In this document: piece by piece, positions 1 through 64,000 of the stretch
Layout: each line of letters opens with the position of its first letter
Position numbering within the stretch: position 1 is the first letter of the stretch
From: Candidatus Spongiisociaceae bacterium
GTDB taxonomy: Bacteria; Actinomycetota; Acidimicrobiia; Spongiisociales; Spongiisociaceae
Direction of reading: 5' to 3'
DNA: 64,000 nt
Assembly: GCA_965202665.1 (NCBI GenBank)
Contig: OZ241841.1
Coordinates: 1,536,001 to 1,600,000 of the forward strand
Program-made: the position numbers and the translations under genes
The notes under the pieces: generated by a model
The model's input: only the letters and a program-made list of their open reading frames with translations
The model's database searches: none
What the model was told of the DNA's origin: nothing

Positions 1-170
1 CGCCCAATCCGGAATGGGGGTCCATGATCAACGCCGGGGCGTCTTTGATCATGCAGGGAATATGGTGGCCCTCCATCTTCCCCGGTTTGGCTATTGCGCT
101 GTCGGTCTATTCCCTGACCGCCTTCTCCGGGGAGGCGGGCGCCCCGCTCGGCCCGGCCGGTTCCTTATGA
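1..170 (+). CDS. Peptide/nickel ABC transporter permease (DppC/OppC-like), C-terminal fragment
   Basis: Frame 3 reads PNPEWGSMINAG...WWPSIFPGLAI, the typical DppC C-terminus. The TGA at 168-170 overlaps the next ATG. Confidence 0.85.
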   Translation, partial: PNPEWGSMINAGASLIMQGIWWPSIFPGLAIALSVYSLTAFSGEAGAPLGPAGSL

Positions 171-1138
171 GCGGGCCCTTGCTGTCCATTTCCGGCTTGG
201 AAGTCGCCATCGACAACCGGGCCTCCCCGCCGGTCATCCCCCTGCAAGGGGTGGATCTGGAGATATTTCCGGGGGAGACGGTGGGGCTGGTGGGGGAGAG
301 CGGGTCGGGCAAAAGCATGACTTTGCGTTCCATGTTGCGCATTCTTCCGCCCGGCGGGGCGGTGACCGGAGGGGACATCCGTTGGCGGGGCCGTTCCGTG
401 TTGGACATGGGAGCGGAAGAGTTGGAGGCCTTTCGGGGGGCGGAGATGGCGATGATCTACCAGAATCCGGCGGCGGCCCTGGACCCGGTGCTCACCGTCC
501 GCCGCCAAATAACCGACGCCTACCGCGCCAACCGGGACGAGCCGGACGGCGACCCGCGCCGTTTTGCGGATTCCGTCCTGCGGGAACTGGAGTTCGGCAA
601 CCCGCGCGATATTCTCCACCGTTACCCGCACCAGTTGAGCGGGGGCATGGCGCAAAGGGTCAACATCGCCCTCGCTTTGGCCTGCGGCCCTTCCCTGTTG
701 CTGGCCGACGAGCCGACCACCGGGTTGGACATGACCACCCAGTTGCGGGTGCTGGACTTGTTGGAGGAGCAGGTGCGGGTCCGCAACGCCGCTTTGCTGT
801 TCATCTCCCACGACCTGCGGGCGGTGGCCCGGGTGGCGCGGCGCATCGGGGTGATGTACGCCGGGCGCATCGTGGAATTCGGAGCCCGGGAGGAGTTGCT
901 GTCGGCCCCCGCCCACCCTTACACGCAGGCCCTCATCGAATGCATGGAGTTGCGCAGCGGGGAGCCGCCCCGTTCCATTCCCGGAGCGGTGCCTTCCATG
1001 ACCGACCGGCATTTGCTGTGCGCCTTCCGGGAACGTTGCCGGAGCCGGATGCCGGCGTGCGACCAGCAACCGGCCCCGGCCCGGTCGCTTAGCGGGGGGC
1101 GGCGGATGTTGTGCCATCTGGGAGCGGATGATGGGTGA
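167..1138 (+). CDS. Oligopeptide/dipeptide ABC transporter ATP-binding protein (DppD/OppD-like)
   Basis: Walker A GESGSGKS, LSGGMAQR, DEPTTGLD and a C-terminal Cys-rich oligoHPY tail. ATG at 167 is coupled to the upstream stop. Confidence 0.92.
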   Translation: MSGPLLSISGLEVAIDNRASPPVIPLQGVDLEIFPGETVGLVGESGSGKSMTLRSMLRILPPGGAVTGGDIRWRGRSVLDMGAEELEAFRGAEMAMIYQNPAAALDPVLTVRRQITDAYRANRDEPDGDPRRFADSVLRELEFGNPRDILHRYPHQLSGGMAQRVNIALALACGPSLLLADEPTTGLDMTTQLRVLDLLEEQVRVRNAALLFISHDLRAVARVARRIGVMYAGRIVEFGAREELLSAPAHPYTQALIECMELRSGEPPRSIPGAVPSMTDRHLLCAFRERCRSRMPACDQQPAPARSLSGGRRMLCHLGADDG

Positions 1139-2099
1139 GGGGCCGATACTGGAGGTGCGGGGCCTGTCCAAAACCTACCGGGTGCGGCGTTCGGTGGGCC
1201 GGGCGGAGTCGGTGCGGGCGGTGGAAGACGTTTCTTTTGCGGTGGACCGGGCCCGGATGGTGGGGATCGTGGGGGAAAGCGGCTCCGGTAAAACCACCGT
1301 GGCCCGTTGCCTGCTCGGTTTGACCGAACCCACCGGGGGGGAAATTTTGCTCAACGGGCAGCCGCTGACGGGACTTTCCATCCGGCGCATGCGGCCCCAC
1401 CGCCGCCATCTGCAGATGGTCTTCCAAATGCCCCATTCCTCGTTCGACCCCACCCACGCCGTTGGCAGCGCGGTGCGCCAGCCGTTGCGCCGCCTGCGCC
1501 CCGACCTGTCCCGGGCGGAGCAGGAGGAGCGGTTGCGCTACGTGCTGGGGGCGGTCGGTTTGGCCGAGGAGCTGTGGGGCCGGAAACCGGCCGCGTTGAG
1601 CGGGGGGCAGTTGCAACGGGCGGCCATCGCCCGCGCCTTGGCCCCCGACCCGGATCTGGTGGTGTTGGACGAACCGACTTCCTCGTTGGACCTGAGCGTG
1701 CGGGGCGAGATTTTGACCCTGTTGCAGGATTTGCGGCAGCGGCTGTTGGCGGCTTTCGTGTTCATCTCGCATGATTTGGAGGTGGTCCGGGCCTGCTCCG
1801 ATGACCTGATCGTTATGTATCTGGGCCAGATCGTGGAACAGGGCCCGGCTGACGAAGTGTTCGACGAGCCCCGTCACCCGTACACGCAGGCTCTGGTGGC
1901 GGCCAGCCGGTTCGCAACGGACGGGCCCGCGCTGGCCCCCAAAGGCGAGCACGACCCTTCCTCGGGTTGCCGCCTGTTCCCCCGCTGCCCTTTGGCCGAG
2001 CCCGACTGCGTCGCCGACCAGTCTTTGCTCCCCATAAGCGACCACCGCCAAGTCCGCTGCTGGAAAGCCCCCGCCCCCCAGTCGGTCACCGGACGCTGA
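1128..2099 (+). CDS. Oligopeptide/dipeptide ABC transporter ATP-binding protein (DppF/OppF-like)
   Basis: GESGSGKT, LSGGQLQR, DEPTSSLD, HPYT and the GCRLFPRC motif. Confidence 0.92.
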   Translation: MMGEGPILEVRGLSKTYRVRRSVGRAESVRAVEDVSFAVDRARMVGIVGESGSGKTTVARCLLGLTEPTGGEILLNGQPLTGLSIRRMRPHRRHLQMVFQMPHSSFDPTHAVGSAVRQPLRRLRPDLSRAEQEERLRYVLGAVGLAEELWGRKPAALSGGQLQRAAIARALAPDPDLVVLDEPTSSLDLSVRGEILTLLQDLRQRLLAAFVFISHDLEVVRACSDDLIVMYLGQIVEQGPADEVFDEPRHPYTQALVAASRFATDGPALAPKGEHDPSSGCRLFPRCPLAEPDCVADQSLLPISDHRQVRCWKAPAPQSVTGR

Positions 2100-2754
2100 G
2101 CATCCGCCCCAAGGTTTCCCGATCCAGGTCGATGATGCCATCCACCAGCTCCGACAACTCACGAGCTACGCTGCGCCGGTTAGGGGTGGCGGCCACCACA
2201 TGGGCGCCTAAATCTTGGGCGGTGCGCACCGCCTCCGCCAAGTCCCGGTCGCCCGAAACTAAAACTGCGGTATCGAACACTCCCTGTCCTGCTAACCGCA
2301 CCAGATCCAAGGCGATCAGCGTATCCACCCCCTTCTGCCTCCGCTCAGGCCGAAACTCCCAATGCCGTCGGAACTCGCTGGTTAGATGATCCGGCCCAAT
2401 CCCCAGTTCCTTCGCCGTTTTTCGGAGTGCTTTGAGCAATGGCTGATCAAAAGCCTGCCTGTTCTCAGAGATGTGGCCTAGTCTCAGTCGGATACCCGGG
2501 ATTTGTCCCACCTGAGCTAAAAACCCGCGTTGGTTTTTAGCCAACTTGTGCTCTATGTGGAACGTGGCATCGTACCAATAGGCGCGGACGAAGACGCCGC
2601 TGACCGGGTTGTCGCAGTCAGCTAAATTCCGACACCAATCGGCTATCGCCTCAGCGTCAAGACGAGTCTGGGAGATCCTTTTGTTCAGGGTCCCCGCTCC
2701 CGAGGCTCTCAAGAACCCCACATCAATGAGGACCGCATAGCCGGAAAAGTTCAT
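2086..2754 (-). CDS. NYN-domain (LabA/DUF88, PIN-like) ribonuclease
   Basis: LIDVGFL, RAYWYDA, QKGVDTLIALD and LVSGDRDL carry the acidic NYN catalytic motifs. RBS AAGGAG lies at 2771-2766. Alternative GTG start at 2766. Confidence 0.88.
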   Translation of the reverse strand: MNFSGYAVLIDVGFLRASGAGTLNKRISQTRLDAEAIADWCRNLADCDNPVSGVFVRAYWYDATFHIEHKLAKNQRGFLAQVGQIPGIRLRLGHISENRQAFDQPLLKALRKTAKELGIGPDHLTSEFRRHWEFRPERRQKGVDTLIALDLVRLAGQGVFDTAVLVSGDRDLAEAVRTAQDLGAHVVAATPNRRSVARELSELVDGIIDLDRETLGRMLSVR

Positions 2755-2771
2755 TTTTTCCGCCACTCCTT

Positions 2772-2803
2772 AAAAAAGGGGGACCCCTTCGTGAAGGGGT
2801 CCC
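2772..2803 (-). terminator. Intrinsic terminator directly before the NYN RBS
   Basis: On the - strand: GGGACCCCTTC-AC-GAAGGGGTCCC-CC-TTTTTT, followed by AAGGAG. Confidence 0.75.
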
Positions 2804-2964
2804 GGTTCACTTTTACGGCGGGGCCCGAAGGGAACCCGCCATTCCAAACGGGGAACCCTTTGAAAAGGGTTCCCCGTTTGTCTTTACAACGGGGGGGCTT
2901 TCCGCGGAAGCCCCCCCCAAAATGCACCCCCCAGGGGTGCGTACTAGCGCCGCTCAGGACGCCA
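2772..2964 (-). ncRNA. Candidate structured RNA (six-hairpin array), leader of the NYN gene, copy 1
   Basis: Consecutive stems at 2945-2964, 2924-2940, 2891-2918, 2845-2880 (16-bp perfect), 2817-2840 (cUUCGg loop on the - strand) and 2780-2803. Confidence 0.6.
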
Positions 2965-2970
2965 AGAGGT

Positions 2971-3000
2971 ATTATAAGCATCCCCTCCGCATCTTGTCAA
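2971..3000 (-). promoter_or_regulatory. Consensus sigma70 promoter driving the hairpin RNA and NYN gene
   Basis: TTGACA (3000-2995), 18-nt spacer, TATAAT (2976-2971). Confidence 0.75.
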
Positions 3001-3137
3001 ATGAGGATTGCCCCGGGCGGGATGAATGTTCCTAGCCGGGACCGATCGCGTTGCCGGGCCGGCTTTGTTCCTCGACGGACGCCCACTTGCCCCGTAGCGG
3101 ATACCAGACGGGTGGGTATCCAGGTAGGATGCTTTTG

Positions 3138-3350
3138 ATGATGGGTGATGCTGCAACTGCGGCTGATCGGTACGCCCCGAGCGATTGGGTGGACGATCCG
3201 GTCTCCGATGCCTACTTGGCGGAAGTCGCCGAGGCTTCCGAACGCGGCGAGTTCGCGGCCGAGATAGCCGACGCCGTCGAGCGACTGGAGGCCGCGTTGC
3301 CTGATGGCCGGCGGATCGTGGGCCCGCCTTGGCGCATAGTCGGGTCATAG
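3138..3350 (+). pseudogene. Small ORF, possibly the N-terminal remnant of a RelE/ParE-like toxin
   Basis: PVSDAYLAEV...AEIADAVERL...GPPW loosely resembles the N-terminus of RelE/gp49-like toxins. TAGGAT lies 7 nt upstream of the ATG. Confidence 0.3.
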
Positions 3351-3395
3351 GCTAAGCCGGGATAGGGTCCCCGCGAGCCCGCGGATATGCTGATT

Positions 3396-3497
3396 AAAGA
3401 GAAGGGACCCCTGGGTAAAGGGGTCCCTCTTACTTTACAACGGGGGGCCTTTTCCGCGGAAGGCCCCCCCAAAATGCACCCCCCAGGGGTGCGTTCA
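3396..3497 (-). ncRNA. Candidate structured RNA, copy 2 (three hairpins, no downstream ORF)
   Basis: Shares CTTTACAACGGGGGG...CCGCGGAAG...AAAATGCACCCCCCAGGGGTGCGT with copy 1. Ends in the stem AGGGACCCCT/AGGGGTCCCT (3403-3428) and a U-rich tail. Confidence 0.55.
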
Positions 3498-3503
3498 AGC
3501 CCC

Positions 3504-3531
3504 ATTATGCATCCCTTTCGCATTTTGTCAA
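3504..3531 (-). promoter_or_regulatory. Sigma70-like promoter of RNA copy 2
   Basis: TTGACA (3531-3526), 16-nt spacer, CATAAT (3509-3504). The spacer is homologous to that of the copy 1 promoter. Confidence 0.6.
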
Positions 3532-3749
3532 ACGTAGATTTACGCCCTTGCTCCTCCGTTCCGTTGTTTCCGCCGCGACGTTCCGGTTGGCGGTTGGCCG
3601 GCGAGAATGGGGGGTGGGGTTTTGAATTGGGCGGGGGCGGGTTAGGATGGGGGCATGCCGTGCGCGCCTAATGCCCGATGTCGAATGTCACCTGCCGGGG
3701 GTGGGTGAGTTGGACTATGGCGGGGGAATGATGGGCGCGGGAAAGGCAA

Positions 3750-4904
3750 ATGGGCGAAACCGTCGGGTCGGTCACGACCCAGTTTTACACTTTCGGGAGC
3801 GAAGAGGAACCGTTCGTATTTGAAAACGGCGGGTCGTTGCCCGAGGTCACTTTGGCCTACGAGGTTTACGGGGAGCTCAACTCCAAGCGGGACAACGCCA
3901 TCCTGCTTTTCCACGCCCTGACCGGCAGCCACCACGCCGCCGGCTACAACCCGTCCGTGCCGGGGGCGGGCGACCGTTGGACCGACGAGTTGCACACCGG
4001 CTGGTGGGACGAATTCATCGGCCCCGCCCGTTCGCTTAACACCGACAAGTTTGCGGTCATCTGCGTCAACTGGGTGGGGCACTGCTACGGTTCCACCGGC
4101 CCCGCCTCCCCCAACCCGGCCACCGGCCAACCGTACGGGTCCGCTTTCCCCCAAGTTTCGGTGGGCGACATCGTCCGCTCCCAGTTCCGCTTGCTGGACC
4201 ATCTGGGCGTGCAACGGCTGCATGCGGTGGTGGGGGCCAGCGTGGGGGGGATGATGTGCCTGGACGCGGCCGTCCGTTTCCCGGACCGGGTGCGTTTCAT
4301 CACTCCCATCGCGGCCGGACTGCGGGCCACCGACCTGCAGATCATCCACAACTTTGAGCAGATCAACGCCATTCGCAACGACCCGCACTGGAACGGCGGC
4401 GACTACTACCGGGGATCCCCGCCCGACGCCGGGTTGGCCCTGGCCCGGATGATCGGGCACAAAACTTTCGTGTCTTTGGATCAGATGCAGGCCCGGGCGC
4501 GGGCGGAAGTGGATGCGGACGAGGAACGGGTGCGCCTTCCCCTGGAAAGCTACATGTGGCACCAGGGGCAGAAGTTCGTGCTCCGTTTCGACGCCAACGC
4601 CTACCTGCGGGCCATGCTGGCTTGGCAGGACTTCGACCTGTACGCCGAGGCGGAACGCCGGGGAATGACCGTGCCGGAAATGCTGTCCGGCGGGGCCCAC
4701 CAGTATCTGGTGTTTTCCATCGACTCCGATGTCTGCTTCTATCACGAGGAGCAGGGGGAGATGGTGGAGGCCCTGAAGGCGGCGGCCCTTCCCCTCAACT
4801 GGATCACCGTCCACTCCGAAAACGGCCATGACGCGTTTCTGCTGGAACCGCACCTGTTCGAGCCGCATCTGCGCTACCACTTCGAGTCGGAGGGACTCTG
4901 CTGA
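3750..4904 (+). CDS. metX: Homoserine O-acetyltransferase
   Basis: HALTG, GASVGG nucleophile elbow, GHDAFLLE; adjacent to metY. Confidence 0.92.
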   Translation: MGETVGSVTTQFYTFGSEEEPFVFENGGSLPEVTLAYEVYGELNSKRDNAILLFHALTGSHHAAGYNPSVPGAGDRWTDELHTGWWDEFIGPARSLNTDKFAVICVNWVGHCYGSTGPASPNPATGQPYGSAFPQVSVGDIVRSQFRLLDHLGVQRLHAVVGASVGGMMCLDAAVRFPDRVRFITPIAAGLRATDLQIIHNFEQINAIRNDPHWNGGDYYRGSPPDAGLALARMIGHKTFVSLDQMQARARAEVDADEERVRLPLESYMWHQGQKFVLRFDANAYLRAMLAWQDFDLYAEAERRGMTVPEMLSGGAHQYLVFSIDSDVCFYHEEQGEMVEALKAAALPLNWITVHSENGHDAFLLEPHLFEPHLRYHFESEGLC

Positions 4905-6184
4905 TGGCGGAACGGGAATACGGGTTCGACACCCGCTCCATTCACGCCGGCCAACGTCCCGACCCGGAGTCGGGGGCGCGGGCCATGCCCATCTACCAGA
5001 CCACCTCCTATGTGTTCGAAGACCCGCAGCAGGCGGCCGACCTGTTCGCCTTGCAGAGTTTCGGTAACATTTACACCCGCATCGGCAACCCCACCACCGC
5101 CGCCTTCGAAGTGCGGATGGCTTCCCTGGAAGGCGGGCTGGGCGGTTTGGCGGCCGCTTCCGGGATGTCGGCCCAGCTGGTGGCCATCCTCACCGCCTGC
5201 GGGGCGGGCGACAACCTGATCGCCAACCGGGCCTTGTACGGGGGGACTTTCACCCAGTTGGATGTGACTTTGCGCCGCATGGGGATCACCGCCAAATTCG
5301 TAGACACCAACGACACGGACGCCATGGAGGCGGCCATCGACGACCGAACCCGGCTGGTCTACGGAGAGACGATCGGCAACCCGGGCGGGGACATTTTGGA
5401 CATCGCCGCCCTCTCCGAAACGGCCCATGCGCACGGGGTTCCCCTGTTCGTGGACAACACTTTCGCCACCCCCGCCCTGTGCCGCCCCATTGAGCACGGG
5501 GCGGATGTGGTGATTCATTCCGCCACCAAGTTCATCGGCGGACACGGGGCGGCCATCGCCGGGGCTTTGGTGGAAAACGGCCGGTTCCCATGGGACAGCG
5601 GCCGGTTCCCGGGCATCACCGAACCGTCCGCCGCCTATCACGGGCTCACCTTCTGGGAGAACTTCCGGGAATACGGCTACCTGATGAAAGCCCGTATGGA
5701 AACCATGCGGGACGTGGGGGCGGTCATCTCCCCTTTCAACTCTTTTCTGCTTCTGCTCGGTTTGGAAACGTTGACCCTGCGGATGGAAAAGCACGTAGCC
5801 AACGCGCAAGCGGTAGCCCGGTTTTTGGAGGACGACCGGCGGGTTTCCTGGGTTTCCTATCCGGGGCTGCCCTCCCACCCCCACTATGATCTGGCCGGCC
5901 GCTATCTGCCGGGAGGCCCGGGGGCGGTGTTCACTTTCGGCGCGGCGGGCGGATACGAGGCGGGGAGGTCGTTCATCCAACGGGCCGAGTTGGCCAGTCA
6001 TTTAGCCAACGTGGGGGACGCCAAAACTTTGATCATCCACCCGGCCAGCACCACCCATCAGCAGGTGCCGCCCGCCGAGCGGGAAGCGGCGGGGGTGGGG
6101 GACGACATGATCCGCATTTCGGTAGGCTTGGAGGACATCGACGACATTCTGTGGGATCTGGATCAAGCCTTGGGAGGAGGATGA
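4904..6184 (+). CDS. metY: O-acetylhomoserine aminocarboxypropyltransferase (sulfhydrylase)
   Basis: PIYQTTSY, YTRIGNPT, HSATKFIGGHG (PLP lysine), LANVGDAKTLIIHPASTTHQQ. Confidence 0.95.
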   Translation: MAEREYGFDTRSIHAGQRPDPESGARAMPIYQTTSYVFEDPQQAADLFALQSFGNIYTRIGNPTTAAFEVRMASLEGGLGGLAAASGMSAQLVAILTACGAGDNLIANRALYGGTFTQLDVTLRRMGITAKFVDTNDTDAMEAAIDDRTRLVYGETIGNPGGDILDIAALSETAHAHGVPLFVDNTFATPALCRPIEHGADVVIHSATKFIGGHGAAIAGALVENGRFPWDSGRFPGITEPSAAYHGLTFWENFREYGYLMKARMETMRDVGAVISPFNSFLLLLGLETLTLRMEKHVANAQAVARFLEDDRRVSWVSYPGLPSHPHYDLAGRYLPGGPGAVFTFGAAGGYEAGRSFIQRAELASHLANVGDAKTLIIHPASTTHQQVPPAEREAAGVGDDMIRISVGLEDIDDILWDLDQALGGG

Positions 6185-6694
6185 ATGAGCGCTGAAACTT
6201 TACATGAGAACGGGGGCGGCCCGGTACCGGAAGCCGACCCTAAAACCCGCCTGCGCCTTATTAGGGAGGCTCGTTCGGCGGCTCTGGTGGGGGTGTCCGG
6301 CAACGTGTTGCGTTCCTCCAACTTCGTGGCCGCCTATCTGGTGCGCACCCACCTGCGGATATATCCGGTGAACCCGATGTACGAGGAGGTGCTGGGGCTG
6401 AAATGCTATCCTTCCCTGGCCGACCTGCCGGAAGTTCCCGACATCGTGGATGTTTTCCGACGCCGGGAGGAGTTGTCGGGGGTGGTGGACCAGGCGATCG
6501 CCGTCGGAGCCAAGGCGGTGTGGTTCCAACTGGGCCTGCGGGACGATGCGGCGGCCCGCAAAGCCATGGACGCCGGGCTGGAAGTGGTGCAAAACCGTTG
6601 CCTGAAAATCGAGCACGCCCGTTTCTCAGGCCGGCTCAACCTGGCCGGGTTTGACACGGGCGTGGTGACCAGCCGCCGCCTGCGCGCCATATAG
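6185..6694 (+). CDS. CoA-binding protein (YccU-like)
   Basis: VGVSGN...YPVNP...PDIVDVFR...VWFQLG...NRCLKIEH. Confidence 0.88.
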   Translation: MSAETLHENGGGPVPEADPKTRLRLIREARSAALVGVSGNVLRSSNFVAAYLVRTHLRIYPVNPMYEEVLGLKCYPSLADLPEVPDIVDVFRRREELSGVVDQAIAVGAKAVWFQLGLRDDAAARKAMDAGLEVVQNRCLKIEHARFSGRLNLAGFDTGVVTSRRLRAI

Positions 6695-6772
6695 TCCGCA
6701 AGCCCAAGGCCTAATACCGGACGGAAGGGGGCGGGGTAGTATTATGGGGAAGCGGCTAAGAGAGGAGACCGG

Positions 6773-9124
6773 TTGGGTTCTACAACCAACCCGCACATCC
6801 GGGCCTGGCGCGCCCTCATCGGTTTAGCGGCGGCGACGCTGGCCGCGGCCCTGTTGCTGGGCATTGCTCCGGGCGCTCAGACGCAGGAAGGAGGAATTAC
6901 TCCCCCTCCCACTCCCGCATGCACCTCGGGCATCAGGCTGTCCGCCACGCCCGCCACCCTGTCCGAGGGGGCTTCCACCGTCTCCATTGTCATCACCGCC
7001 GGTTGGGTAAGCGGGACCGACACCACAGACCGGGCCGTAACATATACCATAGCCTTTCCCTCCGGGGTCACCACCTCCCCTACCACCCTCACCGGGACTG
7101 TGACTATCCCGATGAGCATGAGCAGTTCCTCCGCCGTTACCCACGCCACCCTCACCCTGACCGGCTTGGACAACACCGTGATAGATTCCGCTCGCAATGT
7201 AACCATCAGCGGGTCGGTGGCTGGCACTTCCATCAACGTCTGTGATGCTCTTATACCCATTACCGACAACGACAATACGGTAACTTTGGCCCTCAGCTCC
7301 GGCGGATCCGCTTTGTCGGAGGTAGATGAGGGGTCTTCCACGCAGGTAACGGTTACCGCTTCTTTGCCCTCGGGAACCACCGCTCCCACTTCCAACACCG
7401 ATTTGACTATCGCCGTGGGCGGGGATGCGAGTGATACCGCCGCGTCGGGGACGGATTTCACCGCGGTGACTGATTTTAATTTGCGCATTCCCGCCAACAT
7501 GTTGAGCGGAACGGCCAACTTCACCCTGGCTTCCCTCAACACGATTCCGTTTAGGGGCTCGAAGAGTTTGACCGTGTCCGGTTCATCTACCGGGTTCGTC
7601 GTTAACGGAGCGCAGTTGACTATTAACGATCAGACGACGGTGACTTTGTCGCTGCGTTCGGGGGGGTCCGCTTTGTCGTCGGTGGTGGAAGGTTCCACCA
7701 CTCAGGTTGCAGTTAGGGCTTCTTTGCCGTCGGGCGCCACCGTTTCCACCTCCGCCTCCGATTTGACTATTACGGTGGGCGGGGTTGCGGGTGATACCGC
7801 CGCGTCGGGGACGGATTTCACCGCCGTGACTCCTTTTACTTTGACTATTCCCGCTAACGCCTCGAGCGGAACGGCCAACTTCACCCTGGTTTCCGCCAAC
7901 ACTATTCCCACCGGGAGTTCGAAGAGGCTGACCGTGTCCAGTTCCACTACTGGAATTGACGTCACCGACGCCCAGTTGACTATCACCGCCCGTCCGGAAA
8001 CTCCTACCGAACCCACCGGACCCACCGAAACCGTTCCCCCCTCCCCCCCGCCTCCGCCTCCGTCTTCGTCCTCGTCTACCCGCAGGCCGCCGTCGCCCTC
8101 GTTGGATGAGGCGCAAACTTCCCTCACCCTGGCGGACACCTTGCCCGACTGGTCGGCCTGTCTGGGCCCGGCTAGGCGGTCTACCCGCTTTACCGACGTG
8201 GCGGACTGGGACGCCGACCCCGCCATTCGTTGCGCAACCTATTACCGGATCACCGTCGGCCGCACCCCCACGTTGTTCGCCCCCACCGAGGAGGTGCCCC
8301 GCTGGCAGATGGCCCTGTTCATGTACCGGGCGTTGGGACCGGCGGGAGTGGATACGCCGGCGGAGTCCGATCAGGGTTTCACCGACCTCGGCGGTTTGTC
8401 GGAGGAGGCCCGGAGCGCCGCCAACATGGTGGCCCAACTGGGGATCATGCCCGGTGCGGGGGAAGGGCGGTTTGACCCGCAGGGCCTGGTTTCCCGCCGT
8501 TCCATGGCCCTCATACTGCACGGTTTCATGCAAGCCGCCGTACTCCAAACGGGGGTGACGCTGGGAGGCGACTCGGCCGCCACCGGATTCACCGACCTGG
8601 CCGGGTTGTCGACGGCGGAGCGGCGGGCGGTGGGAAGCCTGTACGCCTTGGGCGTGGTTCGGGGGGCCGTCGCCGGTACGTTCGCCCCCGATGATACGGT
8701 CACCCGGGTGCAGATGGTGCGGGTGATCGCCCGGGCCTTGGCCTACACCATCGTCCGGCCGGCCGGGGTAAGCATGCAGGCCGACCGGGACACCGCCGTC
8801 GAACGGGCCGTGGATCTGGTGATTTCGGTGCGGGATGCGGACTTCCTGCCGATGCCGGGGGCCCGGGTGGATATCTTTTTCGCCCGCGACGCCGGGGATG
8901 CGTTCACAGACGCCGGACGTTGCGTGACCGGCCTGTTGTCCCCGTTGGCCGGTACGCAGGTTTGCCAAGTGGACCGGGGCGATCCGGCCGTCGGCCCGGT
9001 AGGGGATTTGCGGATGAGGATCACGGGGATCATCTCCGGTCAGCGGGTATGGGCGTGGAGCGGGACGGAGGGCGCCCGGGTAACCGACCTGGTCCGCTTC
9101 GCCCGCCTGATGTTCGTTCTGTAA
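6773..9124 (+). CDS. Secreted surface protein with Calx-beta/Ig-like repeats, a Pro/Ser linker and C-terminal SLH domains
   Basis: Signal peptide, two 120-aa TAASGTDFTAV repeats, and SLH-like motifs (FAPTEEVPRWQMA, FDPQGLVSRRSMA, FAPDDTVTRVQMV). Confidence 0.8.
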   Translation: MGSTTNPHIRAWRALIGLAAATLAAALLLGIAPGAQTQEGGITPPPTPACTSGIRLSATPATLSEGASTVSIVITAGWVSGTDTTDRAVTYTIAFPSGVTTSPTTLTGTVTIPMSMSSSSAVTHATLTLTGLDNTVIDSARNVTISGSVAGTSINVCDALIPITDNDNTVTLALSSGGSALSEVDEGSSTQVTVTASLPSGTTAPTSNTDLTIAVGGDASDTAASGTDFTAVTDFNLRIPANMLSGTANFTLASLNTIPFRGSKSLTVSGSSTGFVVNGAQLTINDQTTVTLSLRSGGSALSSVVEGSTTQVAVRASLPSGATVSTSASDLTITVGGVAGDTAASGTDFTAVTPFTLTIPANASSGTANFTLVSANTIPTGSSKRLTVSSSTTGIDVTDAQLTITARPETPTEPTGPTETVPPSPPPPPPSSSSSTRRPPSPSLDEAQTSLTLADTLPDWSACLGPARRSTRFTDVADWDADPAIRCATYYRITVGRTPTLFAPTEEVPRWQMALFMYRALGPAGVDTPAESDQGFTDLGGLSEEARSAANMVAQLGIMPGAGEGRFDPQGLVSRRSMALILHGFMQAAVLQTGVTLGGDSAATGFTDLAGLSTAERRAVGSLYALGVVRGAVAGTFAPDDTVTRVQMVRVIARALAYTIVRPAGVSMQADRDTAVERAVDLVISVRDADFLPMPGARVDIFFARDAGDAFTDAGRCVTGLLSPLAGTQVCQVDRGDPAVGPVGDLRMRITGIISGQRVWAWSGTEGARVTDLVRFARLMFVL
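7277..7987 (+). repeat. Intragenic tandem repeat, 2 x 360 bp
   Basis: Units start at 7277 and 7637 and share GATACCGCCGCGTCGGGGACGGATTTCACCGC and GAGCGGAACGGCCAACTTCACCCTGG. Confidence 0.9.
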
Positions 9125-9165
9125 CCGGGCCGGGCGGGGAAAAGGATTCGGCTAAACTGAGCCGG

Positions 9166-10083
9166 GTGGAAACCGACCGCCGACCGATTGATTACATCGC
9201 CCTGACCCGGGAGACCTACCATCTGCTGGGTTACCAGCCGTACCGATGGGCCCGCAACGAGGAGCCGCCGCCGCTGGCCCCGCTCCGCAAACCCCTGTCG
9301 GAATCCAAGCTGGGCCTTATCGCCTCCGGGGGGGTGTACCGGCATGGGCAGGTGGCTTTCACCCACCGCGACGACCTAACCCACCGGGAGGTGCCCGTCG
9401 ACGTGGACACATCCGAGTTGCGGGTTACCCATTTCGCCTTCGACCAGTCCAACGCCCGTTCCGATCCGAATGTCATTTTCCCGATCGACGGGTTGCGGGC
9501 CCTGGTCGCGGAAGGAACGATCGGGGGACTGACTTCGCACGCCCTGACTTTTATGGGCGGCATCTATTCGCAACGGCGCCTGCGGGAGCAGCTGATTCCC
9601 AAGCTGGCGGAGCGCGTCTTGCAGTTGGGGGCCGACGCGGTTTTGCTGGTTCCGGTGTGACCGGTGTGCCATCAGTCAGTTGGGCTGATCTGTCGTGAAA
9701 TTGAAGCCCGGGGGATACCCTCCCTGTCCATGACCAGCGCCTGGTCCATCACCGCCTCCGTCAATCCTCCCCGGGCCGCCTTCAACGATTTTCCGCTGGG
9801 ACACACCTGCGGTCCGCCCGGTCAACCGGCCCGCCAGGTCGCCATTCTGCGCCAAGCCCTGTCGGCGCTGGAGAAGATCGACCGGCCGGGGATGATCGTG
9901 GATTTGGAACAGAGGTGGGATGCGCCGTGGAAGGAGGAGGCCCGCCGCCCCGTCGACCACCGCACCCCCCGCTACGACACCCCCCAATATCAGAACCAGG
10001 CCGACGAGCGGGCGGCGGCGGCCGCCCACGGCCGGGAGGCGGCCTGCGGGGCCTGTCCCGTCCCGGCGGCGGCGCAGGCGTAG
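9166..10083 (+). CDS. Glycine/sarcosine/betaine/D-proline reductase selenoprotein B family protein (in-frame UGA read as Sec)
   Basis: ORFs 8920-9660 and 9664-10083 are in the same frame and join as LLVPV-U-PVCHQSVGLI...IEARGIPS (UxxC). GrdB/PrdB-like motifs KPLSESKLGLIASGGV and DPNVIFP. TAAACT -10 lies 7 nt before the GTG at 9166. Confidence 0.85.
9671..9689 (+). promoter_or_regulatory. Putative bacterial SECIS hairpin
   Basis: ATCAGTC-AGTTG-GGCTGAT stem-loop with GU in the loop, starting after a 10-nt gap from the UGA at 9658-9660. Confidence 0.65.
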
Positions 10084-10093
10084 GAGGGAGGCC

Positions 10094-10351
10094 GTGGCGG
10101 AGATCAAAATGTACACCGCCGACTGGTGCGGCTGGTGCCGCCGGGCGAAGCGGTTGCTGGCCCAGCACGGTTACGAAACCATCACCGAGGTGAACATCGA
10201 CGAATGGGATCCCGACCGGGGGAAACTGAAAGGCCTGACCGGCCAGGAAACCATTCCCCAGATTTTCATAGGGGAACGCTACGTGGGCGGTTATCCGGAG
10301 CTGGTGGACCTGATCAGGCGGAACGGACTCCACCCCCTCGCCCAGGCCTGA
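10094..10351 (+). CDS. Glutaredoxin (GrxC-like)
   Basis: MYTADWCGWC...TIPQIFIG..YVGG; RBS GGAGG upstream of the GTG. Confidence 0.88.
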   Translation: MAEIKMYTADWCGWCRRAKRLLAQHGYETITEVNIDEWDPDRGKLKGLTGQETIPQIFIGERYVGGYPELVDLIRRNGLHPLAQA

Positions 10352-10518
10352 CCGCCCCCGTCGTTCCGCCCTGCCGATTTTTCTCCGCGGCCCGGCCGCC
10401 CGATTGCCGGGCGGGCTAAAATGACTCTCCGCGTTTGGGGACTCTCCGGATTTAAGGGGGCCCCTTCCCCGACTTGGAATAATACCGACCATCGCGTCAG
10501 CCCCCGGAGGTGGGTTCC

Positions 10519-10923
10519 ATGGCCTCAATTGACAACATCGCCAACATGGGCAAAGACGAAGCCCGCGTTCTGCGCAAGAACGGAATCCGCACCACCTCCG
10601 TGCTGTTGCAACGGGCCGGCGACCGCTCCGGCCGCCGGCGCCTGGCCCGGGAAACCGGACTGTCCGGATCCGACCTGCTGGATTGGGCGCACCGGGCCGA
10701 CCTGATGCGCCTCCGGGAGCTGGGCCCTATTTATGCGGAACTGCTGGGCCGTTCCGGGGTGCGCACCCTCCGCGAACTGAGGCGCCGCAACCCGGCGGTG
10801 TTGCGGGCCATGATGTCCCAAGTCAACGAGCGGGACCGCCTGACGCAGCGCCTGCCGACCGAAAAGGCGGTGGAAGGCTGGGTGTTGGACGCCGCCGTCA
10901 CCGACCCGCTGGTGGCCAGCTGA
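10519..10923 (+). CDS. DUF4332-like helix-hairpin-helix protein
   Basis: W.HRADLMRL.ELG..YAELL...GV.TL.EL..RNP..L pattern. Confidence 0.7.
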   Translation: MASIDNIANMGKDEARVLRKNGIRTTSVLLQRAGDRSGRRRLARETGLSGSDLLDWAHRADLMRLRELGPIYAELLGRSGVRTLRELRRRNPAVLRAMMSQVNERDRLTQRLPTEKAVEGWVLDAAVTDPLVAS

Positions 10924-11039
10924 TTCCCCCGTTCCGGCTATGGGCGGAGGCTTGGTCCGCGTTGCCTTATTCCGCGGGGTTCCATCCTGTTAGGGTTTCT
11001 ACCCCATAAGGGCAACCGGATCGAAAACGGAGACGCAAC

Positions 11040-12053
11040 TTGATCATCGTGATGAAACCCGACGCCACCGAAGCGGATGTTAAAAAGGTGGTGGAGCGCT
11101 TAGCCGGAATCGGTTCGGAGGCGCACGTGTCCAACGGCCAGTTCCGGACGGTGATCGGGGCCATCGGCGACCGGGATCTGATCCAGGAGATTCCATGGGC
11201 GGCGGTGGAGGGGGTGGAACGGGCGGTGCCCGTGCTCAAATCTTACAAGTTCGTTTCCCGGGAGTTCCAACCGGCCGACACGGTGATCCGGGTGCGAAAC
11301 GCCCAGATCGGGGGGGGAGTGTTCGCCCCCATCGCCGGGCCGTGCGCGGTGGAAAGCCGCGACCAGTTGTTCCGCACGGCGGAGGCGGTGCGCAACGCCG
11401 GGGCGTCCATCCTGCGGGGGGACGCCTTCAAACCCCGCACCAGCCCCTACTCTTTTCAGGGTTTGGGCGAAGAGGGCCTGCGGTTGCTGGCCGAAGCCCG
11501 CGACCAGTTCGATATGCCGTTCGTGGCCGAGGTGCTCGATCCCCGCGATGTGGAAATGATCGCCGGATACGCCGACATTCTGCGCATCGGCACCCGCAAC
11601 ATGGCCAACTTCACCCTGCTGTCGGAGGTGGGGCGGGTGCACCGGCCGGTTCTGCTGAAACGGGGTTTCACCGCCACCCTGGACGAATGGTTGAACGCCG
11701 CCGAATACATCTACAAGGAGGGCAACCACGAAGTGATAATGGTGGAGCGGGGCATCCGCACTTTTGAGCAGGCCACCCGCAACACTTTGGATATTTCGGC
11801 GGTGCCCGCCCTTAAGTCGCTGTCGCACCTGCCGGTTATCGTCGACCCGTCCCATTCCTCCGGGATCCGCCACCTGGTTTCCCCGTTGGCCCGGGCCGCC
11901 ATCGCGGTGGGGGCGGACGGGTTTATCGTGGATGTTCATCCCACCCCGGAAACCGCCCTGGTGGACGGGGCCCAGGCCCTGTTGCCGGAGGATTTTGCGG
12001 AGTTGATGGAGCAGATGCGGGCTTTGGCCGGGGCGTTGTCGGTGACCATCTGA
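11040..12053 (+). CDS. aroF: 3-deoxy-7-phosphoheptulonate (DAHP) synthase, type Ibeta with N-terminal regulatory domain
   Basis: [33 protein letters not shown]. Confidence 0.93.
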
Positions 12054-12058
12054 CGGAG

Positions 12059-13075
12059 ATGGGTCATGTCGCCATTTTCGGCGCCGGCCTGATCGGAACT
12101 TCGCTGGGGATGGCCCTGCGCCGCAACGGGGCGGCGGTGCGGGGGTGGGATCCGAATCGGGAGACGGCGGAGCGGGCCGCCCGCCGCGGGGCCTTCGATC
12201 AGGTGTGCGACGATCAACGGCAGGCGGCGCTCTCCGCGGAGACGGTGGTCCTGGCCGGGCCGTTGCGGGCCACGGTGGAAACCTTGGGCGAGTTGCAAAC
12301 CGACGGCTTGGTGACCGATGTGGCCGGGGTGAAGACCCCGGTGGTGGAGGCCCGCCCGCCGGGGATGCGATTGGTGGCGGGACATCCGATGGCGGGCCGG
12401 GAGCGTTCCGGACCGGAAGCCGCCACCCCCGCCCTGTTCCGGGGGTCGGCCTGGATTTTGTGCACGGACGGGGCGGAACCGGAGGATTTGCAGGCCGCCC
12501 GTCGGTTGGCGGAGTCGGTGGGGGCGGTTCCGGTGACGATGACCGCCGCCGAACACGACCGGGTGGCGGCCGGCATTTCCCATCTCCCGCAGATGCTGGC
12601 CGCGGCCCTGGTCAATCAGGCGGCGCGCAACCCGGGGGCGATGCGGCTGGTCTCCGGCTCTTTTCGGGATCTGACGCGGGTGGCCGACTCGGAGTCGGAG
12701 TGGTGGCCGGAGGTGCTGGCCGCCAACGCCCGTTACGTGGAGGAGGCCATCGACGGCCTGACCGCCGCCTTGCGCGCCATGCGCCGGGAGGCTTCGGCGG
12801 ATCCGGAGGCTTTGGCCGCCCGTTTCTCCTCCGCCCGGGAACGGCGCCGGGGCATGGCCCCCCCGGAAGTGCGGGTGGGGGTGGTGCTGGCCGACCAGCC
12901 GGGGGAGGTGGCCCGGGTGGGGCGGGCTTTGGAGAAGAGCCGGGTGGACGTGCGGGATCTGCAACTGCGCCACGCTTTGCACGGCGGCGGGGGGGTGCTG
13001 GCCATTTCGGTGCGGGACGGGGAGGCGGCCGCCCTGCGCTCGGCTTTGGCCGAAGAGGGCTTCGCCTTGGAGTAG
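12059..13075 (+). CDS. tyrA: Prephenate dehydrogenase with C-terminal ACT domain
   Basis: GAGLIG, HPMAGRE, HD...ISHLP, FRDLTRVA, and an ACT-like DQPGEVA. Confidence 0.9.
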   Translation: MGHVAIFGAGLIGTSLGMALRRNGAAVRGWDPNRETAERAARRGAFDQVCDDQRQAALSAETVVLAGPLRATVETLGELQTDGLVTDVAGVKTPVVEARPPGMRLVAGHPMAGRERSGPEAATPALFRGSAWILCTDGAEPEDLQAARRLAESVGAVPVTMTAAEHDRVAAGISHLPQMLAAALVNQAARNPGAMRLVSGSFRDLTRVADSESEWWPEVLAANARYVEEAIDGLTAALRAMRREASADPEALAARFSSARERRRGMAPPEVRVGVVLADQPGEVARVGRALEKSRVDVRDLQLRHALHGGGGVLAISVRDGEAAALRSALAEEGFALE

Positions 13076-13101
13076 CCGCCGCCCCGTCCATCGGGGACGG
13101 G

Positions 13102-13138
13102 TTTGCATTATTATTCAAGATGATGCATAATATTGCCA
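13102..13138 (+). promoter_or_regulatory. Tandem ARG boxes overlapping the argR promoter
   Basis: TGCATTATTATTCA (13104-13117) and TGCATAATATTGCC (13124-13137), 20 bp apart, match the TGAATwwwwATTCA consensus. Confidence 0.8.
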
Positions 13139-13602
13139 TGCCGGGGATGTCCTCCCGCCGCCGGGCGTTGCGTTCCATTTTGGCCCAAAAGTCCGTTTTC
13201 ACCCACCGGGATTTGGTCCCGTTGCTGGCCGAAATCGGCCACCATGTGACGCAAGCCACCGTTTCCCGGGACCTGCGGGCCATCGGGGCGGTGAAAAGGG
13301 CCGCCGGGGAGGGACGCTCCCGCTACGCCCTGCCCGACGCGGAAGCGGCGGACGTCCCCCGTCCCGCCCCCGGCCGGGCGCTGGACGAGTATGCGGAAAC
13401 CATCGCCGTCAGCGGTAACCTGGTGGTGGTGACCACCCCGCCCGGGGCCGCCCATGTGGTGGCCCGGGCCATCGACGCCGCCGGGTTGCCGGGGGCGCTG
13501 GGAACGGTGGCCGGCGACGACACCGTCCTGATCGTGGCCGACGAGCAAACCGGAGGCCGGGCGGTGGCCGGCCTGTTGGAAAAACTGGGAGATGAAATAT
13601 GA
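13138..13602 (+). CDS. argR: Arginine repressor
   Basis: [18 protein letters not shown]. Confidence 0.93.
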
Positions 13603-14795
13603 AGGTGGCGCTGGCCTATTCCGGCGGACTGGACACGTCGGTGATCCTCAAATGGCTGGTGGAGGAGCGGGGATGCGAGGTGCTCTGTTACACGGCCGAT
13701 GTGGGGCAGGGCGAAGAGGCGGGCGAGGCGGTGGACAAAGCCCGGGCCACCGGCGCCGCGGAGGCGGTAGCCGAGGATCTGCGGGCCGAGTTCACCGAGG
13801 AATACGTGTGGGCCGCCATTCGGGCCAACGCCGTCTACGAGGACTACTACCTGCTGGGCACCTCCCTGGCCCGCCCGGTGATCGCCAAAGGCCTGGTGCG
13901 GGCCGCGCGGCGGTTCGGGGCCGACGCCATCTCCCATGGGGCCACCGGCAAAGGCAACGACCAGGTTCGGTTCGAATTGTCCGCCTACGCCCTCAACCCC
14001 GACATCAAAGTGATCGCCCCTTGGAGGGAATGGACGATGGGGGGGCGGGCCGATTTGGAGGCCTACGCCGCCAAATACGACATTCCGGTGCCCACCACCC
14101 CCGACAAGCCCTATTCCACCGACGCCAACCTGTTGCACATCTCCTACGAAGGGGGGGTGTTGGAGGACCCGTGGGCCCCCCCGCCCCCCGGAATGTTCGC
14201 CATGACCCGGGACCCGCAGGACGCCCCCGATCAGCCGCAGGAGGTGGTCATCGCCTTCCACGAAGGCAACCCGGCGGCGGTGGACGGGGAAGAGATGGCC
14301 CCCGCCGACCTGCTGGACCGTTGCAACCGGATCGCCGGGGCGCACGGGGTGGGTCGGACGGACATCGTGGAAAACCGGTTCGTGGGGTTGAAGAGCCGGG
14401 GGGTGTACGAGACGCCGGGCGGGACCATCCTCCATCACGCCCACCGGGCGGTGGAATCCATCACCATGGACCGGGAGGTTCGCCATCTGCGGGACGGCTT
14501 GTCCCTCCGCTATGCGGAGATGGTCTACAACGGGTTCTGGTTTTCCCCGGAACGGGAAGCCCTGCAAGGGATGTTCGACGAGATGCAGCGGCCGGTCACC
14601 GGGGAGGCGCGGCTGGTCCTCTACAAGGGCGGGGCGGCGGTTGCCGGGCGCCGGGCGGAAGGGGCCCTCTACGACCAGGAGTTGGTCAGTTTCGAGGCGG
14701 GCGGCTCCTACGACCAGGCGGACGCCGCCGGGTTCATCCGTCTCAACGCCCTGCGGTTGCGCACCCTGGCCCGGCGTTTGTCCGGGCCGGGTTAG
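13599..14795 (+). CDS. argG: Argininosuccinate synthase
   Basis: [34 protein letters not shown]. Confidence 0.97.
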
Positions 14796-14806
14796 GCGGC
14801 GGGGCG

Positions 14807-16159
14807 ATGACCCTGTGGGGAGGCCGCTTTGCGGAGGGGCCCGACGACGCGCTGTGGCAGTTCACGGTGGACCGGGCCGACCGGCGGCTCCTGTCCGATG
14901 ACGTCCGGGGGTCGCTGGCCCACGCCCAAATGCTGGGCGAAGCCGGCTTGCTGGACGCCGCCGAAGCGGCCGCCGTGCGGGAAGGTTTGCAGGCCGTTTT
15001 AGCCGAGGCGGAGGCGGGGGAGTTCCAATTTACGGAAGAGGACGAGGACGTCCATTCGGCCGTGGAACGGCGGCTGGGGGAGTTGATCGGGGAGACGGCG
15101 GGCAAACTGCATACCGGCCGTTCTCGCAACGACCAGGTGGCTTTGGACCTGCGGCTCTATCTGCGCCGGGCGGCGGACCGGCAGGCGGAGCGGCTGGCCG
15201 ATTTCATCCGGGCGGCGGCGGACAAGGCCGAAGAAGCGGGGGAGACGGTGGTGGCCGGCTACACCCACCTGCAGCAGGGGCAGGCGGTTCCGTTGGCGCA
15301 TCATCTGCTGGCATACGCCTGGATGGCGGTGCGGGACCGGGAACGGTTTCTGGAAGCCCGGGCCCGCATCGACGTTTCCCCGTTGGGGGCGGGGGCTTTG
15401 GGGGGGAGCGGCCTGCCTTTGGACCCGGCCCGCACCGCCCGCCTGCTGGACATGGGGGCGGCTTTCGACAACTCCATGGATGCGGTTGCCGGCCGGGATT
15501 TCGCGGCCGAATACGGGTTCGCCTGCGCCCAGGCTTTGGTTCACCTGTCCCGTTTGGCGGAAGAATGCGTGCTGTGGGCCTCCTCCGAATTCGGCTGGGT
15601 TACCTTCCCCGATTCGCTGACCACCGGTTCTTCGGCCTTGCCCCACAAGAAGAACCCGGATATCGCCGAGTTGACCCGGGCCCGCTCGGCCGGGGCCATC
15701 GGGTACGCCACCGCCCTGCTGTCCTTGCAGAAAGGGTTGCCCCTCGCCTACAACCGGGACCTGCAGGAGGACAAACGGCTGGTGATGGCCGCCGACGACC
15801 TGCTGGCCGGGGCCTTGCCGGCCATGACCGCCCTGCTGGCCGGGGCCGAATTTCATCCCCCCCGCCCCGACTCTTGGGTGACCGCTCTGGATTTGGCCGA
15901 GGTTTTGGTTGAGCGGGGGGTTCCCTTCCGGGAAGCCCACCGGGCGGTGGGCCGTTTGGTGGCCGCCCTGCTGGACGGAGGCCGGGACCTGTCGCAGGCG
16001 GAGCCCTCCGACTTGACCGCCGCCCACCCCGATTTCCGGGAGTCGGATTTGGCCCGGACGGACCCGTCCGCTTCCCCCGCCCGCCGCCCCGCCCCCGGGG
16101 CCGCCTCCCCCGACTCGGTGCGGGGGCAACTGAAAACACTCCGCGGTCTGGGCTTTTAG
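14807..16159 (+). CDS. argH: Argininosuccinate lyase
   Basis: Starts MTLWGGRF; HTGRSRNDQ, GSSALPHKKNPD. Confidence 0.95.
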   Translation: MTLWGGRFAEGPDDALWQFTVDRADRRLLSDDVRGSLAHAQMLGEAGLLDAAEAAAVREGLQAVLAEAEAGEFQFTEEDEDVHSAVERRLGELIGETAGKLHTGRSRNDQVALDLRLYLRRAADRQAERLADFIRAAADKAEEAGETVVAGYTHLQQGQAVPLAHHLLAYAWMAVRDRERFLEARARIDVSPLGAGALGGSGLPLDPARTARLLDMGAAFDNSMDAVAGRDFAAEYGFACAQALVHLSRLAEECVLWASSEFGWVTFPDSLTTGSSALPHKKNPDIAELTRARSAGAIGYATALLSLQKGLPLAYNRDLQEDKRLVMAADDLLAGALPAMTALLAGAEFHPPRPDSWVTALDLAEVLVERGVPFREAHRAVGRLVAALLDGGRDLSQAEPSDLTAAHPDFRESDLARTDPSASPARRPAPGAASPDSVRGQLKTLRGLGF

Positions 16160-16194
16160 CCCGCCGCCCCTTTGCCTTCCCCGGCGGGCTAAAA
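16154..16194. terminator. 13-bp inverted repeat at the end of argH
   Basis: TTTTAGCCCGCCG ... CGGCGGGCTAAAA. Confidence 0.45.
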
Positions 16195-16217
16195 TGGGGG
16201 GCGAACCGGAGGAGGAG

Positions 16218-17084
16218 ATGAATATGGAAAAACGCACAGTGGAAGTGCTGGGTTTGGAGATGGCCTACGCGGAGGCCGGGGAGGGCGACCCGATCGTGTT
16301 TCTGCACGGCAACCCCACCTCCTCCTACCTGTGGCGCAACATCATCCCCTACGCGGAGGGGATGGGCCGGTGCATCGCCCCCGACCTGATCGGAATGGGG
16401 GACTCGGGCAAACTGGCCGTCTCCGGCCCCGACGCCTACACCTTCTCCCAGCATCGGGAATACCTGGATTTGATGCTGGACAGGCTGGGGGTCAGCGGCT
16501 CCGTGACTTTCGTAGTCCACGACTGGGGTTCGGCCCTCGGCTTCGACTGGGCGGTCCGCAACCCGGATGCGGTGAAAGGGGTCGCCTATATGGAGGCGAT
16601 TGTGACCCCGGTCACCTGGGATGACTGGCCGGAGGTGGCCCGCGGCATCTTCCAGGCCCTGCGTTCGCCGGCGGGGGAGGAGATGGTGTTGAAAAAGAAC
16701 GTGTTCGTGGAGCGCATCCTGCCCGCCTCCATCCTCCGCAAATTCACCGAGGAGGAAATGGAGGAATACCGGCGGCCGTTCACCGAACCGGGGGAGGGGC
16801 GCCGTCCCACCCTCACTTGGCCCCGCCAGATACCGATTGAGGGCCAGCCGGCCGATGTGCACGAGGTGGTGGAGCGTTATTCGGCCAAGTTGGCGGAATG
16901 GGATCTGCCCAAACTGTTCGTGAACGCCGACCCGGGTTCCATCCTGGTGGGCCGTCCCCGGCGGGTGTGCCGCGAATGGCCCAACCAAACCGAGGTGACG
17001 GTGCCCGGCGTTCATTTCATTCAGGAAGACTCCGCCGATATGATCGGACAGGCCCTGGCCGACTGGTATCAGGGGCTGCCCTGA
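16218..17084 (+). CDS. Haloalkane dehalogenase (HLD-II, LinB/DhaA-like)
   Basis: HGNPTSSYLWRNI, VHDWGSALG, TLTWPRQIP, HFIQED. Confidence 0.9.
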   Translation: MNMEKRTVEVLGLEMAYAEAGEGDPIVFLHGNPTSSYLWRNIIPYAEGMGRCIAPDLIGMGDSGKLAVSGPDAYTFSQHREYLDLMLDRLGVSGSVTFVVHDWGSALGFDWAVRNPDAVKGVAYMEAIVTPVTWDDWPEVARGIFQALRSPAGEEMVLKKNVFVERILPASILRKFTEEEMEEYRRPFTEPGEGRRPTLTWPRQIPIEGQPADVHEVVERYSAKLAEWDLPKLFVNADPGSILVGRPRRVCREWPNQTEVTVPGVHFIQEDSADMIGQALADWYQGLP

Positions 17085-17100
17085 CCGGGAGGCGGGGCCG

Positions 17101-18546
17101 GTGACGGTTTTCGCCCGTCGCCGGGAACGCCTGGCCGGGCTGGTCGGGGACGGGCTGGTCCTGCTGGCCTCCGCCGTCCCCGCCGTGCGCAACAACGATG
17201 TGGAGCACCCGTTTCGGCAGGACTCCGACTTCTACTACCTGACCGGCTTCGCCGAACCGGGGTCGGTGATGTTGCTGGACCCGTCCGCCCCGGCCGAGCA
17301 GTTCGCGCTGTTCGTGCGGCCCCGCGACCGGGAGCGGGAAATCTGGGACGGGCGCCGGGCGGGGACGGAAGGGGCCGAGGAGCGGTTCGGGGCCGACGTC
17401 GCCTACCCGGCCTCTGAACTGGATTCGGTGTTGCGGGAACGGATGGCGGGGCGGAGCGTCCTCTACCTGCCTTTCCGCGACGGCCGGTTGCGACGGCGGG
17501 CGATGAGGGCGATGGCCGCGCTGGGGGGGTTGCGGGAGCGGTTCGGAGAGCGGATACCCGCCGAGATACGGGATTTGTCCCCGGCGCTGGCCGAGCTCCG
17601 TTTGCGCAAAACGCCCGAAGAGGCGGAAGCTTTGCGGGAGGCCTGCCGGATAACCGCCGCCGGGCACTTGGAGGCGATGCGCTTCGCCCGGCCCGGGTTG
17701 TACGAGTACCAAGTGCAGGCGGCCATGGAATACGAGTTCCGGATGCGGGGGGCCCGCCGGGAAGGGTATCCGTCCATCGTCGCCTCCGGGGAGAACGCGG
17801 TCATTCTGCACTACACCGACAACGACCGGCTACTGGGGGAAGGGGACCTGGTGCTGATCGACGCCGGGGCCGAATACGAATATTTTTCCGCCGACATCAC
17901 CCGCACTTTCCCCGCCTCCGGCCGTTTCACCGCCCCGCAACGGGCGGTCTACGAGGCGGCGCTGGCCGCCCACTCGGCCGGATTGGAGTCGGCCCGGGCC
18001 GGGGGCTCCATGCGGGAAATCCATCAGGCGGCGGCGGGGGCGATCACCGAAGGATTGGTGGAGTTGGGGCTTCTGCCCGGCCCGGCGGAGCGCGCCCTGG
18101 CTTGTCATCACTACCGGGAGTTTTTCATGCACGGAACCGGCCACTGGCTGGGGATGGACGTGCACGACGCCGGAACCTACGGCTTGGAGGGAACGCCCCG
18201 CCGGTTGGAGGCCGGGATGGCTTTCACGGTGGAGCCGGGGATCTACGTGGACCCGGAACGGGAGGAGGTGGAGTTGCCGCTGGTGGAATACGACCCCGAC
18301 CTGCGGGCCCGCCGCCGCATAATGCTGGGGGCGGAGCGCGCCGAGCAGGCGGAGGCTGAGGAGCGGGAGGCGGGCGGGGCGGTCACGCACCCCGTCCCGG
18401 CGGAACTGAGGGGGATCGGGGTGCGAATAGAAGACGATGTGTTGATTACCGAAGACGGCCCCGAAATACTCACCGCCGCCGTTCCCGTTCATCCGGACGG
18501 GGTGGAGGAAGTTTGCGCCCAGGCCCCCGCCCTGCCCCGCCCGTGA
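17101..18546 (+). CDS. pepP: Xaa-Pro aminopeptidase P
   Basis: FRQDSDFYYLTG, DITRT, HGTGHWLGMDVHD, EPGIY, GVRIEDD. Confidence 0.92.
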   Translation: MTVFARRRERLAGLVGDGLVLLASAVPAVRNNDVEHPFRQDSDFYYLTGFAEPGSVMLLDPSAPAEQFALFVRPRDREREIWDGRRAGTEGAEERFGADVAYPASELDSVLRERMAGRSVLYLPFRDGRLRRRAMRAMAALGGLRERFGERIPAEIRDLSPALAELRLRKTPEEAEALREACRITAAGHLEAMRFARPGLYEYQVQAAMEYEFRMRGARREGYPSIVASGENAVILHYTDNDRLLGEGDLVLIDAGAEYEYFSADITRTFPASGRFTAPQRAVYEAALAAHSAGLESARAGGSMREIHQAAAGAITEGLVELGLLPGPAERALACHHYREFFMHGTGHWLGMDVHDAGTYGLEGTPRRLEAGMAFTVEPGIYVDPEREEVELPLVEYDPDLRARRRIMLGAERAEQAEAEEREAGGAVTHPVPAELRGIGVRIEDDVLITEDGPEILTAAVPVHPDGVEEVCAQAPALPRP

Positions 18547-18591
18547 GCGGGGCGGCCATTTTTGTCACAGGCTCCGGATAGAAATGTCGGT

Positions 18592-19575
18592 ATGGCGCAA
18601 GTCGTGCAAAAAACTGAAAAGCCCGTCTCCCGGCCCGTCGTCCAGCTAGGATGCGAAAGTATGAACGGAGATGGCCGTTCGGCTTCGCTGCTGTCGGGGC
18701 CGCTGACCGCCGTGGCGGAGGCGGGCGACGGGTATCGGTTTTACAACCGTTCCTGTCTGGAAATGCCGGAATGCGCCGATGATTCCATCGCTCTGACCGT
18801 CACCTCCCCGCCCTACTGGAATTCCATCGACTACGACATTCACACCCGCCGCGGGGCGGACGCCTGGCACCGCCAACGGGAATACGGGGCCTTCGGGCGG
18901 ACCTTCGAGGACTGGCTGGGCAACATCGAAGAGGCCTTCGGCGAGGTGCGGCGGGTTACGATGCCGGGCGGCTTCTGCGCGGTGGTGGTGGGGACCATCC
19001 TCCACAAAGGGGAGCACTACCCGGCTCCGATGATGGTCACCGCCCGGATGCTGCAGGCGGGGTGGGAGTTCCACCAAGACATCATCTGGAACAAAGTGAC
19101 CGGCGGGGTGAAACGGGCCGGGTGTTTCATCCAGCATCCCAAGCCCGGCTACTACTACCCGAACATCATGACCGAGTACGTGCTGGTGTTCCGCAAGCCG
19201 GGGGAGAAACGCCGGGGGACCAAGGCGGCCCTGGATATCGACGAGTTGTTCACCCGCGACATCGCCAACAACGTGTGGCACATAGCCCCGGTACCGCCCC
19301 GGACGATAGAACATCCCTGTCCCTACCCGGAAGAGCTGGTTCGCCGCCTGGTGGTCCTCTACTCGCAGGAGGGGGAAGAGGTTCTGGACCCGTTCCTGGG
19401 AAGCGGCCAAACCGCCGTAGCCGCCTTGCGGGAGGGCCGCCGTTGCGTAGGTTACGACATTGAGTCGGAATACCTGAACCTGTCCGAACGGAGAATAGCC
19501 GCCGCCCAAAACGGCGAAGACACCAGACGCAAATACAACCTACTACCCAAATGGGAAAAAATCACCGCGCTATGA
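18592..19575 (+). CDS. Site-specific DNA methyltransferase (N4-C/N6-A, beta class); start uncertain
   Basis: TSPPY catalytic motif precedes the VLDPFLGSGQT SAM-binding motif; HPCPYP. Confidence 0.88.
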   Translation: MAQVVQKTEKPVSRPVVQLGCESMNGDGRSASLLSGPLTAVAEAGDGYRFYNRSCLEMPECADDSIALTVTSPPYWNSIDYDIHTRRGADAWHRQREYGAFGRTFEDWLGNIEEAFGEVRRVTMPGGFCAVVVGTILHKGEHYPAPMMVTARMLQAGWEFHQDIIWNKVTGGVKRAGCFIQHPKPGYYYPNIMTEYVLVFRKPGEKRRGTKAALDIDELFTRDIANNVWHIAPVPPRTIEHPCPYPEELVRRLVVLYSQEGEEVLDPFLGSGQTAVAALREGRRCVGYDIESEYLNLSERRIAAAQNGEDTRRKYNLLPKWEKITAL

Positions 19576-20204
19576 GGGATGGGCCCGTGCGTAAAAAATC
19601 ATACGCCCAGGAGCGGCGCGTGTTCGATCGTCTGCGGTCAGACTGTTCAGAAGGGGCCAAGAGTGAGTACGAGACCGCTGTCGCCAGATTGTTGAATCGC
19701 TACAATACGACTATACGTGAAAACCGTTTCATAGTAGGTGGGGCAGTGAAGTTTTTTACCTGCTCCTTACTACGATCGGTTGGGATAGATTGCTCTCTGT
19801 TTGAGGAGCAATCCCATCCAGGGGATATTCTGTTGCCCAATGATGGAAAGTTGTTGATCAAAAGTACTTTCACCGGCGGACCGGCTAATGTGAAACTGAT
19901 GAACAAGCTGGGGGGAGGTCATCAGATATGGGCCACGGCCACTTTGTTCGTTATTTCGGAAGTGGGGTTGGTGTACGGCTCACCAGATATGGTGGCTGAA
20001 GAACATATCAAAGATGTAAATGAAGGAACCAAACTAACAAAAGCAGGACTACAGTCTTTGATCAGTATGCCTGATAACCTGTTCAAAGTAAAAATTGCTA
20101 GGAAACCACCCACCGAGACCACTGGGTCCAATCAAAAAGATAGCACAGCGATAGCGCGGCAAATCTTGTCTGATATGCCAGCAAAACATTTGACTTGCGA
20201 CTAA
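19572..20204 (+). CDS. Putative restriction endonuclease paired with the methyltransferase
   Basis: ATGA coupling to the MTase, clearly lower GC, and a GD-x9-IK motif reminiscent of PD-(D/E)xK nucleases. Confidence 0.5.
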   Translation: MRDGPVRKKSYAQERRVFDRLRSDCSEGAKSEYETAVARLLNRYNTTIRENRFIVGGAVKFFTCSLLRSVGIDCSLFEEQSHPGDILLPNDGKLLIKSTFTGGPANVKLMNKLGGGHQIWATATLFVISEVGLVYGSPDMVAEEHIKDVNEGTKLTKAGLQSLISMPDNLFKVKIARKPPTETTGSNQKDSTAIARQILSDMPAKHLTCD

Positions 20205-20210
20205 TGATGG

Positions 20211-20450
20211 TTGAGCGTCGGGATGATTCCTCCACCCGGCTTTGCGGGGCGGGGATATACGATCTGGCGGAAGCCGCCCGGTTGGAGGGCGAGCTTCGGT
20301 CCCTGGAAGAACGCGCACACCGATACCCTCGATGAGGCTTTGAAATGGTGCAACAACGAGGCAGGGAACGGCGAGATTATGTCCGCCGAGGGGGCGGCTA
20401 CTCGGCAGGAGGAGCGGTTCGCCTGGTGGCCGCCCGGAAACGGAGGTTAG
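20211..20450 (+). CDS. Hypothetical small protein with DTLDEALKWC...QEERFA module
   Basis: Its C-terminal module is duplicated in the next ORF. Confidence 0.4.
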   Translation: MSVGMIPPPGFAGRGYTIWRKPPGWRASFGPWKNAHTDTLDEALKWCNNEAGNGEIMSAEGAATRQEERFAWWPPGNGG

Positions 20451-20779
20451 AAATGACAGAAACGGCGACGATTGCGGGCATCACCGACGAACAGCTGGCA
20501 GCGCTGATAGCGGGACGGTGGGAAGACGACTACTCCGGCACGCCGGGCTGGGAACGCTGGGTGACAGATGACGACAACGGGGGGCGGCGGCTGGTGCATC
20601 AGTGGATGTTCCCGTCTTACTACCGCCCCGGCGAGTGGAATATGTCCTCCGGTGGAGAAGAAACGTGGATAGACACCCTCGATGAGGCTTTGAAATGGTG
20701 CGACAACCAGGCGGGGAACCGCGAGATTAAGCCACCCTCCTCGACAGCCACCAAACAGGAGGAGCGGTTCGCCCGGTGG
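20322..20779 (+). repeat. Direct repeat of ~108 bp (20322-20429 and 20672-20779)
   Basis: Shared ACCCTCGATGAGGCTTTGAAATGGTGC and CAGGAGGAGCGGTTCGCC. Confidence 0.9.
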
Positions 20780-20788
20780 GCGGCCTAA
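20453..20788 (+). CDS. Hypothetical small protein with DTLDEALKWC...QEERFA module
   Basis: RBS GGAGG at 20442-20446, ATG at 20453. Confidence 0.55.
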   Translation: MTETATIAGITDEQLAALIAGRWEDDYSGTPGWERWVTDDDNGGRRLVHQWMFPSYYRPGEWNMSSGGEETWIDTLDEALKWCDNQAGNREIKPPSSTATKQEERFARWAA

Positions 20789-20804
20789 AAGCGGGACGGA
20801 GGCG

Positions 20805-21293
20805 TTGCATCGGGTGCGCGATGCCAAAATCCTGAATTTTCTGGATCTTATAAGCCTGTTGGTCATCTCGGAGTTGGTAAGGCGACGCGTACCGAAGCCT
20901 GAAATCATAAGGGGCGGCGAATACCTGTCCCGCCAGTTGGATACCAGATATCCTTTCGCCCACAAGGACATTGCCACCGCTGGCGCGTCCTTGTTCGGAA
21001 AATTCGGCGATTGGGTCGGCGGTAAGCTCGCTTTCCAAGATGCCATTCGGGAATATCTGAAACCGATCTCGTACGGGGGCGACGATTTGGCTTCTGCTTG
21101 GAGGCCCCGGCCTCGTATTCTGGTTAACCCGGCCATACAGGCGGGTGCTCCCTGTATTGAGGGGACCCGCGTACCCACCTTGTTGCTCGCGGAGTTGGCT
21201 GAGTCTCCGGAGGATTACCAGCAGATAGCCGGCGACTATCGCTTGACTGTTGAGGATGTGCAAGCCGCGGTTGAATACGAGCTCGCCGCATGA
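20805..21293 (+). pseudogene. DUF433 (VapB45/Rv2018-like) antitoxin, probably 5'-truncated, no toxin partner
   Basis: LNFLDLI...YPFA...ILVNPAIQAGAPCIEGTRVPT...IAGDYRLTVEDVQAAVEYE; lacks the N-terminal HTH. Confidence 0.7.
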
Positions 21294-21325
21294 ATCGGGA
21301 GAATCACCCTAAGAGGGTGGGTAAG

Positions 21326-22825
21326 TTATCCCTCCAGTAGAGGTGGGAGGCGGTGGTTCCAGGGGCGGGCGTTTTCCAGTTGGGAGGCTAGGCGAATAAG
21401 CAGCGACTCTTCTCCGTAGCGGGCGGTGAACTGCACTCCTATGGGCAGGCCGTCCGCCCAATGCAGGGGCACGCTCATCGACGGTTGGCCGGTGGCGTTC
21501 CACAGGGGAGTGTTGGGAATGACGTCCAAAGAACGGGCGGCGGCTTTTTTGACGGCCAGCCGAACCGCCGTCCGGCCCGGCATCCGCCCCAGCGTCTGCA
21601 AGGCCCGCAACTGCCGCTCCGACGGGTCCGCCGCTCCGCTCACCCAGGGCGGCCCGGCGATGGTTGACTCCGCGAAAATGTCGTATTCGTCAAAGAAAGG
21701 GGCCACCCCCCGGCCGATGTTCTTCACGTATTCAATGGCTTCCGCCAAAGAGGGGGCATCCAAACGCCGCCCGATTTGCCCCAGCGCCCAGTTGGCCGCC
21801 TCGAACATTTCCCCGGTCGGTTTTCGTCCCGCCTCCCGCCCGGCGGCGGTGATGTTGCGGGCCAGGTCGGCCGCTACCATCGTCGTCATCGCCCGTCGCA
21901 ACGGCCCCGCGTCTATCACCGGGCGGGCCTCCGACACCCGATGTCCCAACTCCTCCAGCAGCTGGGCCGTTTTCTCCACCGCCCGCGCGCATTCGCCGTC
22001 CATTTTGGAGGCCAGCATCGGTTCGGCGGAAAAGGCGATGCGCAACACCCCCGGCGGGCGCCCCGCCTCTTCCAGAAAAGGCCGTTCGGGCGGCGGCGGG
22101 AAATAGGGGGCCCCCGGATCGGGGCCGGAGGCGATGTCCAATAGGGCGGCGCTGTCGTGCACGGTGCGGGTCAAAGCATGATCGACGGACATTCCGAACC
22201 ACCCTTCCGCGGCGTGAGGCCCCTTCGGAGTGCGGGCCCGGGTGGGTTTCAGGCCGAACAGCCCGCACATTGAGGCCGGAATGCGAATGGATCCGCCCCC
22301 GTCGCTGCCGTGCGCGGCCGGAACGTAACGGGCGGCCGTCGCCGCCCCCGCCCCGCCGCTGGAACCGCCCGGTGAACGGTCCGTATCCCATGGGTTGCGG
22401 GTGGGGCCTTGTTGGGAGGAGCGGGTGTCGGGCGAAGACCCGAACTCCGGGGAGGCGCTTTGCCCGACGATCAGCAACCCGGCCGCTTTGTAGCGGGCCA
22501 CCAGGGCCGAATCCCCTTCGGCGATCACATCCCGGCGCATAGCCGACCCCAACGTATTGGGCATCCCGGCCACCGTCTGCCCCATATCTTTTATCAGAAA
22601 CGGAACCCCGGCTACCGGGGAGGCGGGCAGGGGGCGTTCCGCCTCCCGCAAAGCTTGTTCGTAGCGCCGGGTCCGCACCGCATTCAGATCCGGTTCGTAA
22701 CGTTCGATCTGGCCCATGGCGGCGGTGACCGCCTCCCGCGGATGGACTTGGCCGGAGGCGATCATTTCCCCCAGGCCCACCGCGTCCGTCTCCAGAATTT
22801 CCGGGAGGGTCCGTTGCTTTTCCAT
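21326..22825 (-). CDS. Amidase (amidase signature family)
   Basis: [27 protein letters not shown]. Confidence 0.92.
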
Positions 22826-22854
22826 AAGATTATTTTAGAACCCGCCCGGCCCGG

Positions 22855-23463
22855 TTAGCCCAACCCGAGCTCGTCCAGCAAGGCACGCCCCTCCTCCGTA
22901 TTAGCATCGATGTCCTCCTGCTGGATTTCCAATGCGCCGATCGCATCGTCGGTAATCCGGAGCATCTCCCATCCCGCATCTATTTCCGGCCACTCTTGGG
23001 TGAACTGTTGCACCGTCGGCCGCCACCGGCGGAGGGTGTCCAACGTCCCGGCGGATATGCCTGCGCATCCTTCCATATGTTCGATCGCCGCCTCCGCGCC
23101 CCGCGTCCAAAACAGATCTTCCATCATCTCAGCAGTGCATAGATGTTCAAGCAGGGCTATATCCGCTTCCAGCGAGGTCTGTACCGAATCCCATTCCGCG
23201 AACAGAGCAACGAGATCCATCAGGTGACCCCCGCCTGCGGTCGTGGTGGTCGTAGGGGTGGTCGTAGTAGTTGTTGTTGTGGTGGGGGCGGTGGTCGTAG
23301 CGATGGTAGTGGTGGTGGTCGTTGGGGTGGCGGTAGCGGCGGTGCGTACCACAGGGGCGGGCGGGGCGGGAGGTTCTTCTTCGCCGGACGCCACCCATCC
23401 AATAATGGCCACCGTTCCCGCTATCGCCGCCGCTCCCCAAATCAGCCGATTAATGATTTTCAT
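22855..23463 (-). CDS. Secreted or membrane-anchored protein with Thr-rich linker
   Basis: N-terminal hydrophobic helix, poly-Thr/Pro stretch, acidic helical C-terminal domain. Confidence 0.65.
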   Translation of the reverse strand: MKIINRLIWGAAAIAGTVAIIGWVASGEEEPPAPPAPVVRTAATATPTTTTTTIATTTAPTTTTTTTTTPTTTTTAGGGHLMDLVALFAEWDSVQTSLEADIALLEHLCTAEMMEDLFWTRGAEAAIEHMEGCAGISAGTLDTLRRWRPTVQQFTQEWPEIDAGWEMLRITDDAIGALEIQQEDIDANTEEGRALLDELGLG

Positions 23464-23603
23464 CCGTCTGACAATCTTCCCCGTCGTGGGCTTCCCGCCC
23501 GTCCGCCCGCGCCCTGTTCGGCCAGTCGCCGTTACTTTCGGAAAGCCCGAATCGTTCCCGGCGGGCCGGTTTGGAACCTTCCCGGTAATGGTACGATGAG
23601 GAT

Positions 23604-25382
23604 GTGCAACATCAGGCCCTTTATCGCAAATACCGTCCGCAACGATTCGACCAGGTGGTCGGCCAGGAGCACGTTACGCAAACCCTGTTGCGGGAAATCA
23701 CCGAAGGCCGGGTGGCCCACGCCTATCTGTTCGCCGGGCCGCGGGGCACCGGGAAAACCACCACCGCCCGCCTGTTGGCCAAAGCCCTCAACTGCCCGGA
23801 CCGTTCCCCGGCCGGCGAGCCGTGCGACGACTGCGACTCCTGCCGGGCGGTGACGGACTCCGTCTCCTTGGACGTAATCGAGCTGGACGCCGCCTCCCAC
23901 AACAAAGTGGAGGACATCAGAGAGCTGCGTTCCGGGGTGTCCACCGTGGCCTCGGTGGGCGGGGCGAAACGGGTGTTCATCCTGGACGAGGCGCACATGC
24001 TCACCAAAGCGGCGAGCAACGCCCTGTTGAAGACTTTGGAAGAACCCCCGGAGGGGGTGCATTTCGTGCTGGCCACCACCGAGCCGTACCGCCTGCTGGA
24101 CACCATCCGCTCCCGCAGCCAGCGGTTCGACTTCCACCTGGTTTCCATCGACCGGCTGGTCAAGCACTTGCAGGAGGTGTCCGACGCCGAAGGCTACCAG
24201 GCCGCCCCGGAGGGCCTGGCGGCGGTCGCCCGGCGGGCGGACGGTTCCGTACGGGACGCCTTGAGCCTGTTGGAGCAGGCGGCGGCCGCGGACGGAACCG
24301 TCACCGAAGAGGGGCTGTCGCGGGCTTTGGGCGCGGCCGGGCGGGAATCCTTCCCCGCCCTGGCGGAGGCGATGACCAACCAGGATGCGGGGGCGGTCCT
24401 GCGTTTGGTGTACGAGTTGGCCGGGCAGGGGGTAAACATGCGCCGGTTTGCGGCCGACGCCATAGAATTTTTTCGAGGAGTGTTCCTGGTCCAGTACGCC
24501 CCGGAGGCGGCCGGCGAGGCCGGGCATTTCCCGGAAGCGGCGGACGACTGGAAACAGGTGGCGGACGTTCTGCCCCCGGCGGCCGTGCGCCGGGCCATAG
24601 AACAGTTGGGGGAAGTGTTGGCGGCTTTGCGGGAAGGACGGGAGGAGCGGATAACGATGGAGTTGGCCCTGCTGAAACTCACCCGTCCCGAATTAGACGA
24701 TGATACGGCGGCTTTGCTGACCCGGATTGAGCGGTTGGAGCGGGGCCAACCCGCCTCCGTCCCCTCCGCCCCCGCCCGAACCGAACGGCCCCCGCCCACC
24801 GCCTCCCCTGCTAAAAAGGGGGCCGTCCCCGTCGCCGAGACGGCGGAGGCCGCCCCGCCGCCCGCCGTTCCCGCCCCGCAACCGAAAGCCCCGGCGGGCG
24901 AAGTGTCCTTGGAGGCTTTGGAGGGCGTTTGGCCGCAGTTGGTGGCTTCCGTCCGTGAGCAGAGCGTCCGCAAAGAGGCCCTCTTCCGGGATACCGTGGC
25001 CAGCCGGGTGGATGACGGCACCATTTTCCTGACCGCCCCCTCCGCTTTTTTTCTGAAAAGCCTGCAAGCAGACGAAGCGTTGCAAACTTTTCTGGCGGAG
25101 CGGGCCACCGCCCTGTTGGGGGCTGAAGCCCGGTTCGCTTTTGAGATAAACGAAGGGGATGCGCCCCCGCCGGCCGATTCTCCGCCCGTCCCGCCCCGCT
25201 CGTCGGATCCCGCTCCCGACCCGCCGTCCCCGCCCGACGCTCCCCCGACGCAGTCATCGGACCCGGTTTCCGACACGCCCGATACCCCGCCCGTCCCGCC
25301 GGAACCCGACTCCCCCTCGTCCAAGCCTCTTACCTTTGATCAGGTGACCGAAGAGTTCAGGGCCAAAGTAATAGAGCCTTGA
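23604..25382 (+). CDS. dnaX: DNA polymerase III subunit gamma/tau
   Basis: ALYRKYRPQ, GPRGTGKT, the CxxC zinc module, DEAHML, LLKTLEEPP. Confidence 0.95.
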   Translation: MQHQALYRKYRPQRFDQVVGQEHVTQTLLREITEGRVAHAYLFAGPRGTGKTTTARLLAKALNCPDRSPAGEPCDDCDSCRAVTDSVSLDVIELDAASHNKVEDIRELRSGVSTVASVGGAKRVFILDEAHMLTKAASNALLKTLEEPPEGVHFVLATTEPYRLLDTIRSRSQRFDFHLVSIDRLVKHLQEVSDAEGYQAAPEGLAAVARRADGSVRDALSLLEQAAAADGTVTEEGLSRALGAAGRESFPALAEAMTNQDAGAVLRLVYELAGQGVNMRRFAADAIEFFRGVFLVQYAPEAAGEAGHFPEAADDWKQVADVLPPAAVRRAIEQLGEVLAALREGREERITMELALLKLTRPELDDDTAALLTRIERLERGQPASVPSAPARTERPPPTASPAKKGAVPVAETAEAAPPPAVPAPQPKAPAGEVSLEALEGVWPQLVASVREQSVRKEALFRDTVASRVDDGTIFLTAPSAFFLKSLQADEALQTFLAERATALLGAEARFAFEINEGDAPPPADSPPVPPRSSDPAPDPPSPPDAPPTQSSDPVSDTPDTPPVPPEPDSPSSKPLTFDQVTEEFRAKVIEP

Positions 25383-25579
25383 CTCAATGCCCCTGCCGGG
25401 CAACGGAGGACGAACCCCTGCGACGTTACATCCCCTTCGCCGGGCTGGTAATGCTCTACAATACGAACCGGAAAGCCCTCCGGTGGAGAACGACCGATGA
25501 CTACGACCCCTACAGGAACAAAGGATTTCTGCGAAATGAAATTTATTAAGTTTTTTCCGGCCCCCGCCGGACGGGGTAG

Positions 25580-25834
25580 ATGATGTCGCGGTCGGGCGGC
25601 GGGCGGAGTAGCAACCGATACGGAGGGCGGGGGACCTACGCCTCCGTCCGCGGGTCGCATAACCATCCGCTCGCCGGGATGGACGGCGGGGATACCCGGT
25701 CGGAGCGGACGATCCGTCGCCGCGCGGAAGCTATCCGCCGTCGAAACAAAGGCCGTCGCCGGGGGACTACCGGGGACGAACCGCCCGAGACTCCCCCGTT
25801 ACCGGAGGACGAACCGCCGCCGCCGGGCGGGTAG
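25580..25834 (+). CDS. Hypothetical low-complexity protein
   Basis: The ORF fills the dnaX-recR gap; no recognisable motif. Confidence 0.25.
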   Translation: MMSRSGGGRSSNRYGGRGTYASVRGSHNHPLAGMDGGDTRSERTIRRRAEAIRRRNKGRRRGTTGDEPPETPPLPEDEPPPPGG

Positions 25835-25857
25835 AACGGGACGACCGCCCGCCGGGG

Positions 25858-26451
25858 TCAGAGTCGCCGGCGTCCGGTTAGGGCCCGGCCCAGGGTGATC
25901 TCGTCGGCGTAGTCCATATCCCCGCCCACCGGCAGGCCGCTGGCCGGGCGGGTGACCGTCACCCCCAGCGGCTTCAACTCCTTGGCCAAATACATGGCGG
26001 TGGTGTCGCCTTCGATGGTGGGATTGGTGGCCACGATCAACTCGGTAATGGACTCTTCCGCTATCCGCAGGCGCAACTCCCGAATTCGCAACCGGTCGGG
26101 CCCCACCCCGTCGATCGGGGAAAGGCTTCCGCCCAACACGTGGTAGCGGCCGTCGAACTCCCGGGTGCGTTCCACCACCGCGATGTCCTGCGGACGTTCC
26201 ACCACGCACACCACCGACCGGTCCCGGCGCTGGTCCAGGCAGATGGAGCATTCCCGTCCGGAGGTCACGTTGAAGCAACGGGCGCAGAACGCGGTCTGTT
26301 CGCGCAGTTCCACGATGGCCTGCGCCAGCCGACGGGCGTCGGTTTCCTCCACGTTCAACAAGTGAAAAGCCAATCGTTGGGCGGACTTGCGCCCGATCCC
26401 GGGCAACCGGGAAAGTTCATCGATCAGTCGCTGGACGGGCCGTTCAAACAT
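25858..26451 (-). CDS. recR: Recombination mediator RecR
   Basis: [24 protein letters not shown]4 zinc finger, [24 protein letters not shown]. Confidence 0.95.
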
Positions 26452-26522
26452 CCCTCGAAGGGTAGCCGCCCCCTGCGACATTCCCCGGCCTATCGCCCTC
26501 CGGCGCGGCTGGGAGAAAGCCG

Positions 26523-27524
26523 TCAGGTGTGGATTTCTATTCGGTCGCCGTCGGACAGGGCGAAGCCCCGGCCGATGCGGCGGTGGGGCGTTCCGTCCCG
26601 GATGAGGCGGGCGAACTTCAGGTCGCGGGCCAAGTCTTTGTGGATCATCGCCGCCACCTCCCCCACCGTCTGGCCGCGGCGGATGGTGTAAGGGCGGTCG
26701 TCGCGTTTTTTGGCCGCCGACTCGGTGTAAACCCGCACCACCCCCAGTTCTTTGAACAGCCAGGGCCCGATATGTCCGATGCGGCCCTCCTCCACCGACG
26801 CCGACAGTTTGGGGAGGCGCAACCCCACCAGTTCCTCCAAAGCCTCCAACTCTTCCTCCCAATCCGTTGCTTGGGAGCGGGCGGCCAGCCAGGCGGCGGG
26901 CAGCAGTTTGGCGAACGGGTCGTCCGGGTCGGACGGCCCCTCCGCCCCCCGCGGCCATTCGCCGACTAGGCGCACCTTCCGCTCCTCCAGCCCTTCCAGC
27001 AACTCCGCCACCCCGGCCGCGCATCCCGGATGGGACAGGTCCACCACCAACAGCCCCCCGTCCGCCGGGCCGAGGGCGTTGCCGATCCAGGGGATGGGGC
27101 GCTGGCGGGCGATGGGCGGCAGATCCACCAGCTGGATTCCCACATCTTCCACCGGGGCCATACCCGGTTGCGGGATCTGGGTGGTGAACGGATAAGGACC
27201 GACCGCCGCTCCGGAACCGGTGAGGGCGTGATGGAGGGCCGATTTGCCGCTGTTGGGCGGCCCCAGCAACGCCACCTGCCCCGCACCTTCCGGGCGGATG
27301 GTAAGGGCCGGCCCCCCCCGGGCGCCCCCTTTGCGGGGCCCGGTCAGCTCTTCGGTCAGTTCCTTGATTTTGGTTTTGATGCCGGCCTGCAAATGTTCGG
27401 TTCCCTTGTGCTTGGGAATGGCGCGCAGCATCTCTTTCAGGCAGGCCAGGCGATCCCGCGGTTCCCGGGCCGCCTTGTATTCGGCTTCCGCCCGCTTGTA
27501 TTCGGGAGAAACGTTGGTGGGCAT
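26523..27524 (-). CDS. DRG/OBG-like GTPase with C-terminal TGS domain
   Basis: [27 protein letters not shown], and a TGS-like IHKDL...DGDRIEIH. Confidence 0.85.
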
Positions 27525-27645
27525 GCCCATAAAATACCGCCCGCGGCGCACATCCGCCCGCCGCCACCGCCGCTTGTCCCGAAAAATCCGAAAAATCCGA
27601 AACAAGGGTCTGGAAAAACCGGTCCGGATGGGGCATATTGGAGAT

Positions 27646-29385
27646 ATGGGCGCGTTGTTCATCGACATCGACGGAATGCGAAACCTGGCTGCCGAACTGC
27701 GGGGGGCCGCGGCGCGGCTCGAGTACCTGCAACGGGAAGGGGTGGGGCAACTGGCCAAGGCCGGGGATTTGCACACCGGCCCTTTCGCGGCCCACATCGG
27801 GGAGGGAAGCGACCTGTTGCGGGCGGCGGCCGCCGACTTGGCGGTTCGGGCGGACGGTTTTGCGGAGGCGGAACGGGCCCTGTCCGGTTCCGAACCGTAC
27901 CGTCTCGCTTTGCTGGGTGAATACTGCGCCGTCCCCCCCTCGGGGGAAATCCTATCGGTTGCGGAACGGTTGGAGAAGTTGCTGGCCGAAGGCGGCTTTT
28001 GGTCGTTCATCGGCCGGGGCGACCGGGTGTCGGCGGCGGAGGCGGCGGAGGCGGTTGAAATTTTGCTGACCCTGCCCGCCCATCAGCGGCAGGCGGTGTT
28101 GGAATACATCGACGGGGAGACGCTGGCCGGCTGGCTGGACCGTCTCGCCCGGTCCGCTCCTCCGTCCGACCTGGCCCGTTTGCTGGACCGGCTGGCCGAA
28201 ACCCTGCCCCTGCCGGTCCTGTCCCGGTTGTTGCGGGCCGCCCCGGAGGAGATGGCCGGCCTGCTGTTGGCCGGGGTGGCCGGGGCGGCGCCCGCCCGGG
28301 CTTTGGCGGTTTTTCAGCATTGGGCGGCTGACGATGGTGAAGAAGGCTGGGGTCCCCGGATGGCGGCCGGGCTGGCAGGGCGGATGGGCTTCTACGGCCC
28401 CCCCGCCTTGCGCTGGTTGGCGGACACCGGCCGGTTCGACCGGTTCGTGGCCGCTTTGCTCAGGACGGAGAAGGAGACCGTAACCATAGGGGACATGCAG
28501 CCGATGACTCAGATTTACCGCGACCATTTCACCCCGGCGATGCGGTCCTTGGCCTACTCCATAGGTGAAATGAGGGATCCCGACCTGGCCGCCCGCTTTT
28601 TTTCGGTCGCTATGAAAACTTTGGAGGTCCCGCTGTGGCAAGCGGCCGCAGTGGACAACAACTTCGGCATGTACATGGAAATTAATGATTTCGACGACCG
28701 CCCCGCCCTGATGGAATCTTTGGCGGCCATGCTCCTGTCCGCTCCAGCGGACATTTTCGAATCGTTGCGACTGCAACATGACATTTACGGGGAATCCACC
28801 GGTATTTTCTTTCGGGAGGCTCATCGCCCCACCGACCGAAAAGGCCGGGCCGCGGACGGAAGTTTCTCGGAATGGGGGGCGGGATTCGCCAATCGGATCC
28901 TAAGGGCCGCGCTCGGCCCCGGCCTGGACCCGCAGTCGCGGGCGGAGCATTTTCAGGCCCGCGCCCGCACCGCCGGCGGCTCCTACGACTACGTCAACGC
29001 GGCCCGGCTCGGTTTCATCGTCGGCTCCGTTTCCCGCGGATTGGATGACCTGCAGGTGAACGTTTCCAACCAGTGGCAGGCGGTGGAGATCATCCTGGGC
29101 GCGGCCAAAGTGGCGGACCCCACCGCCATTGCCTCCCTGGTCGCTTTGGGGGCGGCGGCGGCCGAGCCGGCGGTGGCCATGATCCAAGCCGAACAGCTGG
29201 CGAAAATGCAAGCCGAGCAGCAGAGTTACGAGCGGGCTTTGGTGGAGAGCGTCCTGCCCCGGGAAAACGGCCGCATCTACGACGGGGACGCGGCCGACGA
29301 GTTTTTCAACACCTACAACCGAGTGGGGGGAGACGTTTTGCCGTCCGGGTCGCCGAATCCCGACCTGGCGTGGGAAGAGGACTAG
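27646..29385 (+). CDS. Hypothetical helical protein with a WXG100-like N-terminus
   Basis: [22 protein letters not shown]...[25 protein letters not shown] -10 lies 6 nt before the ATG at 27646. Confidence 0.6.
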
Positions 29386-29945
29386 CTGAAGTCCTGATGC
29401 ACCCGGGAGGGGGTGGGCCCCCGCTGGTCCTGATATTTGGAACCGGCCGCCCCCGACCCGTAGGGAAAGTCGGCCGGGCTGGTCATCTGGTAGAAACTGA
29501 CCTGGCCGATTTTCATCTCCGGGTAGATGGCTATGGGCAGGTTGGACACGTTGGCCAACTCCAAGGTCAGGTATCCGTTCCAGCCGGGGTCCACGAACCC
29601 GGCCGTGGAATGAATGAGCAACCCCAGCCGCCCCAGGCTGGATTTTCCTTCCAGGCGGGCCACCACGTCTTCGGCCAGCCGCACCCGCTCAAAAGTGGAG
29701 CCCAGCACGAATTCGCCCGGATGCAACACGAACTTTCCGTCCGGATCCACCTTTTTTTCCACGGTCAGGTCGGGCTGATGCTGCTTGGGGTCGATGAGCG
29801 GATACAGGTGATTTTGGAAAACCCGGAACACCCGGTCCACCCGCAGGTCCACCGAGGAGGGTTGCACGAATTCGGGTACGTAGGGATCGATTTCGATGCG
29901 GCCGTCGACGACGGCCTGTTTGATGTCCCGGTCTGAAAAAATCAT
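29382..29945 (-). CDS. dcd: dCTP deaminase
   Basis: [35 protein letters not shown]. Confidence 0.95.
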
Positions 29946-29998
29946 TGCCCCCTCCGGCTGGCTGCGCGTGCGCGGCGGGGGGGCCGCGCCGTTCCGGG

Positions 29999-30069
29999 AG
30001 CGGGTGAGGAGAATCGAACTCCCGTTCTCAGCTTGGGAAGCTGATGTTCTGCCACTGAACTACACCCGC
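29999..30069 (-). tRNA. tRNA-Gly (CCC)
   Basis: GCGGGTG acceptor stem, TCAGC-TTCCCAA-GCTGA anticodon arm, GGGAG-TTCGATT-CTCCT T arm. CCA is not fully encoded. Confidence 0.95.
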
Positions 30070-30159
30070 AGGTTTGTCCTGATAATAGCGACTTGCCGAT
30101 GATAGCCGTCGCCGCGGCGGCGCGGTCCGGGCGGGCCGCCCCTCGTCGGGGAGAACGGG

Positions 30160-30375
30160 TCAGGTGAGGAGCCCGGCCGCCGCCCATATGCTGATCACCG
30201 CCCCGGTCGCCAACAGAAACCAGGCCCGCCCCGGACGGTAGCGGCCCTGCCGCCCGGCGGGGGGGCGCCCCCGGGCGTTGCGCCATATGGCCAGGCCGTT
30301 GCCGATGACCATGGCCAGCCCCAGGGCCAGCATCATTTGCGCCAGCAACGCGTCCAATCCGAGAATGTCCGCCAC
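30160..30375 (-). CDS. Small membrane protein with two predicted TM helices
   Basis: GTG start; two hydrophobic helices separated by an Arg/Gly loop. Confidence 0.6.
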   Translation of the reverse strand: MADILGLDALLAQMMLALGLAMVIGNGLAIWRNARGRPPAGRQGRYRPGRAWFLLATGAVISIWAAAGLLT

Positions 30376-30432
30376 GGGCGCAACCTTACCGGATGGCCGG
30401 TCAAGCCCCTCCCGGCGGTTACACTCTGCCCT

Positions 30433-31338
30433 ATGGCAACCCAAGGTTCCCGGCTTGCGGTGTTGGCCGCCCTGTTCGCCAACTCCATCATCGCCGTAGC
30501 CAAATTCGCGGCGGCCGCCGTCACCGGTTCGGCGGCCATGGCCGCCGAGGGTATCCATTCGGTGGCCGACTCCGGCAACCAGGGGATGTTGCTGTGGGGG
30601 ATGACCGCCTCCCGGCGGCGGGGGGGCGATCGCCACCCGTTCGGGAGGGGCAAAGAGGTTTACTTCTGGAGTTTCATGGTGGCGGTGATGCTGTTCGCCG
30701 GGGGGGCGGTGTTCTCCGTTTACCGGGGGGTCAACTCCCTGCTCAACCCGCACCAGTTGGAGAACATCACCGTGTCGGTGTTGGTCTTAGCCGGTTCCAT
30801 AGTGGTGGAGTCGATACCGTTCACGGTGGCCATCCGGGAGTTCAACCGGGCGCGGGGCACCCGTTCGGTGTGGCGCGCCATCCGGGAGACCAAAGACGCC
30901 GCCCTGCTGGTGGTGCTGCTGGAGGATTTGGCGGCGATGACCGGCCTGTTGGCGGCCCTGGCCGGCGTGACGTTGGCCGCGGTCACCGGCGACCCGGTTT
31001 GGGATGCGGCCGCTTCCATCACCATCGGGGTTCTGCTGGCGGTGGTGGCCCTGTTGCTGGCGGTGGAAACCAAGGCCCTGCTGGTGGGGGAGGCGGCGGA
31101 CCGCCGGGACCGGGCCGAGATGAGGGCCGCTTTGCTGTCCCATCCCAACGTGCTGGCGGTGGAGCGGTTGCTGACTATGCATTTGGGGCCGGAGGACATT
31201 CTGGTAAACGCCGACGTGCTGCTGGCGGACGGCCTGACCGGGGAGCAGGCCGCCCAAACCGTGTTGGATGTGGAACGGGCCATCCGCGACGCCAATCCGG
31301 CCGCCCGCAACATTTTCGTGGAGACGGTGCGCGGCTGA
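30433..31338 (+). CDS. Cation diffusion facilitator (CDF) transporter
   Basis: AEGIHSVADSGNQ, HPFGRGKE.YFW, LLEDLAA, LLTMHLGP. Confidence 0.9.
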   Translation: MATQGSRLAVLAALFANSIIAVAKFAAAAVTGSAAMAAEGIHSVADSGNQGMLLWGMTASRRRGGDRHPFGRGKEVYFWSFMVAVMLFAGGAVFSVYRGVNSLLNPHQLENITVSVLVLAGSIVVESIPFTVAIREFNRARGTRSVWRAIRETKDAALLVVLLEDLAAMTGLLAALAGVTLAAVTGDPVWDAAASITIGVLLAVVALLLAVETKALLVGEAADRRDRAEMRAALLSHPNVLAVERLLTMHLGPEDILVNADVLLADGLTGEQAAQTVLDVERAIRDANPAARNIFVETVRG

Positions 31339-31344
31339 AAGGCG

Positions 31345-32193
31345 ATGTTCACCGCTTCCGTTCCAGCATCCTCCGCCAACCTGGGACCGGGGTTCGACAC
31401 TTTGGCTTTGGCTTTGGATCTGCGTTGCCGGGTGCGGGCCGAGGCGGCCGGGAAATGGTCCATCGCCCACATGGGCCCGGAACGGTACGAGGGGGACCCC
31501 GGGGGCGATGCGGTGCTGGCCGCCGCCCGCCGGGTTTGCGAACGGCCTTTGCGGTTGGAAGTGTCCAACCAAATTCCGCTGTGCAGCGGGCTGGGTTCCA
31601 GCGCCGCCGCCTACGCGGCCGGGGCCTTGGCCGGCCTGCGGGCGGCGGGGGAGGATCCCGATCACGACCGGCTGTTCTCCTACGTGAAAGAAATGGAAGG
31701 CCATCCCGACAACGCGGCGGCGGCGGTGTACGGGGGGTTGGTGGCGGCGGTGGCCGGGTCGGTGGTGCGTCTCGCCCTGTCCCCGAAGCTGGTACCGGTG
31801 CTGGCCTCCCCCGGTTTTGAACTCCCCACCGATCGCGCCCGTTCCGTCATACCCGCCGCGGTGGAAGTGGAGGCGGTGGTGCGCACCGTGGGCCGGGTGG
31901 CCGCCCTGGTGGAAGGGTTGCGCACCGGTTCGGCCCGGCTTTTGGACTTGGCCCGGGGGGACGAGTTGCACGAGGGGCCGCGGGCGGCCCTCAACCCGGG
32001 AGTGGCCCGGTTGATGGAAGCGGCGGCCGCGGCGGGGGCCCGCTACGTGTGCTGGTCGGGGGCGGGCCCGTCGGTTCTGGCCTTGGCCCGCCGGGGGGAG
32101 GAGAAGCGGGTGGCGGAGGCCGTGTCGGGTTCGGTGTCCGGCCCCGGCGGGCGGGTGCTGATACTGGAACCGGACGCCCACGGCGCCCTCTAG
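31345..32193 (+). CDS. thrB: Homoserine kinase
   Basis: VPASSANLGPGFD, GLGSSAAA, EGHPDN, SGAGPS. Confidence 0.95.
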   Translation: MFTASVPASSANLGPGFDTLALALDLRCRVRAEAAGKWSIAHMGPERYEGDPGGDAVLAAARRVCERPLRLEVSNQIPLCSGLGSSAAAYAAGALAGLRAAGEDPDHDRLFSYVKEMEGHPDNAAAAVYGGLVAAVAGSVVRLALSPKLVPVLASPGFELPTDRARSVIPAAVEVEAVVRTVGRVAALVEGLRTGSARLLDLARGDELHEGPRAALNPGVARLMEAAAAAGARYVCWSGAGPSVLALARRGEEKRVAEAVSGSVSGPGGRVLILEPDAHGAL

Positions 32194-32243
32194 CCCCGCT
32201 TGGCCGGCGGACGCCTATAGAAGCCCGCCGATTCTCCGGGGGG

Positions 32244-32519
32244 TCAGGGTTGAGAGGAGGGGGTGAAAATGGCGGTGATTTCCGGACCGCATTCGGCTTC
32301 TACGGCCTCCAGCGCCGAATCGTGCCGGGCGACGTCGGCGAGGATGCCCGCCGCCCGTTCGGGTGTCACCCCTTCGTTGCGCAGCTGCCGGCACGCCTCC
32401 CACGCCAGGTAGCGCAGGTCGTCCGGCGACGGCCCCTCTTTGCCGCCGCCGCATCCGGTCGCCAAAACGGCCGCCGCCGCCATCGCCGCCAGGACGCGCC
32501 GCCCGCCCGTTCGCGTCAC
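32244..32519 (-). CDS. Putative lipoprotein
   Basis: GTG overlaps the clpB stop; lipobox LATGC. Confidence 0.6.
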
Positions 32520-35092
32520 GGCTTGGAGAAAGCGGGCCGCCCGTCTTCCATGGTCACTTGCACGGCGTCCCCGGCCGTGAATCGGCCTTCTAGGAGGGCC
32601 AAGGCCAGCGGGTCGGTCACCGTCCGTTGCAGGAGCCTTTTCAAAGGGCGGGCTCCGTAGGCCGGGTCGTAACCTTCTTCGGCCAGCCATCGGGCCGCCT
32701 CCGGGGTCAACTCCAAGTTGATGTCCCGTTGTCCGGCCGCCCGTTCCGCCACCCGCCGGAACTGCAACTCCACGATGCGGGCCAAGTCGTCCCGGGCCAA
32801 GCGGGAGAACACGATTATGTCATCGATCCGGTTCAGGAACTCAGGCCGGAAGCGGGCTTTGACCACGTCCATCACCCGGTTGCGCACCGTTTCCTCCGGC
32901 AAGTCGGGGGTGATCATCTCCGACCCCAGGTTGGAGGTCATTATCAGCGCCGCGTTGGTGAAATCGACGGTTCGCCCCTGTCCGTCGGTGAGCCTTCCGT
33001 CGTCCAACACCTGCAACAGCGCCCCGAACACATCCGGATGGGCTTTCTCCACTTCGTCCAGCAGCACCACCGAATAGGGCCGCCTCCGCACCGCTTCCGT
33101 CAGCTGCCCCCCTTCGTCGTATCCCACATAGCCGGGCGGGGCCCCCACCAGCCGCGACACCGAATGTTTCTCCATGTATTCGGACATGTCGATCCGCACC
33201 ATGGCCCGCTCGTCGTCGAACATCAATTCGGCCAAAGCCTTGGCCAACTCGGTTTTGCCGACTCCGGTCGGCCCCAAAAACAGGAACGACCCGATGGGGC
33301 GGTGCGGGTCGGCCAAACCGGACCGGCTGCGGCGCAGGGCGTTGGCTACCGCCGCCACCGCCTCCCTCTGCCCGATCACCCGCCGGTGCAGATGATCTTC
33401 CAGCCGGATCAACTTGGCCGTTTCGCTTTCCATCAAACTGCTTAGGGGGATTCCCGTCCAGCGGCTCACCACCTCCGCCACATCCTCCTCCCCCACCTCT
33501 TCGGAGAGCATGGTGGATTCCGACTGGATGCGGGCCAGGGCTTCTTCCCCGGCGGCCAACTCTTTCCCCAGCTGCGGCAACAGGCCGTACTGGATTTCCG
33601 CCGCCCGTTGCAGATCCGCCCCCCGGGTGGCCCGCTCCGCTTCCCCTTTGGCGTCTTCGATCCGTTGTTTGACGGCGCGGATCTCCTCGATTTGGTCTTT
33701 TTCGGAACGCCATTGGGCGGTGAGACGGTCCAGTTCTTCGCCCAAATCGGCCAGTTCGCTTTCCACCGCCGCCAGCCGATTCCGGGAGGGGTCGTCGGTT
33801 TCCTTGCCCAACGCGTTGCGTTCAATCTCCAACTGCCGCTGGCGGCGGGCCAGGGCGTCGATTTCCTCCGGCATGGAGTCGATTTGGATTCGCAACCGGG
33901 AGGCGGACTCGTCGATTAGGTCGATGGCCTTGTCGGGCAGGCGGCGGGAAGTGATGTAGCGGTCGGACAGGACGGCGGCCGCCACCAGCGCCCCGTCGGT
34001 GATGCGCACCCCGTGATGCACCTCGTACCGTTCTTTCAGGCCGCGCAGGATGCCCACCGTGTCGTCAATGCCCGGTTGTTCCACCAGCACCGGCTGGAAC
34101 CGGCGCTCCAAAGCGGCGTCGGACTCCACGTATTTGCGGTATTCGTCCAAAGTGGTGGCCCCGATCATGCGCAACTCCCCCCGGGCCAGCAACGGCTTCA
34201 ACATGTTGGAGGCGTCCATGGAACCTTCCGCGGCCCCCGCTCCCACCAAGGTGTGCATTTCGTCGATGAAGGTGATGATTTCCCCTTCGGCGTCGGTAAT
34301 TTCATCCAAAGAGGCTTTCAGGCGCTCCTCGAATTCGCCCCGGTATTTGGCCCCGGCCACCATCGCTCCCAAATCCAAGGCCACGATGCGCTTGGTTTTC
34401 AACCCTTGCGGAACATCGCCGTCCAAAATGCGCAGGGCCAACCCTTCGGCGATGGCCGTTTTGCCCACCCCCGGCTCGCCGATCAGCACCGGATTGTTTT
34501 TGGTGCGGCGGCTCAGCACCTGGATCACCCGTCTGATTTCCTCATCCCGGCCGATCACCGGGTCCAGCTTGCCGTCCCGGGCCAGCTCCACCAGATCCCG
34601 TCCGTATTTGGCCAGCGCGTCCCAAGTGGCCTCCGGATTGTCGGTGGTTATCTTGCGGGATCCGCGGATGGCCCGCACCGCCTCCCGGATGCCCTCCCGG
34701 GTGACCCCGGCGTCGCGCAAGGCCTCCCCGGCCCCGGTGGGGGAGGCGGCGATGGCCGACAGGAGATGCTCCACCGAGATGTAGGAGTCCCCGGCGGCGG
34801 TCATTTCCGCCTCGGCGTCCCGCAACACCGACAGGGCGCTTTGGGAAAAGCCGGCTTCGGCGGCCCCGTAGGCTTTGGGCAGGCGTTCGATCAGGTTACC
34901 GGCGGCGGCTTGCAGGGCGGCGGGTTGCGCCCCCAGTTTGGCCGCCAGCGGCAGGGCCACCGTGTCCGGCTGCCCCAGCAGGGCGACCAACAGGTGGGCC
35001 GGCTCCGTCTCCGGATTGTTGTTCTCCCCGGCCAGCCGCAACGCATCCGAGATCGCCTGTTGCGATTTTTGCGTGAAACGATTTATGTCCAT
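32516..35092 (-). CDS. clpB: ATP-dependent chaperone ClpB
   Basis: Two AAA+ modules ([16 protein letters not shown]) with a coiled-coil middle domain. Confidence 0.97.
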
Positions 35093-35263
35093 GGTTCGGT
35101 TTCCTTGCTTTCCCGTTGTTCCGGCATTCCCACCGGCCTTATATATTGTATAACCGGAAAAGCCGGGAAAATATGCCCGAAAATCTAAGTCGGGTCATAT
35201 AAGATTATAGGCGGGCCGAACGACCGGACGGCATCCGGTCGCCGGACGGGGTAGGATGCTCCC

Positions 35264-35881
35264 ATGAGCTGGACTTTTGACAACGGGACCATCCTGGTCA
35301 AGGCCGCCCTGCTGGGGGGTTTCGCCAACAACGTCTTCGTGGTGGCCTGCGCCCAAACCGGGCGGGGGGTGATCATCGACGCCGCCGCCGAACCGGATCG
35401 CATACTGGAGTTGGCCGACGGGACCGACATTGGGGCGGTGCTCACCACCCACGGCCATCCCGACCATCTACAGGCTCTGGACGCGGTGCTGGAAAGCCTG
35501 CGGGTCCCCTTTCTGTTGCATCCGGCCGACGACCGGTTGGCGGCCCGCACCGTCTCCGCCGTTCCCGACCCGCTGGCCGACGGGCAGGCGATAGAAATCG
35601 GGGAGACCAGCCTTTTGACCATGCACACCCCGGGGCACACCCCTGGTTCCGTATGCTTCCTCAGCCCGGGGGTGCTGTTCAGCGGGGACACCCTGTTTCC
35701 GGGCGGGCCGGGGGCCACCAGTTACGAGGGCGGCGACTTCGATCTGATTATCAAAACCATCAAAGAACGGCTTTTCACGTTGGACGACTCCACCGAGGTT
35801 TATCCCGGCCACGGCCCCGCCGCCACCACCATCGGCAAAGAGAAACCGGACCTGCCGGAGTGGATTAGACGGGGCTGGTGA
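35264..35881 (+). CDS. MBL-fold metallo-hydrolase (glyoxalase II-like)
   Basis: THGHPDH, TPGHTPG, SGDTLF, PGHG. Confidence 0.9.
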   Translation: MSWTFDNGTILVKAALLGGFANNVFVVACAQTGRGVIIDAAAEPDRILELADGTDIGAVLTTHGHPDHLQALDAVLESLRVPFLLHPADDRLAARTVSAVPDPLADGQAIEIGETSLLTMHTPGHTPGSVCFLSPGVLFSGDTLFPGGPGATSYEGGDFDLIIKTIKERLFTLDDSTEVYPGHGPAATTIGKEKPDLPEWIRRGW

Positions 35882-36062
35882 AGCGGTCCGGGCGGGGCGT
35901 CCGGCCCGTCGCCCGTGGTAGGATGGGGGCTGGCCGGCGGCGGTAGGCGCGACCCACACGGGCGGGCAGGCCGCGTTGCCGACACGAATAAAACCTTGTT
36001 GCCCGTTCCGGCTCCGGCCGGAGGGCGTCCCCCAACCGGACAGGTGGGGAGAAAAGGAGTGG

Positions 36063-36974
36063 ATGATGTCCGATTCGCAGTCCGTTCCGGGCCGGGATCG
36101 CCGCCCGGCGACCGTCCCTGAAATACGCTCCCGCAAGCGGCGGGACGACCGCCACTCCCAGCCTTTGACAATGGTGACCGCCTACGACTACCCCAGCGCG
36201 CAGACGGCGGACCGGGCCGGGGTGGACATGATCCTGGTGGGCGATTCGCTGGCCAACGTGATACTGGGCTTCGAAACCACCAACGCGGTGACCGTCGACG
36301 ACATGGTGCGTCACACGGCGGCGGTTTCCCGGGCCCGTCCCCGGGCCTTGGTGGTGGGGGACATGCCGTGGATGAGTTTTCACGTAAGTCGGGAGGACAC
36401 CCTGGGCAACGCCGCCCGTTTGATACGGGAAGGGGGGGCGGAGGCGGTGAAATTGGAGGGAGGGGCGGAACGGACGGAGATGATAGAAGCCCTCCTTTCC
36501 GCCGAGATTCCGGTGATGGGCCACATTGGCTTGACCCCGCAGTCGGTGCACGCCACCGGCGGTTACAAGGTGGCGGGCCGGGGGTTGGAGGACGCCCGGC
36601 GCCTGATCGGGGAAGCCCGGGCCTTGGAGGAGGCGGGGGTGTTCGCCATGGTGTTGGAAGGGGTTCCCGCCACTTTGGCCAAGGTCATCACCGAACGGTC
36701 GTCGGTTCCCACCATCGGCATCGGGGCCGGGCCGCACACCGACGGGCAGGTGCTGGTGTATCACGACCTGCTGGGCCTCCACTTCGGGCGTTATCCCAAG
36801 TTCGTCCGCAAATACGCCGACCTGGCCGGGACGGCGGTGGCCGCCATTGAAAACTGGATGGCCGATGTCCGCTCCGGCGATTTCCCCGCCCCCGACGAGT
36901 CCTACCACATGATCGAAGAGGCGGCCCACCTCCTCTTAGAGGAACAATCCGGCCCCCTCACCCGCCTCGCCTAA
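36063..36974 (+). CDS. panB: 3-methyl-2-oxobutanoate hydroxymethyltransferase
   Basis: MVTAYD, LVGDSL, VKLEGG, GHIGLTPQ, GIGAG. Confidence 0.95.
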   Translation: MMSDSQSVPGRDRRPATVPEIRSRKRRDDRHSQPLTMVTAYDYPSAQTADRAGVDMILVGDSLANVILGFETTNAVTVDDMVRHTAAVSRARPRALVVGDMPWMSFHVSREDTLGNAARLIREGGAEAVKLEGGAERTEMIEALLSAEIPVMGHIGLTPQSVHATGGYKVAGRGLEDARRLIGEARALEEAGVFAMVLEGVPATLAKVITERSSVPTIGIGAGPHTDGQVLVYHDLLGLHFGRYPKFVRKYADLAGTAVAAIENWMADVRSGDFPAPDESYHMIEEAAHLLLEEQSGPLTRLA

Positions 36975-37066
36975 ACCTTAAAGCCAGGAAAGCGGAAAAC
37001 CCCACACGCAGAGGTCGCCTGCATTCTTTATTCCCGGGCGGAGGCGTCCGCTATAGCTGGCGTAAC

Positions 37067-37687
37067 TCAAAACTGGTCCCAATCTGACTCTTCCGAGTAT
37101 TCCCAATCTTCTTCCGCTACCCACTCCCAGGCCCGCCGGGGGATGTCCCAATCTGATTCTTCCGAGTGTTCCCAATCTCCCAGAGGCGAATAGAGTTCGA
37201 GCTCATCTAAGTAGCCCGCTATGCGCGCCTTCGATTTTTTGGCCTTGGCCAGTGCTACTTTCATTTTGGCAACAAGGGTCGGCACTTCGAAGCTGGCGGC
37301 GCGCGCCATCATCTCAAAGTTATGTCGCAAGCCCTGTTCGGTGAGGTTGGCGGATCCGACCAACGCAACGTATCCATCGGGTTGCTTGACAATCCAAGCC
37401 TTGGCGTGGGCGATAGCCTCCCTGCCTGGAGTTTTTTTGCTGTACCAGGTTTTAACTGTCACGTCGTTGCGACTGAGAAATTCCAAAGCGGTCATCCGGT
37501 CGGACTCGGCGGCTTTGGCGAATCGTTTTTTTCTGGCATCGCCGGTCAACAAAGTCACCGGCCGGTCGAAAGTAAGCTCATGCAACCAGGCCAAACCCCA
37601 GACGCTGGCGTATCCGGTTAAGACGTACAGGTGTCCCTGCGGATTCTCATCCAGGAATTCGATAATGCGCTGTTCGGCGTCGAGTAT
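37067..37687 (-). CDS. PLD/HKD-family nuclease, apparent ATA start
   Basis: HAKAWIV...VGSANLT motif. The frame is open upstream (LYVLTGYASVWGLAWL) to an ATA 6 nt after GGAGAAAGG. Lower GC than its neighbours. Confidence 0.65.
   Translation of the reverse strand: MLDAEQRIIEFLDENPQGHLYVLTGYASVWGLAWLHELTFDRPVTLLTGDARKKRFAKAAESDRMTALEFLSRNDVTVKTWYSKKTPGREAIAHAKAWIVKQPDGYVALVGSANLTEQGLRHNFEMMARAASFEVPTLVAKMKVALAKAKKSKARIAGYLDELELYSPLGDWEHSEESDWDIPRRAWEWVAEEDWEYSEESDWDQF
37076..37178. repeat. 34-bp direct repeat encoding DWE(H/Y)SEESDWD twice
   Basis: 37076-37109 and 37145-37178, two mismatches. Confidence 0.85.
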
Positions 37688-37724
37688 GGCGGCCCTTTCT
37701 CCGATTGCGATAACGAGCGTTGGG

Positions 37725-38498
37725 TTAGTGGGCGGTCCAGCCTCCGTCTACGGTTAGCACGGAGCCGGTGATGTAGCTGGCGGCGTCGGAGGCGAGGAAC
37801 AGGGCCGCTCCTTGGATTTCCCGCAACTCCCCCCACCGTTTCAGGGCCACCTCCTGGTTGATGACCCGTACCGCGTGCGGACTGTGCTGATGGTCCACGT
37901 TGAGGGGGGTTAGGAACGGGCCGGGGGCGATGGCATTGACCATAACGCCGTCGTCGGCCCATTCCATGGCCAAAGCCCGGGTGAGTTGGGTGATGGCCCC
38001 TTTGCTGGAGGTGTAGGCGGTGCGGTCGGCCGTCCCCACCAGCCCGAAGGTGGAGGAAATGTTGATGACCCGCCCCCGTCCGGATTTTCCGAGGTGGGGG
38101 GCGGCGGCCTTGCACATCGCCCACGCTCCGGTCACATTGACCGAAAGGGAACGTTCAAAGTCGGCCCGGCTGACCTGGTCGATGGAGCCGCGCACGATGA
38201 TGCCCGCGTTGTTGACCAGAATATCGATTCCGCCCAACTCGTCTACGGTTCGGGCGACCACCCGGGACACATCCTCATCGACGCTTACGTCGCCCGGCGC
38301 GGCGATGACTTTCCCGCCGGTGGTTTCCCCCATGCGCCGGGCGGCATCGGCCAAGTTCTGCGGGTTGCGGCTCATCAGGGCCACCGACGCCCCCGCCCAG
38401 GACAGGGCTTCGGCCATCGCCTCCCCCAACCCTTGCGATCCGCCGGTCACCAAAGCCACCCGCCCCCGCAGTTGAAACATTTCCAGAGGATTGTCCAT
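37725..38498 (-). CDS. Short-chain dehydrogenase/reductase
   Basis: TGGSQGLG, NNAG, YTSSK. Confidence 0.92.
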   Translation of the reverse strand: MDNPLEMFQLRGRVALVTGGSQGLGEAMAEALSWAGASVALMSRNPQNLADAARRMGETTGGKVIAAPGDVSVDEDVSRVVARTVDELGGIDILVNNAGIIVRGSIDQVSRADFERSLSVNVTGAWAMCKAAAPHLGKSGRGRVINISSTFGLVGTADRTAYTSSKGAITQLTRALAMEWADDGVMVNAIAPGPFLTPLNVDHQHSPHAVRVINQEVALKRWGELREIQGAALFLASDAASYITGSVLTVDGGWTAH

Positions 38499-38557
38499 CC
38501 CGCCTTCCGGTAGCTGATTCCCCAACCATACCCGCCGCCCGCGTTACAGTTTGGCCG

Positions 38558-39448
38558 ATGGCAGTCCGACAAGTTTCCGAAATCTTCGATCCCTCCGCCT
38601 GGCGGGAAGTGGAAGGGTTCGAGCTCGCCGACCTCACCTACCACCGGGCGACGGGGCAGGGAACGGTGCGCATCGCCTTCGACCGGCCGGAGGTGCGCAA
38701 CGCCTTCCGCCCGCAAACGGTGGACGAGTTGATCGCCGCCCTGCAACACGCCTACCAGCAAGCCGATGTGGGGGTGGTGCTGCTCACCGGCAACGGCCCC
38801 TCCCCCAAGGACGGGGGGTGGGCTTTCTGCTCCGGCGGCGACCAGCGCATCCGGGGCGCCGACGGCTACCAGTACCAGGACGGGTCCGCCGGCCCCGGCC
38901 GCCTGCATGTGATGGAAGCCCAGCGGCTCATCCGGTTTATGCCGAAGGTGGTAATAGCGGTGGTGCCCGGTTGGGCGGTGGGCGGCGGACACAGCCTGCA
39001 CGTGGTGTGCGATTTGACTTTGGCCTCCCGCCAGCACGCCGTTTTCAAACAGACCGACGCCGACGTGGCCAGTTTCGACGCCGGATACGGTTCCGCCTAC
39101 CTGACCCGGCAGATCGGCCAGAAGCGGGCCCGGGAAATCTTCTTTCGGGGGGCGGACCATTCGGCGGAGGAGGCGCACCGGATGGGGATGGTCAACGCGG
39201 TGGCGGAGCACGCCGATTTGGAAACCACCGCTTTGGAGTGGGCCCGGGAAATAAACAGCAAAAGCCCGATGTCCATCCGCATGTTGAAATACGCCTTCAA
39301 TCTCATCGACGACGGGTTGGTCGGCCAGCAGCTGTTCGCAGCCGAAGCCACCCGCCTGGGCTACATGACCGATGAAGCCCGGGAAGGCCGCGACGCCTTT
39401 GTGGAAAAACGGCCCCGGGATTTCACCCGTTTCCCCTGGCATTACTGA
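38558..39448 (+). CDS. menB: 1,4-dihydroxy-2-naphthoyl-CoA synthase
   Basis: VRNAFRPQT, FCSGGDQ, GGGHSLHVVCDLT. Confidence 0.95.
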   Translation: MAVRQVSEIFDPSAWREVEGFELADLTYHRATGQGTVRIAFDRPEVRNAFRPQTVDELIAALQHAYQQADVGVVLLTGNGPSPKDGGWAFCSGGDQRIRGADGYQYQDGSAGPGRLHVMEAQRLIRFMPKVVIAVVPGWAVGGGHSLHVVCDLTLASRQHAVFKQTDADVASFDAGYGSAYLTRQIGQKRAREIFFRGADHSAEEAHRMGMVNAVAEHADLETTALEWAREINSKSPMSIRMLKYAFNLIDDGLVGQQLFAAEATRLGYMTDEAREGRDAFVEKRPRDFTRFPWHY

Positions 39449-39513
39449 CCAGCCGCCAGCGCCAAACCATTCGGGTTTCCGCTATGAGAGTTAGTACTCC
39501 TAGAGTGGGAGCT

Positions 39514-40308
39514 ATGACGGATGTTTCACCGATTTCCCCGCCGCCGGTTCCGACCGCCCCGGATGCGCCGACCGGTCCCGTCTTGCGGGTGGAGCAGGCG
39601 GCGGCGGAGGCGGGGGTGGGAGTGGACACCATCCGTTATTACCAGGGGATGGGGCTGTTGCCCCCGGTGGGACGGGATGGGCGCAACGCCCTATACGGGC
39701 CGGAGCATCTCACCAGGTTGCGCACCATCCGCGCCTTGGCCGACGATGGTTTCACCCTCGCCCAGATCAAACGGCTGTTGGCCGAAGCCGGCGACCCGTT
39801 GCTGGTCTCCCTGGTGGGGGGGGCGGACGGGCTGAGCCGGGACGAGTTGGCCGAACTTTCCGGCCTGGATCGGGAAATGGTGGACCTGGCCGCCTCCGCC
39901 GGCCTGATCCAACGGTTGGGCGGCCCGGATCAAACCGACGAAAGATTCGCCCCCGAAGCCGCCCCCATGCTGGCCGCGGGCCGCACTTTGCTGGAAGCCG
40001 GTTTTCCGATGCACCGTTTGGCCGCCCTGGCCGCCCGTCACGCCACCGGGGTGGAAGAGGTGGTGGACGAAGCGATTGACCTTTTCGCCGAATACGTGCG
40101 CCCCGGGCAGTCCGACCACCCGGATGAGTTGGCCCGCCTGTTCCGCACTCTGGCGGCCATGGTCGCCCGGTTGGTGGCCCAGCATTTTCAGCAGACGGTG
40201 TTCAACCGGACGCGGGAACGTCTGGCCGAATCCGATGACCGGGCCCTGATTGGAGCCTTGGAGGAGGCGGGACGGCGCAATCTGGTCATAACCGCCGAAT
40301 GGCGGTAG
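39514..40308 (+). CDS. MerR-family transcriptional regulator
   Basis: AAEAGVGVDTIRYYQ..GLLPP...GRNALY. Confidence 0.85.
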   Translation: MTDVSPISPPPVPTAPDAPTGPVLRVEQAAAEAGVGVDTIRYYQGMGLLPPVGRDGRNALYGPEHLTRLRTIRALADDGFTLAQIKRLLAEAGDPLLVSLVGGADGLSRDELAELSGLDREMVDLAASAGLIQRLGGPDQTDERFAPEAAPMLAAGRTLLEAGFPMHRLAALAARHATGVEEVVDEAIDLFAEYVRPGQSDHPDELARLFRTLAAMVARLVAQHFQQTVFNRTRERLAESDDRALIGALEEAGRRNLVITAEWR

Positions 40309-40318
40309 CGCGGCGGCG

Positions 40319-41707
40319 ATGAACCGGCGGGCCCGCCTGGCGGAGCGGTTGGCGGAGGCGGAAGCGCGGGCCGGGGCGTTGGGGCGGTCCGCCTTTTTCA
40401 CCTTGGCCGTTCCCGCCGGGGATAGGGCGGATCCCTTGGCGGCGGCGGTCGGCTCGGAGGCCCCTTTCGCTTTCTGGGAGCAACCGGCCCGCGGGATTTC
40501 GTTCGCCGCTTTGGGTTCCGCCCATTCCCTCCTCGTCTCCGGAGGGGCCGATCGGTTCACCGCTATGTCAAACGCCCTGCGGGAGTTGCGGGCCCGCACC
40601 TTGCATCAGTCGTGGGACGGGGCCGACCGGACCCCCCTTTTGATAGGAGGGTTTTCCTTCGCCGGCGACTCCGGTTGGCCGGGCTTTCCCGCCGGGCGGC
40701 TGACCTTGCCCGCGCTGGCCCTCATCCGCCGTCCGTCCGGGACGGCCTGGGTGGCGGCGGCGCGGGTTCGCCGGGGGGATGACCCGCATCGGTTGGCCGA
40801 CTCCCTCATGGAGCGGGTGGAGCGGGCCGACGCCCGTCCCCCGCCCGTCCCCCGCCCTGCCGCCCCCGACCTTCGGGCGGCGGCGGAGGCGGACCTGTCG
40901 GATCCCCTTTTCAGGGAGACGGCGCAAGCGGCCGTCGAAGAGACAATCAACGGCGGCCTGTCCAAAGTGGTTCCCGCCCGCCGTCTGACGGTGGAAAGAC
41001 GCCCCGACCCGGGCCCCTTCCTGGCCGCCCTGCGGGAACATTTCACCGAATGCGCCATCTTTGCCTTCGCCGCCCCGGAAGGTGTTTTCTGCGGGGCCAC
41101 CCCGGAACTTTTGGCCCGGGTGGAGGGAGTGTCGGTGTCCACCGCGGCGTTGGCGGGCACCGCTCGGCGCGGGGCGGACGCCGCGCAGGATGAAAACATC
41201 GCCCGATGGCTGCGCGGCGACCCCAAGCAGGCCGAGGAGCACGATTACGTGCATTCGGAGATACGCCGCCGTCTGCAACAGGGCGGTTTCGCAGTGGACC
41301 CCCCGGCGCCGACCGAGGTGATGCGGTTGCCCGGACTGCAGCATCTGCGCACCCCGGTCACCGCCGCCGCCCCGGTGGGAACCAACGTCTTGGACGTGAC
41401 CGGGGCCCTGCATCCCACCCCGGCCGTGGCCGGCCTTCCCACCGGGGAGGCTTTGGAATGGTTGCGGGCGCATGAGGGATTCGACCGAGGATGGTTCGCC
41501 GGTCCGGTCGGGTTCTGCGATCTGGCCGGGCAGGGCGAGTTTCACGCCGCGTTGCGGTGCGCCCTGTTGCGCCGGACTGATTGCGACCTGTTCGCCGGGG
41601 CGGGGGTGGTGGCCGCCTCCGTTCCCGAGCGGGAACTGGAGGAAACCGAACTGAAACTGCGGGCGTTGCTCCCCTGGGCGCTGGGCTCGGAACCGGCGCC
41701 GCCGTAA
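40319..41707 (+). CDS. menF: Isochorismate synthase
   Basis: KVVPAR, GATPELL, LAGT, LHPTPAV.G, RGWFAGPVG, AGAGVV. Confidence 0.88.
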   Translation: MNRRARLAERLAEAEARAGALGRSAFFTLAVPAGDRADPLAAAVGSEAPFAFWEQPARGISFAALGSAHSLLVSGGADRFTAMSNALRELRARTLHQSWDGADRTPLLIGGFSFAGDSGWPGFPAGRLTLPALALIRRPSGTAWVAAARVRRGDDPHRLADSLMERVERADARPPPVPRPAAPDLRAAAEADLSDPLFRETAQAAVEETINGGLSKVVPARRLTVERRPDPGPFLAALREHFTECAIFAFAAPEGVFCGATPELLARVEGVSVSTAALAGTARRGADAAQDENIARWLRGDPKQAEEHDYVHSEIRRRLQQGGFAVDPPAPTEVMRLPGLQHLRTPVTAAAPVGTNVLDVTGALHPTPAVAGLPTGEALEWLRAHEGFDRGWFAGPVGFCDLAGQGEFHAALRCALLRRTDCDLFAGAGVVAASVPERELEETELKLRALLPWALGSEPAPP

Positions 41708-41727
41708 AGGGGGTGGGAGGTGTTGAT

Positions 41728-43407
41728 GTGGTGAACGATGTGCGGGGCGGGGCTTATCGTACCGCGGCCGCGGTTTTGGGGGCGCTGGCCGAGTTGGGAA
41801 TGAGGACGGTGTTCGTCTCGCCCGGTTCCCGTTCGGCTCCCCTGGCGGCCTCCGCCGATGCTATGGCCGGTTTGGATGTCCGTATGATGTTGGACGAGCG
41901 TTGCGCCGGGTTCGCCGCTTTGGGGACGGCCGCCGCCTCCGGGCGGATGACCGGGCTGATCTGCACCTCCGGTTCGGCGGGGGCCCATTACCTGCCGGCC
42001 GCGGTGGAAGCCAACCGGGCCCGTATCCCCCTGGCTCTTCTAACCGCCGACCGCCCCCCCGGTTTTTTGGAACGGGACGCCCCGCAGACCATCGACCAAT
42101 CCAACCTGTTCGGAGCGCAGGTGCGGTCCTTCCTCGGCCTGCCCGTAGCCCACGAGGCGGAGCCGGGGGAGGCGGCCCGTCTGGTCTATGAGGCGGCCCG
42201 GGCCGGGTTGCCGCCCAACGCCGGGCCGGTGCACGTCAACCTGCCGTTCGCCAAGCCTTTGGAGCCGCCGCCCGAATGGGCGCCCGCCCCCCGCCCCGCC
42301 GGGGACGGAGAACCGCCGGAGGAGCCGGCCCCGCCCGCTCCGGAGTCGGTGGAGAAGATGCGCCGCTTCGCCGGGGAGGGGCGGCGGGGGCTGGTGGTAG
42401 CCGGGCCGAGGAGAGTCGGGCTGGCGGAGCGGGCCGCCCTGGCGGCGTGGGCGGCGGCGGCCGGATGGCCGATAGCGGCCGACCCGCTGTCCGGGTTGCG
42501 CACCGGCCCTTGCCCGCAGGTGATTTCCACCGGGGAGATGCTGGCGGGCGATGACCGGTTCGCCGCCGCCCACCGCCCGCAGGCCGTGTTGCGGGTGGGC
42601 GGAATCCCCACCGGCCGCCGCACCCAGCAGTGGCTGGAATCTTTGGAATGCCCGCAGTTGATACTCGATCCCGACCGGTGGTGGACCGCCCCCGGCCCGC
42701 AGACGGTGTTGCGGGACCCCCTGCCCGGTTTGCTGGCCGGGGCGCCGGCGGGGGCGGCGGACGGGGCTTGGGGGGAGGCTTGGCGGGAAGCCGACCGGGA
42801 AGCTTCCGTCCGCAGGCGGGAGGAGCGGCGGTCGCATCCGGATACGGAACCGGCCTTGGCGGCGGCGGTTCTGGAAAGGTCGGAGACGGTGTGGGTTGGG
42901 GGGAGTATGCCGGTCCGTCACTTGGATCTGATGATGGAAGCCGGCTCAGGGACGGCGGTGATGGGCGCCCGGGGGGCGTGCGGCATCGACGGCTCCGTCG
43001 CCGCCGCCGCCGGGGCCTCCTTGGGGACGGGAAAGCGGGTGACGGCCCTGATGGGCGACCTGGCTTTTCTGCATGATTTGGGTTCCCTTCCGGCGGCCGC
43101 CCGCATGGGGGCGGAGTTGACGGTGGCGGTGTTGGATAACGGGGGCGGGGCCATCTTCGGCATGTTGCCCATCGCCCGCTCCCCGGGAGTGGATTTGGAG
43201 CGGTTGTTCACTTTTCCCCATCATTTGGATTTGACGGAGGCCGCCTCCGGGCTGGGGGCGCGGGTGAGGCGGGCCGGAACGCTTGATATGCCGGGGGTTT
43301 TGGCGCAGGCGGCGGAGGAGGGCGGGACGTGGGTGGTGGTGGCGGAAACCGATCCCGGCCAGATGCGAGCCGTCTACCAACGACTGACCGGGGGTTGGCG
43401 GGAATAA
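41728..43407 (+). CDS. menD: SEPHCHC synthase
   Basis: SPGSRSAPL, DER.AGF.ALG, TADRP, GIDG, GDLAFLHD, DNGGGAIF. Confidence 0.92.
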   Translation: MVNDVRGGAYRTAAAVLGALAELGMRTVFVSPGSRSAPLAASADAMAGLDVRMMLDERCAGFAALGTAAASGRMTGLICTSGSAGAHYLPAAVEANRARIPLALLTADRPPGFLERDAPQTIDQSNLFGAQVRSFLGLPVAHEAEPGEAARLVYEAARAGLPPNAGPVHVNLPFAKPLEPPPEWAPAPRPAGDGEPPEEPAPPAPESVEKMRRFAGEGRRGLVVAGPRRVGLAERAALAAWAAAAGWPIAADPLSGLRTGPCPQVISTGEMLAGDDRFAAAHRPQAVLRVGGIPTGRRTQQWLESLECPQLILDPDRWWTAPGPQTVLRDPLPGLLAGAPAGAADGAWGEAWREADREASVRRREERRSHPDTEPALAAAVLERSETVWVGGSMPVRHLDLMMEAGSGTAVMGARGACGIDGSVAAAAGASLGTGKRVTALMGDLAFLHDLGSLPAAARMGAELTVAVLDNGGGAIFGMLPIARSPGVDLERLFTFPHHLDLTEAASGLGARVRRAGTLDMPGVLAQAAEEGGTWVVVAETDPGQMRAVYQRLTGGWRE

Positions 43408-43483
43408 GGCGGCGGCGGACCTAAGAAATCCCTATCATCCAGGGGTTTTTTTATCCCCGAATGGGCGGGCTGGGGGGATTTAC

Positions 43484-43512
43484 TTGACAAATTAGGGGGG
43501 GGGGGGTAGCGT
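43484..43512 (+). promoter_or_regulatory. Promoter with poly-G spacer (paralog 1, 17-bp spacer)
   Basis: TTGACA-AATTA-G12-TAGCGT. Confidence 0.75.
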
Positions 43513-43598
43513 TTTTCCCTGTTGGGCTTTACGGCGTGTGAGGTTGCCCGCCCGATGGCCTGCGTGGTTAAAGAAAATCCTGAGGAAGGAGGATGTAA

Positions 43599-46500
43599 AT
43601 GTCGGTTCGCGTGTCGGGGAAGGTTTGGCTTATAGGATTGTTGGTGTTGGGTTTGACGGCGAGTTTGCTGGGTGCGGCTCCGCCGGGTGCGGTGGGGACG
43701 CATGGGGATGATGCGGATGTGGATTATGAGCCATCGTATTCGGCCTGCGTGGGGGCGGCGACGGAGTCTTTCGGGTTTGAGGACACGGAAGGATCGTTCG
43801 CGGAGGAGGCTATCAATTGTTTGGCGCATTATGGGATCACCACCGGCCGGTCGGCGACGATGTTCGCTCCCAACGATTCGGTGTTGCGGTGGCAGATGGC
43901 CCTGTTTTTGGCGAGGGCGGCCGCGGCGGCGGGGATCGTGTTGGCGAACCCGGCTACCGATCAGGGTTTCACGGATGTTGGGGGAGTGTCGGGGGAGGCC
44001 CGTAACGCTATCAACGGTTTAGCGGCGGCGGGGATTATGCCCGGCACGTCGCAGACGACGTTTAGTCCGAATAGTTCGGTGACGCGTGGTTCCATGGCTG
44101 TGTTGTTGGATGCTTTCCTGGCGCGGGCGACGTTGGGGGCGGGGGCGTTTGGGGGTGAGATTGAGAAGCATTCGGATATAGAGGTGGATAATTTCAATGT
44201 GTTTAGCGATATTGATGGGGTGTCGTTGAATACGTATAATGCGATTTATCGTATTTATGAGGTGGGGGTGACGCAGGGGGTGGGTGATCATCAGTTCGGT
44301 CCGGGTCGTAACGTGACAAGGGCGCAGATGGCGGCCTTCATCACCCGGGCCTTTGCGCACACCGTAGCCCGTCCGGCCGGGGTGTCTATTCAGGCGGAGA
44401 AAGATTCGGTGTTGGGGGAGTCGTCGGTGCAACTTATTGTGTCGGTGCGGGATGCGATGTTTCAGCCGGTGGTGGATGCGTCGGTGGATGTGTTCCGTTC
44501 CACCGACCCTGACAACGCTCTGAAGGACGACGGGACTTGCGATACAGCCAGTGTTAGTCAGGTGGCTGGTATTGGCCGGGCGGCGTGTGAGGTGGATACG
44601 GGGGATGAAACAACGGACGCGGCGGGGGATGTTACCGCGTTGCAGTTGCAGGTGTCGGATGCGGATGTGACGGTGTGGGCGTGGACCGGGGACCGGGCTG
44701 ACAAGTTTGATTCCGATGACACCACCGCCGCCCAGCTGACCGTCGGTTTCTCCAAGGCGGCCAGCCAGTTGCTGGTGACCGACAATTTGGAGGAGGGGCA
44801 GACCCATCTGCAGTTTGGGGAAACAGCCACGCTGACGGTGCAGGTGGCTAATGAGGATGATGAGCCGGTGGCGGAGAAGGATGTGGGGGTGAAGGTCGCC
44901 CAGGTTACCACTCCGGATGTGAGCAAGACGACGGAAACTAACTCGTCAACCAACACCTATACCACTGATGCGTCGGGCAAGTTTCAGTTGTCGTTTACCC
45001 AGACCGATCCCAGTTCCGGTGATGATGAGGACGCAACGGTGGTGGTTACTTTGAGCGAACCGTCCTCTTATACACTCCAGGATGAAGACGGCGAGGCATT
45101 CGCCTCCAAAACCTACACTTGGTCCGACGAGGCGGGGGTTCCGGCCAAGTTGGTGTTGGAAACGCGGCAGGAGTACGCCGAAGCGTCCGATGAGGGCCGG
45201 GGGGCGGTGGCGGCGGTTACCGCCACTTTGACCGACCAGTTCGGCAACCCGGTGCGCGGCCAGCGAATCCACTTCTGGTCCGACGACCCAGCCGGAGTGG
45301 GCCAGAAATCGGACGATATTGCTCTGGAATGGGTGCGGAACGCAATCACTTTGGCCGCCACCGGTACTGTTAATTCGGCCAACGTCCAGTGGCGGCGAGT
45401 GGGTTTCCGCATTTTGCGGAATTTGATGCCCCAGGTTACTTACACCCGTACCACCAACCGGTCGGGTGCGGCCACATTGTCCTACAGCCGGGATGCGACG
45501 GGGGGCGTGATCGAGACGATCCGGGCCCGGTTGGTGCGGGGTGAGGACGACGCCACCACGAGGAGCGAGAGGTGGCCGTGGAGCCGCGCCAGCGAAGCGG
45601 AGGATCCCCGAGACCTGGTGAGCGAGAGGGCGACCTTTTATTGGGCCGAAGAGTTGGACGACGACGATTCGGCGAAAGGCCGGATTTTGGTGAAAGACGC
45701 CGATGCCCGCCGGCTGGTGTTCGGAGCTGATGACGGCCGGGTGAGAATGATCACCTACGACGGCAACGACCAGTTCCGAACGAACGGGACCCCAATCGTG
45801 ATGTCCGAGTTCGAAAAGTATCTGAAAGGCACCGCCGCTCATATCATCATCAACGAATATTCCGATACTGCGAGCGACGTCAGTTCGTTCGACACGACGG
45901 CGGAATGGCCGCAGGTGGATATGAGCAAGATTCCGGTGCCGCAGGCATCGGGACGGACGGTGGAGGCCGTTGGCAACGGCATGGTCATTTTAGCGGCCGA
46001 CGGCGGCGCTATCGTGGTCGGTTCTTTCTGGGAGAACAACTACGCCGGTGCGGTGTATGTCTTCGACGGGGTGGACGATGACGCCCCTCAGAAGTTGACC
46101 GCCCCCACTCCGCAACCCACCACTTTCACCGATAGCCATGTCACTAACCATTGGTATAACAAGCCGTGGGAATTCAACCTGCCGACTTCGGGAGGGCATT
46201 TCGGCTATGCGGTGGACATCCGGGGCGACACTATCGTGGTGGGCGAACCGGGCCGCCTCAGCACCCATACGATCAACAAAGGAACCTCCGACCCTCGGAC
46301 TGGGGTGGCAACCGACGGAGCGGTTTACGTTTACACCAAGAACGCTTCCGGCACCTGGGAGTTGGACGCCACGTTGACGTTGGCGGACTTCGTGGGCTCG
46401 GAGAACGGCCGGATCACCGGCGGTTGGGACGCGGGAATGGAGCTGGGCCGGTCAGTGGTGGTTTCCGAAGATGAAACCACCATCGCCGCCTCCGCACCCC

Positions 46501-47447
46501 GGTTTTTAACTAACCAGAACAGCCGACGAATGGGCGGGGTGCACATTTTCAAACGGCCCGATCAAACTGGCCGGAACACGGCAACCATCGGCAAATGGGA
46601 TGATGCTACGGGGGCCGCAACCTCCCGACTGGATGTGTCTACCAATTATATAAACACCAATAAAAACAGCGGAAACCGGACCTTGGCCCGCGATAGGGAG
46701 TTGGCTATTTCTCGAGATGGAAGCACGGTGGTAGTGGGCAACAGCTGGTTTAGCCGGGTGTTGGATAATGTGAAACATGATTGGGTGGGAGGGGCGTTTA
46801 TCTACACCGCCCCATCCGGCGGATGGGTAGCCGCCGCGCAATATGAGGAAGACACCGTCTTGCAGTCCCCCACCCCCTACTCCGGGGAGAGAATGGCCGT
46901 GTCGCTGGGGGTGTCCGCTGATGGAAGCACGGTGGTGGTGTCGGCTCACTTCCGGCCCGAGTTGATGCGACAAGGCAAGGTGCTGATCTACGAGAGGCCC
47001 GACCAGAGCGGCCGTTCCGCGGGCGACAAATGGGGCGACGCCGACAACCTGATGGACCCCAGCGCCGTTTTGACGCATCCTTTGGAGCATCCGGATAAGC
47101 CCGACGGTTGCTTGGCTTCGGCCGGTCCGGTGCTGGGATGCAACATTGGGGAGACTTTCGGACAATGGGTGGACATCAACGATGCCGGCGACCGTATTCT
47201 GGCCGCCCACCCCGCCCGTACCGAAGGCCGCTATCTGGGTTCCACGCGTCTCTTCACCGAGCCGGCGGGCGGCTGGTCGACGGTCACCGCCGACAACCAG
47301 CCCTCTTCGGTGGAGTTCTTAGGGGCGGACCCCGGGGCTTTCGCGGGATGGCGAAACCATTTCGATCAAGACACCGGCGACATCTACATGATGGATTCCG
47401 ATCCCGACGCCAATGGCGCCGTCCGCGCCTACAAAATAACGCCTTAG
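43599..47447 (+). CDS. Surface (S-layer) protein paralog 1: SLH domains, Ig-like region, FG-GAP-like beta-propeller
   Basis: Signal peptide; SLH motifs (FAPNDSVLRWQMA, FGPGRNVTRAQMA); repeats of FGYAVDI..DTIVVG and GAVYV. Confidence 0.85.
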   Translation: MSVRVSGKVWLIGLLVLGLTASLLGAAPPGAVGTHGDDADVDYEPSYSACVGAATESFGFEDTEGSFAEEAINCLAHYGITTGRSATMFAPNDSVLRWQMALFLARAAAAAGIVLANPATDQGFTDVGGVSGEARNAINGLAAAGIMPGTSQTTFSPNSSVTRGSMAVLLDAFLARATLGAGAFGGEIEKHSDIEVDNFNVFSDIDGVSLNTYNAIYRIYEVGVTQGVGDHQFGPGRNVTRAQMAAFITRAFAHTVARPAGVSIQAEKDSVLGESSVQLIVSVRDAMFQPVVDASVDVFRSTDPDNALKDDGTCDTASVSQVAGIGRAACEVDTGDETTDAAGDVTALQLQVSDADVTVWAWTGDRADKFDSDDTTAAQLTVGFSKAASQLLVTDNLEEGQTHLQFGETATLTVQVANEDDEPVAEKDVGVKVAQVTTPDVSKTTETNSSTNTYTTDASGKFQLSFTQTDPSSGDDEDATVVVTLSEPSSYTLQDEDGEAFASKTYTWSDEAGVPAKLVLETRQEYAEASDEGRGAVAAVTATLTDQFGNPVRGQRIHFWSDDPAGVGQKSDDIALEWVRNAITLAATGTVNSANVQWRRVGFRILRNLMPQVTYTRTTNRSGAATLSYSRDATGGVIETIRARLVRGEDDATTRSERWPWSRASEAEDPRDLVSERATFYWAEELDDDDSAKGRILVKDADARRLVFGADDGRVRMITYDGNDQFRTNGTPIVMSEFEKYLKGTAAHIIINEYSDTASDVSSFDTTAEWPQVDMSKIPVPQASGRTVEAVGNGMVILAADGGAIVVGSFWENNYAGAVYVFDGVDDDAPQKLTAPTPQPTTFTDSHVTNHWYNKPWEFNLPTSGGHFGYAVDIRGDTIVVGEPGRLSTHTINKGTSDPRTGVATDGAVYVYTKNASGTWELDATLTLADFVGSENGRITGGWDAGMELGRSVVVSEDETTIAASAPRFLTNQNSRRMGGVHIFKRPDQTGRNTATIGKWDDATGAATSRLDVSTNYINTNKNSGNRTLARDRELAISRDGSTVVVGNSWFSRVLDNVKHDWVGGAFIYTAPSGGWVAAAQYEEDTVLQSPTPYSGERMAVSLGVSADGSTVVVSAHFRPELMRQGKVLIYERPDQSGRSAGDKWGDADNLMDPSAVLTHPLEHPDKPDGCLASAGPVLGCNIGETFGQWVDINDAGDRILAAHPARTEGRYLGSTRLFTEPAGGWSTVTADNQPSSVEFLGADPGAFAGWRNHFDQDTGDIYMMDSDPDANGAVRAYKITP

Positions 47448-47469
47448 TCGCTTCACGCAACCCAACACG

Positions 47470-47510
47470 ACAGGAAACCCCCCGCACCGAAGCGGGGGGC
47501 TTTCCTGTTT
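47470..47510 (+). terminator. Intrinsic terminator after paralog 1
   Basis: CAGGAAACCCCCCGC...GCGGGGGGCTTTCCTG-TTT. Confidence 0.8.
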
Positions 47511-47552
47511 AAACCAAACTTCAGGGGATGGGGGCGGGTTGGAGGGATTGAC

Positions 47553-47579
47553 TTGACAAATTGGGGGGGGGGGTAGCGT
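47553..47579 (+). promoter_or_regulatory. Promoter with poly-G spacer (paralog 2, 15-bp spacer)
   Basis: TTGACA-AATT-G11-TAGCGT. Confidence 0.7.
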
Positions 47580-47671
47580 TTTAGTCTGTTGGGCTTTACG
47601 GCGTGTGAGGTTGCCCGCTGAGTGGTCTGCGTAGTTAACGAAAAATCCTGGATTCGGAAGGAGGAATGATA

Positions 47672-50600
47672 ATGGCGGCTCGTGTGTTGGGTAGGGTTTG
47701 GCTTGTAGGATTGTTGGTGTTGGGTCTGGTGGCCAGTTTGTTGGGTGCGGCTCCGCCGGGTGCGGTGGGGACGCATGGGGATGATGCGGATGTGGATTAT
47801 GAGCCGTCGTATTCGGCCTGTGTGGGGGCGGCGACGGAGTCTTTCGGGTTTGAGGACACGGAAGGGTCGTTCGCGGAGGGGGCGATTGATTGTTTGGCGC
47901 ATTATGGGATAACGACCGGTCGGTCGGCGACGATGTTTGCTCCCAATGATTCGGTGTTGCGGTGGCAGATGGCCCTGTTTTTGGCGAGGGCGGCCGCGGC
48001 GGCGGGGATCGTGTTGGCGAATCCGGCTGCTGATCAGGGGTTTACGGATGTGGGGGCGGTGTCGGGGGAGGCCCGTAACGCTATCAACGGTTTAGCGGCG
48101 GCGGGAATCATGCCCGGCATGTCGCAGACGACGTTTAGTCCGAATAGTTCGGTGACGCGTGGTTCCATGGCTGTGTTGTTGGACGCTTTCCTGGCGCGGG
48201 CGACTCCGGGGGCGGGGGCGTTTGGGGGTGAGATTGAGAAGTATTCGGATGTGATGGTGGATAGTTCCGATGTTTTCAATGATATTAGTGGGGTGTCGTT
48301 GAATACTTATAATGCGATTTATCGTATTTATGAGGTGGGGGTGACGCAGGGGGTGGGGGATCATCAGTTCGGGCCGGGTCGTAATGTGACGCGGGCGCAG
48401 ATGGCGGCGTTTATCACGAGGGCGTTTGCGCATACGGTGGCTCGTCCGGCGGGGGTGTCGATTCAGGCGGAGCGGGATTCGGTGTTGGGGGAGTCGTCGG
48501 TGCAGTTGATTGTGTCGGTGCGGGATGCGATGTTTCAGCCGGTGGTGGATGCGTCGGTGGATGTGTTCCGTTCCACCGATCCCGACAACGCTTTGAAGGA
48601 CGACGGCACATGCGATACAGCTAGTGTTGGTCAGGTGGCTGGTATTGGCAGGGCGGCGTGTGAGGTGGATACGGGGGATGAGACGACTGATGCGGCGGGG
48701 GACGTTACCGCGTTGCAGTTGCAGGTGTCGGATGCGGATGTGACGGTGTGGGCGTGGACCGGGGACCGGGATGACAAGTTCGATTCCGACGACACGGCTT
48801 CGGCGCAGTTGACCGTCGGTTTCTCTAAGGCGGCCAGCCAGTTGTTGGTGACCGACAATTTGGAGGAGGGGCAGACCCATTTGCAGTTCGGGGAAACGGC
48901 TACGTTGACGGTGCAGGTGGCTAATGAGGATGATGAGCCGGTGGCGGAGAAGGGGGTGGGGGTGAAGGTCGCCCAGGTTACCACTCCCGATGTGAGCAAG
49001 ACGACGGAGACCAACTCGTCCACCAATACCTATACCACTGACGCGTCGGGCAAGTTTCAGTTGTCGTTCACCCTGACCGATCCCAGCTCCGGCGACGATG
49101 AGGACGCGACGGTGGCGGTTACTTTGAGCGAACCGTCCTCTTATTCCCTCCAAGACGAAGACGGCACCGCATTCTCCTCCAAGACCTACACTTGGTCCGA
49201 TGATGTGGGGGTTCCGGCCAAGTTGGTGTTGGAAACGCAGAATATGTGGGCCGAGGCGTCGGATGAGGGCCGGGGGGCGGTAGCGGCGGTTACCGCCACT
49301 TTGACCGACCAGTTCGGCAACCCGGTACGGGGACAGCGAATCCACTTTTGGTCCGACGACCCAGCCGGGGTAAGTGAGAAATCTGAAGATGCCCTGTTGG
49401 CCAGGGTGCGGACCACCGCCACCAGCGGCAGCCAAAATTCCCACAAGGATTTTCACTTCACCGTGTTGCATGATTTGATCGGCGAGGCTCAGTACGCGCG
49501 TACTACCAACCGGGCGGGTAGGGCTGTATTGACCTACAACCGGGATGCGACGGCGGGTGTCATTGAGACGGTGCGGGCCCGAATAATACGGGGAGCGGAC
49601 GACGCCAAAAGAGTAAGCGACGACGACCCTGATCTGTTGAGCGAGAAAGTGTCTTTCTTTTGGGCTGAAGAGTTGGACGACGACGATTCGGATTCTGGTC
49701 GAATTTTGGTGAAGGAGGCGGACGCCCGGCGGGTGGTGTTTGCGGCCCAGGATGGCCGGGTGAGAATGATCACCTACGATGGCAACGACCAGTTCCGGCG
49801 GGCGGGCGTTCCGATAACGAGTGCGGATTTTGAAAAATATCTGAAAGACACCGCCGCCCATATTACGGTCAACATTTATTCCGACACCGCAGGCGGCGTC
49901 AGTTCGTTTGACGCGACGGCGGAATGGCCGTCTACCGATCTGACCGAAATTCCGGTTCCGACGGCGTTGGGTCAGACCGCCACCGAACTCCACAACGGAA
50001 TGATTCATTACGCGGTAGATAGTGACACGATCGTGGTTGGTTCTTTCATGGATAACAACTACGCCGGCGCGGTATACGTTTACGACGGGGTGGACGATGA
50101 AACACCCCAGAAGTTGACCGCTCCCACCCCGCAACCCACCACTTTCACTGGGGATTGGCGTACCGCTGCTTGGAACCTCAAGCCGTGGTCTCTCAACCTG
50201 GCGATTTCGGGAGGGCAGTTCGGCTATGCGGTGGATATCCGGGGCGATACCATCGTGGTGGGAGAGCCCGGTCGTTTGAGCAACAGTGTTATAGCCGCTT
50301 CCCGCGTTCGTAATGGAGTCACCCAGGCTAGCATCCGGAATGGGCGGGCGGCCGACGGCGCGGTTTACGTTTACACCAAGAACAGTTCCGGAACCTGGGA
50401 GTTGGACGCCACTTTGACGGCCAACGGCTCCACTTTGCGCGGGGGGCGGATACCGTTGAACGACTGGGGGGCGAGAGGGTTTCAGATGGGCAGGGCGGTG
50501 GCGGTCTCCGGCGACGAAACCCACATTGCCGCTAGCACTCCCGGCTTCCTAACCGTCCAAAGGCGGATAGGCGGGGCCTTCGTGTTTGAACGGCCCGACC

Positions 50601-51463
50601 AAACCGGACGGAACACGGCAACCAACGGCAAATGGGACGATGATAACGGAGCCAACTCGGACCGCTTTGAGCCGGGAGCCGACAACGTGAACCAAAACCA
50701 AAATCGTTGGAGCGAGCTTTTCGGGGCGGACCGGGAGTTGGCGATCTCGAACAACGGGCTGACGGTGGTGGTGGGGGCCCACTACTTCAACCGAACAGTG
50801 GAGGGGGTGCGATACACCTGGGGAGGAGGGGCGTATATCTTCACCAGCGCTGACTGGAATGACGGCACGGCAAACATTTATGAACAGGACGCCGTCCTGA
50901 ACTCCCCCAACCCGTACACGTCTGAGGGGTTTGGGGCGTCGGTGGCGGTGGACGACGACGGGTCGACGGTGGTGGTTTCCGCCAACTTCCGTCCCAACAT
51001 GTTACGACGGGGCAAAGCCCTGATCTTCGAACGTCCCGACCAGTCCGGACGTTCCGCCAACAACCAATGGGAGAACGAGATGAATCCCACCGCTGTCCTC
51101 ACGGCCCCGGATCATCCAGACGCGCCTGATAATTGCACGGCCGCAGCCGGCCCGGTGCTGGGATGCAACATCGGAGAGGTGTTCGGACAGTGGGTGGACA
51201 TCACCGGCGACGGCGGGAAAATCTTAGCCTCCCGGGGTTTCCGGACCGAGGGCGCCCTGCGGGGTTCAAGCCTTATCTTCACCGAACCGGCCGGCGGTTG
51301 GTCGACGGTCACCGCCGACCGGCAACCCTCCAATGTGGAATATCTGGGCTCCGAACTGGAATCGCTACTTGGATGGCGCAACCATTTCGACCAAGCCAAC
51401 GGCAAGTTTTACGTCTATGAGGAACCCGAGGGCGGGATACTCATATACCAGATAACGCCTTAG
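47672..51463 (+). CDS. Surface (S-layer) protein paralog 2
   Basis: N-terminal ~560 aa nearly identical to paralogs 1 and 3; RBS GGAGG. Confidence 0.85.
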   Translation: MAARVLGRVWLVGLLVLGLVASLLGAAPPGAVGTHGDDADVDYEPSYSACVGAATESFGFEDTEGSFAEGAIDCLAHYGITTGRSATMFAPNDSVLRWQMALFLARAAAAAGIVLANPAADQGFTDVGAVSGEARNAINGLAAAGIMPGMSQTTFSPNSSVTRGSMAVLLDAFLARATPGAGAFGGEIEKYSDVMVDSSDVFNDISGVSLNTYNAIYRIYEVGVTQGVGDHQFGPGRNVTRAQMAAFITRAFAHTVARPAGVSIQAERDSVLGESSVQLIVSVRDAMFQPVVDASVDVFRSTDPDNALKDDGTCDTASVGQVAGIGRAACEVDTGDETTDAAGDVTALQLQVSDADVTVWAWTGDRDDKFDSDDTASAQLTVGFSKAASQLLVTDNLEEGQTHLQFGETATLTVQVANEDDEPVAEKGVGVKVAQVTTPDVSKTTETNSSTNTYTTDASGKFQLSFTLTDPSSGDDEDATVAVTLSEPSSYSLQDEDGTAFSSKTYTWSDDVGVPAKLVLETQNMWAEASDEGRGAVAAVTATLTDQFGNPVRGQRIHFWSDDPAGVSEKSEDALLARVRTTATSGSQNSHKDFHFTVLHDLIGEAQYARTTNRAGRAVLTYNRDATAGVIETVRARIIRGADDAKRVSDDDPDLLSEKVSFFWAEELDDDDSDSGRILVKEADARRVVFAAQDGRVRMITYDGNDQFRRAGVPITSADFEKYLKDTAAHITVNIYSDTAGGVSSFDATAEWPSTDLTEIPVPTALGQTATELHNGMIHYAVDSDTIVVGSFMDNNYAGAVYVYDGVDDETPQKLTAPTPQPTTFTGDWRTAAWNLKPWSLNLAISGGQFGYAVDIRGDTIVVGEPGRLSNSVIAASRVRNGVTQASIRNGRAADGAVYVYTKNSSGTWELDATLTANGSTLRGGRIPLNDWGARGFQMGRAVAVSGDETHIAASTPGFLTVQRRIGGAFVFERPDQTGRNTATNGKWDDDNGANSDRFEPGADNVNQNQNRWSELFGADRELAISNNGLTVVVGAHYFNRTVEGVRYTWGGGAYIFTSADWNDGTANIYEQDAVLNSPNPYTSEGFGASVAVDDDGSTVVVSANFRPNMLRRGKALIFERPDQSGRSANNQWENEMNPTAVLTAPDHPDAPDNCTAAAGPVLGCNIGEVFGQWVDITGDGGKILASRGFRTEGALRGSSLIFTEPAGGWSTVTADRQPSNVEYLGSELESLLGWRNHFDQANGKFYVYEEPEGGILIYQITP

Positions 51464-51485
51464 CCGCTTCACGCAACCCAACACG

Positions 51486-51525
51486 ACGGGAAGCCCCCCG
51501 CACCGAAGCGGGGGGCTTCCTGTTT
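51486..51525 (+). terminator. Intrinsic terminator after paralog 2
   Basis: GGAAGCCCCCCGC...GCGGGGGGCTTCC-TGTTT. Confidence 0.8.
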
Positions 51526-51568
51526 ACCCCAAACTTCAGGGGATTGGGGCGGGTTGGGGCGGATTGAC

Positions 51569-51597
51569 TTGACAAATTAGGGGGGGGGGGGTAGCGT
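51569..51597 (+). promoter_or_regulatory. Promoter with poly-G spacer (paralog 3, 17-bp spacer)
   Basis: TTGACA-AATTA-G12-TAGCGT. Confidence 0.75.
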
Positions 51598-51689
51598 TTT
51601 GGACTGTTGGGCTTTACGGCGTGTGAGGTTGCCCGCTGAATGACCTGCGTAGTTAACAAAAAAATCCTGGATTCGGAAGGAGGATGTAA

Positions 51690-54600
51690 ATGTCGGTTCG
51701 CGTGTCGGGGAAGGTTTGGCTTGTAGGATTGTTGGTGTTGGGTTTGACGGCGAGTTTGCTGGGTGCGGCTCCGCCGGGGGCGGTGGGGACGCATGGGGAT
51801 GATGCGGATGTTGATTATGAGCCATCGTATTCGGCCTGCGTGGGGGCGGCGACGGAGTCTTTCGGGTTTGAGGACACGGAGGGGTCGTTCGCGGAGGGGG
51901 CGATTGATTGTTTGGCGCATTATGGGATCACCACGGGACGGTCGGCGACGATGTTCGCTCCCAATGATTCGGTGTTGCGGTGGCAGATGGCCCTGTTTTT
52001 GGCGAGGGCGGCCGCGGCGGCGGGGATCGTGTTGGCGAACCCGGCGGCTGATCAGGGTTTCACGGATGTGGGGGCGGTGTCGGGGGAGGCCCGTAACGCT
52101 ATCAACGGTTTAGCGGCGGCGGGAATCATGCCTGGTGTGTCGCAGACGACGTTTAGTCCGAATAGTTCGGTGACGCGTGGTTCCATGGCTGTGTTGCTGG
52201 ACGCGTTTTTAGCGCGGGCGACGTTGGGGGCGGGGGCGTTTGGGGGTGAGATTGAGAAGTATTCGGATATAGAGGTGGATAATTTCAATGTGTTTAGCGA
52301 TATTGATGGGGTGTCGTTGAATACTTATAATGCGATTTATCGGATTTATGAGGTGGGGGTGACGCAGGGGGTGGGGGATCATCAGTTCGGGCCGGGTCGT
52401 AATGTGACGCGGGCGCAGATGGCGGCGTTCATCACCCGGGCGTTTGCGCACACCGTAGCCCGTCCGGCCGGGGTGTCCATACAAGCGGAGAAAGATTCGG
52501 TGCTGGGGGAATCATCGGTGCAACTTATCGTATCGGTGCGGGATGCGATGTTTCAGCCGGTGGTGGATGCGTCGGTGGATGTGTTCCGTTCCACCGATCC
52601 CGACAACGCGTTGAATGATGATGGCAGGTGTAATGCGGCCAGTGTTGGTCAGGTGGCTGGTATCGGCAGGGCGGCTTGTGAGGTGGATACGGGGGATGAG
52701 ACTACGGACGCGGCGGGGGATATCACCTCCTTGCAACTGCAGGTGTCGGATGCGGATGTGACGGTGTGGGCGTGGACCGGGGACCGGGCTGACAAGTTTG
52801 ATTCCGATGACACCACCGCCGCCCAGTTGACCGTCGGGTTTTCCAAGGCGGCCAGCCAGTTGTTGGTGACTGACAATTTGGAGGAGGGGCAGACCCGTTT
52901 GCAGTTCGGGGAGACGGCTACGCTGACGGTGCAGGTGGCTAATGAGGATGATGAGCCGGTGGCGGAGAAGGGGGTGGGGGTGAAGGTCGCCCAGGTTACT
53001 ACTCCGGATGTGAGCAAGGCGACGGAGACCAACTCGTCCACCAACACCTATACCACGGACGCTACCGGGAAGTTTCAGTTGTCGTTTACCCAGACCGATC
53101 CCAGTTCCGGTGATGATGAGGACGCAACGGTGGTGGTTACTTTGAGCGAACCGTCCTCTTATTCCCTCCAAGACGAAGACGGGACCGCGTTCTCCTCCAA
53201 GACCTACACCTGGTCCGATGATGTGGGGGTTCCGACCAAACTGGTGTTGGAAACCCGGCAGATGTGGGCCGAAGCGTCTGAAGAGGGCCGGGGGGCGGTG
53301 GCGTCGGTTACCGCCACTTTGACCGACCAGTTCGGCAACCCGGTGCGGGGCCAGCGAATTCATTTCTGGTCCGATGACCCAGCCGGGGTAAGCGAGAAAT
53401 CTGAAGATGCCCTGTTGACCAGGGTGCGGACCACCGCTGCCAGCGACGCCAACAATATCCATCGTGCTTTTCCCTTCACCGTGTTGCATAATCTGGTCGG
53501 TGAGGCTCAGTACGCGCGTACCACCAACCGGGCAGGCGCGGCCACATTGACCTACAACCGGGATGCGACGGCGGGTGTCATCGAGACGGTGCGGGCCCGG
53601 ATGATACGGGGGGAGGACGACGCTAAAAGAGAAAGCGGCGACGACCCCGATCTGTTAAGCGATAAAGTGTCTTTCTTTTGGGCTGAAGAGTTGGACGACG
53701 ACGATTCGGATTCTGGTCGAATTTTGGTGAAGGAGGAGGACGCCCGGCGGGTGGTGTTTGCGGCTGAGGATGGCCGGGTGAGAATGATCACCTACGATGG
53801 CAACGACCAGTTCCGGCGGGCGGGCGCTCCGATAACGAGTGCGGATTTTGAAAAATATCTGAAAGACACCGCCGCCCATATTACGGTCAACATTTATTCC
53901 GACACCGCAGGCGGCGTCAGTTCGTTCGACGCGACGGCGGAATGGCCGTCTACCGATCTGCCCAAAATTCCGGTTCCGACGGCGCTGGGCCGGACCGTCA
54001 CCAGGCTCCACAACGGAATGATTCATTACGCGGTGGATGGGGGCACGATCGTGGTTGGTTCTTTCTTGGAGAACAACTACGCCGGCGCGGTGTACGTTTA
54101 TGACGGGGTGGGCGATGAAACGCCCCAGAAGTTGACCGCCCCCACCCCGCAACCCACCACTTTCACCGGGGATTGGACTACCACTGCTTGGAACGTCAAG
54201 CCGTGGTCTCTCAACTTGGCGACTTCGGGAGGGCAGTTCGGTTATGCGGTGGATATCCGGGGCGACACCATCGTGGTGGGAGAGCCCGGTCGTTTGAGCA
54301 ACAGTGTCATAGCCGCTTCCCGCGTTCGTAATGGAGTGACCCAGACTAGCATCCGGAACGGGCGGGCAGCCGACGGCGCGGTTTACGTTTACACCAAGAA
54401 CAGTTCCGGAACCTGGGAGTTGGACGCCACTTTGACGGCTAACGGCTCCACTTTGCGCGGGGGACGGATACCGTTGAACGACTGGGGGGCGAGAGGGTTT
54501 CAGATGGGCCTGGCGGTGGCGGTCTCCGGCGACGAAACCCACATTGCGGCCAGCACTCCCGGCTTCTTAACCGTCCAAAGGCGGATAGGCGGGGCCTTCG

Positions 54601-55466
54601 TGTTTGAACGGCCCACCAGTGCTGCCAACGGCAAATGGGACGATGACAACGGGGCCAACTCGGACCGCTTTGAGCCGGGAGCCGACAACGTGAACGAAAA
54701 CCAAAATCGTTGGAGCGAGCTTTTCGGGGCGGACCGGGAGTTGGCGATCTCGAACAACGGACTGACGGTGGTGGTGGGGGCCAACCTTTTCAACCGAACA
54801 GTGGAGGGGGTGCGATACACCTGGGGGGGAGGGGCGTATATCTTTACCAGCACCAACTGGAATGACGGCGCGGCGGACATTTATGAACAGGACGCCGTCC
54901 TGAACTCCCCCAACCCGTTCTGGGCTGAGAAGTTTGGCCGGTCGGTGGCGGTGGACGATGACGGGTCGACGGTGGTGGTTTCCTCCAACTTCCGTCCCAA
55001 CATGTTGCGACGGGGCAACGCGCTGATCTACGAACGTCCAGCCGGACCTCTAGACAACGACCAATGGGAGGACGAGATGAATCCCACCGCTATCCTCACC
55101 GCCCCGGATCATCCAGACGCGCCTGATAATTGCACGGCCGCGTTGGGCCCGGTGCTGGGATGCAACGTTGGGGAGGTGTTCGGACAGTGGGTGGACATCA
55201 CCGGCGACGGCGAGAAGATCTTAGCCTCCCGGGGTTACCGGACCGAGGGCGCCCTGCGGGGTTCAACCCTTCTCTTCACCGAACCGTCCGGCGGCTGGTC
55301 GACGGTCACCGCCGACCGGCAACCCTCCAATGTGGAATATCTGGGTTCCGAACTGGAGGGGCTGTTTGGATGGCGCAACCATTTCGACCAAGCCAGCGAC
55401 AACGACGATATTTACTCCTATGAGGATCCCGAAGGCGGGATACTCATATACCAGATAACGCCTTAG
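51690..55466 (+). CDS. Surface (S-layer) protein paralog 3
   Basis: Same architecture as paralogs 1 and 2; C-terminal half closest to paralog 2. Confidence 0.85.
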   Translation: MSVRVSGKVWLVGLLVLGLTASLLGAAPPGAVGTHGDDADVDYEPSYSACVGAATESFGFEDTEGSFAEGAIDCLAHYGITTGRSATMFAPNDSVLRWQMALFLARAAAAAGIVLANPAADQGFTDVGAVSGEARNAINGLAAAGIMPGVSQTTFSPNSSVTRGSMAVLLDAFLARATLGAGAFGGEIEKYSDIEVDNFNVFSDIDGVSLNTYNAIYRIYEVGVTQGVGDHQFGPGRNVTRAQMAAFITRAFAHTVARPAGVSIQAEKDSVLGESSVQLIVSVRDAMFQPVVDASVDVFRSTDPDNALNDDGRCNAASVGQVAGIGRAACEVDTGDETTDAAGDITSLQLQVSDADVTVWAWTGDRADKFDSDDTTAAQLTVGFSKAASQLLVTDNLEEGQTRLQFGETATLTVQVANEDDEPVAEKGVGVKVAQVTTPDVSKATETNSSTNTYTTDATGKFQLSFTQTDPSSGDDEDATVVVTLSEPSSYSLQDEDGTAFSSKTYTWSDDVGVPTKLVLETRQMWAEASEEGRGAVASVTATLTDQFGNPVRGQRIHFWSDDPAGVSEKSEDALLTRVRTTAASDANNIHRAFPFTVLHNLVGEAQYARTTNRAGAATLTYNRDATAGVIETVRARMIRGEDDAKRESGDDPDLLSDKVSFFWAEELDDDDSDSGRILVKEEDARRVVFAAEDGRVRMITYDGNDQFRRAGAPITSADFEKYLKDTAAHITVNIYSDTAGGVSSFDATAEWPSTDLPKIPVPTALGRTVTRLHNGMIHYAVDGGTIVVGSFLENNYAGAVYVYDGVGDETPQKLTAPTPQPTTFTGDWTTTAWNVKPWSLNLATSGGQFGYAVDIRGDTIVVGEPGRLSNSVIAASRVRNGVTQTSIRNGRAADGAVYVYTKNSSGTWELDATLTANGSTLRGGRIPLNDWGARGFQMGLAVAVSGDETHIAASTPGFLTVQRRIGGAFVFERPTSAANGKWDDDNGANSDRFEPGADNVNENQNRWSELFGADRELAISNNGLTVVVGANLFNRTVEGVRYTWGGGAYIFTSTNWNDGAADIYEQDAVLNSPNPFWAEKFGRSVAVDDDGSTVVVSSNFRPNMLRRGNALIYERPAGPLDNDQWEDEMNPTAILTAPDHPDAPDNCTAALGPVLGCNVGEVFGQWVDITGDGEKILASRGYRTEGALRGSTLLFTEPSGGWSTVTADRQPSNVEYLGSELEGLFGWRNHFDQASDNDDIYSYEDPEGGILIYQITP

Positions 55467-55489
55467 CCGTTTCACGCAACCCAACACGC

Positions 55490-55527
55490 CGGGAGGCCTC
55501 CCGCTAAAGCGGGGGGCTTCCTGTTTT
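55490..55527 (+). terminator. Intrinsic terminator after paralog 3
   Basis: GGGAGGCCTCCCGC-TAAA-GCGGGGGGCTTCCTG-TTTT. Confidence 0.75.
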
Positions 55528-55550
55528 GGGGAGGGGAGCGGGCGACGGGG

Positions 55551-56825
55551 TCAGCCGGGGCGCCGGGCGGCGGCGGCCCGCGCCGGGCGGGGGGAGCCGC
55601 CGTCGTCGATGGGCAGGTGGATGAGCATGGCGAACAGCCCCAGCCCTATGGCCGCCAGCCACACCGCCCGGTAGTCGCCGGTGGCGTCGAACAGGCGGCC
55701 TCCCAGCCACACTCCCAGAAACGACCCTATCTGATGGCTGAAAAACACCACGCCGAACATGGTGGACAGATACCGCACTCCGCCCAGGTGGGCGGCGGTG
55801 GCGGAAGTGAGGGGGACGGTGGCCAGCCAGACGAACCCGATGGCCGCCCCGAAGACGATGGCCGTGACCGGGGTGAGCGGGACGGCCAACAGCCCGATCA
55901 TCAGCGCGGTGCGGGCGGCGTAGAGGGCGGCCAGCAGGCTCCGTTTGCGGAAAAAGTTTCCGAGGTAGCCGAAGACCGCCGACCCGGCGATGTTGAACAG
56001 GCCGATGGCGGCCAGGGAAAAGGACGCCGCCCGCAAGGACAGGCCCCGGTCCGTCAGGTAGGCGGGAAGGTGGGTGGCTACGAACCCCACGTGAAACCCG
56101 CACACGAAGAAACCGGAGTTGAGCAACAGGTAGCTGCGGTTGAGGGCTTTCCCGGTCAGGGTTCGCAAAGACAGGTCGGTACCTTCTCCTCCGGCGGAGT
56201 CTTCCCGGCGTCCGGGAAAAGCCCAGGCCAGGGCGGCCATTACCACGGAAGAAGCGGCGATTATTCCGAAGGAGGGGCGCCACCCGACCAGTTCTATGGC
56301 CGCCTCGAAGGCGGGGGCCAGGACGAACATTCCCAGGGAGGCGGCGGCGGTTATCAACCCCAGGGCGGTGGTGCGTTGCGCTTCGGGGGCCAACTGCCCG
56401 ACGGCGGCGATCACCAACGCCAGGGAAACGGCGCTCATCCCCACTCCGGCGGCCACTCCCAACAGCAACACCAGCCCGGCCCCCGATTCCGCCGCCGACG
56501 CCCCCAGCATGGCCGCCCCATACACCGCCGACCCGGCCGCCAGGATGTAACGGTGGTTGAACCGGTCGGCCAGGTAGGCGGCGATGGGGAAGCCCATTAT
56601 CAGGTTGAGCAGGGCCACCGCCAGGCTGAAAGTTTCCCGGCCCGTTCCCAGGCCGTCGCTCACCGCCGGCAGGAACACCCCCAGCGAAGCCCGGGTTCCC
56701 ATAATCAAAAAAACGATCCCGGATCCGGCCGCGGTGACCCCCCATATTCCCCGCCCTCTTTTTCCGCTCCCGGAGAGCAGGGCGGAGGGGCTCCCGCCGG
56801 TCGGGCGGGGGGCGCGGTCGGTCAT
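55551..56825 (-). CDS. MFS transporter
   Basis: About 12 TM helices; GFFVCGFHVGFVATHLPAYL, FFSHQIGSFLG. Confidence 0.9.
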   Translation of the reverse strand: MTDRAPRPTGGSPSALLSGSGKRGRGIWGVTAAGSGIVFLIMGTRASLGVFLPAVSDGLGTGRETFSLAVALLNLIMGFPIAAYLADRFNHRYILAAGSAVYGAAMLGASAAESGAGLVLLLGVAAGVGMSAVSLALVIAAVGQLAPEAQRTTALGLITAAASLGMFVLAPAFEAAIELVGWRPSFGIIAASSVVMAALAWAFPGRREDSAGGEGTDLSLRTLTGKALNRSYLLLNSGFFVCGFHVGFVATHLPAYLTDRGLSLRAASFSLAAIGLFNIAGSAVFGYLGNFFRKRSLLAALYAARTALMIGLLAVPLTPVTAIVFGAAIGFVWLATVPLTSATAAHLGGVRYLSTMFGVVFFSHQIGSFLGVWLGGRLFDATGDYRAVWLAAIGLGLFAMLIHLPIDDGGSPRPARAAAARRPG

Positions 56826-56856
56826 CGGCGGCCTTTCCGGGTCGGGGCGGCGGCGG

Positions 56857-58386
56857 TTATCCGGAGGCCCGGAAGTCGGCCAGCATTTTCTGTTTCAGAT
56901 CGGACAGGCCGGGGCTGAGCGACACATGATATATGTGCGGGTTGACCAGGCGGCGCACCCCGGGGTCCAGCCTTTCCAAGTCGGCCGCCCGCCGGGACTG
57001 CGCTTCCGCCACCCCCCCCAGTTGGAAAACCCGCCGCCCCCGGTCCAGCATCAACTGTTGCAAAGGCTCCACTTCCGACACCTGTTCGGCGCGCAAAGAG
57101 CGGTGGATGTCGGGGAACATGGGATGCACCAGCTCCAGGGGGCGCCGGTTCGGGTCATAGGAGTCCAAGGTGATCAGATCGGCGGTGGCCCGTCCCCGCC
57201 GGTCGTAGATGCGCCACAGGGATTTGCGGCCTGGTATGGGTATTTTGGCCGGTGTTTCCGAAATTTTGATGGCCGGAACCATCTCGGCCTCCCCGTGCGC
57301 GGCCACCAGTTTGAACACCCCGTCCAGGTAGGGGGCGCCGTAGGAGGCGGCCATCCGCGAACCCACCCCGTAGGCCAGGCGGTCCAGCAACTTTCCGGCG
57401 TCCACCCCGTAGCGGGGGGCTTCGTCGATGATCTGGTTGCGTATCTGCCATATGGTCAGTTCGTCCAGTTGGGTGGACAGGACGATGGAGGTTTCCCCAA
57501 ATCCGGCTTCGTCCAGCATGGCCGCCGTCCGCACCGCCAAATGGGCCAGATCCCCCGAATCCAAACGCACCCCTTTCGGCTTGTGCCCCCGGCGGCGCAG
57601 TTCTTCGAACACGGTGATGGCGTTGGGGACGCCCGATTCCAAAGTGTCGATGGTGTCCACCAGCAGCACGCAGTCGTCCGGATAGAGGTCGGCGTAGGCC
57701 CGGAAGGCCTCCACTTCCCCTCCGGCCAGGGCCATGAACACCTGGATCATGGAATGGCCGTGGGTGCCTTTGGGGGGCGACCCCAGTTGGTGGGACATTC
57801 CGAAGTTGGAGGAGCCGACCGCCCCTCCGATGAGAGCGGCCCGGGCGGCGGCGTTGGCGGCCGACCCGGGGGCGCGGCGCATTCCGAAGTCGATTACGTC
57901 CCCCCCGCCCGCCGCTTCCACCGCCCGGGAGGCTTTGGTGGCCACCAAAGTCGGATAGTTCAGTTGGTTGAGCAGGGGGGTTTCCAGAATCTGGGCGATG
58001 GCCAGCGGGGCTTCCACGGTGGCCACCGGGGTGTGGGCGTGGACGATGCGGCCTTCGGGAACGGCCCGCAAGGTGACTTGCCGGAACGTTCCGGCTTCCA
58101 GCAACCAGTCCAGGAAGCCGTCGGCGAACAGGGGTTGGCCGGAGCCGGAGCGCACCTCGGCCAGGGCTTGCCGGTCGGTTTCCCCCATCCGGGTTTGCCC
58201 CATCCAATCCAAAAGCGGCCCCAGCCCGGCGGTTACGCAATATCCGGCCCGATGGCTTCCGTAGTCGGGATAGGAGCGGAAAACGTAGTCGAACAGGGCG
58301 CGGCGTTCGGCCAGCCCGTAGCGGTGGTAGAGCTGGGCCATAGTCAGCTGATAGTGGTCGGTGAATAGGAATCCGTCGGAGGGCAC
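56857..58386 (-). CDS. pncB: Nicotinate phosphoribosyltransferase
   Basis: FTDHYQLTM, DFGMRRA, GTHGHS, LVDT, GVRLDSGDL. Confidence 0.92.
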   Translation of the reverse strand: MPSDGFLFTDHYQLTMAQLYHRYGLAERRALFDYVFRSYPDYGSHRAGYCVTAGLGPLLDWMGQTRMGETDRQALAEVRSGSGQPLFADGFLDWLLEAGTFRQVTLRAVPEGRIVHAHTPVATVEAPLAIAQILETPLLNQLNYPTLVATKASRAVEAAGGGDVIDFGMRRAPGSAANAAARAALIGGAVGSSNFGMSHQLGSPPKGTHGHSMIQVFMALAGGEVEAFRAYADLYPDDCVLLVDTIDTLESGVPNAITVFEELRRRGHKPKGVRLDSGDLAHLAVRTAAMLDEAGFGETSIVLSTQLDELTIWQIRNQIIDEAPRYGVDAGKLLDRLAYGVGSRMAASYGAPYLDGVFKLVAAHGEAEMVPAIKISETPAKIPIPGRKSLWRIYDRRGRATADLITLDSYDPNRRPLELVHPMFPDIHRSLRAEQVSEVEPLQQLMLDRGRRVFQLGGVAEAQSRRAADLERLDPGVRRLVNPHIYHVSLSPGLSDLKQKMLADFRASG

Positions 58387-58423
58387 GGTTAATACGATAC
58401 CCCTTTCCCGTATAATTGGGGGC

Positions 58424-59014
58424 ATGCGGGAGTATGACCGGGGGGCGGCTTTGGTGGTGGTGGACGTCCAAAACGATTTCGCCGACCCGTCCGGGGCCTT
58501 GTACGTGCCGGGGGGGGATGAGCGGGTGGTTCCCGCCGTGAACCGGGAGACGGAGGCGGCGGTTGCAGCCGGGGCGGGGGTGTTTTATTCGCAGGACTGG
58601 CATCCGCCCCGCACTCCCCATTTTGACATCGACGGCGGGTTGTGGCCGGTGCACTGCGTGGCCGGAACCTGGGGGGCCCGGTTTCATCCCGGGTTGGGGG
58701 AGTTGGCCGGTCCGGTGATACGCAAAGGAACGGGGGGCGAAGACGGATATTCGGCTTTCACGATGGCCGACCCGCAGTCCGGGGAGACCGCCCCCACCGG
58801 TTTGGAGGAGATGTTGCGGGAGGAGGGGCGGCGGCGGGTGACGGTGGTCGGTTTGGCCTTGGATTACTGCGTGAAAGCCACCGCCCTAGACGCGGCCGCC
58901 GCCGGTTTCGCGGTAACGGTCCCGCTGTCCGCCACCGCCGCCGTAAACCTAAACCCCGCCGACGGCGAAAAAGCAATAACCGAACTAACCCAAGCCGGCA
59001 TAACCATCCTCTGA
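58424..59014 (+). CDS. pncA: Nicotinamidase/pyrazinamidase (isochorismatase family)
   Basis: VDVQNDF, DWHP, WPVHCV, GLALDYCV. Divergent from pncB; TATAAT lies 7 nt upstream. Confidence 0.92.
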   Translation: MREYDRGAALVVVDVQNDFADPSGALYVPGGDERVVPAVNRETEAAVAAGAGVFYSQDWHPPRTPHFDIDGGLWPVHCVAGTWGARFHPGLGELAGPVIRKGTGGEDGYSAFTMADPQSGETAPTGLEEMLREEGRRRVTVVGLALDYCVKATALDAAAAGFAVTVPLSATAAVNLNPADGEKAITELTQAGITIL

Positions 59015-59019
59015 CCTAG

Positions 59020-60378
59020 GGAGGGCGACAACGCCCCGCCAGACTGTTTGTTTTGTTTAGTACGGTCGGATGCGTGGTGGACTGACGGAAAAAGGGTGAT
59101 TTTTACTACGACAGAGTCCCCAAAAGGTGTTCGTTGACTATTATAATCCAACGAAGATATTTTCATTATTCATGGCTGTTGCATATTTATTGTATCCGCA
59201 GGTCAGAGGTTGTTTCCAGATTCCCGGTTTCTTAATATTTTTTTCGCGTTCTTCAAAACTGCAGGTCAGAGGCGTCTTTTGTTTTCAACCCTTTTCGAAC
59301 CCAGTTTTAACAAACCCGCAGGTCAGGGCATATGTCCCTTTTTTATGCACGCGTTTATGCACCCTTAATTAGGTAGAAGCACCGGTAAAAGCCGGTTCGT
59401 GAGCGAGGAGGTTCTTATGTGGAACATTCCGGAAGGGGTTCGGGTGGTGAATGTGGGTTCCGCGTATGTGGGATGGACGGGTGGATGGTCTACGCTGACC
59501 GGCAGGCACCGCCTTCGGTTTTGTAGAGGAGGCATCAGGGCGGGTGGCGACGGTACGTCCGCGGCTTGCAGTTGGCGGAGGGCCTCGTAGGTGTTCATGT
59601 CCCCCACCCCCGTCTCGTCGGCTGCGAGGGGCAGCTGGGAGAAGGAACCGGTTCCCTCAGTCCAGGTTACGGAGAAGGAACCTTCCCCATCCCCCGATGC
59701 CCGGTAACACCAGGCCAGCACACCTTGCGGTAGGGAGACGGTCTTGGTGAAGTTTCCGTCCCCGTGCCATTGGAATCCGGCGAAGTCCTCCGGGGCTTCA
59801 TTTTCCTAGCCGGGACCTCGATATCCAAAGAACAGGCGGAAAGCAGGGGCAACAGCCGCCGTTGCGATAATGACACTAATGTATTTCATGGACGAAAGGT
59901 TAATCTCCGGGCCGATGAAACCCGGATTTGGACGAAAGGGAAATAATGTCTGACAACCTGAACGAATTTCGCCCCAAAGATGCCAACTCCATCGGGGACA
60001 CGCCCCCCGACCCGTGCTATTACCGGACGGACGGATGGAGCGCGGGACGTTTCGACTACGAGAGAGATCCTGACTCTGAAGGCGGGCCGCCCTCCGGGAA
60101 GGTTGCGCGGGTGTGGTTGTTTTCTCCGATGTTGCGTGACGAAGCCGGGAAAAACATTAAAGGCTCCGCCACCGAATATCAGGTGCAGCGCAACGGCGAA
60201 TATCTCTTCCCGCAAGACGAGGCGATGAGCCTGGTGTCAGCTATACAAAAACGTGGGCGGGTAAGCGACCTTCCACGCGAGGTGCGGTTGGTAGCGCAGT
60301 CCAGCAAAAGGGTACTTGTGGGCGGCCACGCTGCCGGAAAAGGGTGGCCTGTTCCCTCCGCCTAACCGGCGGGGGCGG
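59020..60378. mobile_element. Degenerate integrative-element remnant at the tRNA-Ala 3' end
   Basis: AT-rich stretch with three GCAGGTCAG copies and a TTTATGCAC direct repeat, plus an orphan ORF. No integrase found. Confidence 0.4.
59946..60365 (+). CDS. Hypothetical protein
   Basis: RBS-like GAAAGGG before the ATG at 59946; no recognised motif. Confidence 0.45.
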   Translation: MSDNLNEFRPKDANSIGDTPPDPCYYRTDGWSAGRFDYERDPDSEGGPPSGKVARVWLFSPMLRDEAGKNIKGSATEYQVQRNGEYLFPQDEAMSLVSAIQKRGRVSDLPREVRLVAQSSKRVLVGGHAAGKGWPVPSA

Positions 60379-60452
60379 TGGAGACAAAGGGATTCGAACC
60401 CCCGACCTCCTCATTGCGAGTGAGGCGCTCTTCCAGACTGAGCTACGGCCCC
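60379..60452 (-). tRNA. tRNA-Ala (CGC) with imperfect 3' half
   Basis: GGGGCCG 5' end, G3-U70 pair, CCTCA-CTCGCAA-TGAGG anticodon arm. The 3' strand CCCTT-TGTCTCC pairs imperfectly. Confidence 0.8.
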
Positions 60453-60475
60453 GTGAATATTGGGTTTACTGTCCG

Positions 60476-60550
60476 CGCCCCCGGAAGGAGATTCGAACCT
60501 TCGGCCAAGAGATTAGAAGGCTCTTGCTCTATCCGCTGAGCTACGAGGAC
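60476..60550 (-). tRNA. tRNA-Arg (TCT) with a 2-nt insertion in the T loop
   Basis: GTCCTCG/CGGGGGC acceptor, CTTCTAA anticodon loop, T arm GAAGG-TTCGAATCT-CCTTC. Confidence 0.75.
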
Positions 60551-60664
60551 GGAGCAGGGCGCAACCGTCGAATGTCGCCAATGATTTTTGAGCAACCGTT
60601 TGACCTTCGAATCCGACTGCGGGAATGCTATAGCCAAGTCTTCCAGTGGTGCGGAGAAGCGGAT

Positions 60665-60764
60665 GGTGGCTGGGCCGTGAACAGCACCCGCCGGTGCTCC
60701 GGCCCGAGTCCACCGGATCCGGCAATGTGACTGGGGGGCCGGTTTCTTGCGCGATATCGCAAGC
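60665..60764 (+). repeat. Degenerate partial copy of the 5' part of the DUF433 gene (60878-60994)
   Basis: CGCCGGTGCTCCGGCCCGAG(T/C)CCACCGGATCCGGCAATGTGACT at 60689-60732 and 60905-60948. Confidence 0.9.
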
Positions 60765-60807
60765 TCCATGTTCTTAGGAAGGGAGGGCGACGCTGAACAA
60801 TGAAAAC

Positions 60808-61458
60808 TTGGGCCGTGAGATGTATTCGGCAGCGGAGGCGGCCCGCCTGCTCAGCGTTTCCTCGGCGACTCTGCGTCGGTGGCTGGAGGGCCGTGAACAG
60901 TATTCGCCGGTGCTCCGGCCCGAGCCCACCGGATCCGGCAATGTGACTTGGGGGGAGTTTGTGGAGGCCGGTTTCCTGCGCGAATATGGCAAGCGTCGCA
61001 GCCTGCAACATCTACGACCGGTTATCGCCCGGTTGCGGGCGGAATTTGATGTTTTGTACCCGCTTGCCACTGGTCAGCCCTTCGTAGGTCCGGGAATGGG
61101 TTTAACTCTGCGAACTCAACGCAACGAGAACCTTCCCGATGAGTTGGCCATCGTTCATGAGATCGTTTCGGGGCAGTTGGTTCTTACGCCCTTAACCAGC
61201 CGGTTTTTGGAGAGAGTCGATTTTTCTGAGGAGCCGCCCTATGGGTCGTTGCGGATTTTTCCGATGGGCAAGGATTCGCCAGTGGTCATCGATCCTGAAT
61301 ATTCATTCGGTTCCCCCACGGTGCGCGGCATCCGGACGGAGGTCATCGCCGAGTTGGTGGAGGCCGGTGAGGATATTGATGAAGTCGCTGAAGATTTTTC
61401 CTTGAAAGCCGTAGAAGTCCGGGCGGCGGTAGCCTACGAATGGCAACTGGCGGCCTGA
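60808..61458 (+). CDS. HTH + DUF433 antitoxin (VapB45/Rv2018-like), orphan
   Basis: YSAAEAARLLSVSSATLRRWL, TWGEFVEA, VVIDPEYSFGSPTVRGIRTE...VAEDFSL...AAVAYE. Confidence 0.85.
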   Translation: MGREMYSAAEAARLLSVSSATLRRWLEGREQYSPVLRPEPTGSGNVTWGEFVEAGFLREYGKRRSLQHLRPVIARLRAEFDVLYPLATGQPFVGPGMGLTLRTQRNENLPDELAIVHEIVSGQLVLTPLTSRFLERVDFSEEPPYGSLRIFPMGKDSPVVIDPEYSFGSPTVRGIRTEVIAELVEAGEDIDEVAEDFSLKAVEVRAAVAYEWQLAA

Positions 61459-61526
61459 CATCCCGCATCCCCCCGGCGTGTGAACATTTGGGATTGGCTA
61501 CTGGAAGAGGGGTACTCCTTAAACGC

Positions 61527-61564
61527 GAGCCGGGCTGCTCACCGTCCGGTGAGCAGCCCGGCTC
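61527..61564. terminator. 17-bp perfect inverted repeat between convergent genes
   Basis: GAGCCGGGCTGCTCACC-GTCC-GGTGAGCAGCCCGGCTC. Confidence 0.6.
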
Positions 61565-61650
61565 ACTTCCTCCGGCATGATTGTCCTTTGGCGTCTCCTA
61601 GTCTAACCCTGGGAGCGAGTTCCCGTCGGAGGGCTTGGGCGGGGGGTGGG

Positions 61651-62577
61651 TTAGCGGGCGGCGGTTTGCACCATTTGCTTGAAGCGGGGGATGTTGATTT
61701 CCTTGATTACTTCGCAGTTGGGGGGGCGGCCGGTCACTCCTAGGGAATCCACCACCGACATTCCCCTGGTCAGGGGGCTTTCCGCCTCCACTTCCACGTA
61801 GTGGCGGGCGGAGGCGGTTACCACCCCCTCTTTGTCCAGCGCCACCGCCATGGCCGTCGGGTCGGGCAGCTCCAGTCGGTCGGAACCCGACTGTTCTTTT
61901 ATGGCGGCGATGGCGGCGGCGTTGCAGTCCACGAAGAAATGGCCCAGAGGGGTGTCCAAATCTTTCAAAGCCCGCTGTTCGTCCCCGTCCAGACCGGCCT
62001 CCCCCCGGCAGATCTCCCAGGGGACCATCTCCAGCGGCAGGCCGGAGGCGAACACGGCCGCCGCCGCATGCGGGTCGAACCACAGGTTGAATTCGGCGGC
62101 CGGGGTCACGTTGCCCACCGCGTTGGCCGTCCCGCCCATAACCACGCACCGTCCCGTCTTCTCCACAATGTCCGGGGCCTGGCGAACCGCCAACGCCACG
62201 TTGGTGAGCGGCCCCAAAGTGACCAGAACGGCCCCCGGATGGGCCCGGATGGCATCGATCAGCCCCCGCACTCCGTCCAACGGTTCCGGCGCCCGTTGCG
62301 GCGGCGGATAGCCCTGATCGCCCAAACCGTCCTCCCCGTGGAACCAGGTGGCGAACCGGGACTCCGCCAGCAACGGCCCGGCCGCCCCGACGAACACCGG
62401 AACCTCCGACCCGCACAACTCCGCCGTGTACAAGGCGTTGCGGGCGGCCTGTTCCACGGGGCAGTTGCCGGCCACGGCGGTGATGGCCGCCACCTCCACA
62501 TCGGGGCGGCGCAGGGCCATCGCCAGGGCCACCGCGTCGTCGGAGGCGGTGTCGGTGTCGATGATCATGGTCGTCAT
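61651..62577 (-). CDS. Inosine/uridine-preferring nucleoside hydrolase
   Basis: IIDTDTASDD, HGEDGLG, LGPLTN, AEFN.WFDP. Confidence 0.92.
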   Translation of the reverse strand: MTTMIIDTDTASDDAVALAMALRRPDVEVAAITAVAGNCPVEQAARNALYTAELCGSEVPVFVGAAGPLLAESRFATWFHGEDGLGDQGYPPPQRAPEPLDGVRGLIDAIRAHPGAVLVTLGPLTNVALAVRQAPDIVEKTGRCVVMGGTANAVGNVTPAAEFNLWFDPHAAAAVFASGLPLEMVPWEICRGEAGLDGDEQRALKDLDTPLGHFFVDCNAAAIAAIKEQSGSDRLELPDPTAMAVALDKEGVVTASARHYVEVEAESPLTRGMSVVDSLGVTGRPPNCEVIKEINIPRFKQMVQTAAR

Positions 62578-62594
62578 CAGGTTCTGGTTCCTTC

Positions 62595-63500
62595 CTATTC
62601 CGTTCCTGTTCCCGCAGTCGGACGAGGCGGGAAAGCCCCGTCCAGTTGGGCCCGGGAGGCCAAGCCGTCCAGCGCCCCCCGGCGGGTCACCGCGTACGCC
62701 CCCGCCCGCAGGCCCAGTTCCACCCCGGCCTCCAAACCCGCTTCCGCCAGGCCGACCGCCAGCCCGGCGTTGAAAGCGTCGCCCGCTCCGGTGGCGTCCA
62801 CCGCCTCCGCCGGACGGGCCGGAAAAGAGACCGAACCGTCCGGCCCGTGCCGCACCGCCCCCTCCGCCCCCAAAGTCGCCACCACTTGCACTCCCCGTTC
62901 CGTCATCTCCCGCACCGACCCCTCCCGGGTCAGTTCGGCCAGTTCGGACTGATTGGGCGTCAGCACATCGGCCACCTCCCACGCCCCGGCGGGCAACGGG
63001 GCGGCCGGAGCGGGATTCAGAACCACTTTCGTTCCGTGCGCCCGGGCGATTCGACCGGCCCTGATGAAAGCCTCCACCGGGGTTTCCAGTTGGGCGAGCA
63101 ACACGTCCGCCCCGGCGATGATCTCCCCGCGTTCCTCCACCATCTCCGGGGTCACCGCCCGGTTCGCCCCCGGGGCCACCGCAATCTGGTTCTCTCCCCG
63201 GTCGTCCACCACGATCAGGGCCACCCCGGTCGGTTCGTCCATCACGGCCAAACCCGAATCGTCTATTCCCTCCCGTTGGAGAAGGGCGCGGGCGGCCCGC
63301 CCGTACTCATCATCGCCCACCGCTCCCAGAAAAGCGGTTTCCGCCCCCAGCCGCCGGGCGCCGACGGCCTGATTGGAGCCTTTGCCCCCCGGACCTTGGA
63401 AAAAAGAGCGGCCCAGAACGGTGCGTCCCGGGCCGGGCAGGACGGGCGCGGCCACCGCCAAATCCATATTAAAAGAGCCGAGCACCGCTACCGAAACCAT
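62595..63500 (-). CDS. rbsK: Ribokinase (PfkB family)
   Basis: GGKGSNQA, PN.SEL, DATGAGDAF. Confidence 0.9.
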   Translation of the reverse strand: MVSVAVLGSFNMDLAVAAPVLPGPGRTVLGRSFFQGPGGKGSNQAVGARRLGAETAFLGAVGDDEYGRAARALLQREGIDDSGLAVMDEPTGVALIVVDDRGENQIAVAPGANRAVTPEMVEERGEIIAGADVLLAQLETPVEAFIRAGRIARAHGTKVVLNPAPAAPLPAGAWEVADVLTPNQSELAELTREGSVREMTERGVQVVATLGAEGAVRHGPDGSVSFPARPAEAVDATGAGDAFNAGLAVGLAEAGLEAGVELGLRAGAYAVTRRGALDGLASRAQLDGAFPPRPTAGTGTE

Positions 63501-63552
63501 CCCGCCAGACTAGCCGCCGCCCCTCCGCCCCCCGTTTCCGCGCGGCGGGGGG

Positions 63553-64000
63553 TCAGCCGGCCGTGGCCACCTTTACCTCTTGATAGCCGCGGATGGCGAA
63601 GCCGTCCTCCCGTTCCGGTTCGGCGGCCAGCGCCAGACGGGGGAAGGCGGACGCCAGGCCTTCCACGGCCGCCGCCAGTTCCATACGGGCCAGCGGGGCC
63701 CCCAGGCAGAAGTGGGCCCCGCCTCCGAAAGTGATGTGGTCGGCGTCGCCCCGGTCCACCAGAAACTCATCCGGGTCCCGGTAGCGGCGGGGGTCCCGGT
63801 TGGCCGCCCCGAACAGCATCGCCACCTCGTCCCCCACCGGAAGCGGGCGTCCGGCTATCTCCACCCCCTCCTCCAAAACGAACCGCTCGAACATCTGCAA
63901 AGGCGGGTCGAAGCGCATCATCTCTTCGATGGCGTCCGCCGCCGCCGTCTCCCCGGAAACCACCCGCGGCCAGGCGTCGCCGCGCCGCAGCATGGCCGTC
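63553..64000 (-). CDS. Cytochrome P450, C-terminal part (runs off the window)
   Basis: EEMMR (ExxR), ANRDP, and the FGGGAHFCLG heme motif. Confidence 0.93.
   Translation of the reverse strand, partial: TAMLRRGDAWPRVVSGETAAADAIEEMMRFDPPLQMFERFVLEEGVEIAGRPLPVGDEVAMLFGAANRDPRRYRDPDEFLVDRGDADHITFGGGAHFCLGAPLARMELAAAVEGLASAFPRLALAAEPEREDGFAIRGYQEVKVATAG

Follow-up and report, generated by a model that had tools for sequence, protein, structure and literature searches.

The 64,000-nt stretch of DNA analysed here (the window) carries on its minus strand a gene for an NYN-domain protein that we predict to be a ribonuclease held inactive by a small structured RNA encoded just ahead of it. With a probability of about 0.55, we propose that this pair works like AbiF and the type III toxin-antitoxin systems. 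The sequences themselves show the layout and its conservation, covariation of the kind seen in RNA, a link to NYN genes exclusively, additional copies that lack a gene, and an unbroken catalytic motif. Transcription, binding, toxicity and trigger in this model are borrowed from AbiF/RCd22 and from type III systems, as presented in the consulted parts of the sources (PMC5086642).

Organization of the locus

Read along the minus strand, the locus opens with promoter A (3000-2971), whose TTGACA-18-TATAAT matches the consensus at 12 of 12 positions, as the preliminary description of this DNA had claimed. It is predicted from sequence, and two promoter-like sites were found within positions 1500-4000 compared with a mean of 0.4 in shuffles. 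Behind it we predict an RNA of about 190 nt, copy A (2964-2772), with its ends placed by the promoter and the U-tract. The six adjacent stems announced for these ~190 nt were recovered: positions 2964-2780 fold into six hairpins with an MFE of -121 kcal/mol (z -5.4, equalled by none of 200 shuffles), and the full segment 2964-2772 has a folding energy of -113 kcal/mol.

Hairpin H1 (2964-2945) is optional, being missing from a second copy of the RNA, copy B. H2 (2940-2924), made of a C-rich arm, a 3-nt loop and a G-rich arm, is the repeat-type hairpin of the RNA family described below; it is identical between copies A and B, and its position matches that of the family hairpin in anchored folds. 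H3 (2917-2891) is placed where the family has its terminator hairpin and is followed in the window by a degenerate tail, and the lineage-specific H4 (2880-2845) is the perfect 16-bp stem reported earlier. They are followed by H5 (2842-2815) and by the terminator-like H6 (2803-2772 with its U-tract). In a local alignment H5-linker-H6 resembles H3-linker-H4, of which it looks like an internal duplication. H4 to H6 together look like a lineage-specific extension, so the conserved unit would be 45-110 nt long; the ~190 nt initially taken as the RNA unit therefore exceed what the family conserves, which is a core of that size with two to five short hairpins.

The terminator proposed earlier, a stem plus U6, stands in so far as a 10-bp stem (2803-2780) and U6 (2777-2772) are present, but the two are not contiguous, as two C's lie between them; we treat H6 as a predicted terminator. 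Similarly, the letters of a stem closed by a cUUCGg tetraloop are there, but this register is disfavoured (pair probability 0.006, 2.7 kcal/mol above the MFE). Because the plus strand moreover folds equally well (-121.8), we rejected the tetraloop as a strand argument, which must rest on other evidence.

A Shine-Dalgarno-like AAGGAG (2771-2766), assigned from its sequence, lies directly 3' of the U-tract and is followed by the NYN open reading frame, in the order first described. The gene (2754-2086) most likely starts at ATG 2754 and yields a 222-aa product. A start at GTG 2766 is disfavoured by the four closest homologues, which are 222 aa each, and by a related strain that lacks 2 nt at 2754, breaking the GTG frame. 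The module is flanked by an ABC-transporter ATPase gene on one side and on the other by an alpha/beta-hydrolase gene, presumably encoding a homoserine acetyltransferase. A possible 73-aa ORF on the plus strand between the two RNA copies (3129-3350; GC at codon positions 0.73/0.51/0.72) is doubtful and probably lies outside the system; searches of Pfam, PADLOC and NCBIfam gave it no family match above cut-off.

The NYN protein and its active site

The ORF matches the Pfam NYN family (PF01936) with 43.2 bits against a cut-off of 24.2 and the gene is intact, in agreement with its earlier designation as an NYN RNase, nuclease activity being predicted. The acidic motif D15, D148, D173 and D175 (226-aa numbering) is intact; the first Asp is essential in a B. 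fragilis NYN, according to the part of the report consulted (10.1101/2024.04.08.588522). The best fold matches of the AlphaFold2 model (pLDDT 92.5) were NYN domains, well above all other rows, namely 2qip (VPA0982; Z 18.1 over 161 residues, rmsd 3.1) and the MARF1 NYN (Z 15.6). The protein has a pI of 9.0 and a clade-specific helical insertion at about residues 100-140.

A leader RNA family upstream of NYN homologues

With a protein profile, 98 clusters were retrieved at E 1e-30 or better, a number that rises to 1,157 at 1e-10. Homologous loci were drawn from 61 related genomes, 28 of which gave a match, from 80 of 97 confirmed genome loci, and from 43 metagenome loci; a class-wide search matched 3 of 301 genomes, two of those three being already known. 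Once exact duplicates and seven loci without an N-terminal anchor were removed, 123 loci remained, 119 from the near clade and four distant. Judging by record titles, the family is distributed over six phyla. By reading the upstream sequences we assigned a leader to 77 of the 119 near-clade loci, the leader being absent or degenerate at the other 42. All statistics on the RNA family are to be read with the caveat that kin sequences are not independent.

The leader comprises two to five hairpins repeated with a 23-27 nt period over the 45-110 nt core, and U's usually follow the last hairpin. Each hairpin has a C-rich 5' arm, a loop that is mostly GUU, AUU, GUUA or UUU, and a G-rich 3' arm. A strict -35/-10 pattern occurs upstream at 28 of the 77 leader loci; its frequency is 1 of 66 in control windows and 3 of 42 at loci lacking a leader. 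In an unfitted alignment of 61 leaders, double-sided changes were found at all 14 modelled pairs, a result that none of 500 shuffles reached; the covariation score is 0.347, where shuffles give 0.177 and slid partners no more than 0.22, and it is biased since the structure was drawn from the same sequences. This covariation supports simple hairpins, and it provides the conserved structure upstream of NYN homologues that the preliminary description had called for. Wobble pairs in the leader stems comprise 37 G-U and 9 A-C, versus 131 and 151 in control hairpins (Fisher p 2e-5, overstated by kinship among the sequences). This G-U bias on the sense strand argues that the structure matters on the transcribed strand. 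A comparison of fold scores (z below -2 at 56 of 76 leader versus 2 of 42 leader-less loci) was left unused as circular, the groups having been defined by their hairpins.

By its predicted fold, the window RNA is a divergent member of this family: anchored folds gave the same H1-H2-H3 order in copy A, in same-genus units and in the sister clade. The family model scores the two window copies at 13 bits (E 0.12-0.14), which makes them its top two matches in the 64 kb; a genome-wide search with the model missed the window's own copies, and RNAalifold on a bridging set of 15 sequences recovered only H3, with H1 and H2 misaligned. Another match in the window (22097-22159) falls inside an amidase-like coding sequence and was dismissed as chance. 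Searching the window against Rfam returned 22 weak matches, all far under the gathering scores, and the RNA units of 20 related loci gave no Rfam match.

The model was also run on 40 whole genomes, with 131 candidates scored per genome, and pointed to 37 places in 32 of them. Thirty-four of these places are known NYN leaders, and each of the remaining three immediately precedes a distant NYN gene that has a C-terminal extension and was absent from the training set. Its matches among 41 relatives comprised three leaders of NYN genes, an orphan leader not followed by any NYN ORF, and two sites attributed to chance. The weak genome matches L171 and L172 were rejected, since they lie in a coding region or low-complexity DNA. 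Farther away, a distant-clade locus (L038) carries a 54-nt tandem repeat in eight copies, set between a promoter and a terminator, which is the ToxI layout, and distant NYN genes on plasmids of Azospirillum and Sinorhizobium are preceded by weaker structures that resemble leaders; a leader was looked for in Streptomyces-like NYN members and none was found. A guide-RNA (CRISPR-like) reading of these arrays was rejected because the short linkers are semi-conserved and variable spacers are missing from the eight repeats of L038.

A quick tree was computed from 115 rows after eight short or frameshifted rows had been dropped; it is unrooted and carries SH-aLRT support only. A few leader-less groups are nested among leader-bearing ones in it, which suggests that the leader was lost repeatedly. 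D15, K145 and D148 are kept without exception in the 69 leader-bearing rows scored. The largest leader-less clade has D15N and K145R in 13 of 23 rows and the catalytic Asp in 10 of 23, and three smaller leader-less groups keep the catalytic Asp residues in 16 of 16 rows. Most leader-less loci thus retain the catalytic Asp, and this counts against an obligate toxin, which should not tolerate the loss of its RNA. Median net charge is +1.5 for leader-bearing and -7 for leader-less proteins, a difference that is clear in three of six sister comparisons.

Additional RNA copies without a gene

A second promoter-RNA unit, with H2, H3 and a terminator-like hairpin, had been overlooked in the first reading of this DNA. 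Promoter B (3531-3504, minus strand; TTGACA-16-CATAAT, an 11/12 match) is followed by a predicted RNA, copy B (3497-3392), composed of H2 (3492-3476), H3 (3469-3442), a terminator-like hairpin (3429-3402) and a U-rich tail, with a fold z of -5.4. The unit (3531-3392) is 84% identical to copy A over 102 nt and lies 530 nt upstream of it, and no gene is recognisable behind it on the minus strand. BLASTN found copies A and B only in the 2.77-Mb genome.

The related strain keeps both copies. The differences listed between the two strains include 91 substitutions over about 1,650 nt and, within the 16-bp stem H4, two compensatory pairs and two changes from A-U to G-U on the minus strand. In that strain H1 is mostly gone from copy A and matching letters are inserted in copy B, which apparently places H1 in copy B rather than A. 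A same-genus genome has three tandem promoter-RNA units 5' of its NYN orthologue. Gene-less RNA copies therefore number one in the genome studied here and two in the same-genus genome; within the window's NYN clade, this genus alone showed separate additional copies. The gene-proximal RNA unit of the closest relative is without a clear U-tract.

RNA units of other NYN genes

Four NYN genes are present in this genome and each is accompanied by two promoter-hairpin-U-tract units, which lie upstream and in sense at the window locus, divergently at C1:763k and C1:1,984k, and downstream at C1:1,998k. In the downstream clade, the same downstream RNA recurs at 10 of the 12 loci listed; one of the other two has a different convergent unit, and the last shows no more than a 5' fragment of a split gene. 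Scripted detection in the divergent clade yielded units at 5 of 19 loci, as many as four at a single locus, and inspection by eye adds similar antisense hairpins at several further loci of that clade. Both the divergent and the downstream RNAs accompany NYN genes of other clades and are unlike the window RNA in sequence apart from some common loop motifs, so they bear on it by analogy. An RNA located behind its gene or facing away from it cannot be a leader, and this variety of duplicated units, upstream, divergent or downstream, points by that analogy to an RNA that would act in trans. Together with the gene-less copies, the divergent and downstream units make an RNA ligand more likely than a plain leader.

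Proposed mechanism and alternatives

In the proposed system, most transcripts would stop at the terminator, so that the short RNA would exceed the protein, the NYN mRNA being made only by read-through. The NYN protein would recognise the repeated hairpins with their C-rich arm, short loop and G-rich arm, and the bound RNA would keep the nuclease inactive; the protein might also cut the single-stranded linkers to give RNA units. Copy B would add RNA in trans, and extra copies in general would raise the RNA dose. If transcription stopped, through stress or phage takeover, or if the locus were lost, the RNA would be the first to decay, which would release the nuclease, the outcome being either phage defence or mere self-maintenance of the module.

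The alternative that survives best, although we consider it unlikely, is that the RNA is a cis-acting autoregulatory leader, the NYN protein binding or cutting its own nascent mRNA or favouring termination, with copy B as a by-product of duplication. RNase E and RNase III limit their own levels through autoregulation at such leaders. In the window's clade the leader is always upstream and in sense and ends just before the ribosome-binding site, its terminator hairpin often has the same loop as the repeat hairpins, and in the MFE fold of copy A the U-tract can pair with the AAGG of the Shine-Dalgarno sequence. The loss of the leader beside an intact active site in several clades would also be easy for a regulator. 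However, the gene-less copies retain intact promoters and an unchanged H2 in three genomes (this one, the related strain and the same-genus genome), and the divergent and downstream units linked to NYN genes cannot be leaders at all.

We regard as rather improbable that the nuclease is non-toxic and has the RNA as its partner in trans, in the form of a cofactor, a scaffold or a titrating decoy that tunes a role in RNA turnover. Such a partner would be in keeping with the position-independent linkage in other NYN clades, which resembles that of the DUF3800, drum and skipping-rope RNAs in the consulted part of PMC5737381, with neighbours that are mostly metabolic genes and with RNA-less clades that persist in fixed synteny. 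By contrast, the patchy spread across phyla as single insertions in varied contexts fits a mobile conflict module, and all eight of the short or frameshifted rows are leader-bearing, as expected if the toxin decays first, an imbalance to which assembly errors may contribute. Finally, it is very improbable that the palindromes are DNA operator sites or a dispersed REP/MITE-type repeat unrelated to the nuclease, the latter being the explanation that the preliminary description had set against its own: the arms are short and GC-rich and both strands of the window fold equally well, but this reading is largely refuted by the presence of two copies only in 2.77 Mb in place of many dispersed copies independent of one gene family, by RNA-model matches that fall at NYN genes, by the sense-strand G-U bias and by arm sequences that vary while pairing is kept.

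Comparison with known systems

The RNA-inhibited nuclease that we favour has its counterpart in AbiF/RCd22, where, as far as the consulted parts of the sources describe it, a promoter, a short repeated-hairpin RNA and an intrinsic terminator precede an RNase gene expressed via read-through and no pseudoknot is needed. The C. difficile RCd22 antitoxin is described there as acting in cis and in trans (10.1101/2025.04.15.648962; review PMC12737573). AbiF, however, is a HEPN (Abi_2) protein, whereas the window protein is NYN/PIN-like and not HEPN according to Pfam, and the window RNA does not match the abiF RNA motif (RF03085). Toxicity and RNA binding are demonstrated for AbiF in the same sources and are predicted for the window system.

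Type III loci comprise a single promoter, tandem RNA repeats, a Rho-independent terminator and a downstream endoribonuclease, as outlined in the consulted part of PMC5086642. ToxIN/AbiQ, CptIN and TenpIN share their order with the window, and their repeat number varies between loci. The window has, at the level of predicted elements, the promoter, the RNA gene, the intrinsic terminator and then a gene in the position of the toxin; tandem repetition is seen in the two to five degenerate hairpins of the family, in the eight 54-nt repeats of L038 and in the apparent internal duplication in the window. Signs that the RNA may bind and neutralise the NYN protein are indirect, namely its linkage to NYN genes, the extra copies and a weak trend in charge. 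Homology to ToxN, CptN or TenpN was not found, the window protein being NYN only in Pfam and its best folds NYN domains. Moreover, the repeats of ToxIN, CptIN and TenpIN are pseudoknots whereas covariation supports simple hairpins for those of the present family, which are short and degenerate with a period of ~25 nt, and the NYN family, unlike ToxIN/AbiQ, CptIN and TenpIN, has extra stand-alone RNA copies. As the tests on both protein and RNA fail, the window system does not belong to ToxIN, CptIN, TenpIN or AbiF.

HEC-09 (PADLOC PDLC04163) is a single-gene defence candidate that, like the window protein, is an NYN. The window protein matches PDLC04163 over residues 93-219 only (37 bits, E 5e-10), while another NYN of this genome, one with divergent RNA units, matches it over its full length (184 bits, E 7e-55). 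The window protein falls in a separate clade with its helical insertion, and HEC-09 is described without an RNA in the part of its source consulted. The DUF3800-I to XI, drum and skipping-rope RNAs are also terminated structured RNAs tied to one protein family, and they occur on either side and in either orientation of the gene, with different folds per clade (PMC5737381, consulted in part). They accompany another protein family and are given no function there, and NYN and LabA are absent from the main text of that paper. LabA/DUF88-type NYN proteins (VPA0982, the MARF1 NYN and a CRISPR-associated B. fragilis NYN) share the fold and the acidic active-site motif with the window NYN. They are listed as of unknown function in the consulted part of PMC5499597 and, unlike the window NYN, have no dedicated RNA partner described in the parts of the literature consulted. 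A literature search that covered few subscription papers found no NYN protein with an RNA antitoxin, and the NYN-linked RNA motif is apparently undescribed.

More generally, we suggest, at somewhat less than even odds, that many of the bacterial NYN nucleases in PF01936 supply the protein component of a so far unrecognised class of toxins under RNA control, whose clade-specific small terminated RNAs would lie upstream, divergent or downstream and would sometimes be multiplied for dosage. If so, these would form a lineage of type III toxin-antitoxin systems that is built on the PIN fold and independent of both ToxN and HEPN. This would provide a function for part of a large family of unknown function, including the LabA/DUF88-type NYN proteins, and could explain why NYN candidates cloned without regard to their RNA appear inactive. 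Toxin-binding RNA antitoxins have so far been associated with ToxN-like proteins and recently with the HEPN protein AbiF, from which Cas13 is proposed to descend; a third case, with a PIN fold, would mean that RNA-caged ribonucleases arose repeatedly. The minimal system would be small, with a 45-50 nt RNA and a 220-aa protein. Even as a regulatory leader only, the motif would be an uncatalogued cross-phylum RNA tied to one nuclease family.

Genomic neighbourhood, defence and viruses

The flanks of 42 leader-bearing loci yielded 152 ORF pieces, 150 of which were scanned. PADLOC matched 14 of these pieces and a plausible defence neighbour is found at 7 of the 42 loci, a raw count with no baseline; among the 75 scanned in Pfam, named neighbours are mostly metabolic. 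No partner ORF that could encode a protein antitoxin recurs beside the NYN loci. One leader-less NYN member, located on a plasmid, has a coupled 100-aa ORF upstream. No locus of the window's clade was found in viral contigs, whether searched with the single protein, the alignment or the exact motif pattern. Furthermore, according to the consulted part of 10.1101/2024.01.29.577857, no phage protection was obtained with HEC-09, an NYN that occurs within defence systems. Abortive infection, which the preliminary description had offered as a possible role, thus finds little support in the few defence neighbours, in the viral searches or in the behaviour of HEC-09. The viral searches did find one distant NYN, which has no leader match. 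In a lambdoid phage, a distant NYN gene lies right behind cI, with its own promoter and an interrupted hairpin.

RNA units at other NYN genes

The full-length HEC-09-type NYN gene (HEC-09 being the PADLOC NYN defence candidate) of the source genome G000, located at G000:C1:1983977-1984594 (+; loci L241/L244), is accompanied by two divergent predicted promoter-RNA-terminator units (i.e., promoter, hairpins and U-tract), and the HEC-09-type locus of the same-genus genome (L245) contains four. Two divergent promoter-RNA units are likewise found at the NYN gene at G000:C1:763202-763825 (-; L237/L257), the promoter of one overlapping the gene start, and the counterpart in the same-genus genome (L256) has three. 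At the fourth NYN gene (G000:C1:1998166-1998900, -; L240/L263), which had no match in the genome-wide Pfam look-up, two predicted promoter-RNA-terminator units lie 3' of the gene, the second being duplicated together with the 3' end of the gene. This duplication spans an apparent transposase fragment, probably IS481-like. The downstream RNA of this NYN type is kept in 10 loci of the family.

Eight 54-nt tandem repeats, flanked by a promoter on one side and a terminator on the other, precede a distant NYN gene in genome G004 (L038:1612-2050) and form the most ToxI-like array among the loci seen. The NYN gene of Escherichia phage ev099 (L217:1862-2846), immediately 3' of cI, where lambda carries rexAB, has its own predicted promoter, interrupted hairpin and U-tract, and offers an experimentally tractable case.

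Leaders and NYN genes found apart

An orphan leader in genome G002 (L206:3448-3539, -) has a ribosome-binding site and an ATG but lacks an NYN ORF, and the NYN orthologue of this genome has no leader. Two Dehalococcoidia genomes each encode a leader-bearing NYN protein and a leader-less sister paralogue (L059/L113 and L081/L069), the latter carrying D66E, R174Q and E203D. The near clade also has a leader-less member on a Kitasatospora plasmid (L211:2181-3118). Its translation is coupled to that of a 100-aa ORF lying upstream, which may encode a protein antitoxin that replaces the RNA. Loci L003-L024 hold a leader-less NYN gene that occurs throughout the family with fixed synteny; D15N and K145R, present in 13 of 23 rows, possibly mark an inactive, domesticated form.

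Other elements of the genome and window

Behind the near-consensus promoters at G000:C1:445022 (-; L242) and C1:526680 (-; L243), the sequence can in both cases form a long hairpin with interruptions, which precedes a U-tract; no NYN gene was noticed nearby, and the two transcripts would be candidate orphan small RNAs. Similar AT-rich near-consensus promoters precede four related ORFs of 434-441 aa (G000:C1:1196732, 2445011, 2532881 and 456129), probably a dispersed mobile gene family. Across window positions 43001-55000 GC is lowered and the GC skew is strongly positive and periodic, reaching 0.36, which suggests a large repetitive gene.

Follow-up and report, generated by a model that had tools for sequence, protein, structure and literature searches.

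Toxin-binding RNA antitoxins have been described for nucleases of two folds, the MazF fold of ToxN and the HEPN fold of AbiF, the second of which has been linked to the origin of Cas13. NYN/DUF88 proteins form a very widespread and uncharacterised family of nucleases. Type III loci, as described by Blower et al. (PMC3401426), comprise a promoter, repeated RNA units, a terminator and a single RNase gene, and in ToxIN, CptIN and TenpIN the units are exact repeats that build pseudoknots of 31-60 nt, the RNA being expected in excess. In the AbiF system a small RNA with repeated stem-loops and a terminator is placed upstream of the RNase, a HEPN dimer, and this RNA (AbiFr or RCd22) neutralises AbiF in cis and in trans, the structure of the stems outweighing their sequence (bioRxiv 2025.04.15.648962; PMC12737573). 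The DUF3800-I to -XI, drum and skipping-rope RNAs are several unrelated terminator-ended structures that accompany a single protein domain, before or after its gene and in either orientation, with no established function for the DUF3800 RNAs; NYN, DUF88 and LabA are absent from the main text of that study (PMC5737381), and DUF3800 is RNase H-like (PMC10910872). The NYN candidate HEC-09 gave no phage defence in E. coli, and the part of that report at hand mentions no RNA partner (bioRxiv 2024.01.29.577857). A literature search, judged at the level of titles and abstract openings, found no NYN-associated RNA system, and an RNA antitoxin paired with a NYN nuclease would apparently be of an undescribed kind.

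The window analysed here is a stretch of 64,000 nucleotides from the 2.77-Mb genome (G000) of a Candidatus Spongiisociaceae bacterium. In it a predicted NYN nuclease gene is preceded by a promoter-hairpin unit (copy 1), and a second copy of this unit (copy 2, 3531-3396, minus strand) lies 552 nt from the first. The features of the locus are the following.

2070-3616: accessory islet of ~1.5 kb holding the NYN gene, both RNA units and a small ORF, absent from this site in the sister genome G001
2086-2754, minus strand: gene of the NYN/LabA-DUF88 (PIN-like) predicted RNase, 222 aa, ATG at 2754, Shine-Dalgarno sequence AAGGAG at 2771-2766
2772-2964, minus strand: copy 1 leader RNA, ~190 nt, five to six hairpins, fold z -5.7
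2971-3000, minus strand: copy 1 promoter-like site TTGACA-18-TATAAT, 12/12 consensus
3138-3350, plus strand: small ORF of ~70 aa, situated between copies 1 and 2 and running towards copy 2, recognized from homologues, start codon inferred
3396-3497, minus strand: copy 2, predicted ~100-nt stand-alone small RNA, from fold, genome match and comparison of the copies
3396-3429, minus strand: copy 2 terminator-like stem with T-rich tail, resembling the last stem of copy 1
3442-3469, minus strand: copy 2 hairpin H2, 10 bp, which includes the C:G pair 3463:3448, from fold and comparison of the copies
3476-3492, minus strand: copy 2 hairpin H1, 7 bp, 3-nt loop, sequence the same in both copies
3504-3531, minus strand: copy 2 promoter-like site TTGACA-16-CATAAT, 11/12 consensus, +1 predicted near 3497

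The window protein matches Pfam NYN (PF01936) above the cut-off (7e-11), and its structure model (pLDDT 92) retrieves 2qip, 5yaa and 6fdl in Foldseek, resembling VPA0982 and the NYN domain of MARF1. The five acidic residues D15, D148, D154, D173 and D175 (numbered on the 226-aa ORF that starts at GTG 2766) are intact, and the closest homologues are 222 aa long; the named records among them are labelled Ca. Spongiisociaceae or Acidimicrobiia. The protein is a PIN-like NYN nuclease by prediction, with a conserved acidic active site, and has its fold and catalytic aspartates in common with HEC-09, LabA/DUF88, VPA0982 and MARF1. The HEC-09 model of PADLOC matches 51 of 51 aligned members of the family, weakly, with a hit of 5e-10.

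The locus shares with ToxIN, CptIN and TenpIN promoter-like sites ahead of the RNA (12/12 and 11/12 consensus), a terminator palindrome that immediately precedes the putative toxin gene (a T6 run behind the stem 2803-2780, then the Shine-Dalgarno sequence and the ATG) and one RNase gene. The nuclease, however, is NYN/PIN-like by Pfam and structure, not a homologue of ToxN, CptN or TenpN with their MazF/Kid fold, and it is not HEPN, which separates it from AbiF despite the similar arrangement of RNA and gene. Because the toxin fold differs, the locus is not a member of ToxIN, CptIN, TenpIN or AbiF, although it would be type III-like in its working. The RNA differs as well. In contrast to the type III pseudoknots, the units are predicted to be plain hairpins with 3-4-nt loops, and a pseudoknot unit is unlikely given the 3-nt loops, the folding tools used predicting none by design. 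The hairpins of the window leader are dissimilar and contain no tandem repeat family, unlike the exact repeats of type III loci, and there are extra putative stand-alone RNA genes; the homologues carry 2-5 degenerate units, and a NYN paralogue in the genome G004 (E 2e-11 to the window protein) is preceded by 7.5 exact 54-nt repeats (L176:1037-1500). Each of these repeats contains two predicted hairpins, the GUU hairpin among them, and the whole array is followed by a terminator, a Shine-Dalgarno sequence and the NYN gene. L176 thereby has the classic arrangement by which Blower et al. define type III loci (PMC3401426), and no other locus offers as good a test case. Tandem arrays of ~28 nt and ~41 nt were also observed directly upstream of other NYN genes (L192 and L194, in G004 and G009), unrelated in sequence to the GUU hairpin. 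With the DUF3800 RNAs the units share the coupling to one domain and the freedom of placement, but the protein is NYN and the RNAs differ. Neither the abiF RNA motif RF03085 nor any other Rfam family reached the gathering score anywhere in the window, a search of the locus itself at E<=1 gave no match either, and at E<=1 the 28 loci searched gave unrelated or sub-threshold matches only. No Hma system was found beside the window NYN in the 12 kb read.

In the region 1900-3900 just two promoter-like sites occur, at 3531-3504 and 3000-2971, against 0.3 expected in shuffled sequences, and they are homologous (78% over 30 nt). The promoter of copy 2 may be weaker than optimal, to judge by its 16-nt spacer and the C at the first -10 position. 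Downstream, the predicted fold of copy 2 consists of the stems 3492-3476, 3469-3442 and 3429-3402 (z -3.9, equally stable shuffles 0/200). The core common to both copies comprises 62 nt with 95% identity (E 2e-19) and is found at these two places alone in the whole genome; the longest identical run, 31 nt, places 3464-3494 on 2912-2942, whereas the flanks have 43-51% identity, the random level being ~45%. Compared with copy 1, copy 2 is missing ~23 nt immediately behind the promoter, and of the five later stems two are absent. Hence, an earlier sequence-only reading, which had seen a repeated promoter and RNA core, an identical 24-mer (it sits inside the 31-nt run) and a second copy of three stems with a terminator-like end, agrees with the alignment and folding of both copies. 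The same reading held that no ORF follows copy 2 on its strand; a 134-codon ORF (3348-2944) is in fact present. It is without a Pfam match, however, and runs antisense to the plus-strand small ORF, which has homologues. The plus strand of copy 2 folds slightly better than the minus strand (-63.6 versus -58.1 kcal/mol), so the assignment of the strand rests on the promoter and the T-rich tail and not on energy. A joint of 3463 to 2912 in one low-depth sequencing run was rejected as an assembly artefact, as it spans exactly the 31-nt identical stretch. Antisense action of the type I kind was excluded by the longest perfect complement between the RNA and the NYN coding sequence, 8 nt, and by the location of the RNA on the strand of the gene.

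The islet sits between an ABC ATPase gene and metX and is accessory, since G001 joins these two genes directly; the G001 orthologue of the NYN protein (62%) is encoded at another site, beside HTH-ImmA, DUF4411 and methylase genes. On the right of the islet (3750-6694, plus strand) there is an apparent operon of metX, metY and a CoA-binding protein gene, conserved in family f1; the first two genes are presumably metX and metY, from a Pfam hydrolase match and general knowledge. The product of the small ORF is acidic and has no Pfam match, and its homologues, found in 2/29 genomes and genus-specific, are placed at unrelated sites (G001 3101.7 kb, 69%; G000 2210.5 kb, 60%). Because these homologues sit away from NYN genes, the small ORF was ruled out as a protein antitoxin or fixed partner of the nuclease. 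In a diverged relative (runs X4 and X5), with 91 substitutions and 62 gap letters over 1900-3549, one contig spans both copies, and the depth table has ~1 gap letter per bin across copy 2.

The sequence-only reading also contained a G:C to C:G swap in the stem next to the identical core, from which it argued that the structure is under selection. The swap is real: the pair 3463 C:3448 G of copy 2 corresponds to 2911 G:2897 C of copy 1, and the three G001 copies carry C:G as copy 2 does. A single swap is insufficient as proof of a selected structure. Template-switch repair within an inverted repeat could likewise yield one compensatory change. Selection on the structure is supported by the background-level flanks, by two compensated pairs that H1 shows between the window copies and the G001 copies aligned to them (five genus copies, two in the window and three in G001, were compared by their folds) and by the leaders of the family. 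In 42 of 51 extracted leaders, aligned with MAFFT, 9 of 13 pairs change on both sides (0.354 versus 0.175; 0/500 shuffles), a pairing that is inflated, as these leaders were chosen for holding hairpins. The counts of GU against AC in the family stems, 30 versus 20, are too weak to fix the strand.

The leaders were taken from 159 fetched loci, of which 104 passed the filters: no redundancy, an identity of 37% or more, an alignment beginning inside the first 30 residues, and 150 nt or more of upstream sequence. A scan of genome contigs with the single protein had given no match, and the homologues were found by an alignment-based search. In 57/104 loci the 170 nt upstream of the gene contain at least two short C-rich/G-rich hairpins, against 1/104 downstream and 1/104 far upstream, with a detector that scores the window locus itself 0. 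The commonest loop is GUU, 52/58 arrays include a hairpin with a T-run behind it, and under a stricter definition of the run 52/104 loci contain arrays of 2-5 units. In 37 of these 52 the first hairpin is immediately preceded by a -10-like hexamer (control window 9, opposite strand 3). The phyla with arrays are Chloroflexota, Spirochaetota, Acidobacteriota and Actinomycetota; in a quick tree the arrays reach the deepest branches and have been lost several times. Viral contigs contain no NYN relative and no exact family motif. There are 28 homologues, in at least four clades, that keep the five aspartates with fewer than two upstream hairpins. In one array-less clade (L006-L027, family f1), where gene context is mostly conserved, 12 of 22 proteins carry D15N, from one event. 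As for residues lost together with the RNA, position 67, missing from the window protein too, is a weak lead only.

A covariance model (R1, the GUU-loop NYN leader family) built from the 42-leader alignment was searched in genome sets of 5, 5, 141 and 141, with 40-150 candidates scored per genome. All matches above 40 bits are directly upstream of NYN genes, including one locus outside the training set; a 25-bit match precedes a distant NYN gene, and the remaining weak matches fall on generic terminators or on the units that belong to another NYN subfamily. A general leader placed before many unrelated genes is unsupported by this distribution. The window copies are below significance with R1 (E 0.19 and 1.3 in 64 kb) and the three G001 copies score 10-12 bits each, so that the link to the family is one of position, protein phylogeny and likeness to G001; on these grounds the window copies would be a diverged genus-level form of the R1 leaders. 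H1 is the positional counterpart of the CCC-GUU-GGG hairpin of the family and would likely be the protein-binding unit.

The duplication of the unit is not peculiar to the window. G000 has four full-length NYN genes, and promoter-hairpin units are duplicated at 4/4.

Window NYN locus, minus strand: two units
762-767 kb (L165): three copies of the NYN 5' region, two of them with gene fragments only
1983.6-1984.0 kb (L002:1120-1480): two divergent promoter-hairpin-terminator units at a second NYN subfamily
1997.3-1998.2 kb (L200:1350-2150): two RNA units with 12/12 promoters, downstream of the NYN gene

At L165 a divergent promoter straddles the NYN start codon, its unit matching that of L196 in G001, and the locus may in addition have a promoter and leader in the direction of the gene. 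The NYN gene of L200 was missed by the Pfam search of the genome; single homologues are L199, L205 and L206. In G001 multiple units occur at 5/6 NYN loci, with three copies at the window orthologue and four divergent units before the same second subfamily (L186). Two further units in G001 (L173:936-1300) resemble those of L183, ~670 kb away, and lie downstream of a different NYN gene; they are candidate true orphans. Promoter-like sites with a local duplicate of the downstream 110 nt amount to 8/9 near NYN genes versus 15/193 elsewhere, in a comparison whose sites are paired and not independent. In the window, in G001 copies A and C and at the divergent loci the flanks are at or near the ~45% random level with hexamers and RNA retained, both of them even where the promoter spacer has diverged; one G001 locus is a recent block duplication that includes its flanks, and some G001 flanks have 68-95% identity. 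Different NYN genes have different, unrelated units, placed upstream, divergently or downstream according to the NYN subfamily. No doubled strong-promoter unit was found in 24 NYN loci of three other genera, three of which have upstream tandem arrays and two have repeats, and within the fetched flanks of the 104 loci a second copy is present at the window and its G001 orthologue only, the other 102 being without. In cultured bacteria, a plasmid of Azospirillum thermophilum (L237:900-1180) carries a pair of promoter-hairpin-terminator units, alike at 93% over 45 nt, in front of a distant NYN gene, and a plasmid of Sinorhizobium fredii NGR234 (L238) a single one.

Taking into account that the units have (i) their own promoter and terminator, (ii) a variable placement and (iii) a tendency to be multiplied, the simplest view of the RNA is that of a ligand that acts in trans and has to outnumber the protein. 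We propose, with a probability of roughly 0.55, that the RNA of copy 2 is an extra antitoxin, acting in trans to inhibit the predicted NYN RNase of a type III-like module. A stand-alone antitoxin or decoy RNA had been one of two origins offered from the sequence, and it is the best reading, strengthened by the architecture of the family and by the doubling at unrelated NYN genes. In the model, both units, each with its promoter consensus, hairpins and terminator-like end, would be transcribed, and at the proximal unit, which the nuclease gene follows, most transcripts would end at the terminator, as in ToxIN and AbiF, so that the RNA would exceed the nuclease mRNA. The nuclease would bind the short C-rich/G-rich hairpins and be kept inactive. 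Upon transcription shut-off by a phage or by stress, the labile RNA would be lost and the nuclease freed. The dose of RNA could be raised in other lineages by more hairpins per leader and in this genus by whole extra RNA genes, copy 2 being a booster that would damp or silence the nuclease. Several observations count against the antitoxin reading: the 28 array-less homologues with an intact site, where decay of the active site is seen in one array-less clade alone; the lack of whole-unit doubling at the 24 NYN loci of three other genera and, within the fetched flanks, at the other 102 homologous loci; the lack of phage defence by HEC-09; the G001 duplications that carry their flanks, as a neutral tandem duplication would; the non-optimal promoter of copy 2; and the R1 scores of the window copies. 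By extension, stand-alone NYN/DUF88 genes may for the most part encode the PIN-like toxins of RNA-antitoxin systems that have so far escaped recognition as a class, with subfamily-specific RNAs multiplied, as repeats or as extra RNA genes, to tune or disarm the nuclease, a proposal that we make tentatively and that could well prove too broad.

RNases that regulate themselves through their leaders are known, as for rne and pnp. The unit could also be thought of as a cis-acting attenuator or autoregulatory leader limiting NYN expression, copy 2 then being a by-product of duplication, a relic or the terminator of the small ORF. In the subfamily of the window the unit does lie directly 5' of the gene and on its strand, copy 1 contains stacked terminator-like stems, and the last stem of copy 2 (3429-3402) also scores as a plus-strand terminator after the small ORF. 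However, copy 2 retains a promoter, H1 and H2, which are superfluous for such a terminator, and no alternative antiterminator fold is evident in the MFE or centroid structures of copies 1 and 2. Moreover, in other NYN subfamilies the units, likewise duplicated, point away from the gene or lie downstream of it, an arrangement that a cis leader cannot explain. This explanation survives best among the alternatives and is nevertheless unlikely.

The second origin offered from the sequence, a module that lost its nuclease, leads to the explanation that copy 2 is a neutral, decaying and functionless leftover: the whole module would have been duplicated in tandem and the second nuclease gene deleted. 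Local direct-repeat clusters are numerous in the genome (137), extra copies with NYN gene fragments do occur at L165, copy 2 is shorter and has the weaker promoter, and one G001 copy carries mismatches in H1. Behind copy 2, on the other hand, sequence comparison detects no NYN remnant, which speaks against this origin, and a decaying leftover fits poorly with a core that is 95% identical between flanks at background level and with a doubling concentrated at NYN loci. The diverged relative, furthermore, keeps the region of copy 2, while its copy 1 misses ~25 letters around the post-promoter stretch, as copy 2 does. We regard a neutral leftover as quite improbable.

An RNA that does not inhibit the nuclease but serves a non-toxic regulatory RNase as cofactor, as trigger or as its preferred substrate, within a NYN ribonucleoprotein or as a sponge for another protein, would suit an RNA specific to NYN genes of which many intact members are without it. 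The lack of defence by HEC-09 (bioRxiv 2024.01.29.577857) and the DUF3800 RNAs, with the same coupling of gene and RNA and no established function (PMC5737381), point in that direction. Against it, the terminator between RNA and gene and the amplification of the repeats fit an inhibitor in excess, and the linkers between hairpins are near-constant inside an array, unlike guide spacers, which makes a cofactor role a poor candidate. Finally, a MITE- or REP-like mobile palindromic element inserted twice near the gene, suggested by the GC-rich near-perfect palindromes, is largely refuted by the copy number (two genome-wide and not many dispersed copies), by the unrelated units of different NYN genes, by the promoter consensus with which each unit begins and by a family motif that tracks the protein across phyla, and is scarcely tenable.

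If the antitoxin reading is true, a third nuclease fold would widen the class of RNA antitoxins, many orphan NYN/DUF88 genes would gain a testable function, and RNA gene dosage would be a means that symbionts have used repeatedly to keep selfish nuclease modules in check. The reading also provides a concrete hypothesis for the unexplained DUF3800-type pairs of RNA and gene. Since G000 alone holds four different NYN-RNA pairs, it permits a direct specificity matrix. Elsewhere in G000 (849.6-849.8 kb, L167), a 51-nt duplication with promoter-like sites lies upstream of a gene with a Fic domain.

Follow-up and report, generated by a model that had tools for sequence, protein, structure and literature searches.

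A predicted PrdB-like selenoprotein without a detected PrdA partner, followed by an optional glutaredoxin, in a Candidatus Spongiisociaceae bacterium

The present study concerns a PrdB-like gene in a 64,000-nucleotide stretch of bacterial DNA (the window), in which an in-frame TGA almost certainly encodes selenocysteine (Sec), as judged from sequence comparisons. No gene for a Stickland-type partner subunit was found in its genome. We tentatively propose, giving the whole chain somewhat less than an even chance, that the product is a stand-alone Sec reductase of a small molecule, which would work without PrdA and be recycled through its own C-terminal CxxC, a glutaredoxin and thioredoxin reductase (TrxR). 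The protein family has been known as a selenoprotein family since 2005, and the locus adds one member to it. Coordinates are collected in Table 1.

The sole break in the 305-codon frame is the TGA at codon 165, in the context LLVPV-U-PVCHQSVG. The initial annotation had described this TGA as in frame with family-like sequence on both sides, and indeed the TIGR04483 PrdB profile runs across it, from residue 35 to residue 247 (153.7 bits, cut-off 300). The Pfam GRDB profile (PF07355) matches the protein at 32.6 bits (cut-off 22). Contigs from 4 runs of 4 studies, one possibly close to the source, show no alternative letter at the three TGA positions; past the TGA, third codon positions of the 305-codon frame account for 9 of the 12 strain variants. 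No RNA data set was listed among those containing the sequence. The promoter scan detected no full sigma-70 consensus upstream of the gene; TANNNT lies 5-8 nt before the chosen start in 23/27 family loci, and the -10-like box suggests that the gene has its own promoter and yields a leaderless transcript.

The four genes to which the initial annotation had pointed are all present in the source genome, a single contig that is 94% complete: selA, selB and selD score above cut-offs, and a tRNA-Sec (selC) was found. Furthermore, selA and the selenoprotein gene are each carried by 26 of 28 family genomes. The searches of 61 genomes include one genome of another family (G043), on which the family-level counts do not depend. 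The aligned codon is TGA in 30/30 loci from the family-genome search. Among the best 80 of 578 confirmed GTDB stretches, a set overlapping with those 30, TGA stands at the site 79 times and TAG once; the best 80 of 185 metagenome stretches give TGA 78 times and TGC twice. It had been predicted that ordinary annotation would split such a gene, and 82 of the 120 listed homologous proteins (334 in total) end exactly before the Sec site. The other listed proteins carry Cys (32), Thr (5) or Trp (1, presumably a translation artefact). The motif variant T-P-V-C occurs in five proteins at two places on the tree (P0004, P0016, P0017, P0019, P0023), and U-P-V-D in two metagenome loci (L200, L202) that retain the tail CxxC.

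The Blastococcus tunisiensis orthologue (L096:5989-6906) shares the SECIS core but carries TAG in place of the Sec TGA, and the tRNA-Sec anticodon of that genome is CUA (L112:1501-1592). Codon and anticodon have shifted in step, as would be expected for Sec but not for a stop. UAG-encoded Sec has been published for the bacterial family of Blastococcus, for which the accessible part of the paper lists only FDH, UGSC and AhpC as proteins (PMC5330540).

The hairpin that had been proposed as a SECIS element finds support in conservation and covariation but not in its folding energy, which is not unusual (z +0.07, +0.41, -0.45 and +0.65). Six stem pairs are kept in 99-103 of 103 distinct sequences, drawn from 185 stop-coded loci, and the seventh in 85. 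One pair changes on both sides (U-A in 58 and C-G in 23 of the 103), which 0 of 5000 shuffles reached, the shuffling ignoring relatedness. The stem is broken in both Cys-coded loci. Only 5 of 109 conserved four- or six-fold degenerate columns have an invariant codon across 27 family genes, 4 of these 5 lying after the TGA; the rare codons TCA and GTT, which form stem and loop, are identical in 27/27. Of the 58,367 TGA triplets in the source genome, 8 are followed at 16-18 nt by an AGUUG loop on a stem with 5 or more pairs; this pattern was defined after the PrdB-like site had been viewed, so that support comes solely from the other matches. A 7-pair stem is found in four cases, namely the PrdB-like gene and three TlpA-like thioredoxin-fold WUxxC genes, and a fifth case is a UGAC-motif gene.

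The three WUxxC genes, which are lipoprotein-like and have the AGUUG loop, form a cluster outside the window (G000:C1:2363555, 2364871 and 2365983) and are likely to be unannotated selenoproteins. Other predicted Sec sites outside the window lie in the UGAC-motif gene (G000:C1:839283), which we take to be of a UGSC-like family, in a gene resembling formate dehydrogenase, whose loop is GGUCU (2010235), and in SelD (1360373). A coding-score scan for selenoproteins was noisy and missed the PrdB-like gene itself.

Table 1. Features of the selenoprotein locus, in positions of the window
Feature	Position	Strand	Details
PrdB-like selenoprotein gene	9166..10083	+	GTG start 9166, TAG stop 10081-10083; 305 aa with TGA read as Sec
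In-frame TGA, predicted Sec165	9658..9660	+	Codon conserved as a stop in relatives; TAG with tRNA-Sec(CUA) in Blastococcus
Cys168 (of U-P-V-C), putative resolving thiol	9667..9669	+	Invariant in the family alignment; Asp in 2 of the best 80 metagenome loci
Predicted SECIS hairpin	9671..9689	+	Stem 9671-9677/9683-9689 (7 bp), loop AGUUG 9678-9682, 17 nt after UGA
C-terminal CxxC (Cys294/Cys297, CGAC), predicted electron relay	10045..10056	+	In a low-confidence, likely mobile tail; from tail counts and model
Predicted -10 promoter box TAAACT	9153..9158	+	7 nt upstream of the start codon; inferred
Purine-rich, ribosome-binding-like stretch	10082..10091	+	Over the upstream stop; inferred from sequence
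Glutaredoxin-family gene, optional neighbour	10094..10351	+	85 aa, CGWC, PF00462; starts 10 nt past the TAG

By its PF07355 match and UxxC, the gene appears to be a member of the 'Proline reductase PrdB' family (pfam07355) of the marine surveys, with which it also shares the occurrence of Sec and Cys forms and non-clostridial hosts. The Sargasso Sea survey counted 42 'PrdB' UxxC selenoproteins against a single GrdA (PMC1088965), and the GOS survey 235 Sec and 110 Cys forms (PMC2398784). In their accessible text, the two papers treat the family as proline reductase and make no mention of a missing PrdA, a C-terminal CxxC or a glutaredoxin neighbour. PrdB is likewise treated only as proline reductase in the accessible parts of PMC13188914, PMC9312934, PMC1794560 and bioRxiv 10.1101/2022.07.06.499078, while that of a further preprint shows that Actinomarina uses Sec but does not name PrdB (bioRxiv 10.64898/2026.04.03.716425). 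Within the literature covered, mostly open-access main text, we found nothing on the substrate of the PrdA-less family, on its C-terminal CxxC or on a TAG-coded member; supplements may already list the latter two.

The clostridial PrdB of Terrisporobacter mayombei (TEMA_RS20095) is 35% identical to the locus protein over 221 aa, with Sec aligned and a UxxC. In contrast to PrdB, the locus protein has about 30 extra N-terminal and about 50 extra C-terminal residues and falls short of the TIGR04483 cut-off. Besides, a true prdB adjoins prdA and prdC, whereas the genome of the locus has no prdA or prdH. GrdB, GrdF and GrdH have the Pfam GRDB match in common with it, but only over profile positions 218-345 of 347; the locus protein has 305 aa against about 430 and lacks UxxCxxC, and no GrdA or GrdE was found. 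Its scores against the NCBIfam models TIGR01917, TIGR01918, NF040794 and NF040795 are 44-51 bits, all under cut-off. The assignment to a GrdB/PrdB family in the initial annotation thus holds for PF07355, UxxC and the alignment of Sec with PrdB, but not at the level of the PrdB and GrdB equivalogs. In other words, the protein is PrdB-like at its Sec centre, yet neither PrdB nor GrdB by the models and features compared. Two alphaproteobacterial proteins annotated as 'glycine/sarcosine/betaine reductase selenoprotein B family protein' (WP_207415257.1, WP_035710215.1) resemble it in length (about 300 aa), share about 36% identity and have no reductase partners in their annotated surroundings; unlike the locus gene, they are annotated uninterrupted and form a separate, more distant subfamily.

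The AlphaFold model of the protein has a mean pLDDT of 93.6 and places residue 165 between a strand (158-162) and a helix (166-181). Both terminal extensions are ordered in the model, with the end of low confidence from residue 291 (block means 75 and 44), and in the family alignment they contain the invariant non-motif residues Y18, G22, Y26, W251, W255, R269 and D280. No solved relative was found by sequence at E<=1 (one chance match at E 1.9). By fold there was no clear relative either: the best Foldseek match had E 8.5e-4 with TM 0.29, and the best VIA match, with Z 8.3 and an rmsd of 3.4 over 137 aligned positions, belonged to a group of LacI- and SDR-type folds. These comparisons barely covered the extensions and are not evidence of a new fold.

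The C-terminal CxxC is present in 60 of the best 80 GTDB loci. In the tree set it occurs in 66/91 stop-coded versus 0/37 full-length Cys/Thr rows, a count that leaves out three distant tail-less rows, and among metagenome genes in 32/72 complete stop-coded versus 0/2 Cys genes (6 incomplete ones left out). It spans Actinomycetota, Myxococcota, Binatota and Pseudomonadota, and its state changes 12 times on a quick tree. Co-evolution of Sec and tail was not significant, with two supported independent pairs (sign test, p 0.5). Since the motif is missing in 25/91 and 40/72 complete stop-coded genes, it is not essential. Tail and glutaredoxin do not go together across genera: in g2 the tail is present but the glutaredoxin is not, and g4 has the glutaredoxin but no exact CxxC. 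A search for long fusions of 609-2000 aa, which is a weak test, found none among 7997 candidates. Distant Cys-type relatives from at least two sequence groups (P0137, P0139, P0141, P0273) are fused to AMP-binding acyl-CoA ligase domains, which gives a thin hint of CoA-activated substrates.

D-proline reductase binds its substrate through the pyruvoyl group, and the PrdB Sec then attacks the alpha carbon of the bound D-proline; the U151C form of PrdB has no activity (PMC11229817). The alignment of the two Sec positions supports PrdB-like chemistry in our protein. Without PrdA, however, activation of an amine by the pyruvoyl route is impossible for a stand-alone enzyme. Furthermore, natural Cys and Thr forms persist although U151C of PrdB is inactive, which argues for an easier chemistry than C-N cleavage. 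In the scheme that we tentatively favor, SelB would read the hairpin and Sec be inserted at the UGA. The selenolate of Sec165, at the N-terminal end of helix 166-181 in the predicted alpha/beta core, would attack the substrate at an electrophilic atom. If PrdB is a guide, the most likely target is a carbon that bears a good leaving group (C-N+, C-S+ or C-halogen) and can react without pyruvoyl activation. PrdB lacks the N- and C-terminal extensions, which may here take over from PrdA in completing the substrate pocket. Cys168 would release the product, leaving an Se-S bond, the oxidation would be passed to the mobile Cys294/Cys297 tail, and glutaredoxin or thioredoxin, fed by TrxR and NADPH, would re-reduce the tail.

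A close rival, unlikely on the whole but to be taken seriously, is that the gene encodes a thiol oxidoreductase with a housekeeping role, whose substrates would be peroxides, sulfoxides or mixed disulfides and not a carbon-heteroatom bond. Such a role would suit a gene that is kept in 26/28 family genomes without pathway context and has a glutaredoxin neighbour, as well as the natural Cys (32) and T-x-x-C (5) forms among the 120 listed of 334 homologues, TxxC being a peroxiredoxin-type motif. The Sargasso survey, as far as its Table 3 goes, also places the family among thiol-dependent redox selenoproteins (PMC1088965). Fold and sequence are, however, PrdB-like and not thioredoxin-like, the many invariant positions outside the motif point to a specific pocket, and the genome has other predicted Sec proteins with a thioredoxin fold.

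As the initial annotation stated, a CGWC glutaredoxin gene follows at a spacing of 10 nt. It matches PF00462 at 60.4 bits (cut-off 22.9, E 2e-16) and is the sole PF00462 match in the genome; against TIGR02181 (glutathione-dependent Grx3) it reaches 72.5 bits, under the cut-off of 90. The ribosome-binding-like stretch before it suggests that the two genes are co-translated. The glutaredoxin adjoins the selenoprotein gene in 6/27 family loci, and among 29 family genomes the query finds it only in these same 6 genomes, from 3 genera, always directly behind the gene; the other 21 of the 27 family genomes with the selenoprotein gene show no match to it. Of the best 80 GTDB loci, 3 have a glutaredoxin adjacent on the same strand and another 6 have one on the opposite strand, at most 6 kb away; in 4 Binatia loci a convergent glutaredoxin is 0.4-1.4 kb away. 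No glutaredoxin was found near the gene in the best 80 metagenome loci; in 51 of them the sequence extends 400 nt or more past the gene. The source genome gave no GshB, no PF04262 (E. coli-type GshA) and no glutathione-reductase motif, the reductase being searched by motif only, and the MshC search gave a CysRS-level match only; a GCS2-family ligase and an adjacent TrxR-TrxA pair are present. Considering these searches and the TrxR-TrxA pair, it is more likely that the glutaredoxin is reduced by TrxR or by an imported thiol.

The initial annotation had inferred a stand-alone Sec/Grx module. Its stand-alone part agrees with the absence of any detected partner, and the two genes are linked wherever the CGWC glutaredoxin is present in the family, but within the family the pairing extends to only 6 of 27 loci, and neither GshB nor a glutathione-reductase motif was found. 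Accordingly, a dedicated two-gene module with the glutaredoxin as obligate reductant is quite improbable, even though the close spacing with its ribosome-binding-like stretch, the uniqueness of the PF00462 match, the Binatia loci and the survival of the pair here while menB lies 28 kb off all speak for it; most family genomes that hold the gene show no such pair, and none was found in the best 80 metagenome loci. The glutaredoxin is thus likely an optional recycler. Genera g2, g4 and g7 have a TGA-containing glutaredoxin-like gene of about 90 codons with the motif T-P-T-U-Q-E-C-C (L206-L209), which was not found in the source genome; most family genomes without the CGWC glutaredoxin carry it, giving a roughly complementary distribution.

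The usual gene downstream of the selenoprotein gene in the family is menB. In the window, menB lies at 38558-39448 (+), 28 kb from the selenoprotein gene, which indicates a rearrangement. In other clades the neighbours are unrelated (rlmG, pntB, serA, an F420-dependent LLM oxidoreductase, leucyl aminopeptidase). As a clue to the substrate the neighbourhood was rejected, because 767 called neighbours from 161 loci formed clade-specific clusters only, with a crude gene caller and 13 cluster representatives scanned. In one locus group (L080, L094, L157 and related loci), mostly without the tail CxxC, the gene is preceded, at a distance of about 13 nt, by one for a TIGR03617 F420-dependent LLM oxidoreductase, possibly another electron source. 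Directly upstream in the window, positions 6773-9124 (+) encode a secreted protein of 783 aa, rich in Thr and Ser, that has repeated beta domains followed by SLH domains at the C-terminus and shows no apparent functional link; past the glutaredoxin, 10510-10923 (+) encode a DUF4332 helix-hairpin-helix protein. A tRNA-like element with a TTA anticodon ('tRNA-Stop'), reported by ARAGORN at about 24765-24846 (-) (G000:C1:1560765-1560846), is probably spurious.

The initial annotation had seen no grdA, grdE or prdA nearby, and none was found genome-wide. Profiles PF09338 (PrdA/GrdE) and PF04723 (GrdA) gave zero matches in the source genome, while as positive controls they matched 21/28 and 11/17 family genomes, respectively. 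Queries with PrdA, PrdD, PrdE, PrdH and GrdE gave no match in the genome or in any of 190 loci, again with positive controls. Matches to the PrdC query were weak (26-28% identity) and were not accepted as PrdC. Six family genomes carry the selenoprotein gene without any PF09338 match. GrdE-type genes occur in most sponge-associated family genomes and GrdA in many, none being found in the genus of the window; those genomes likely hold glycine/betaine-reductase-type systems. We therefore regard it as very unlikely that the protein serves as a subunit in a Stickland-type reductase of proline, glycine or betaine, with its partner encoded elsewhere or too diverged for recognition. The frequency of GrdE-type and GrdA genes in the family and the 94% completeness of the genome leave some room for such a subunit; however, where a GrdB-like paralogue was detected, it is the paralogue that adjoins those grdE genes, neither the 190 loci nor the single-contig genome yielded a partner, and the NCBIfam equivalog cut-offs are missed. 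Weakest of all is the view that the TGA really ends translation (in a pseudogene or between two genes), is an error of sequencing or is read through as Trp. It could appeal to the energetics of the hairpin and to the one database homologue with W, but is extremely improbable against the conserved stop codon, the Cys forms, the SECIS covariation, the Sec machinery, the TAG/tRNA-Sec(CUA) pair and the third-position bias of downstream variants in the same frame.

At present, gene callers split members of this family, and some databases label them D-proline reductase in genomes without PrdA. The locus offers a compact test set, comprising the enzyme, an adjacent glutaredoxin and TrxR with no Stickland partner found, for a very widespread orphan selenoenzyme. 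The C-terminal CxxC provides a specific mutational hypothesis, and the TAG-coded orthologue sits in a cultured Blastococcus. More speculatively, and with a low probability for the statement as a whole, the abundant marine 'proline reductase' family may be a self-sufficient selenoenzyme with a different substrate, in which the extensions would replace PrdA and a Sec-only tail CxxC would relay electrons from a swappable redoxin. Such an enzyme, in hosts that range from soil bacteria to those of sponges, would cleave an activated carbon-heteroatom bond, possibly one in a halogenated compound or a CoA-activated one.

Follow-up and report, generated by a model that had tools for sequence, protein, structure and literature searches.

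Three paralogous SLH genes in tandem

The window, i.e., the whole stretch of 64 kb of DNA analysed here, contains three large genes in tandem on the forward strand. Gene A (43599..47447) encodes a protein of 1282 aa with a signal-peptide-like N-terminus, three SLH repeats, an Ig-like stalk (weak matches) and a C-terminal FG-GAP β-propeller. For its paralog gene B (47672..51463, 1263 aa) the start was picked by the spacing to the ribosome-binding site; the first ATG at 47666 gives 1265 aa. The third paralog, gene C (51690..55466), encodes 1258 aa and extends beyond position 51597, where the region marked in the initial annotation ends.

Each gene is preceded by a poly-G tract between two hexamers. 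Predicted promoter A (43484..43512, forward strand) is composed of the -35 hexamer TTGACA (43484-43489), a fixed AATTA, a run of twelve G (G12, 43495-43506) and the -10 hexamer TAGCGT (43507-43512), resulting in a spacer of 17 bp with G12 and of 16 bp with G11. The same hexamers flank a fixed AATT and G11 (47563-47573) in predicted promoter B (47553..47579, forward strand; 15 bp, 16 bp with G12), and AATTA and G12 (51580-51591) in predicted promoter C (51569..51597, forward strand; 17 bp). A pattern search for TTGACA-N13..20-TAGCGT returned exactly these three matches in the window and none in any of 100 shuffles of it, confirming the spacers of 17, 15 and 17 bp given in the initial annotation. 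The distance from the motif to the ATG is 86-92 nt for A, B and C, and each ATG has an AGGAGG ribosome site. Judged by position, the motifs lie where a sigma-70-type promoter would be expected, and we refer to them as predicted promoters. A consensus promoter scan of the window picked up none of the three, because TAGCGT matches the consensus at only three of six positions.

The ORF upstream of promoter A carries three TPP-enzyme domains. Between menD and promoter A, a hairpin with a T-rich 3' arm (43423..43451, forward strand; -20.6 kcal/mol by RNAfold for 43405-43470) is predicted to terminate the upstream men operon. Further predicted terminators follow the three genes: a 17-bp G+C-rich hairpin after gene A (47469..47509, forward strand; intrinsic type), a 17-bp hairpin after gene B (51485..51524, forward strand) and a 15-bp hairpin after gene C (55490..55523, no strand assigned), which faces a convergent MFS transporter gene. 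The earlier view that each gene is insulated by its own terminator agrees with a G+C-rich hairpin 3' of each gene. However, a terminator scan flagged the hairpin of gene A and not that of gene B, and with gene A's the only one flagged, insulation is therefore a prediction.

Sequence comparison showed that A, B and C are paralogous in promoter, leader and 5' coding DNA; the three copies are therefore not independent events. The paralogs have a mosaic make-up, in that their 5' halves are conserved while the 3' halves have been exchanged or have diverged. The identity of C to B ranges from about 83 to 97% per 100-residue bin. A sap-type inversion switch was considered for this locus and rejected, as all three genes have their own promoter motif and a full 5' end.

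Predicted architecture of the encoded proteins

Pfam SLH (PF00395) and FG-GAP_2 scored above cut-off in all three proteins. Residues 770-1282 of the gene A product were modeled by AlphaFold with a pLDDT of 87.9. The best structural match of this C-terminal model was the integrin alpha propeller (Z 28.2, rmsd 3.3, 353 aligned), with WD40 propellers close behind (Z 26.9). Given this second score and an identity of 15%, the propeller fold reveals neither ligand nor function. The SLH profile of these proteins matches the SLH domains of Sap (E 1.5e-7), and the likeness to Sap is limited to this anchor.

Taken from these models, the proteins are predicted to be adhesin-like, combining an SLH anchor, an Ig-like stalk and an integrin-alpha-like propeller. 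A propeller on an Ig-like stalk would suit an adhesin at least as well as a lattice S-layer protein. The label "S-layer" given to the genes initially is thus apt for the anchor, present in all three, but less so for a lattice role, as the predicted architecture resembles that of an adhesin.

A predicted promoter family before large SLH genes

The initial annotation had described a three-gene system. This was not borne out: A, B and C represent just 3 of 24 such poly-G promoter motifs in the genome, 23 of which precede large SLH-type genes. The motif lies upstream of 21 of the 56 called SLH genes (21 of 31 when called SLH genes of at least 1100 aa are counted genome-wide) and of 2 among the 2216 called genes of other kinds. 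One of these two is a paralog of the motif-bearing SLH giants, and one more motif precedes an SLH ORF at a contig start. The SLH-anchored proteins served by the motif comprise 1200-4500 aa, and their loci are dispersed over the chromosome. Every G tract with TTGACA in front (24 of 24) has TAnnnT within 0-1 nt behind. The 24 motif copies share ancestry and do not amount to 24 independent origins.

Other TTGACN..TAnnnT sites upstream of genes have spacers of 16 bp (7 sites), 17 bp (18) or 18 bp (13), and none has 15 bp, the length found in 8 of the 24 poly-G spacers. Two paralogs that carry no G tract have fixed 16-bp spacers, which blurs the threshold between on and off. A test of whether tract length compensates for the fixed part of the spacer found no such relation: G11 occurs at 8 of 15 loci with a 4-nt fixed part versus 5 of 9 with a 5-nt fixed part (Fisher p=1). 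There is therefore no visible selection on total spacer length.

Missing compensation and common ancestry of the motif copies both fit a neutral mutational sink, in which G runs that reach 9 would grow for want of indel repair and settle at 11-12, while an ancestral promoter run was copied with the gene family and expression is little changed or unselected. The eight spacers of 15 bp, a length unused elsewhere, speak against this explanation, as do the genomic distribution and the conservation of the tracts described below.

Long G tracts in the genome and in relatives

The genome contains 75 G runs of at least 11, whereas extrapolation from the runs of 5-8 would predict no more than about 2. 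Runs of 9 and 10 are nearly missing (1 and 0, respectively). While 24 of the 75 belong to promoter motifs, 31 lie in or at restriction/defence ORFs, in regions that were chosen because tracts lay there; the other 20 were assigned to neither. Genes split exactly at the tract include two copies of HmaB and one each of HmaA, Type III Mod and hsdS. Tract-bearing paralogs of Type ISP are in part in frame and in part out of frame. These frameshifts were read from one consensus assembly and may include homopolymer errors. It is only at such coding tracts, elsewhere in the genome, that a frameshift effect of tract length is evident. Among repair genes, NucS was found in the genome, and MutS_V and the MutL domain were not; NucS has been described as acting without indel correction (PMC8228993). 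A search for RbpA in the genome, which is 94% complete, was negative.

A sister species of the same genus (G001) has 44 distinct motifs, and three genomes of a sister genus have 2-18 each. Within the genus, genomes contain 75-81 long tracts. Hexamers and flanks have diverged among the relatives, yet the G run is still placed in the spacer. In sister-genus paralogs an extra tract occurs in the signal-peptide codons, both in and out of frame. A scan across GTDB yielded at least 123 TTGACA-polyG-TAnnnT stretches in many phyla, mostly one or two per genome. The design is thus widespread at the sequence level, although some of these stretches will be chance matches, as the scan had no control. In a scan of JGI metagenomes no copies of this SLH/poly-G family were found, and the two matches obtained were unrelated.

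Both genomes of the genus show a hard floor at G11, as expected from a mutational sink, and the modal tract length of Campylobacter jejuni has been ascribed to the pattern of mutation and not to selection (PMC3401435). A sink would however not readily account for the location of 55 of 75 long tracts, which lie either in promoters of surface genes or in defence genes, the two groups of genes in which contingency loci are classically found, even considering how the defence regions were chosen. Nor would it explain a tract kept in the spacer across diverged promoters of two genera, or a second tract arising in the 5' codons of the same genes. Overall, we regard neutrality as unlikely.

The floor at 11 also bears on a different proposal, in which the G run is a structure or binding site (a two-tier G-quadruplex or a regulator site) used for transcription or paralog recombination, and length changes are incidental. 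By our own arithmetic, 2+1+2+1+2+1+2 makes 11 the minimum for a two-tier G-quadruplex, the pilE G4 is a precedent for G-quadruplex-linked recombination, and the mosaic halves of the paralogs would be in line with such exchange. In contrast, runs of 11-13 G also occur within coding regions, in either orientation, and cause frameshifts there; the sister genus has runs of 9-10, and the promoter runs are placed exactly between -35 and -10. This makes a structural role very improbable.

Tract length varies at promoter A

Length polymorphism was recorded at the level of assembled contigs and at one locus, promoter A, in runs whose library type is not recorded. In run X1, the unique contig upstream of promoter A (9.5 kb, depth 141) ends at G11 and is continued by two 40-nt pieces specific to A, one with G12 at a depth of 66.5 and one with G11 at a depth of 55. 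Runs X4 and X5, from two studies other than that of X1, have G11 at promoter A (depth 59.7 of 60.8 in X4; a single 9.5-kb contig in X5). The G11 form of promoter A occurs nowhere in the assembly, and its downstream flank is unique. AATTA+G11 contigs, derived from A or C, were present in X1, X2 and X3, and at promoter B the run contigs break at the tract. Heterogeneity of tract length, the check proposed in the initial annotation, was thus seen in contigs at promoter A, X1 showing both forms and X4 and X5 showing G11.

These 11/12 differences could be homopolymer errors or fixed differences between co-resident strains, with the tracts themselves being stable. The lengths do come from contigs of runs with no library type on record, and SNP bubbles of two strains can be hidden in Logan contigs. 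Random error, in contrast, would hardly produce a split near 45:55 with no G10 or G13 piece at promoter A among the 25 of 34 pieces listed for X1, nor clean G11 in X4 and X5 where the assembly has G12. Furthermore, the 2.3-kb X1 contig across gene A shows 0 differences from the assembly, and the mode of 11-12 is common to two separately assembled species of the genus. Such an artefact therefore appears distinctly improbable to us, more so than neutrality.

A proposed slippage model for surface-protein expression

We consider it probable that each gene has its own sigma-70-type promoter with poly-G in the spacer, that slippage between G11 and G12 sets transcription, and that mixed surface coats result. 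Replication slippage would flip the spacer run between 11 and 12 G at each locus, TTGACA..TAGCGT would be the working promoter of each gene, and spacer length would set the transcription strength of each paralog. Cells would then differ from one another in the mix of wall-anchored proteins on their surface, a form of simple-sequence-repeat phase variation. The three loci may switch independently, as the initial annotation proposed. Activity is inferred to depend on spacing because the -35 hexamer is perfect, the -10 hexamer is weak (3/6) and a TG extension is lacking.

The effect of spacer length on expression is drawn from the spacer statistics, according to which 15 bp would be off and 16-17 bp on. 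The fixed part of the spacer would decide the mode, with 4 nt giving a 15/16 toggle (B type, on/off) and 5 nt giving 16/17 (A and C type, dimmer). Promoters A and C would mostly move between 16 and 17 bp, because tracts almost never fall below G11 and the fixed part adds 5 nt, and may thus be dimmers rather than on/off switches. Promoter B, the only one of the three to reach 15 bp, is likely off at G11. For the consensus sequence, the initially proposed ON/OFF/ON state is reasonable insofar as B would be off and A and C on, given that 17 bp is the commonest spacer at the other sites and 15 bp does not occur there; what may not stand is the notion of A and C as on/off switches.

The variable distal propeller would be the part met by phages or sponge cells, and the predicted integrin-alpha-like propellers at the variable tips are plausible host-contact modules. 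The uncultured bacterium is likely a sponge symbiont and likely a non-pathogenic member of the Actinomycetota. Among solved structures, its RpoB is best matched by mycobacterial and Streptomyces entries, and the Atlas cluster most similar to it consists mostly of Actinomycetota, at a low score of 0.76; a MenB search pointed to no single class, and Acidimicrobiia is a probable placement. A kind of random expression switch known from pathogens would be present at 24 sites in the genome of a likely non-pathogen. Sponges lack antibodies; phage, phagocytosis or niche within the host may be what selects surface switching in them. Phase variation in sponge symbionts or Acidimicrobiia was not found in the openly accessible literature searched, and neither "phase vari" nor "homopolymer" occurs in the main text of two sponge-symbiont papers (PMC11706023, PMC11410982).

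A more far-reaching version of the slippage model is put forward tentatively, as a possibility we hold less probable than the model itself. All 24 promoters, and 44 in the sister species, might be two-state G11/G12 toggles, and the single base by which the fixed spacer parts differ would determine whether the two states mean off/on or low/high. The heritable surface "barcodes" created in this way, made up of integrin-alpha-like propellers and giant fibres, might number in the millions. They would be shuffled along with some 30 sites in defence genes that also carry a tract, and phages or sponge phagocytes would exert the selection. This would be one of the larger promoter-switch arrays, in what is likely a mutualist whose host has no adaptive immunity.

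Comparison with known phase-variation systems

The sap genes of Campylobacter fetus are several paralogs of the S-layer type that are conserved at the anchor end and vary in the distal part; one promoter, moved by DNA inversion, serves them. A, B and C, unlike these sap genes, each have their own promoter motif. The poly-G loci of C. jejuni are mostly frameshift switches. Across the genome, the lengths of their G/C runs are described as bimodal and as having a mode, the runs lying in surface genes and R-M genes (PMC3401435, PMC4889913), and strain NCTC11168 is given a mode of 9 and 29 loci (PMC4965091). Here, by comparison, the mode is 11-12, the tracts number 75 and a third of them are promoter spacers.

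Close in promoter design are porA of Neisseria meningitidis and tp0126 of Treponema pallidum, described as surface-protein genes with a poly-G promoter spacer and a 17-nt optimum (PMC7864442). As in these, poly-G lies between the predicted -35 and -10 before surface-protein genes; porA and tp0126 are, however, single genes of diderm pathogens, whereas here one design recurs at 24 loci, and at 44 in the sister species, mostly with 11-12 G.

In organization, the vlp genes of Mycoplasma hyorhinis are comparable, being reported as surface paralogs with their own transcripts, spacer-repeat switches and combinatorial coats (PMC10502178, PMC2268961); maa2 and vmm are grouped with such vlp-type promoter-spacer switches (PMC10502178, PMC2268961, PMC11868660). 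Here, the surface paralogs A, B and C each have a repeat-bearing promoter motif and a downstream hairpin. The vlp system differs in using poly-A and lipoproteins, in place of the poly-G, the SLH-anchored proteins of 1200-4500 aa, the larger copy number and the chromosomal dispersal seen here. By analogy, the mechanism would be the textbook spacer switch of the porA/tp0126 type, used family-wide in the manner of vlp.

Predicted poly-G promoters of three tandem SLH genes

Each of three tandem SLH paralogs (A, B and C) is preceded by a motif in which a TTGACA -35 and a TAGCGT -10 hexamer are separated by a short fixed part and a run of G's. Promoter A (43484-43512) carries AATTA and G12 in a spacer of 17 bp, promoter B (47553-47579) AATT and G11 (15 bp), and promoter C (51569-51597) again AATTA and G12 (17 bp). 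These motifs and spacers, as listed in the initial annotation, agree exactly with the sequence; the window holds no other match, and 100 shuffles yielded none. Downstream of each motif, an AGGAGG ribosome site and an ORF of 1282 (A), 1263 (B) or 1258 (C) amino acids were found. A sap-type inversion locus was rejected for the three genes, as each has its own promoter motif.

Ordinary genes flank the locus on both sides. Upstream (36000-43407) are what we take, mostly from their translations, to be panB-like, menB, isochorismate-synthase-like and menD genes; downstream (55551-63500) are tRNA-Ala and tRNA-Arg and, presumably, genes for an MFS transporter and nicotinate phosphoribosyltransferase-like, nicotinamidase-like, nucleoside hydrolase-like and ribokinase-like proteins. 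A tRNA called by ARAGORN at 24765-24846, whose anticodon corresponds to a stop codon, is doubtful. A G+C-rich hairpin of 15-17 bp lies 3' of each of the three genes, and a weaker one between menD and promoter A. The suggestion that every gene has its own terminator would fit the hairpins; however, of these hairpins the terminator scan picked out gene A's alone.

Pfam SLH and FG-GAP_2 domains scored above cut-off in all three proteins, with Ig-like matches below threshold near residues 540-650. Over residues 1-500, the three proteins share 90-100% identity. Past residue 500, identity is 41-72% for A versus B and C and 83-92% for B versus C, and six further paralogs in the genome are more diverged still. 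Residues 770-1282 of A, modelled with AlphaFold from a 79-sequence alignment, form an all-beta structure at a pLDDT of 87.9; its best structural matches are integrin alpha propellers (Z 28.2, rmsd 3.3, 353 aligned, 15% identity), and WD40 propellers are nearly as good (Z 26.9). Given the domains, the identity profile and the propeller model, A, B and C so appear to be proteins anchored to the wall, in which anchor and stalk are conserved and the propeller at the tip varies. From the former designation as S-layer paralogs, paralogy is retained; a predicted stalk and propeller tip on an SLH anchor would suit an adhesin no less than a lattice S-layer. A search of 41 genomes detected the propeller part in five, which belong to this genus and one sister genus.

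Tract length varies at promoter A

Among the sequencing runs that contain the stretch are metagenomes of sponge and marine origin from seven studies. Promoter A is resolvable, since a 31-mer can cover the G run plus a locus-specific base. Length variation was read from contigs, not reads, of runs X1-X5, whose library types are unrecorded and of which X1 may be the source sample. Upstream of the tract, X1 has a unique contig of 9508 nt (depth 141) that reaches as far as the eleventh G; it is continued by two pieces specific to A, one with G12 (depth 66.5) and one with G11 (depth 55). X4 shows G11 (depth 59.7 of 60.8), X5 shows G11 within one 9554-nt contig, and X3 has no A-specific bridging piece among the 25 of 34 pieces listed. 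The assembly is without the G11 form of promoter A, whose downstream flank is unique. AATTA+G11 contigs occur in X1, X2 and X3 and can only originate from A or C. The tract-length heterogeneity proposed earlier is borne out at contig level by this direct evidence, which concerns one promoter. Two strains could mimic the split in X1, but its 2347-nt contig over gene A has 0 differences from the assembly, and we regard artefact or strain mixture as a quite improbable source of the 11/12 differences.

Tracts and spacers across the genome

The genome, a single contig of 2.77 Mb with 64% G+C, contains 96 G/C runs of 8, one of 9, none of 10, 24 of 11, 28 of 12, 14 of 13 and 9 longer ones. From the numbers at lengths 5-8, no more than about 2 runs of at least 11 would be expected, versus 75 observed. 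This hard floor at G11 recurs in the same-genus species G001 (no runs of 9-10, 81 of at least 11); runs of 9-10 do occur in the sister genus.

TTGACA precedes 24 of the 75 tracts, each time with TAnnnT within one base after the tract. The motif lies upstream of 21/56 called SLH genes versus 2/2216 other called genes, a tally from a rough gene caller that left 4 SLH matches without a gene call and from an SLH search that scored 150 of 172 candidates. Of the two non-SLH genes, one is paralogous to SLH giants that bear the motif. A further motif lies upstream of an SLH ORF at the start of the contig, and a methylase-like locus has the remaining one; large SLH-type genes are served by 23 of the 24. 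The cassette TTGACA-AAAC-G11-TAGCGT, found before this methylase-like locus (L018, G000:C1:846179-846205) and small SLH genes (L025, L027 and L189 in G001), seems to have been recruited beyond large surface genes. Twenty of the 75 tracts are assigned to neither the promoter-motif nor the defence class; several of these lie before giant SLH genes. A sense-strand C12-13 run, not placed in a clear -35/-10 spacer, is found 110-200 nt before each of the giants of ~10400, 8060 and 12700 codons (G000:C1:1141275-1172471, 1652302-1676484 and 2390346-2428400).

Another 31 tracts are in or at ORFs that gave restriction/defence matches, a tally rather than an enrichment test, as the 20 regions were picked for holding tracts. 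In two HmaB methylases the tract interrupts the match, which covers profile positions 9-116 and resumes at 144; one HmaA helicase, one Type III Mod and one hsdS are likewise split. Among Hma-like loci, the HmaB or HmaA break falls exactly at a poly-G/C tract in L158, L160, L167 and L173, as do the splits in hsdS (L166) and Type III Mod (L171). Three tandem Type ISP genes share an equivalent tract, at which one reads through and two stop. Their array (L162, G000:C1:1214500-1233000) holds 11 poly-G tracts, of which several are grouped within and just behind the region for C-terminal specificity, and the trio could possibly act as a multi-state specificity switch.

Proposed switch mechanism

Spacers of the 24 motifs measure 15 bp (n=8), 16 bp (n=11) or 17 bp (n=5). 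Among the remaining TTGACN..TAnnnT sites, counted before 1256 genes, spacers of 15, 16, 17, 18 and 19 bp occur in 0, 7, 18, 13 and 6 cases, so that 17 bp is the genome's preferred spacing and 15 bp is unused. Because two paralogs lacking a G tract hold fixed 16-bp spacers, this length is probably active as well. By established sigma-70 promoter rules, a perfect -35, a weak -10 (3/6) and an absent TG extension would make promoter activity dependent on spacing; a structural role of the G run seems highly improbable to us.

G11 is found at 8/15 loci with a 4-base and at 5/9 loci with a 5-base fixed part (p=1), the tract being mostly 11 or 12 irrespective of this part. As these proportions are alike and close to the near 45:55 split at promoter A, they suggest a two-state mutational toggle, similar to C. 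jejuni, where short tracts gain bases and long ones lose them, according to PMC3401435. Such a toggle could in principle be a neutral mutational sink, its lengths having no functional role, which we consider unlikely; functional phase variation at promoters A, B and C is the reading we hold with good confidence. Under phase variation, the fixed part would set the meaning of each toggle: B-type loci would flip between 15 and 16 bp, likely off and on, and A- and C-type loci between 16 and 17 bp, likely lower and higher output. The ON/OFF/ON state originally assigned to the three genes is plausible for the assembly consensus, though promoters A and C may seldom be switched off completely.

RpoB of this genome comes closest to mycobacterial and Streptomyces entries, which suggests Actinomycetota, the class probably being Acidimicrobiia. 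NucS was found in the 94%-complete genome, in which a search for MutS_V and a MutL domain gave no match. Since NucS-type repair leaves indels uncorrected (PMC8228993), one brake on slippage is gone. NucS-only repair is common to the phylum and accounts for nothing specific.

Relatives and other phyla

G001 has 44 distinct promoter motifs, with spacers of 15 bp (n=19), 16 bp (n=16), 17 bp (n=2) or longer (n=7); those of its three closest gene A homologs are 16, 15 and 15 bp. Before one gene A paralog in G001, tandem poly-G promoters with 16- and 15-bp spacers lie 310 nt apart (L180:9440 and 9750). The sister-genus genomes G004, G009 and G013 contain 18, 15 and 2 motifs with differing hexamers (TTGACT, TTGATT; TAGTAT, TAGCAT), and two other genomes one loose match each. 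The motif is absent from 34 of 41 genomes, many being fragmented assemblies in which tracts may be lost; genome tallies include G039, flagged as unpublished, on which no conclusion depends.

Several of the motif-bearing genes in G004 and G009 carry a second tract in signal-peptide codons, in or out of frame depending on the copy. Second-tract loci are L001, L005, L195, L196, L199, L208 and L212-L215 in these two genomes and L181 in G001; both tracts together might form a double lock, transcriptional plus frameshift.

Across GTDB, the bare poly-G spacer design matched at least 123 scattered stretches in many phyla, as raw pattern matches that include chance. A Dehalococcoidia and a Kiritimatiellia MAG (L036-L037, L071-L072, L096) each hold at least two TTGACA-polyG-TAnnnT motifs, some ~4 kb apart. 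The scan suggests that similar paralog arrays may exist in other phyla.

Comparison with known switches

A literature search on phase-variation switches in sponge symbionts or Acidimicrobiia found nothing relevant, and term searches of the main text of two sponge-symbiont genomics papers (PMC11706023, PMC11410982) returned no mention of phase variation. Of the features that define such switches, which also take in rate, reversibility, independence and an effect on expression, repeat position and length variation are present here, the latter at contig level for promoter A. The motif system is real and larger than first claimed, and most likely represents a well-known type of switch, unusual in scale and with a host setting that was not expected. 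Its poly-G spacer would resemble porA and tp0126, whose -35 and -10 hexamers are separated by poly-G, 17 nt being the optimum (PMC7864442). Paralogs each with their own promoter homopolymer would parallel the M. hyorhinis vlp family, in which such a tract switches each paralog, as described in PMC10502178 and PMC2268961, and a tract set that includes R-M genes is shared with the Campylobacter phasome.

Follow-up and report, generated by a model that had tools for sequence, protein, structure and literature searches.

Likely gene conversion of a shared anchor module and candidate poly-G promoter switches in SLH-anchored propeller proteins of a probable sponge symbiont

In Campylobacter fetus the sap genes share a conserved wall anchor at the N-terminus, diverge towards the C-terminus, recombine through the conserved 5' region and rely on one promoter and inversions, while in TprK defined regions of one expressed gene are varied from silent donors by gene conversion. 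Most of what is known about phase variation concerns vertebrate pathogens. The accessible part of PMC7864442 describes, for porA of Neisseria meningitidis and tp0126 of Treponema pallidum, a poly-G tract between the -35 and -10 hexamers of a surface-protein gene, with a 17-nt spacing reported as optimal; both are single genes in pathogens whose expression was measured. The tpr family of T. pallidum likewise comprises paralogous surface proteins under promoter poly-G control and recombination (PMC7864442, same part). In the accessible part of PMC10502178, the vlp genes of Mycoplasma hyorhinis form a multigene surface family in which every gene is transcribed separately and carries a promoter homopolymer of its own, allowing combinatorial display; there the homopolymer is poly-A and the products are lipoproteins that vary in size by repeat number. 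A literature search, with most subscription journals outside its range, returned nothing on sponge-symbiont Acidimicrobiia with S-layer homology, nothing on homopolymeric phase variation in sponge symbionts, and unrelated matches alone for the combination of FG-GAP, integrin and SLH. The main text of PMC12008989 mentions neither S-layer, SLH nor phase variation, and its supplements may list enriched SLH domains; PMC6389960 likewise gave no match to the terms looked for in it.

We analysed a 64,000-nt window (positions 1,536,001 to 1,600,000 of contig OZ241841.1) from a Candidatus Spongiisociaceae bacterium, likely sponge-dwelling, in which three neighbouring genes, P1, P2 and P3, are predicted to encode cell-wall-anchored surface proteins. 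They are members of a gene family some 20 strong, dispersed paralogs included, and share one layout, with a putative signal peptide followed by three SLH repeats, an Ig stalk and a predicted seven-bladed integrin-like propeller.

41581..43407, + strand: menD, left flank (TIGR00173, 336.6 bits against a cut-off of 244.2)
43599..47447, + strand: P1, 1282 aa, with hydrophobic N-terminus (putative signal peptide), three SLH repeats, Ig-like stalk and FG-GAP propeller
43776..44354, + strand: triple SLH anchor of P1, about aa 60-252 (Pfam PF00395, E=3e-26, three stretches)
44379..45908, + strand: stalk of P1, beta-sandwich (Ig-like) domains, about aa 261-770 (Big_1, BIg21 and MG4 matches below cut-off; model pLDDT 77)
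45951..47444, + strand: C-terminal propeller of P1, aa 785-1282 (seven blades by strand groups of the model; pLDDT 85.5, pTM 0.89)
47478..47499, + strand: terminator-like hairpin (intrinsic type) 3' of P1
47672..51463, + strand: P2, 1263 aa (earliest in-frame ATG at 47666)
about 51494-51515, + strand: similar hairpin 3' of P2
51690..55466, + strand: P3, 1258 aa (open reading frame and domain scan)
about 55497-55516, + strand: similar hairpin 3' of P3
55551..56825, - strand: MFS transporter, right flank (NCBIfam MFS matches below cut-offs)

The hairpin after P1 was called by a terminator scan that found 8 terminators against 12.4 expected, and those after P2 and P3 were read from the alignment. 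The P1 SLH region matched the SLH domains of the S-layer protein Sap in the PDB (E=4e-4), and Bacillus Sap (PDB 3PYW) has a triple SLH as P1-P3 do. A CsaB-type pyruvyl transferase gene (PF04230) was found in this genome, which together with the three SLH repeats points to the SLH-anchored type of cell-surface protein; the products would be secreted and would bind a pyruvylated wall polymer. P1-P3 scored 28.5-33.4 bits against FG-GAP_2 (PF14312, cut-off 23), and every Foldseek match listed for the P1 propeller model was an integrin entry (best E=3.5e-12, TM 0.51) at 11-15% identity between integrins and these propellers, so that FG-GAP repeats and modelled seven-bladed fold suggest the integrin-alpha/FG-GAP beta-propeller class. 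The 744-aa anchor-stalk model was uninformative in Foldseek (multi-sandwich proteins at merely TM 0.11-0.17), no NCBIfam family spans the whole protein, and among 31 genomes close full-length homologs were not found outside family f1.

The conserved N-terminal wall anchor and divergent C-terminal parts of P1-P3 recall sap. In contrast to sap, the genes each have a predicted promoter, all point the same way and lack long inverted repeats; a sap-type inversion system was rejected in view of three promoters in one orientation and inverted repeats of at most 37 nt and <=84% complementarity. An arrangement of the TprK, VlsE or pilE type, with one expression locus and silent promoterless donors, was also rejected, P1-P3 each being full-length with its own cassette. 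Unlike in TprK, three whole genes are involved here and the part that appears converted is the anchor.

The initial annotation had described the paralogs as mosaics with a constant anchor, a variable propeller and patchwork identity. The identities it listed are all present, namely P1=P3 at the N-terminus, at SDIEVDNFNVFSDIDG and at DRADKFDSDDTTAA, and P1=P2 at NALKDDGTCDTAS, RPDQTGRNTAT and ERPDQSGRSA, and P2 is indeed nearest to P3 from about alignment column 566 onward (nucleotide identity 0.88-0.96 against 0.57-0.76 for P1). The mosaic holds for the N-terminal half (anchor and stalk), where patchwork exceeded chance in runs tests on 204 sites (p=0.0002) and on 129 synonymous codons (p=0.001), while in the C-terminal half it stayed within chance (141 synonymous codons, p=0.26). 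The anchor, at 91-92% nucleotide identity, is not constant. A compatibility test of nearby sites across P1-P6 gave p=0.0005, with a modest signal at synonymous third positions alone (p=0.023), and identical runs with Bonferroni p<0.05 occurred in 6 of the 10 pairs among P1-P5. Two segments illustrate the exchange:

48170..48392, + strand: tract of about 221 nt in P2 identical to paralog P5 (39 consecutive polymorphic sites agree; p=0.0001, Bonferroni 0.001)
52614..52637, + strand: mobile patch, aa 309-316 of P3, present here in P3 and P5

The P5 partner of the first tract lies at genome position 1,460,5xx, 123 kb from P2, and the tract takes in the segment that separates P2 from P1 and P3. In other assemblies, three of the four other P1 alleles carry the aa 309-316 patch and one of the three other P3 alleles lacks it, and N-terminal patches occupy different paralogs in different assemblies. 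Among eight full-length alleles from other assemblies (protein sequences whose assembly method is not given and among which there could be chimeras), 46 of 70 N-terminal changes yield a residue that some other paralog of this genome carries, where chance would give no more than 23% (p=6e-14, with changes inside one patch not independent). In a tree of 21 genes from five genomes the N-termini required 4 genome-label changes, which is the minimum, and the propellers 10; N-termini thus group by genome and propellers by type, and forcing P1-P6 of this genome together in the propeller tree was rejected (p-AU 2e-74). The promoter-leader of P1 is 97% identical to that of P4, 691 kb away. Recurrent gene conversion, as previously proposed, is well supported by this tract, allele-patch and tree evidence: identical tracts are clustered, include synonymous sites and switch partner along the gene, and clustering by genome in the putatively converted region and by type elsewhere is what concerted evolution would leave.

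Tandem duplication followed by strong purifying selection on the anchor, with recurrent substitution at tolerant sites mimicking a mosaic, could do without conversion, and the dN of just 0.02-0.04 in aa 1-510 and the homoplasy that high-GC codon bias may cause agree with it. We regard it as very improbable, since synonymous divergence among P1-P5 is five-fold lower there as well (dS 0.30 over aa 1-510, 1.55 over the propeller), and since the P2/P5 tract, the block-wise shifts of multi-site patches between alleles and the discordant trees all speak against it. An even slighter chance is given to chimeric assembly of repeats, which the initial annotation had named as what would overturn the mosaic. 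The array is unspanned by any contig of the runs examined, yet the genome is a single contig with three intact frames, contigs link the flanks, and the P1 head to the P2 promoter, without any difference, and four other genomes show the same tree pattern. Moreover, in another assembly alleles of P1, P2 and P3 (22, 14 and 9 differences) with most patches kept are encoded on a contig of 2,764,661 nt, and a 33,336-nt contig encodes alleles of P2 and P3, co-location probably holding in both cases. Logan contigs were rejected as evidence for or against the mosaic, because they were mixed in repeats even in the run whose unique DNA showed 0 differences. A DNA search of metagenome contigs found no array DNA of other strains. 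Of 57 candidate loci in genome contigs none proved related, and of 51 in metagenome contigs a single one matched, weakly and over 40 aa.

Conversion thus likely acts on the SLH anchor and stalk, which in P1 is homogenised among paralogs as far as about aa 510-565, and makes the copies alike, with donors that include dispersed paralogs outside the array. Homogenised anchors carrying old divergent heads are a clear but familiar conversion pattern.

The earlier proposal was that conversion continually reshuffles propeller loops into antigenic or adhesive variants. Variation is indeed concentrated between the conserved strands (P1/P2 identity 0.70 over 146 strand residues against 0.53 over 352 others, p=0.0005), although greater variation outside predicted core strands is as in any propeller family. 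The residues of the two propeller motifs are identical in P1 and P2 as claimed, but the motifs are not shared DNA tracts: within both, P1 and P2 differ at synonymous sites, P4 has similar residues, and P3 is without 5 and 2 codons respectively, the same in 4 of 4 P3 alleles.

50591..50623, + strand: RPDQTGRNTAT loop of P2, the ancestral state, which P1 has too, with synonymous differences; P3 is without 5 codons

A few changes in P2 propellers agree with paralog residues (6 of 7). The propellers of P2 and P3 lie near each other (dS 0.14) although their N-termini are separated as widely as those of any pair (dS 0.31), which implies that a head was exchanged as a block or recently duplicated. 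Against loop reshuffling stand, besides the missing synonymous mosaic and the P3 deletions, 22 of 45 head changes matching paralogs, no excess over the permissive bound, and changes between assemblies that are no denser in propeller alleles (1.4-5.4 per 100 residues) than in anchors (1.8-6.0). Hypervariable exposed regions between strains were not found in the propeller alleles across assemblies, positive selection was not seen as a whole-domain signal (dN/dS between propellers about 0.4), and P1 head contigs of four runs differed at 0/2347, 0/1825, 1/968 and 25/1393 nt. Head diversity generated by conversion is not visible in these data, and this reading, already largely refuted, seems improbable to us. 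Given the P3 deletions and the lack of hypervariability between strains, conversion likely amounts to anchor homogenisation with swapping of heads, whose types recur across genera, and the candidate for switching is the predicted poly-G promoter.

A poly-G cassette precedes each copy, a feature absent from the initial annotation:

43484..43512, + strand: promoter-like cassette of P1, TTGACA, 17-nt spacer with G12 (43495-43506), TAGCGT
47553..47579, + strand: promoter-like cassette of P2, TTGACA, 15-nt spacer with G11 (47563-47573), TAGCGT
51569..51597, + strand: promoter-like cassette of P3, TTGACA, 17-nt spacer with G12 (51580-51591), TAGCGT

The pattern matched 3 times in the window against 0.00 expected from 100 shuffles. 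At all three genes a homopolymer thus lies between predicted -35 and -10 hexamers, a geometry like that of porA and tp0126 in the accessible part of PMC7864442. In contrast to those genes, one putative promoter cassette recurs here 24-34 times per genome before SLH-anchored families of an uncultured symbiont. P1-P3 also resemble vlp, in what is accessible on it, as a multigene surface family with a homopolymer in each predicted promoter, and differ in the poly-G, the SLH anchor, Ig stalk and propeller head, and the putatively converted anchor module. A hairpin lies downstream of each of the three.

We consider it probable that these features form a slippage-switched surface repertoire. Gene conversion would keep the promoter-leader-SLH-stalk module alike across copies, leaving it free to pair with different, long-diverged propeller heads, and slippage in the poly-G tract of each predicted promoter would randomly raise or lower the output of the gene, much as some pathogens do, and so pick the heads displayed; the poly-G promoter of each copy is then the likely fast source of surface variation. 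The cassette would act as a sigma-70-type promoter, a 15-nt spacer being presumably weak and 16-17 nt strong, which would put P1 and P3 on and P2 low. MutS_I and MutL_C were not found in this genome (94% complete), from which we infer frequent slippage; NucS was found. The propeller may bind host matrix or cells, and the likely gain from switching would be to evade recognition by phage or host.

It is also conceivable, if rather unlikely, that conversion is real and the poly-G is a mere part of a shared constitutive promoter, its length being without effect on expression. The cassettes are near-identical and move with the leader, and a consensus promoter scan called 4 sites where 4.4 would be expected and missed the cassettes, whose TAGCGT matches TATAAT at 3 of 6 positions. 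In favour of a switch, 4 of 4 sequencing runs from three studies contain contigs in which the tract of P1 or P3 is shorter by one G; these are a minority, roughly one quarter to one half as deep as the flanks, and could be a technical product (sequencing or PCR stutter). A long flanking contig ends within the P1 tract, though the 31-mers there are unique in this genome. Genome-wide we found 24 cassettes, 23 of them before large SLH-type proteins (the domain scan covering 3 of the 14 with C-terminal SLH), with spacers confined to 15 nt (8), 16 nt (11) and 17 nt (5); 9 of the 19 family ORFs listed for this genome have one. The predicted targets are thus surface proteins, and surface or defence genes are what phase variation would be expected to control. 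Against a constitutive role, the lengths of G/C runs are bimodal (865 of 7, 96 of 8, 1 of 9, 0 of 10 and 75 of 11 or more), with a gap at 9-10 and a peak at 11-13, and long runs also occur elsewhere: 7 of 11 hand-picked non-cassette tracts scanned lie in or adjoining restriction-modification genes, and further long runs fall within signal-peptide coding regions with a broken frame. Conserved housekeeping-like paralogs have no such run. Finally, in a second genus (g4) poly-G (G10-16) stands in promoter position, within the upstream 170 nt, in 12 of 17 homologs examined, often before TATAAT, TACAAT or TATAGT and with flanks differing from those of the cassette here; a congener (G001) has 34 cassettes and 0 matches to the reversed pattern.

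Returning to slippage-switched display, we lean slightly towards a wider form of it, a genome-wide surface variation of the pathogen style in which a portable poly-G promoter-leader-SLH module, spread by conversion, would, in a lineage of sponge-associated Acidimicrobiia, independently dial two to three dozen surface proteins in each genome, next to restriction-modification genes switched by poly-G, each symbiont population being a combinatorial mix of coats and the design predating the split of the two genera. The presumed sponge host is without adaptive immunity. If true, 24-34 promoter switches on symbiont surface proteins would suggest that selection comes from phage, from host cells that phagocytose or from changes of niche. 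Homologs with an interrupted tract have TTGACA, a spacer of 16 to 18 nt and TATGAT, TATAAT or TAATGT, and tract-free family promoters have spacers of mostly 16 nt, which means that the slip met most often (from 17 to 16, at P1 and P3) may change little.

Within the window, menD and an MFS transporter gene flank three long tandem ORFs:

P1, 43599-47447, long ORF
P2, 47672-51463, long ORF
P3, 51690-55466, long ORF

Each has a hydrophobic N-terminus, a putative signal peptide, three SLH repeats forming the anchor (match to the Bacillus Sap SLH domains weak), a stalk of beta-sandwiches (Big_1/BIg21/MG4 matches weak, with which the structure model agrees) and a C-terminal domain, the head, whose model (pLDDT 85.5, pTM 0.89) shows seven strand groups and matches integrin propellers. 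A hairpin is found at the 3' end of each gene. SLH anchoring needs polysaccharide pyruvyl transferase, and a gene for this enzyme was found in the source genome (G000), an Acidimicrobiia genome in a single contig of 2.77 Mb with 64% GC, whose positions 1,536,001-1,600,000 make up the window. Among 19 listed sequencing runs, 5 carry the label sponge metagenome and 4 the label marine metagenome, the remainder being coded; the family name Spongiisociaceae is itself taken from sponges, according to PMC11384910.

An SLH-plus-stalk filter was passed by 19 ORFs of this genome, giving a dispersed family which includes P1-P3 and whose closest members to them are P4 (2,271,100), P5 (1,460,5xx) and P6 (2,094,0xx). 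Close full-length homologs were found in the congener G001 and in G004, G009 and G013 of a second genus, while in other families the homolog search turned up nothing beyond weak matches. At the orthologous site in G001 (L037, G001:C1:368,940-370,260) menD and the MFS gene lie 1.3 kb apart without the array, and the site shows the menD 3' end repeated in incomplete copies, the remains of a family 5' end (~70% identity) and a cassette that is degenerate and short in G's. From these relics, copies are gained and lost at the menD-MFS locus. Four intact G001 cassettes begin 5-23 kb beyond this site.

The initial annotation held that pairwise identity switches along these genes. For the N-terminal half a runs test (p=0.0002) and the synonymous codons (p=0.001) bear this out; in the C-terminal half the synonymous codons do not (p=0.26). 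All six motif identities it listed were found as stated, and P2 is indeed nearest to P3 over most of the C-terminal half, the two grouping against P1 past column ~566. RPDQTGRNTAT and ERPDQSGRSA, listed there as P1=P2, do not qualify as conversion tracts: they contain synonymous P1/P2 differences and reflect P3 deletions; similar loops are present in P4, the deletions are fixed in 4/4 P3 alleles, and the longer loops are kept in the majority line of 30 sequences.

Adding P4-P6 to the comparison made the origins of the patches visible. The closest relative of P1, P2 and P3 shifts from segment to segment among P1-P6; 6 of the 10 pairs among P1-P5 share an identical run at Bonferroni p<0.05, and in P2 and P5, 123 kb apart, 39 consecutive polymorphic sites agree across 221 nt (p=0.0001). 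A synonymous-only test on P1-P6 was modest (p=0.023). Between P1 and P5, dS was 0.30 over aa 1-510 and 1.55 over the propeller, a contrast for which protein-level selection alone is insufficient. In trees of 21 genes picked from 47 long family members (all 47 were also examined), the N-terminal part grouped by genome, with support of 100/99 for P1-P6 and the minimum of 4 label changes; the propellers showed no grouping by genome, required 10 label changes and placed the P5 head as sister to a G001 gene (100/99). A G000 propeller clade, named from the N-terminal tree, was rejected (p-AU 2e-74).

Alleles from other assemblies, available as protein sequences which might include chimeras, carry patches in different paralogs. 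That at aa 309-316 occurs in P3 and P5 here and in 3/4 other P1 alleles, and is absent from 1/3 other P3 alleles; that at aa 430-468 is carried by two alleles each of P1 and P3 and is lacking from P1-P3 of the source genome. Across 8 full-length alleles, fragments being left aside, the N-terminal part had 70 changes, of which 46 equalled another paralog's residue, which at most 23% of columns would allow, although sites inside one patch are non-independent. Chimeric assembly as the source of the mosaic is unlikely: a 2,764,661-nt contig of another assembly holds P1, P2 and P3 alleles with 22, 14 and 9 differences and most patches kept, and P2 and P3 alleles also come from a contig of 33,336 nt, the alleles in each case being assigned to one contig by its length. 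Taken together, gene conversion among family copies is very probable.

The conversion proposed earlier is well supported by tracts, trees and alleles, but the heads are not the converted part. Propellers, in that proposal diversified by conversion, changed no more densely between alleles (5.4, 1.4 and 2.2 changes per 100 residues in P1, P2 and P3) than the N-termini (6.0, 1.8 and 4.6). Loops are more variable than strands when mapped on the model, as had been noted, but this is expected of any propeller. Comparison of strains revealed patches differing between alleles, but not hypervariable propellers; P1 head contigs from four runs of four studies differed at 0/2347 (possibly the source sample), 0/1825, 1/968 and 25/1393 nt. 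So the diversity resides in head types of long standing that are joined in new pairings to a homogenised anchor.

Other arrangements of paralogs were also seen. At G000:C1:1,771,064-1,783,970 two family genes in opposite orientation have N-terminal halves 99.6% identical, one lacking its 5' end and adjoining long G runs, together with a split anchorless copy; this is a candidate sap-like inversion or cassette locus. The inverted G001 pair 2,608,345/2,614,328 (L014) is protein-identical in N-terminal and middle parts with differing heads, and the G009 pair 2,812,814/2,817,150 (L029) is identical in these parts and the propeller.

Furthermore, 113-121 nt upstream of P1, P2 and P3 lies a promoter-like cassette, absent from the initial annotation, of TTGACA, a G-run spacer (17 nt/G12, 15 nt/G11 and 17 nt/G12, respectively) and TAGCGT. 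The source genome has 24 cassettes, 9 before members of the P1-P3 family and 14 before proteins of 1,840-4,500 aa with C-terminal SLH, three of which were scanned and contain SLH and Calx-beta. The sole cassette not before an SLH protein (G000:C1:846,179-846,205) precedes a methylase-HNH fusion gene by 338 nt. Searches for the exact pattern gave 23 matches in G000, 34 in G001 and none in 29 other genomes. In the second genus, however, poly-G also stands at promoter position, though flanked differently, and some homologs with an interrupted run show canonical boxes spaced by 16-18 nt, which supports the promoter reading. The -10 box agrees with consensus at 3/6 positions, and a promoter scan did not call the cassette. 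Tract-free family promoters have mostly 16-nt spacers, so a slip from 17 to 16 may matter little, and the effective switch may be that from 16 to 15.

G/C runs of 9, 10 and at least 11 number 1, 0 and 75 in this genome, and G11 runs occur in 14/18 other genomes of the bacterial family vs 1/12 outside it, a comparison across differing assembly methods. A profile search found NucS but neither MutS_I nor MutL_C; slippage loops are poorly repaired by NucS. Contigs one G shorter were found in 4/4 runs from 3 studies, at depths of 19.5 beside 84.5 (X13) for the P1 type and 50 beside 141 (X1), 49.6 beside 102 (X3) and 157 beside 491 (X8) for the P3 type. Stutter could produce such contigs; the long flank contig breaks off after 10-11 G's in 4/4 runs, although the 31-mers at that point are unique in G000. 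The cassette is probably a working switch of surface-protein genes. Runs of G13 (G001 2,600,842-2,604,423, L013) and G12 (G009 1,138,266-1,142,015, L022) lie in signal-peptide coding regions whose frames are currently broken, and may constitute a second, translational switch in the family.

Beyond the layout, patches, trees and cassettes observed here, we infer that homologous recombination via the common promoter-leader-SLH-stalk module would copy short tracts among copies and occasionally re-pair anchor with head, that replication slippage would fix the spacing of each promoter, and that head subsets shown on the stalk above the wall would differ from cell to cell. For an integrin-like propeller, adhesion to host matrix or cells would be the most likely function, an adhesin role being an evenly balanced prospect, and avoidance of phage or phagocytes the likeliest reason for switching. 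The porA/tp0126 promoters (PMC7864442) work as this cassette would, and Mycoplasma vlp (PMC10502178) likewise multiplies promoter control over a gene family. Membership tests placed the array outside both TprK/VlsE-type and sap-type systems. Within limited literature coverage, no paper on such a system in sponge symbionts was found; this analysis contributes a test of conversion in several strains and genomes, corrects the view that conversion acts on the heads, and traces the cassette through two genera.

Outside cassettes, the genome has 52 G runs. Eleven neighbouring genes, chosen as defence-like by appearance, comprised 7 restriction-modification genes, 1 DUF1156, 2 helicases and 1 without a hit. 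G11-14 runs lie in or near frames of type ISP, type I HsdS, Eco57I-like and N6/N4 methylase genes at G000:C1:1,191,756-1,232,124 (L043, L044) and at L041, L045, L047 and L048, several consecutive type ISP paralogs repeating the same run positions; these are candidates for phase-variable methylation specificity. In the window, two 67-nt direct repeats (60672-60738 and 60888-60954, 93% identical) fall within DNA of lower GC; a 216-aa ORF (60808-61458), for which NCBIfam gave no match, overlaps one of them. A 33-G run at G000:C1:640,404-640,436 is well above the 11-13 mode. Giant ORFs of 10,398, 8,080 and 12,727 aa (G000:C1:1,141,275-1,172,471; 1,652,242-1,676,484; 2,390,217-2,428,400) each have a run of G12-13 within ~50-170 nt of the called start, located on the other strand.
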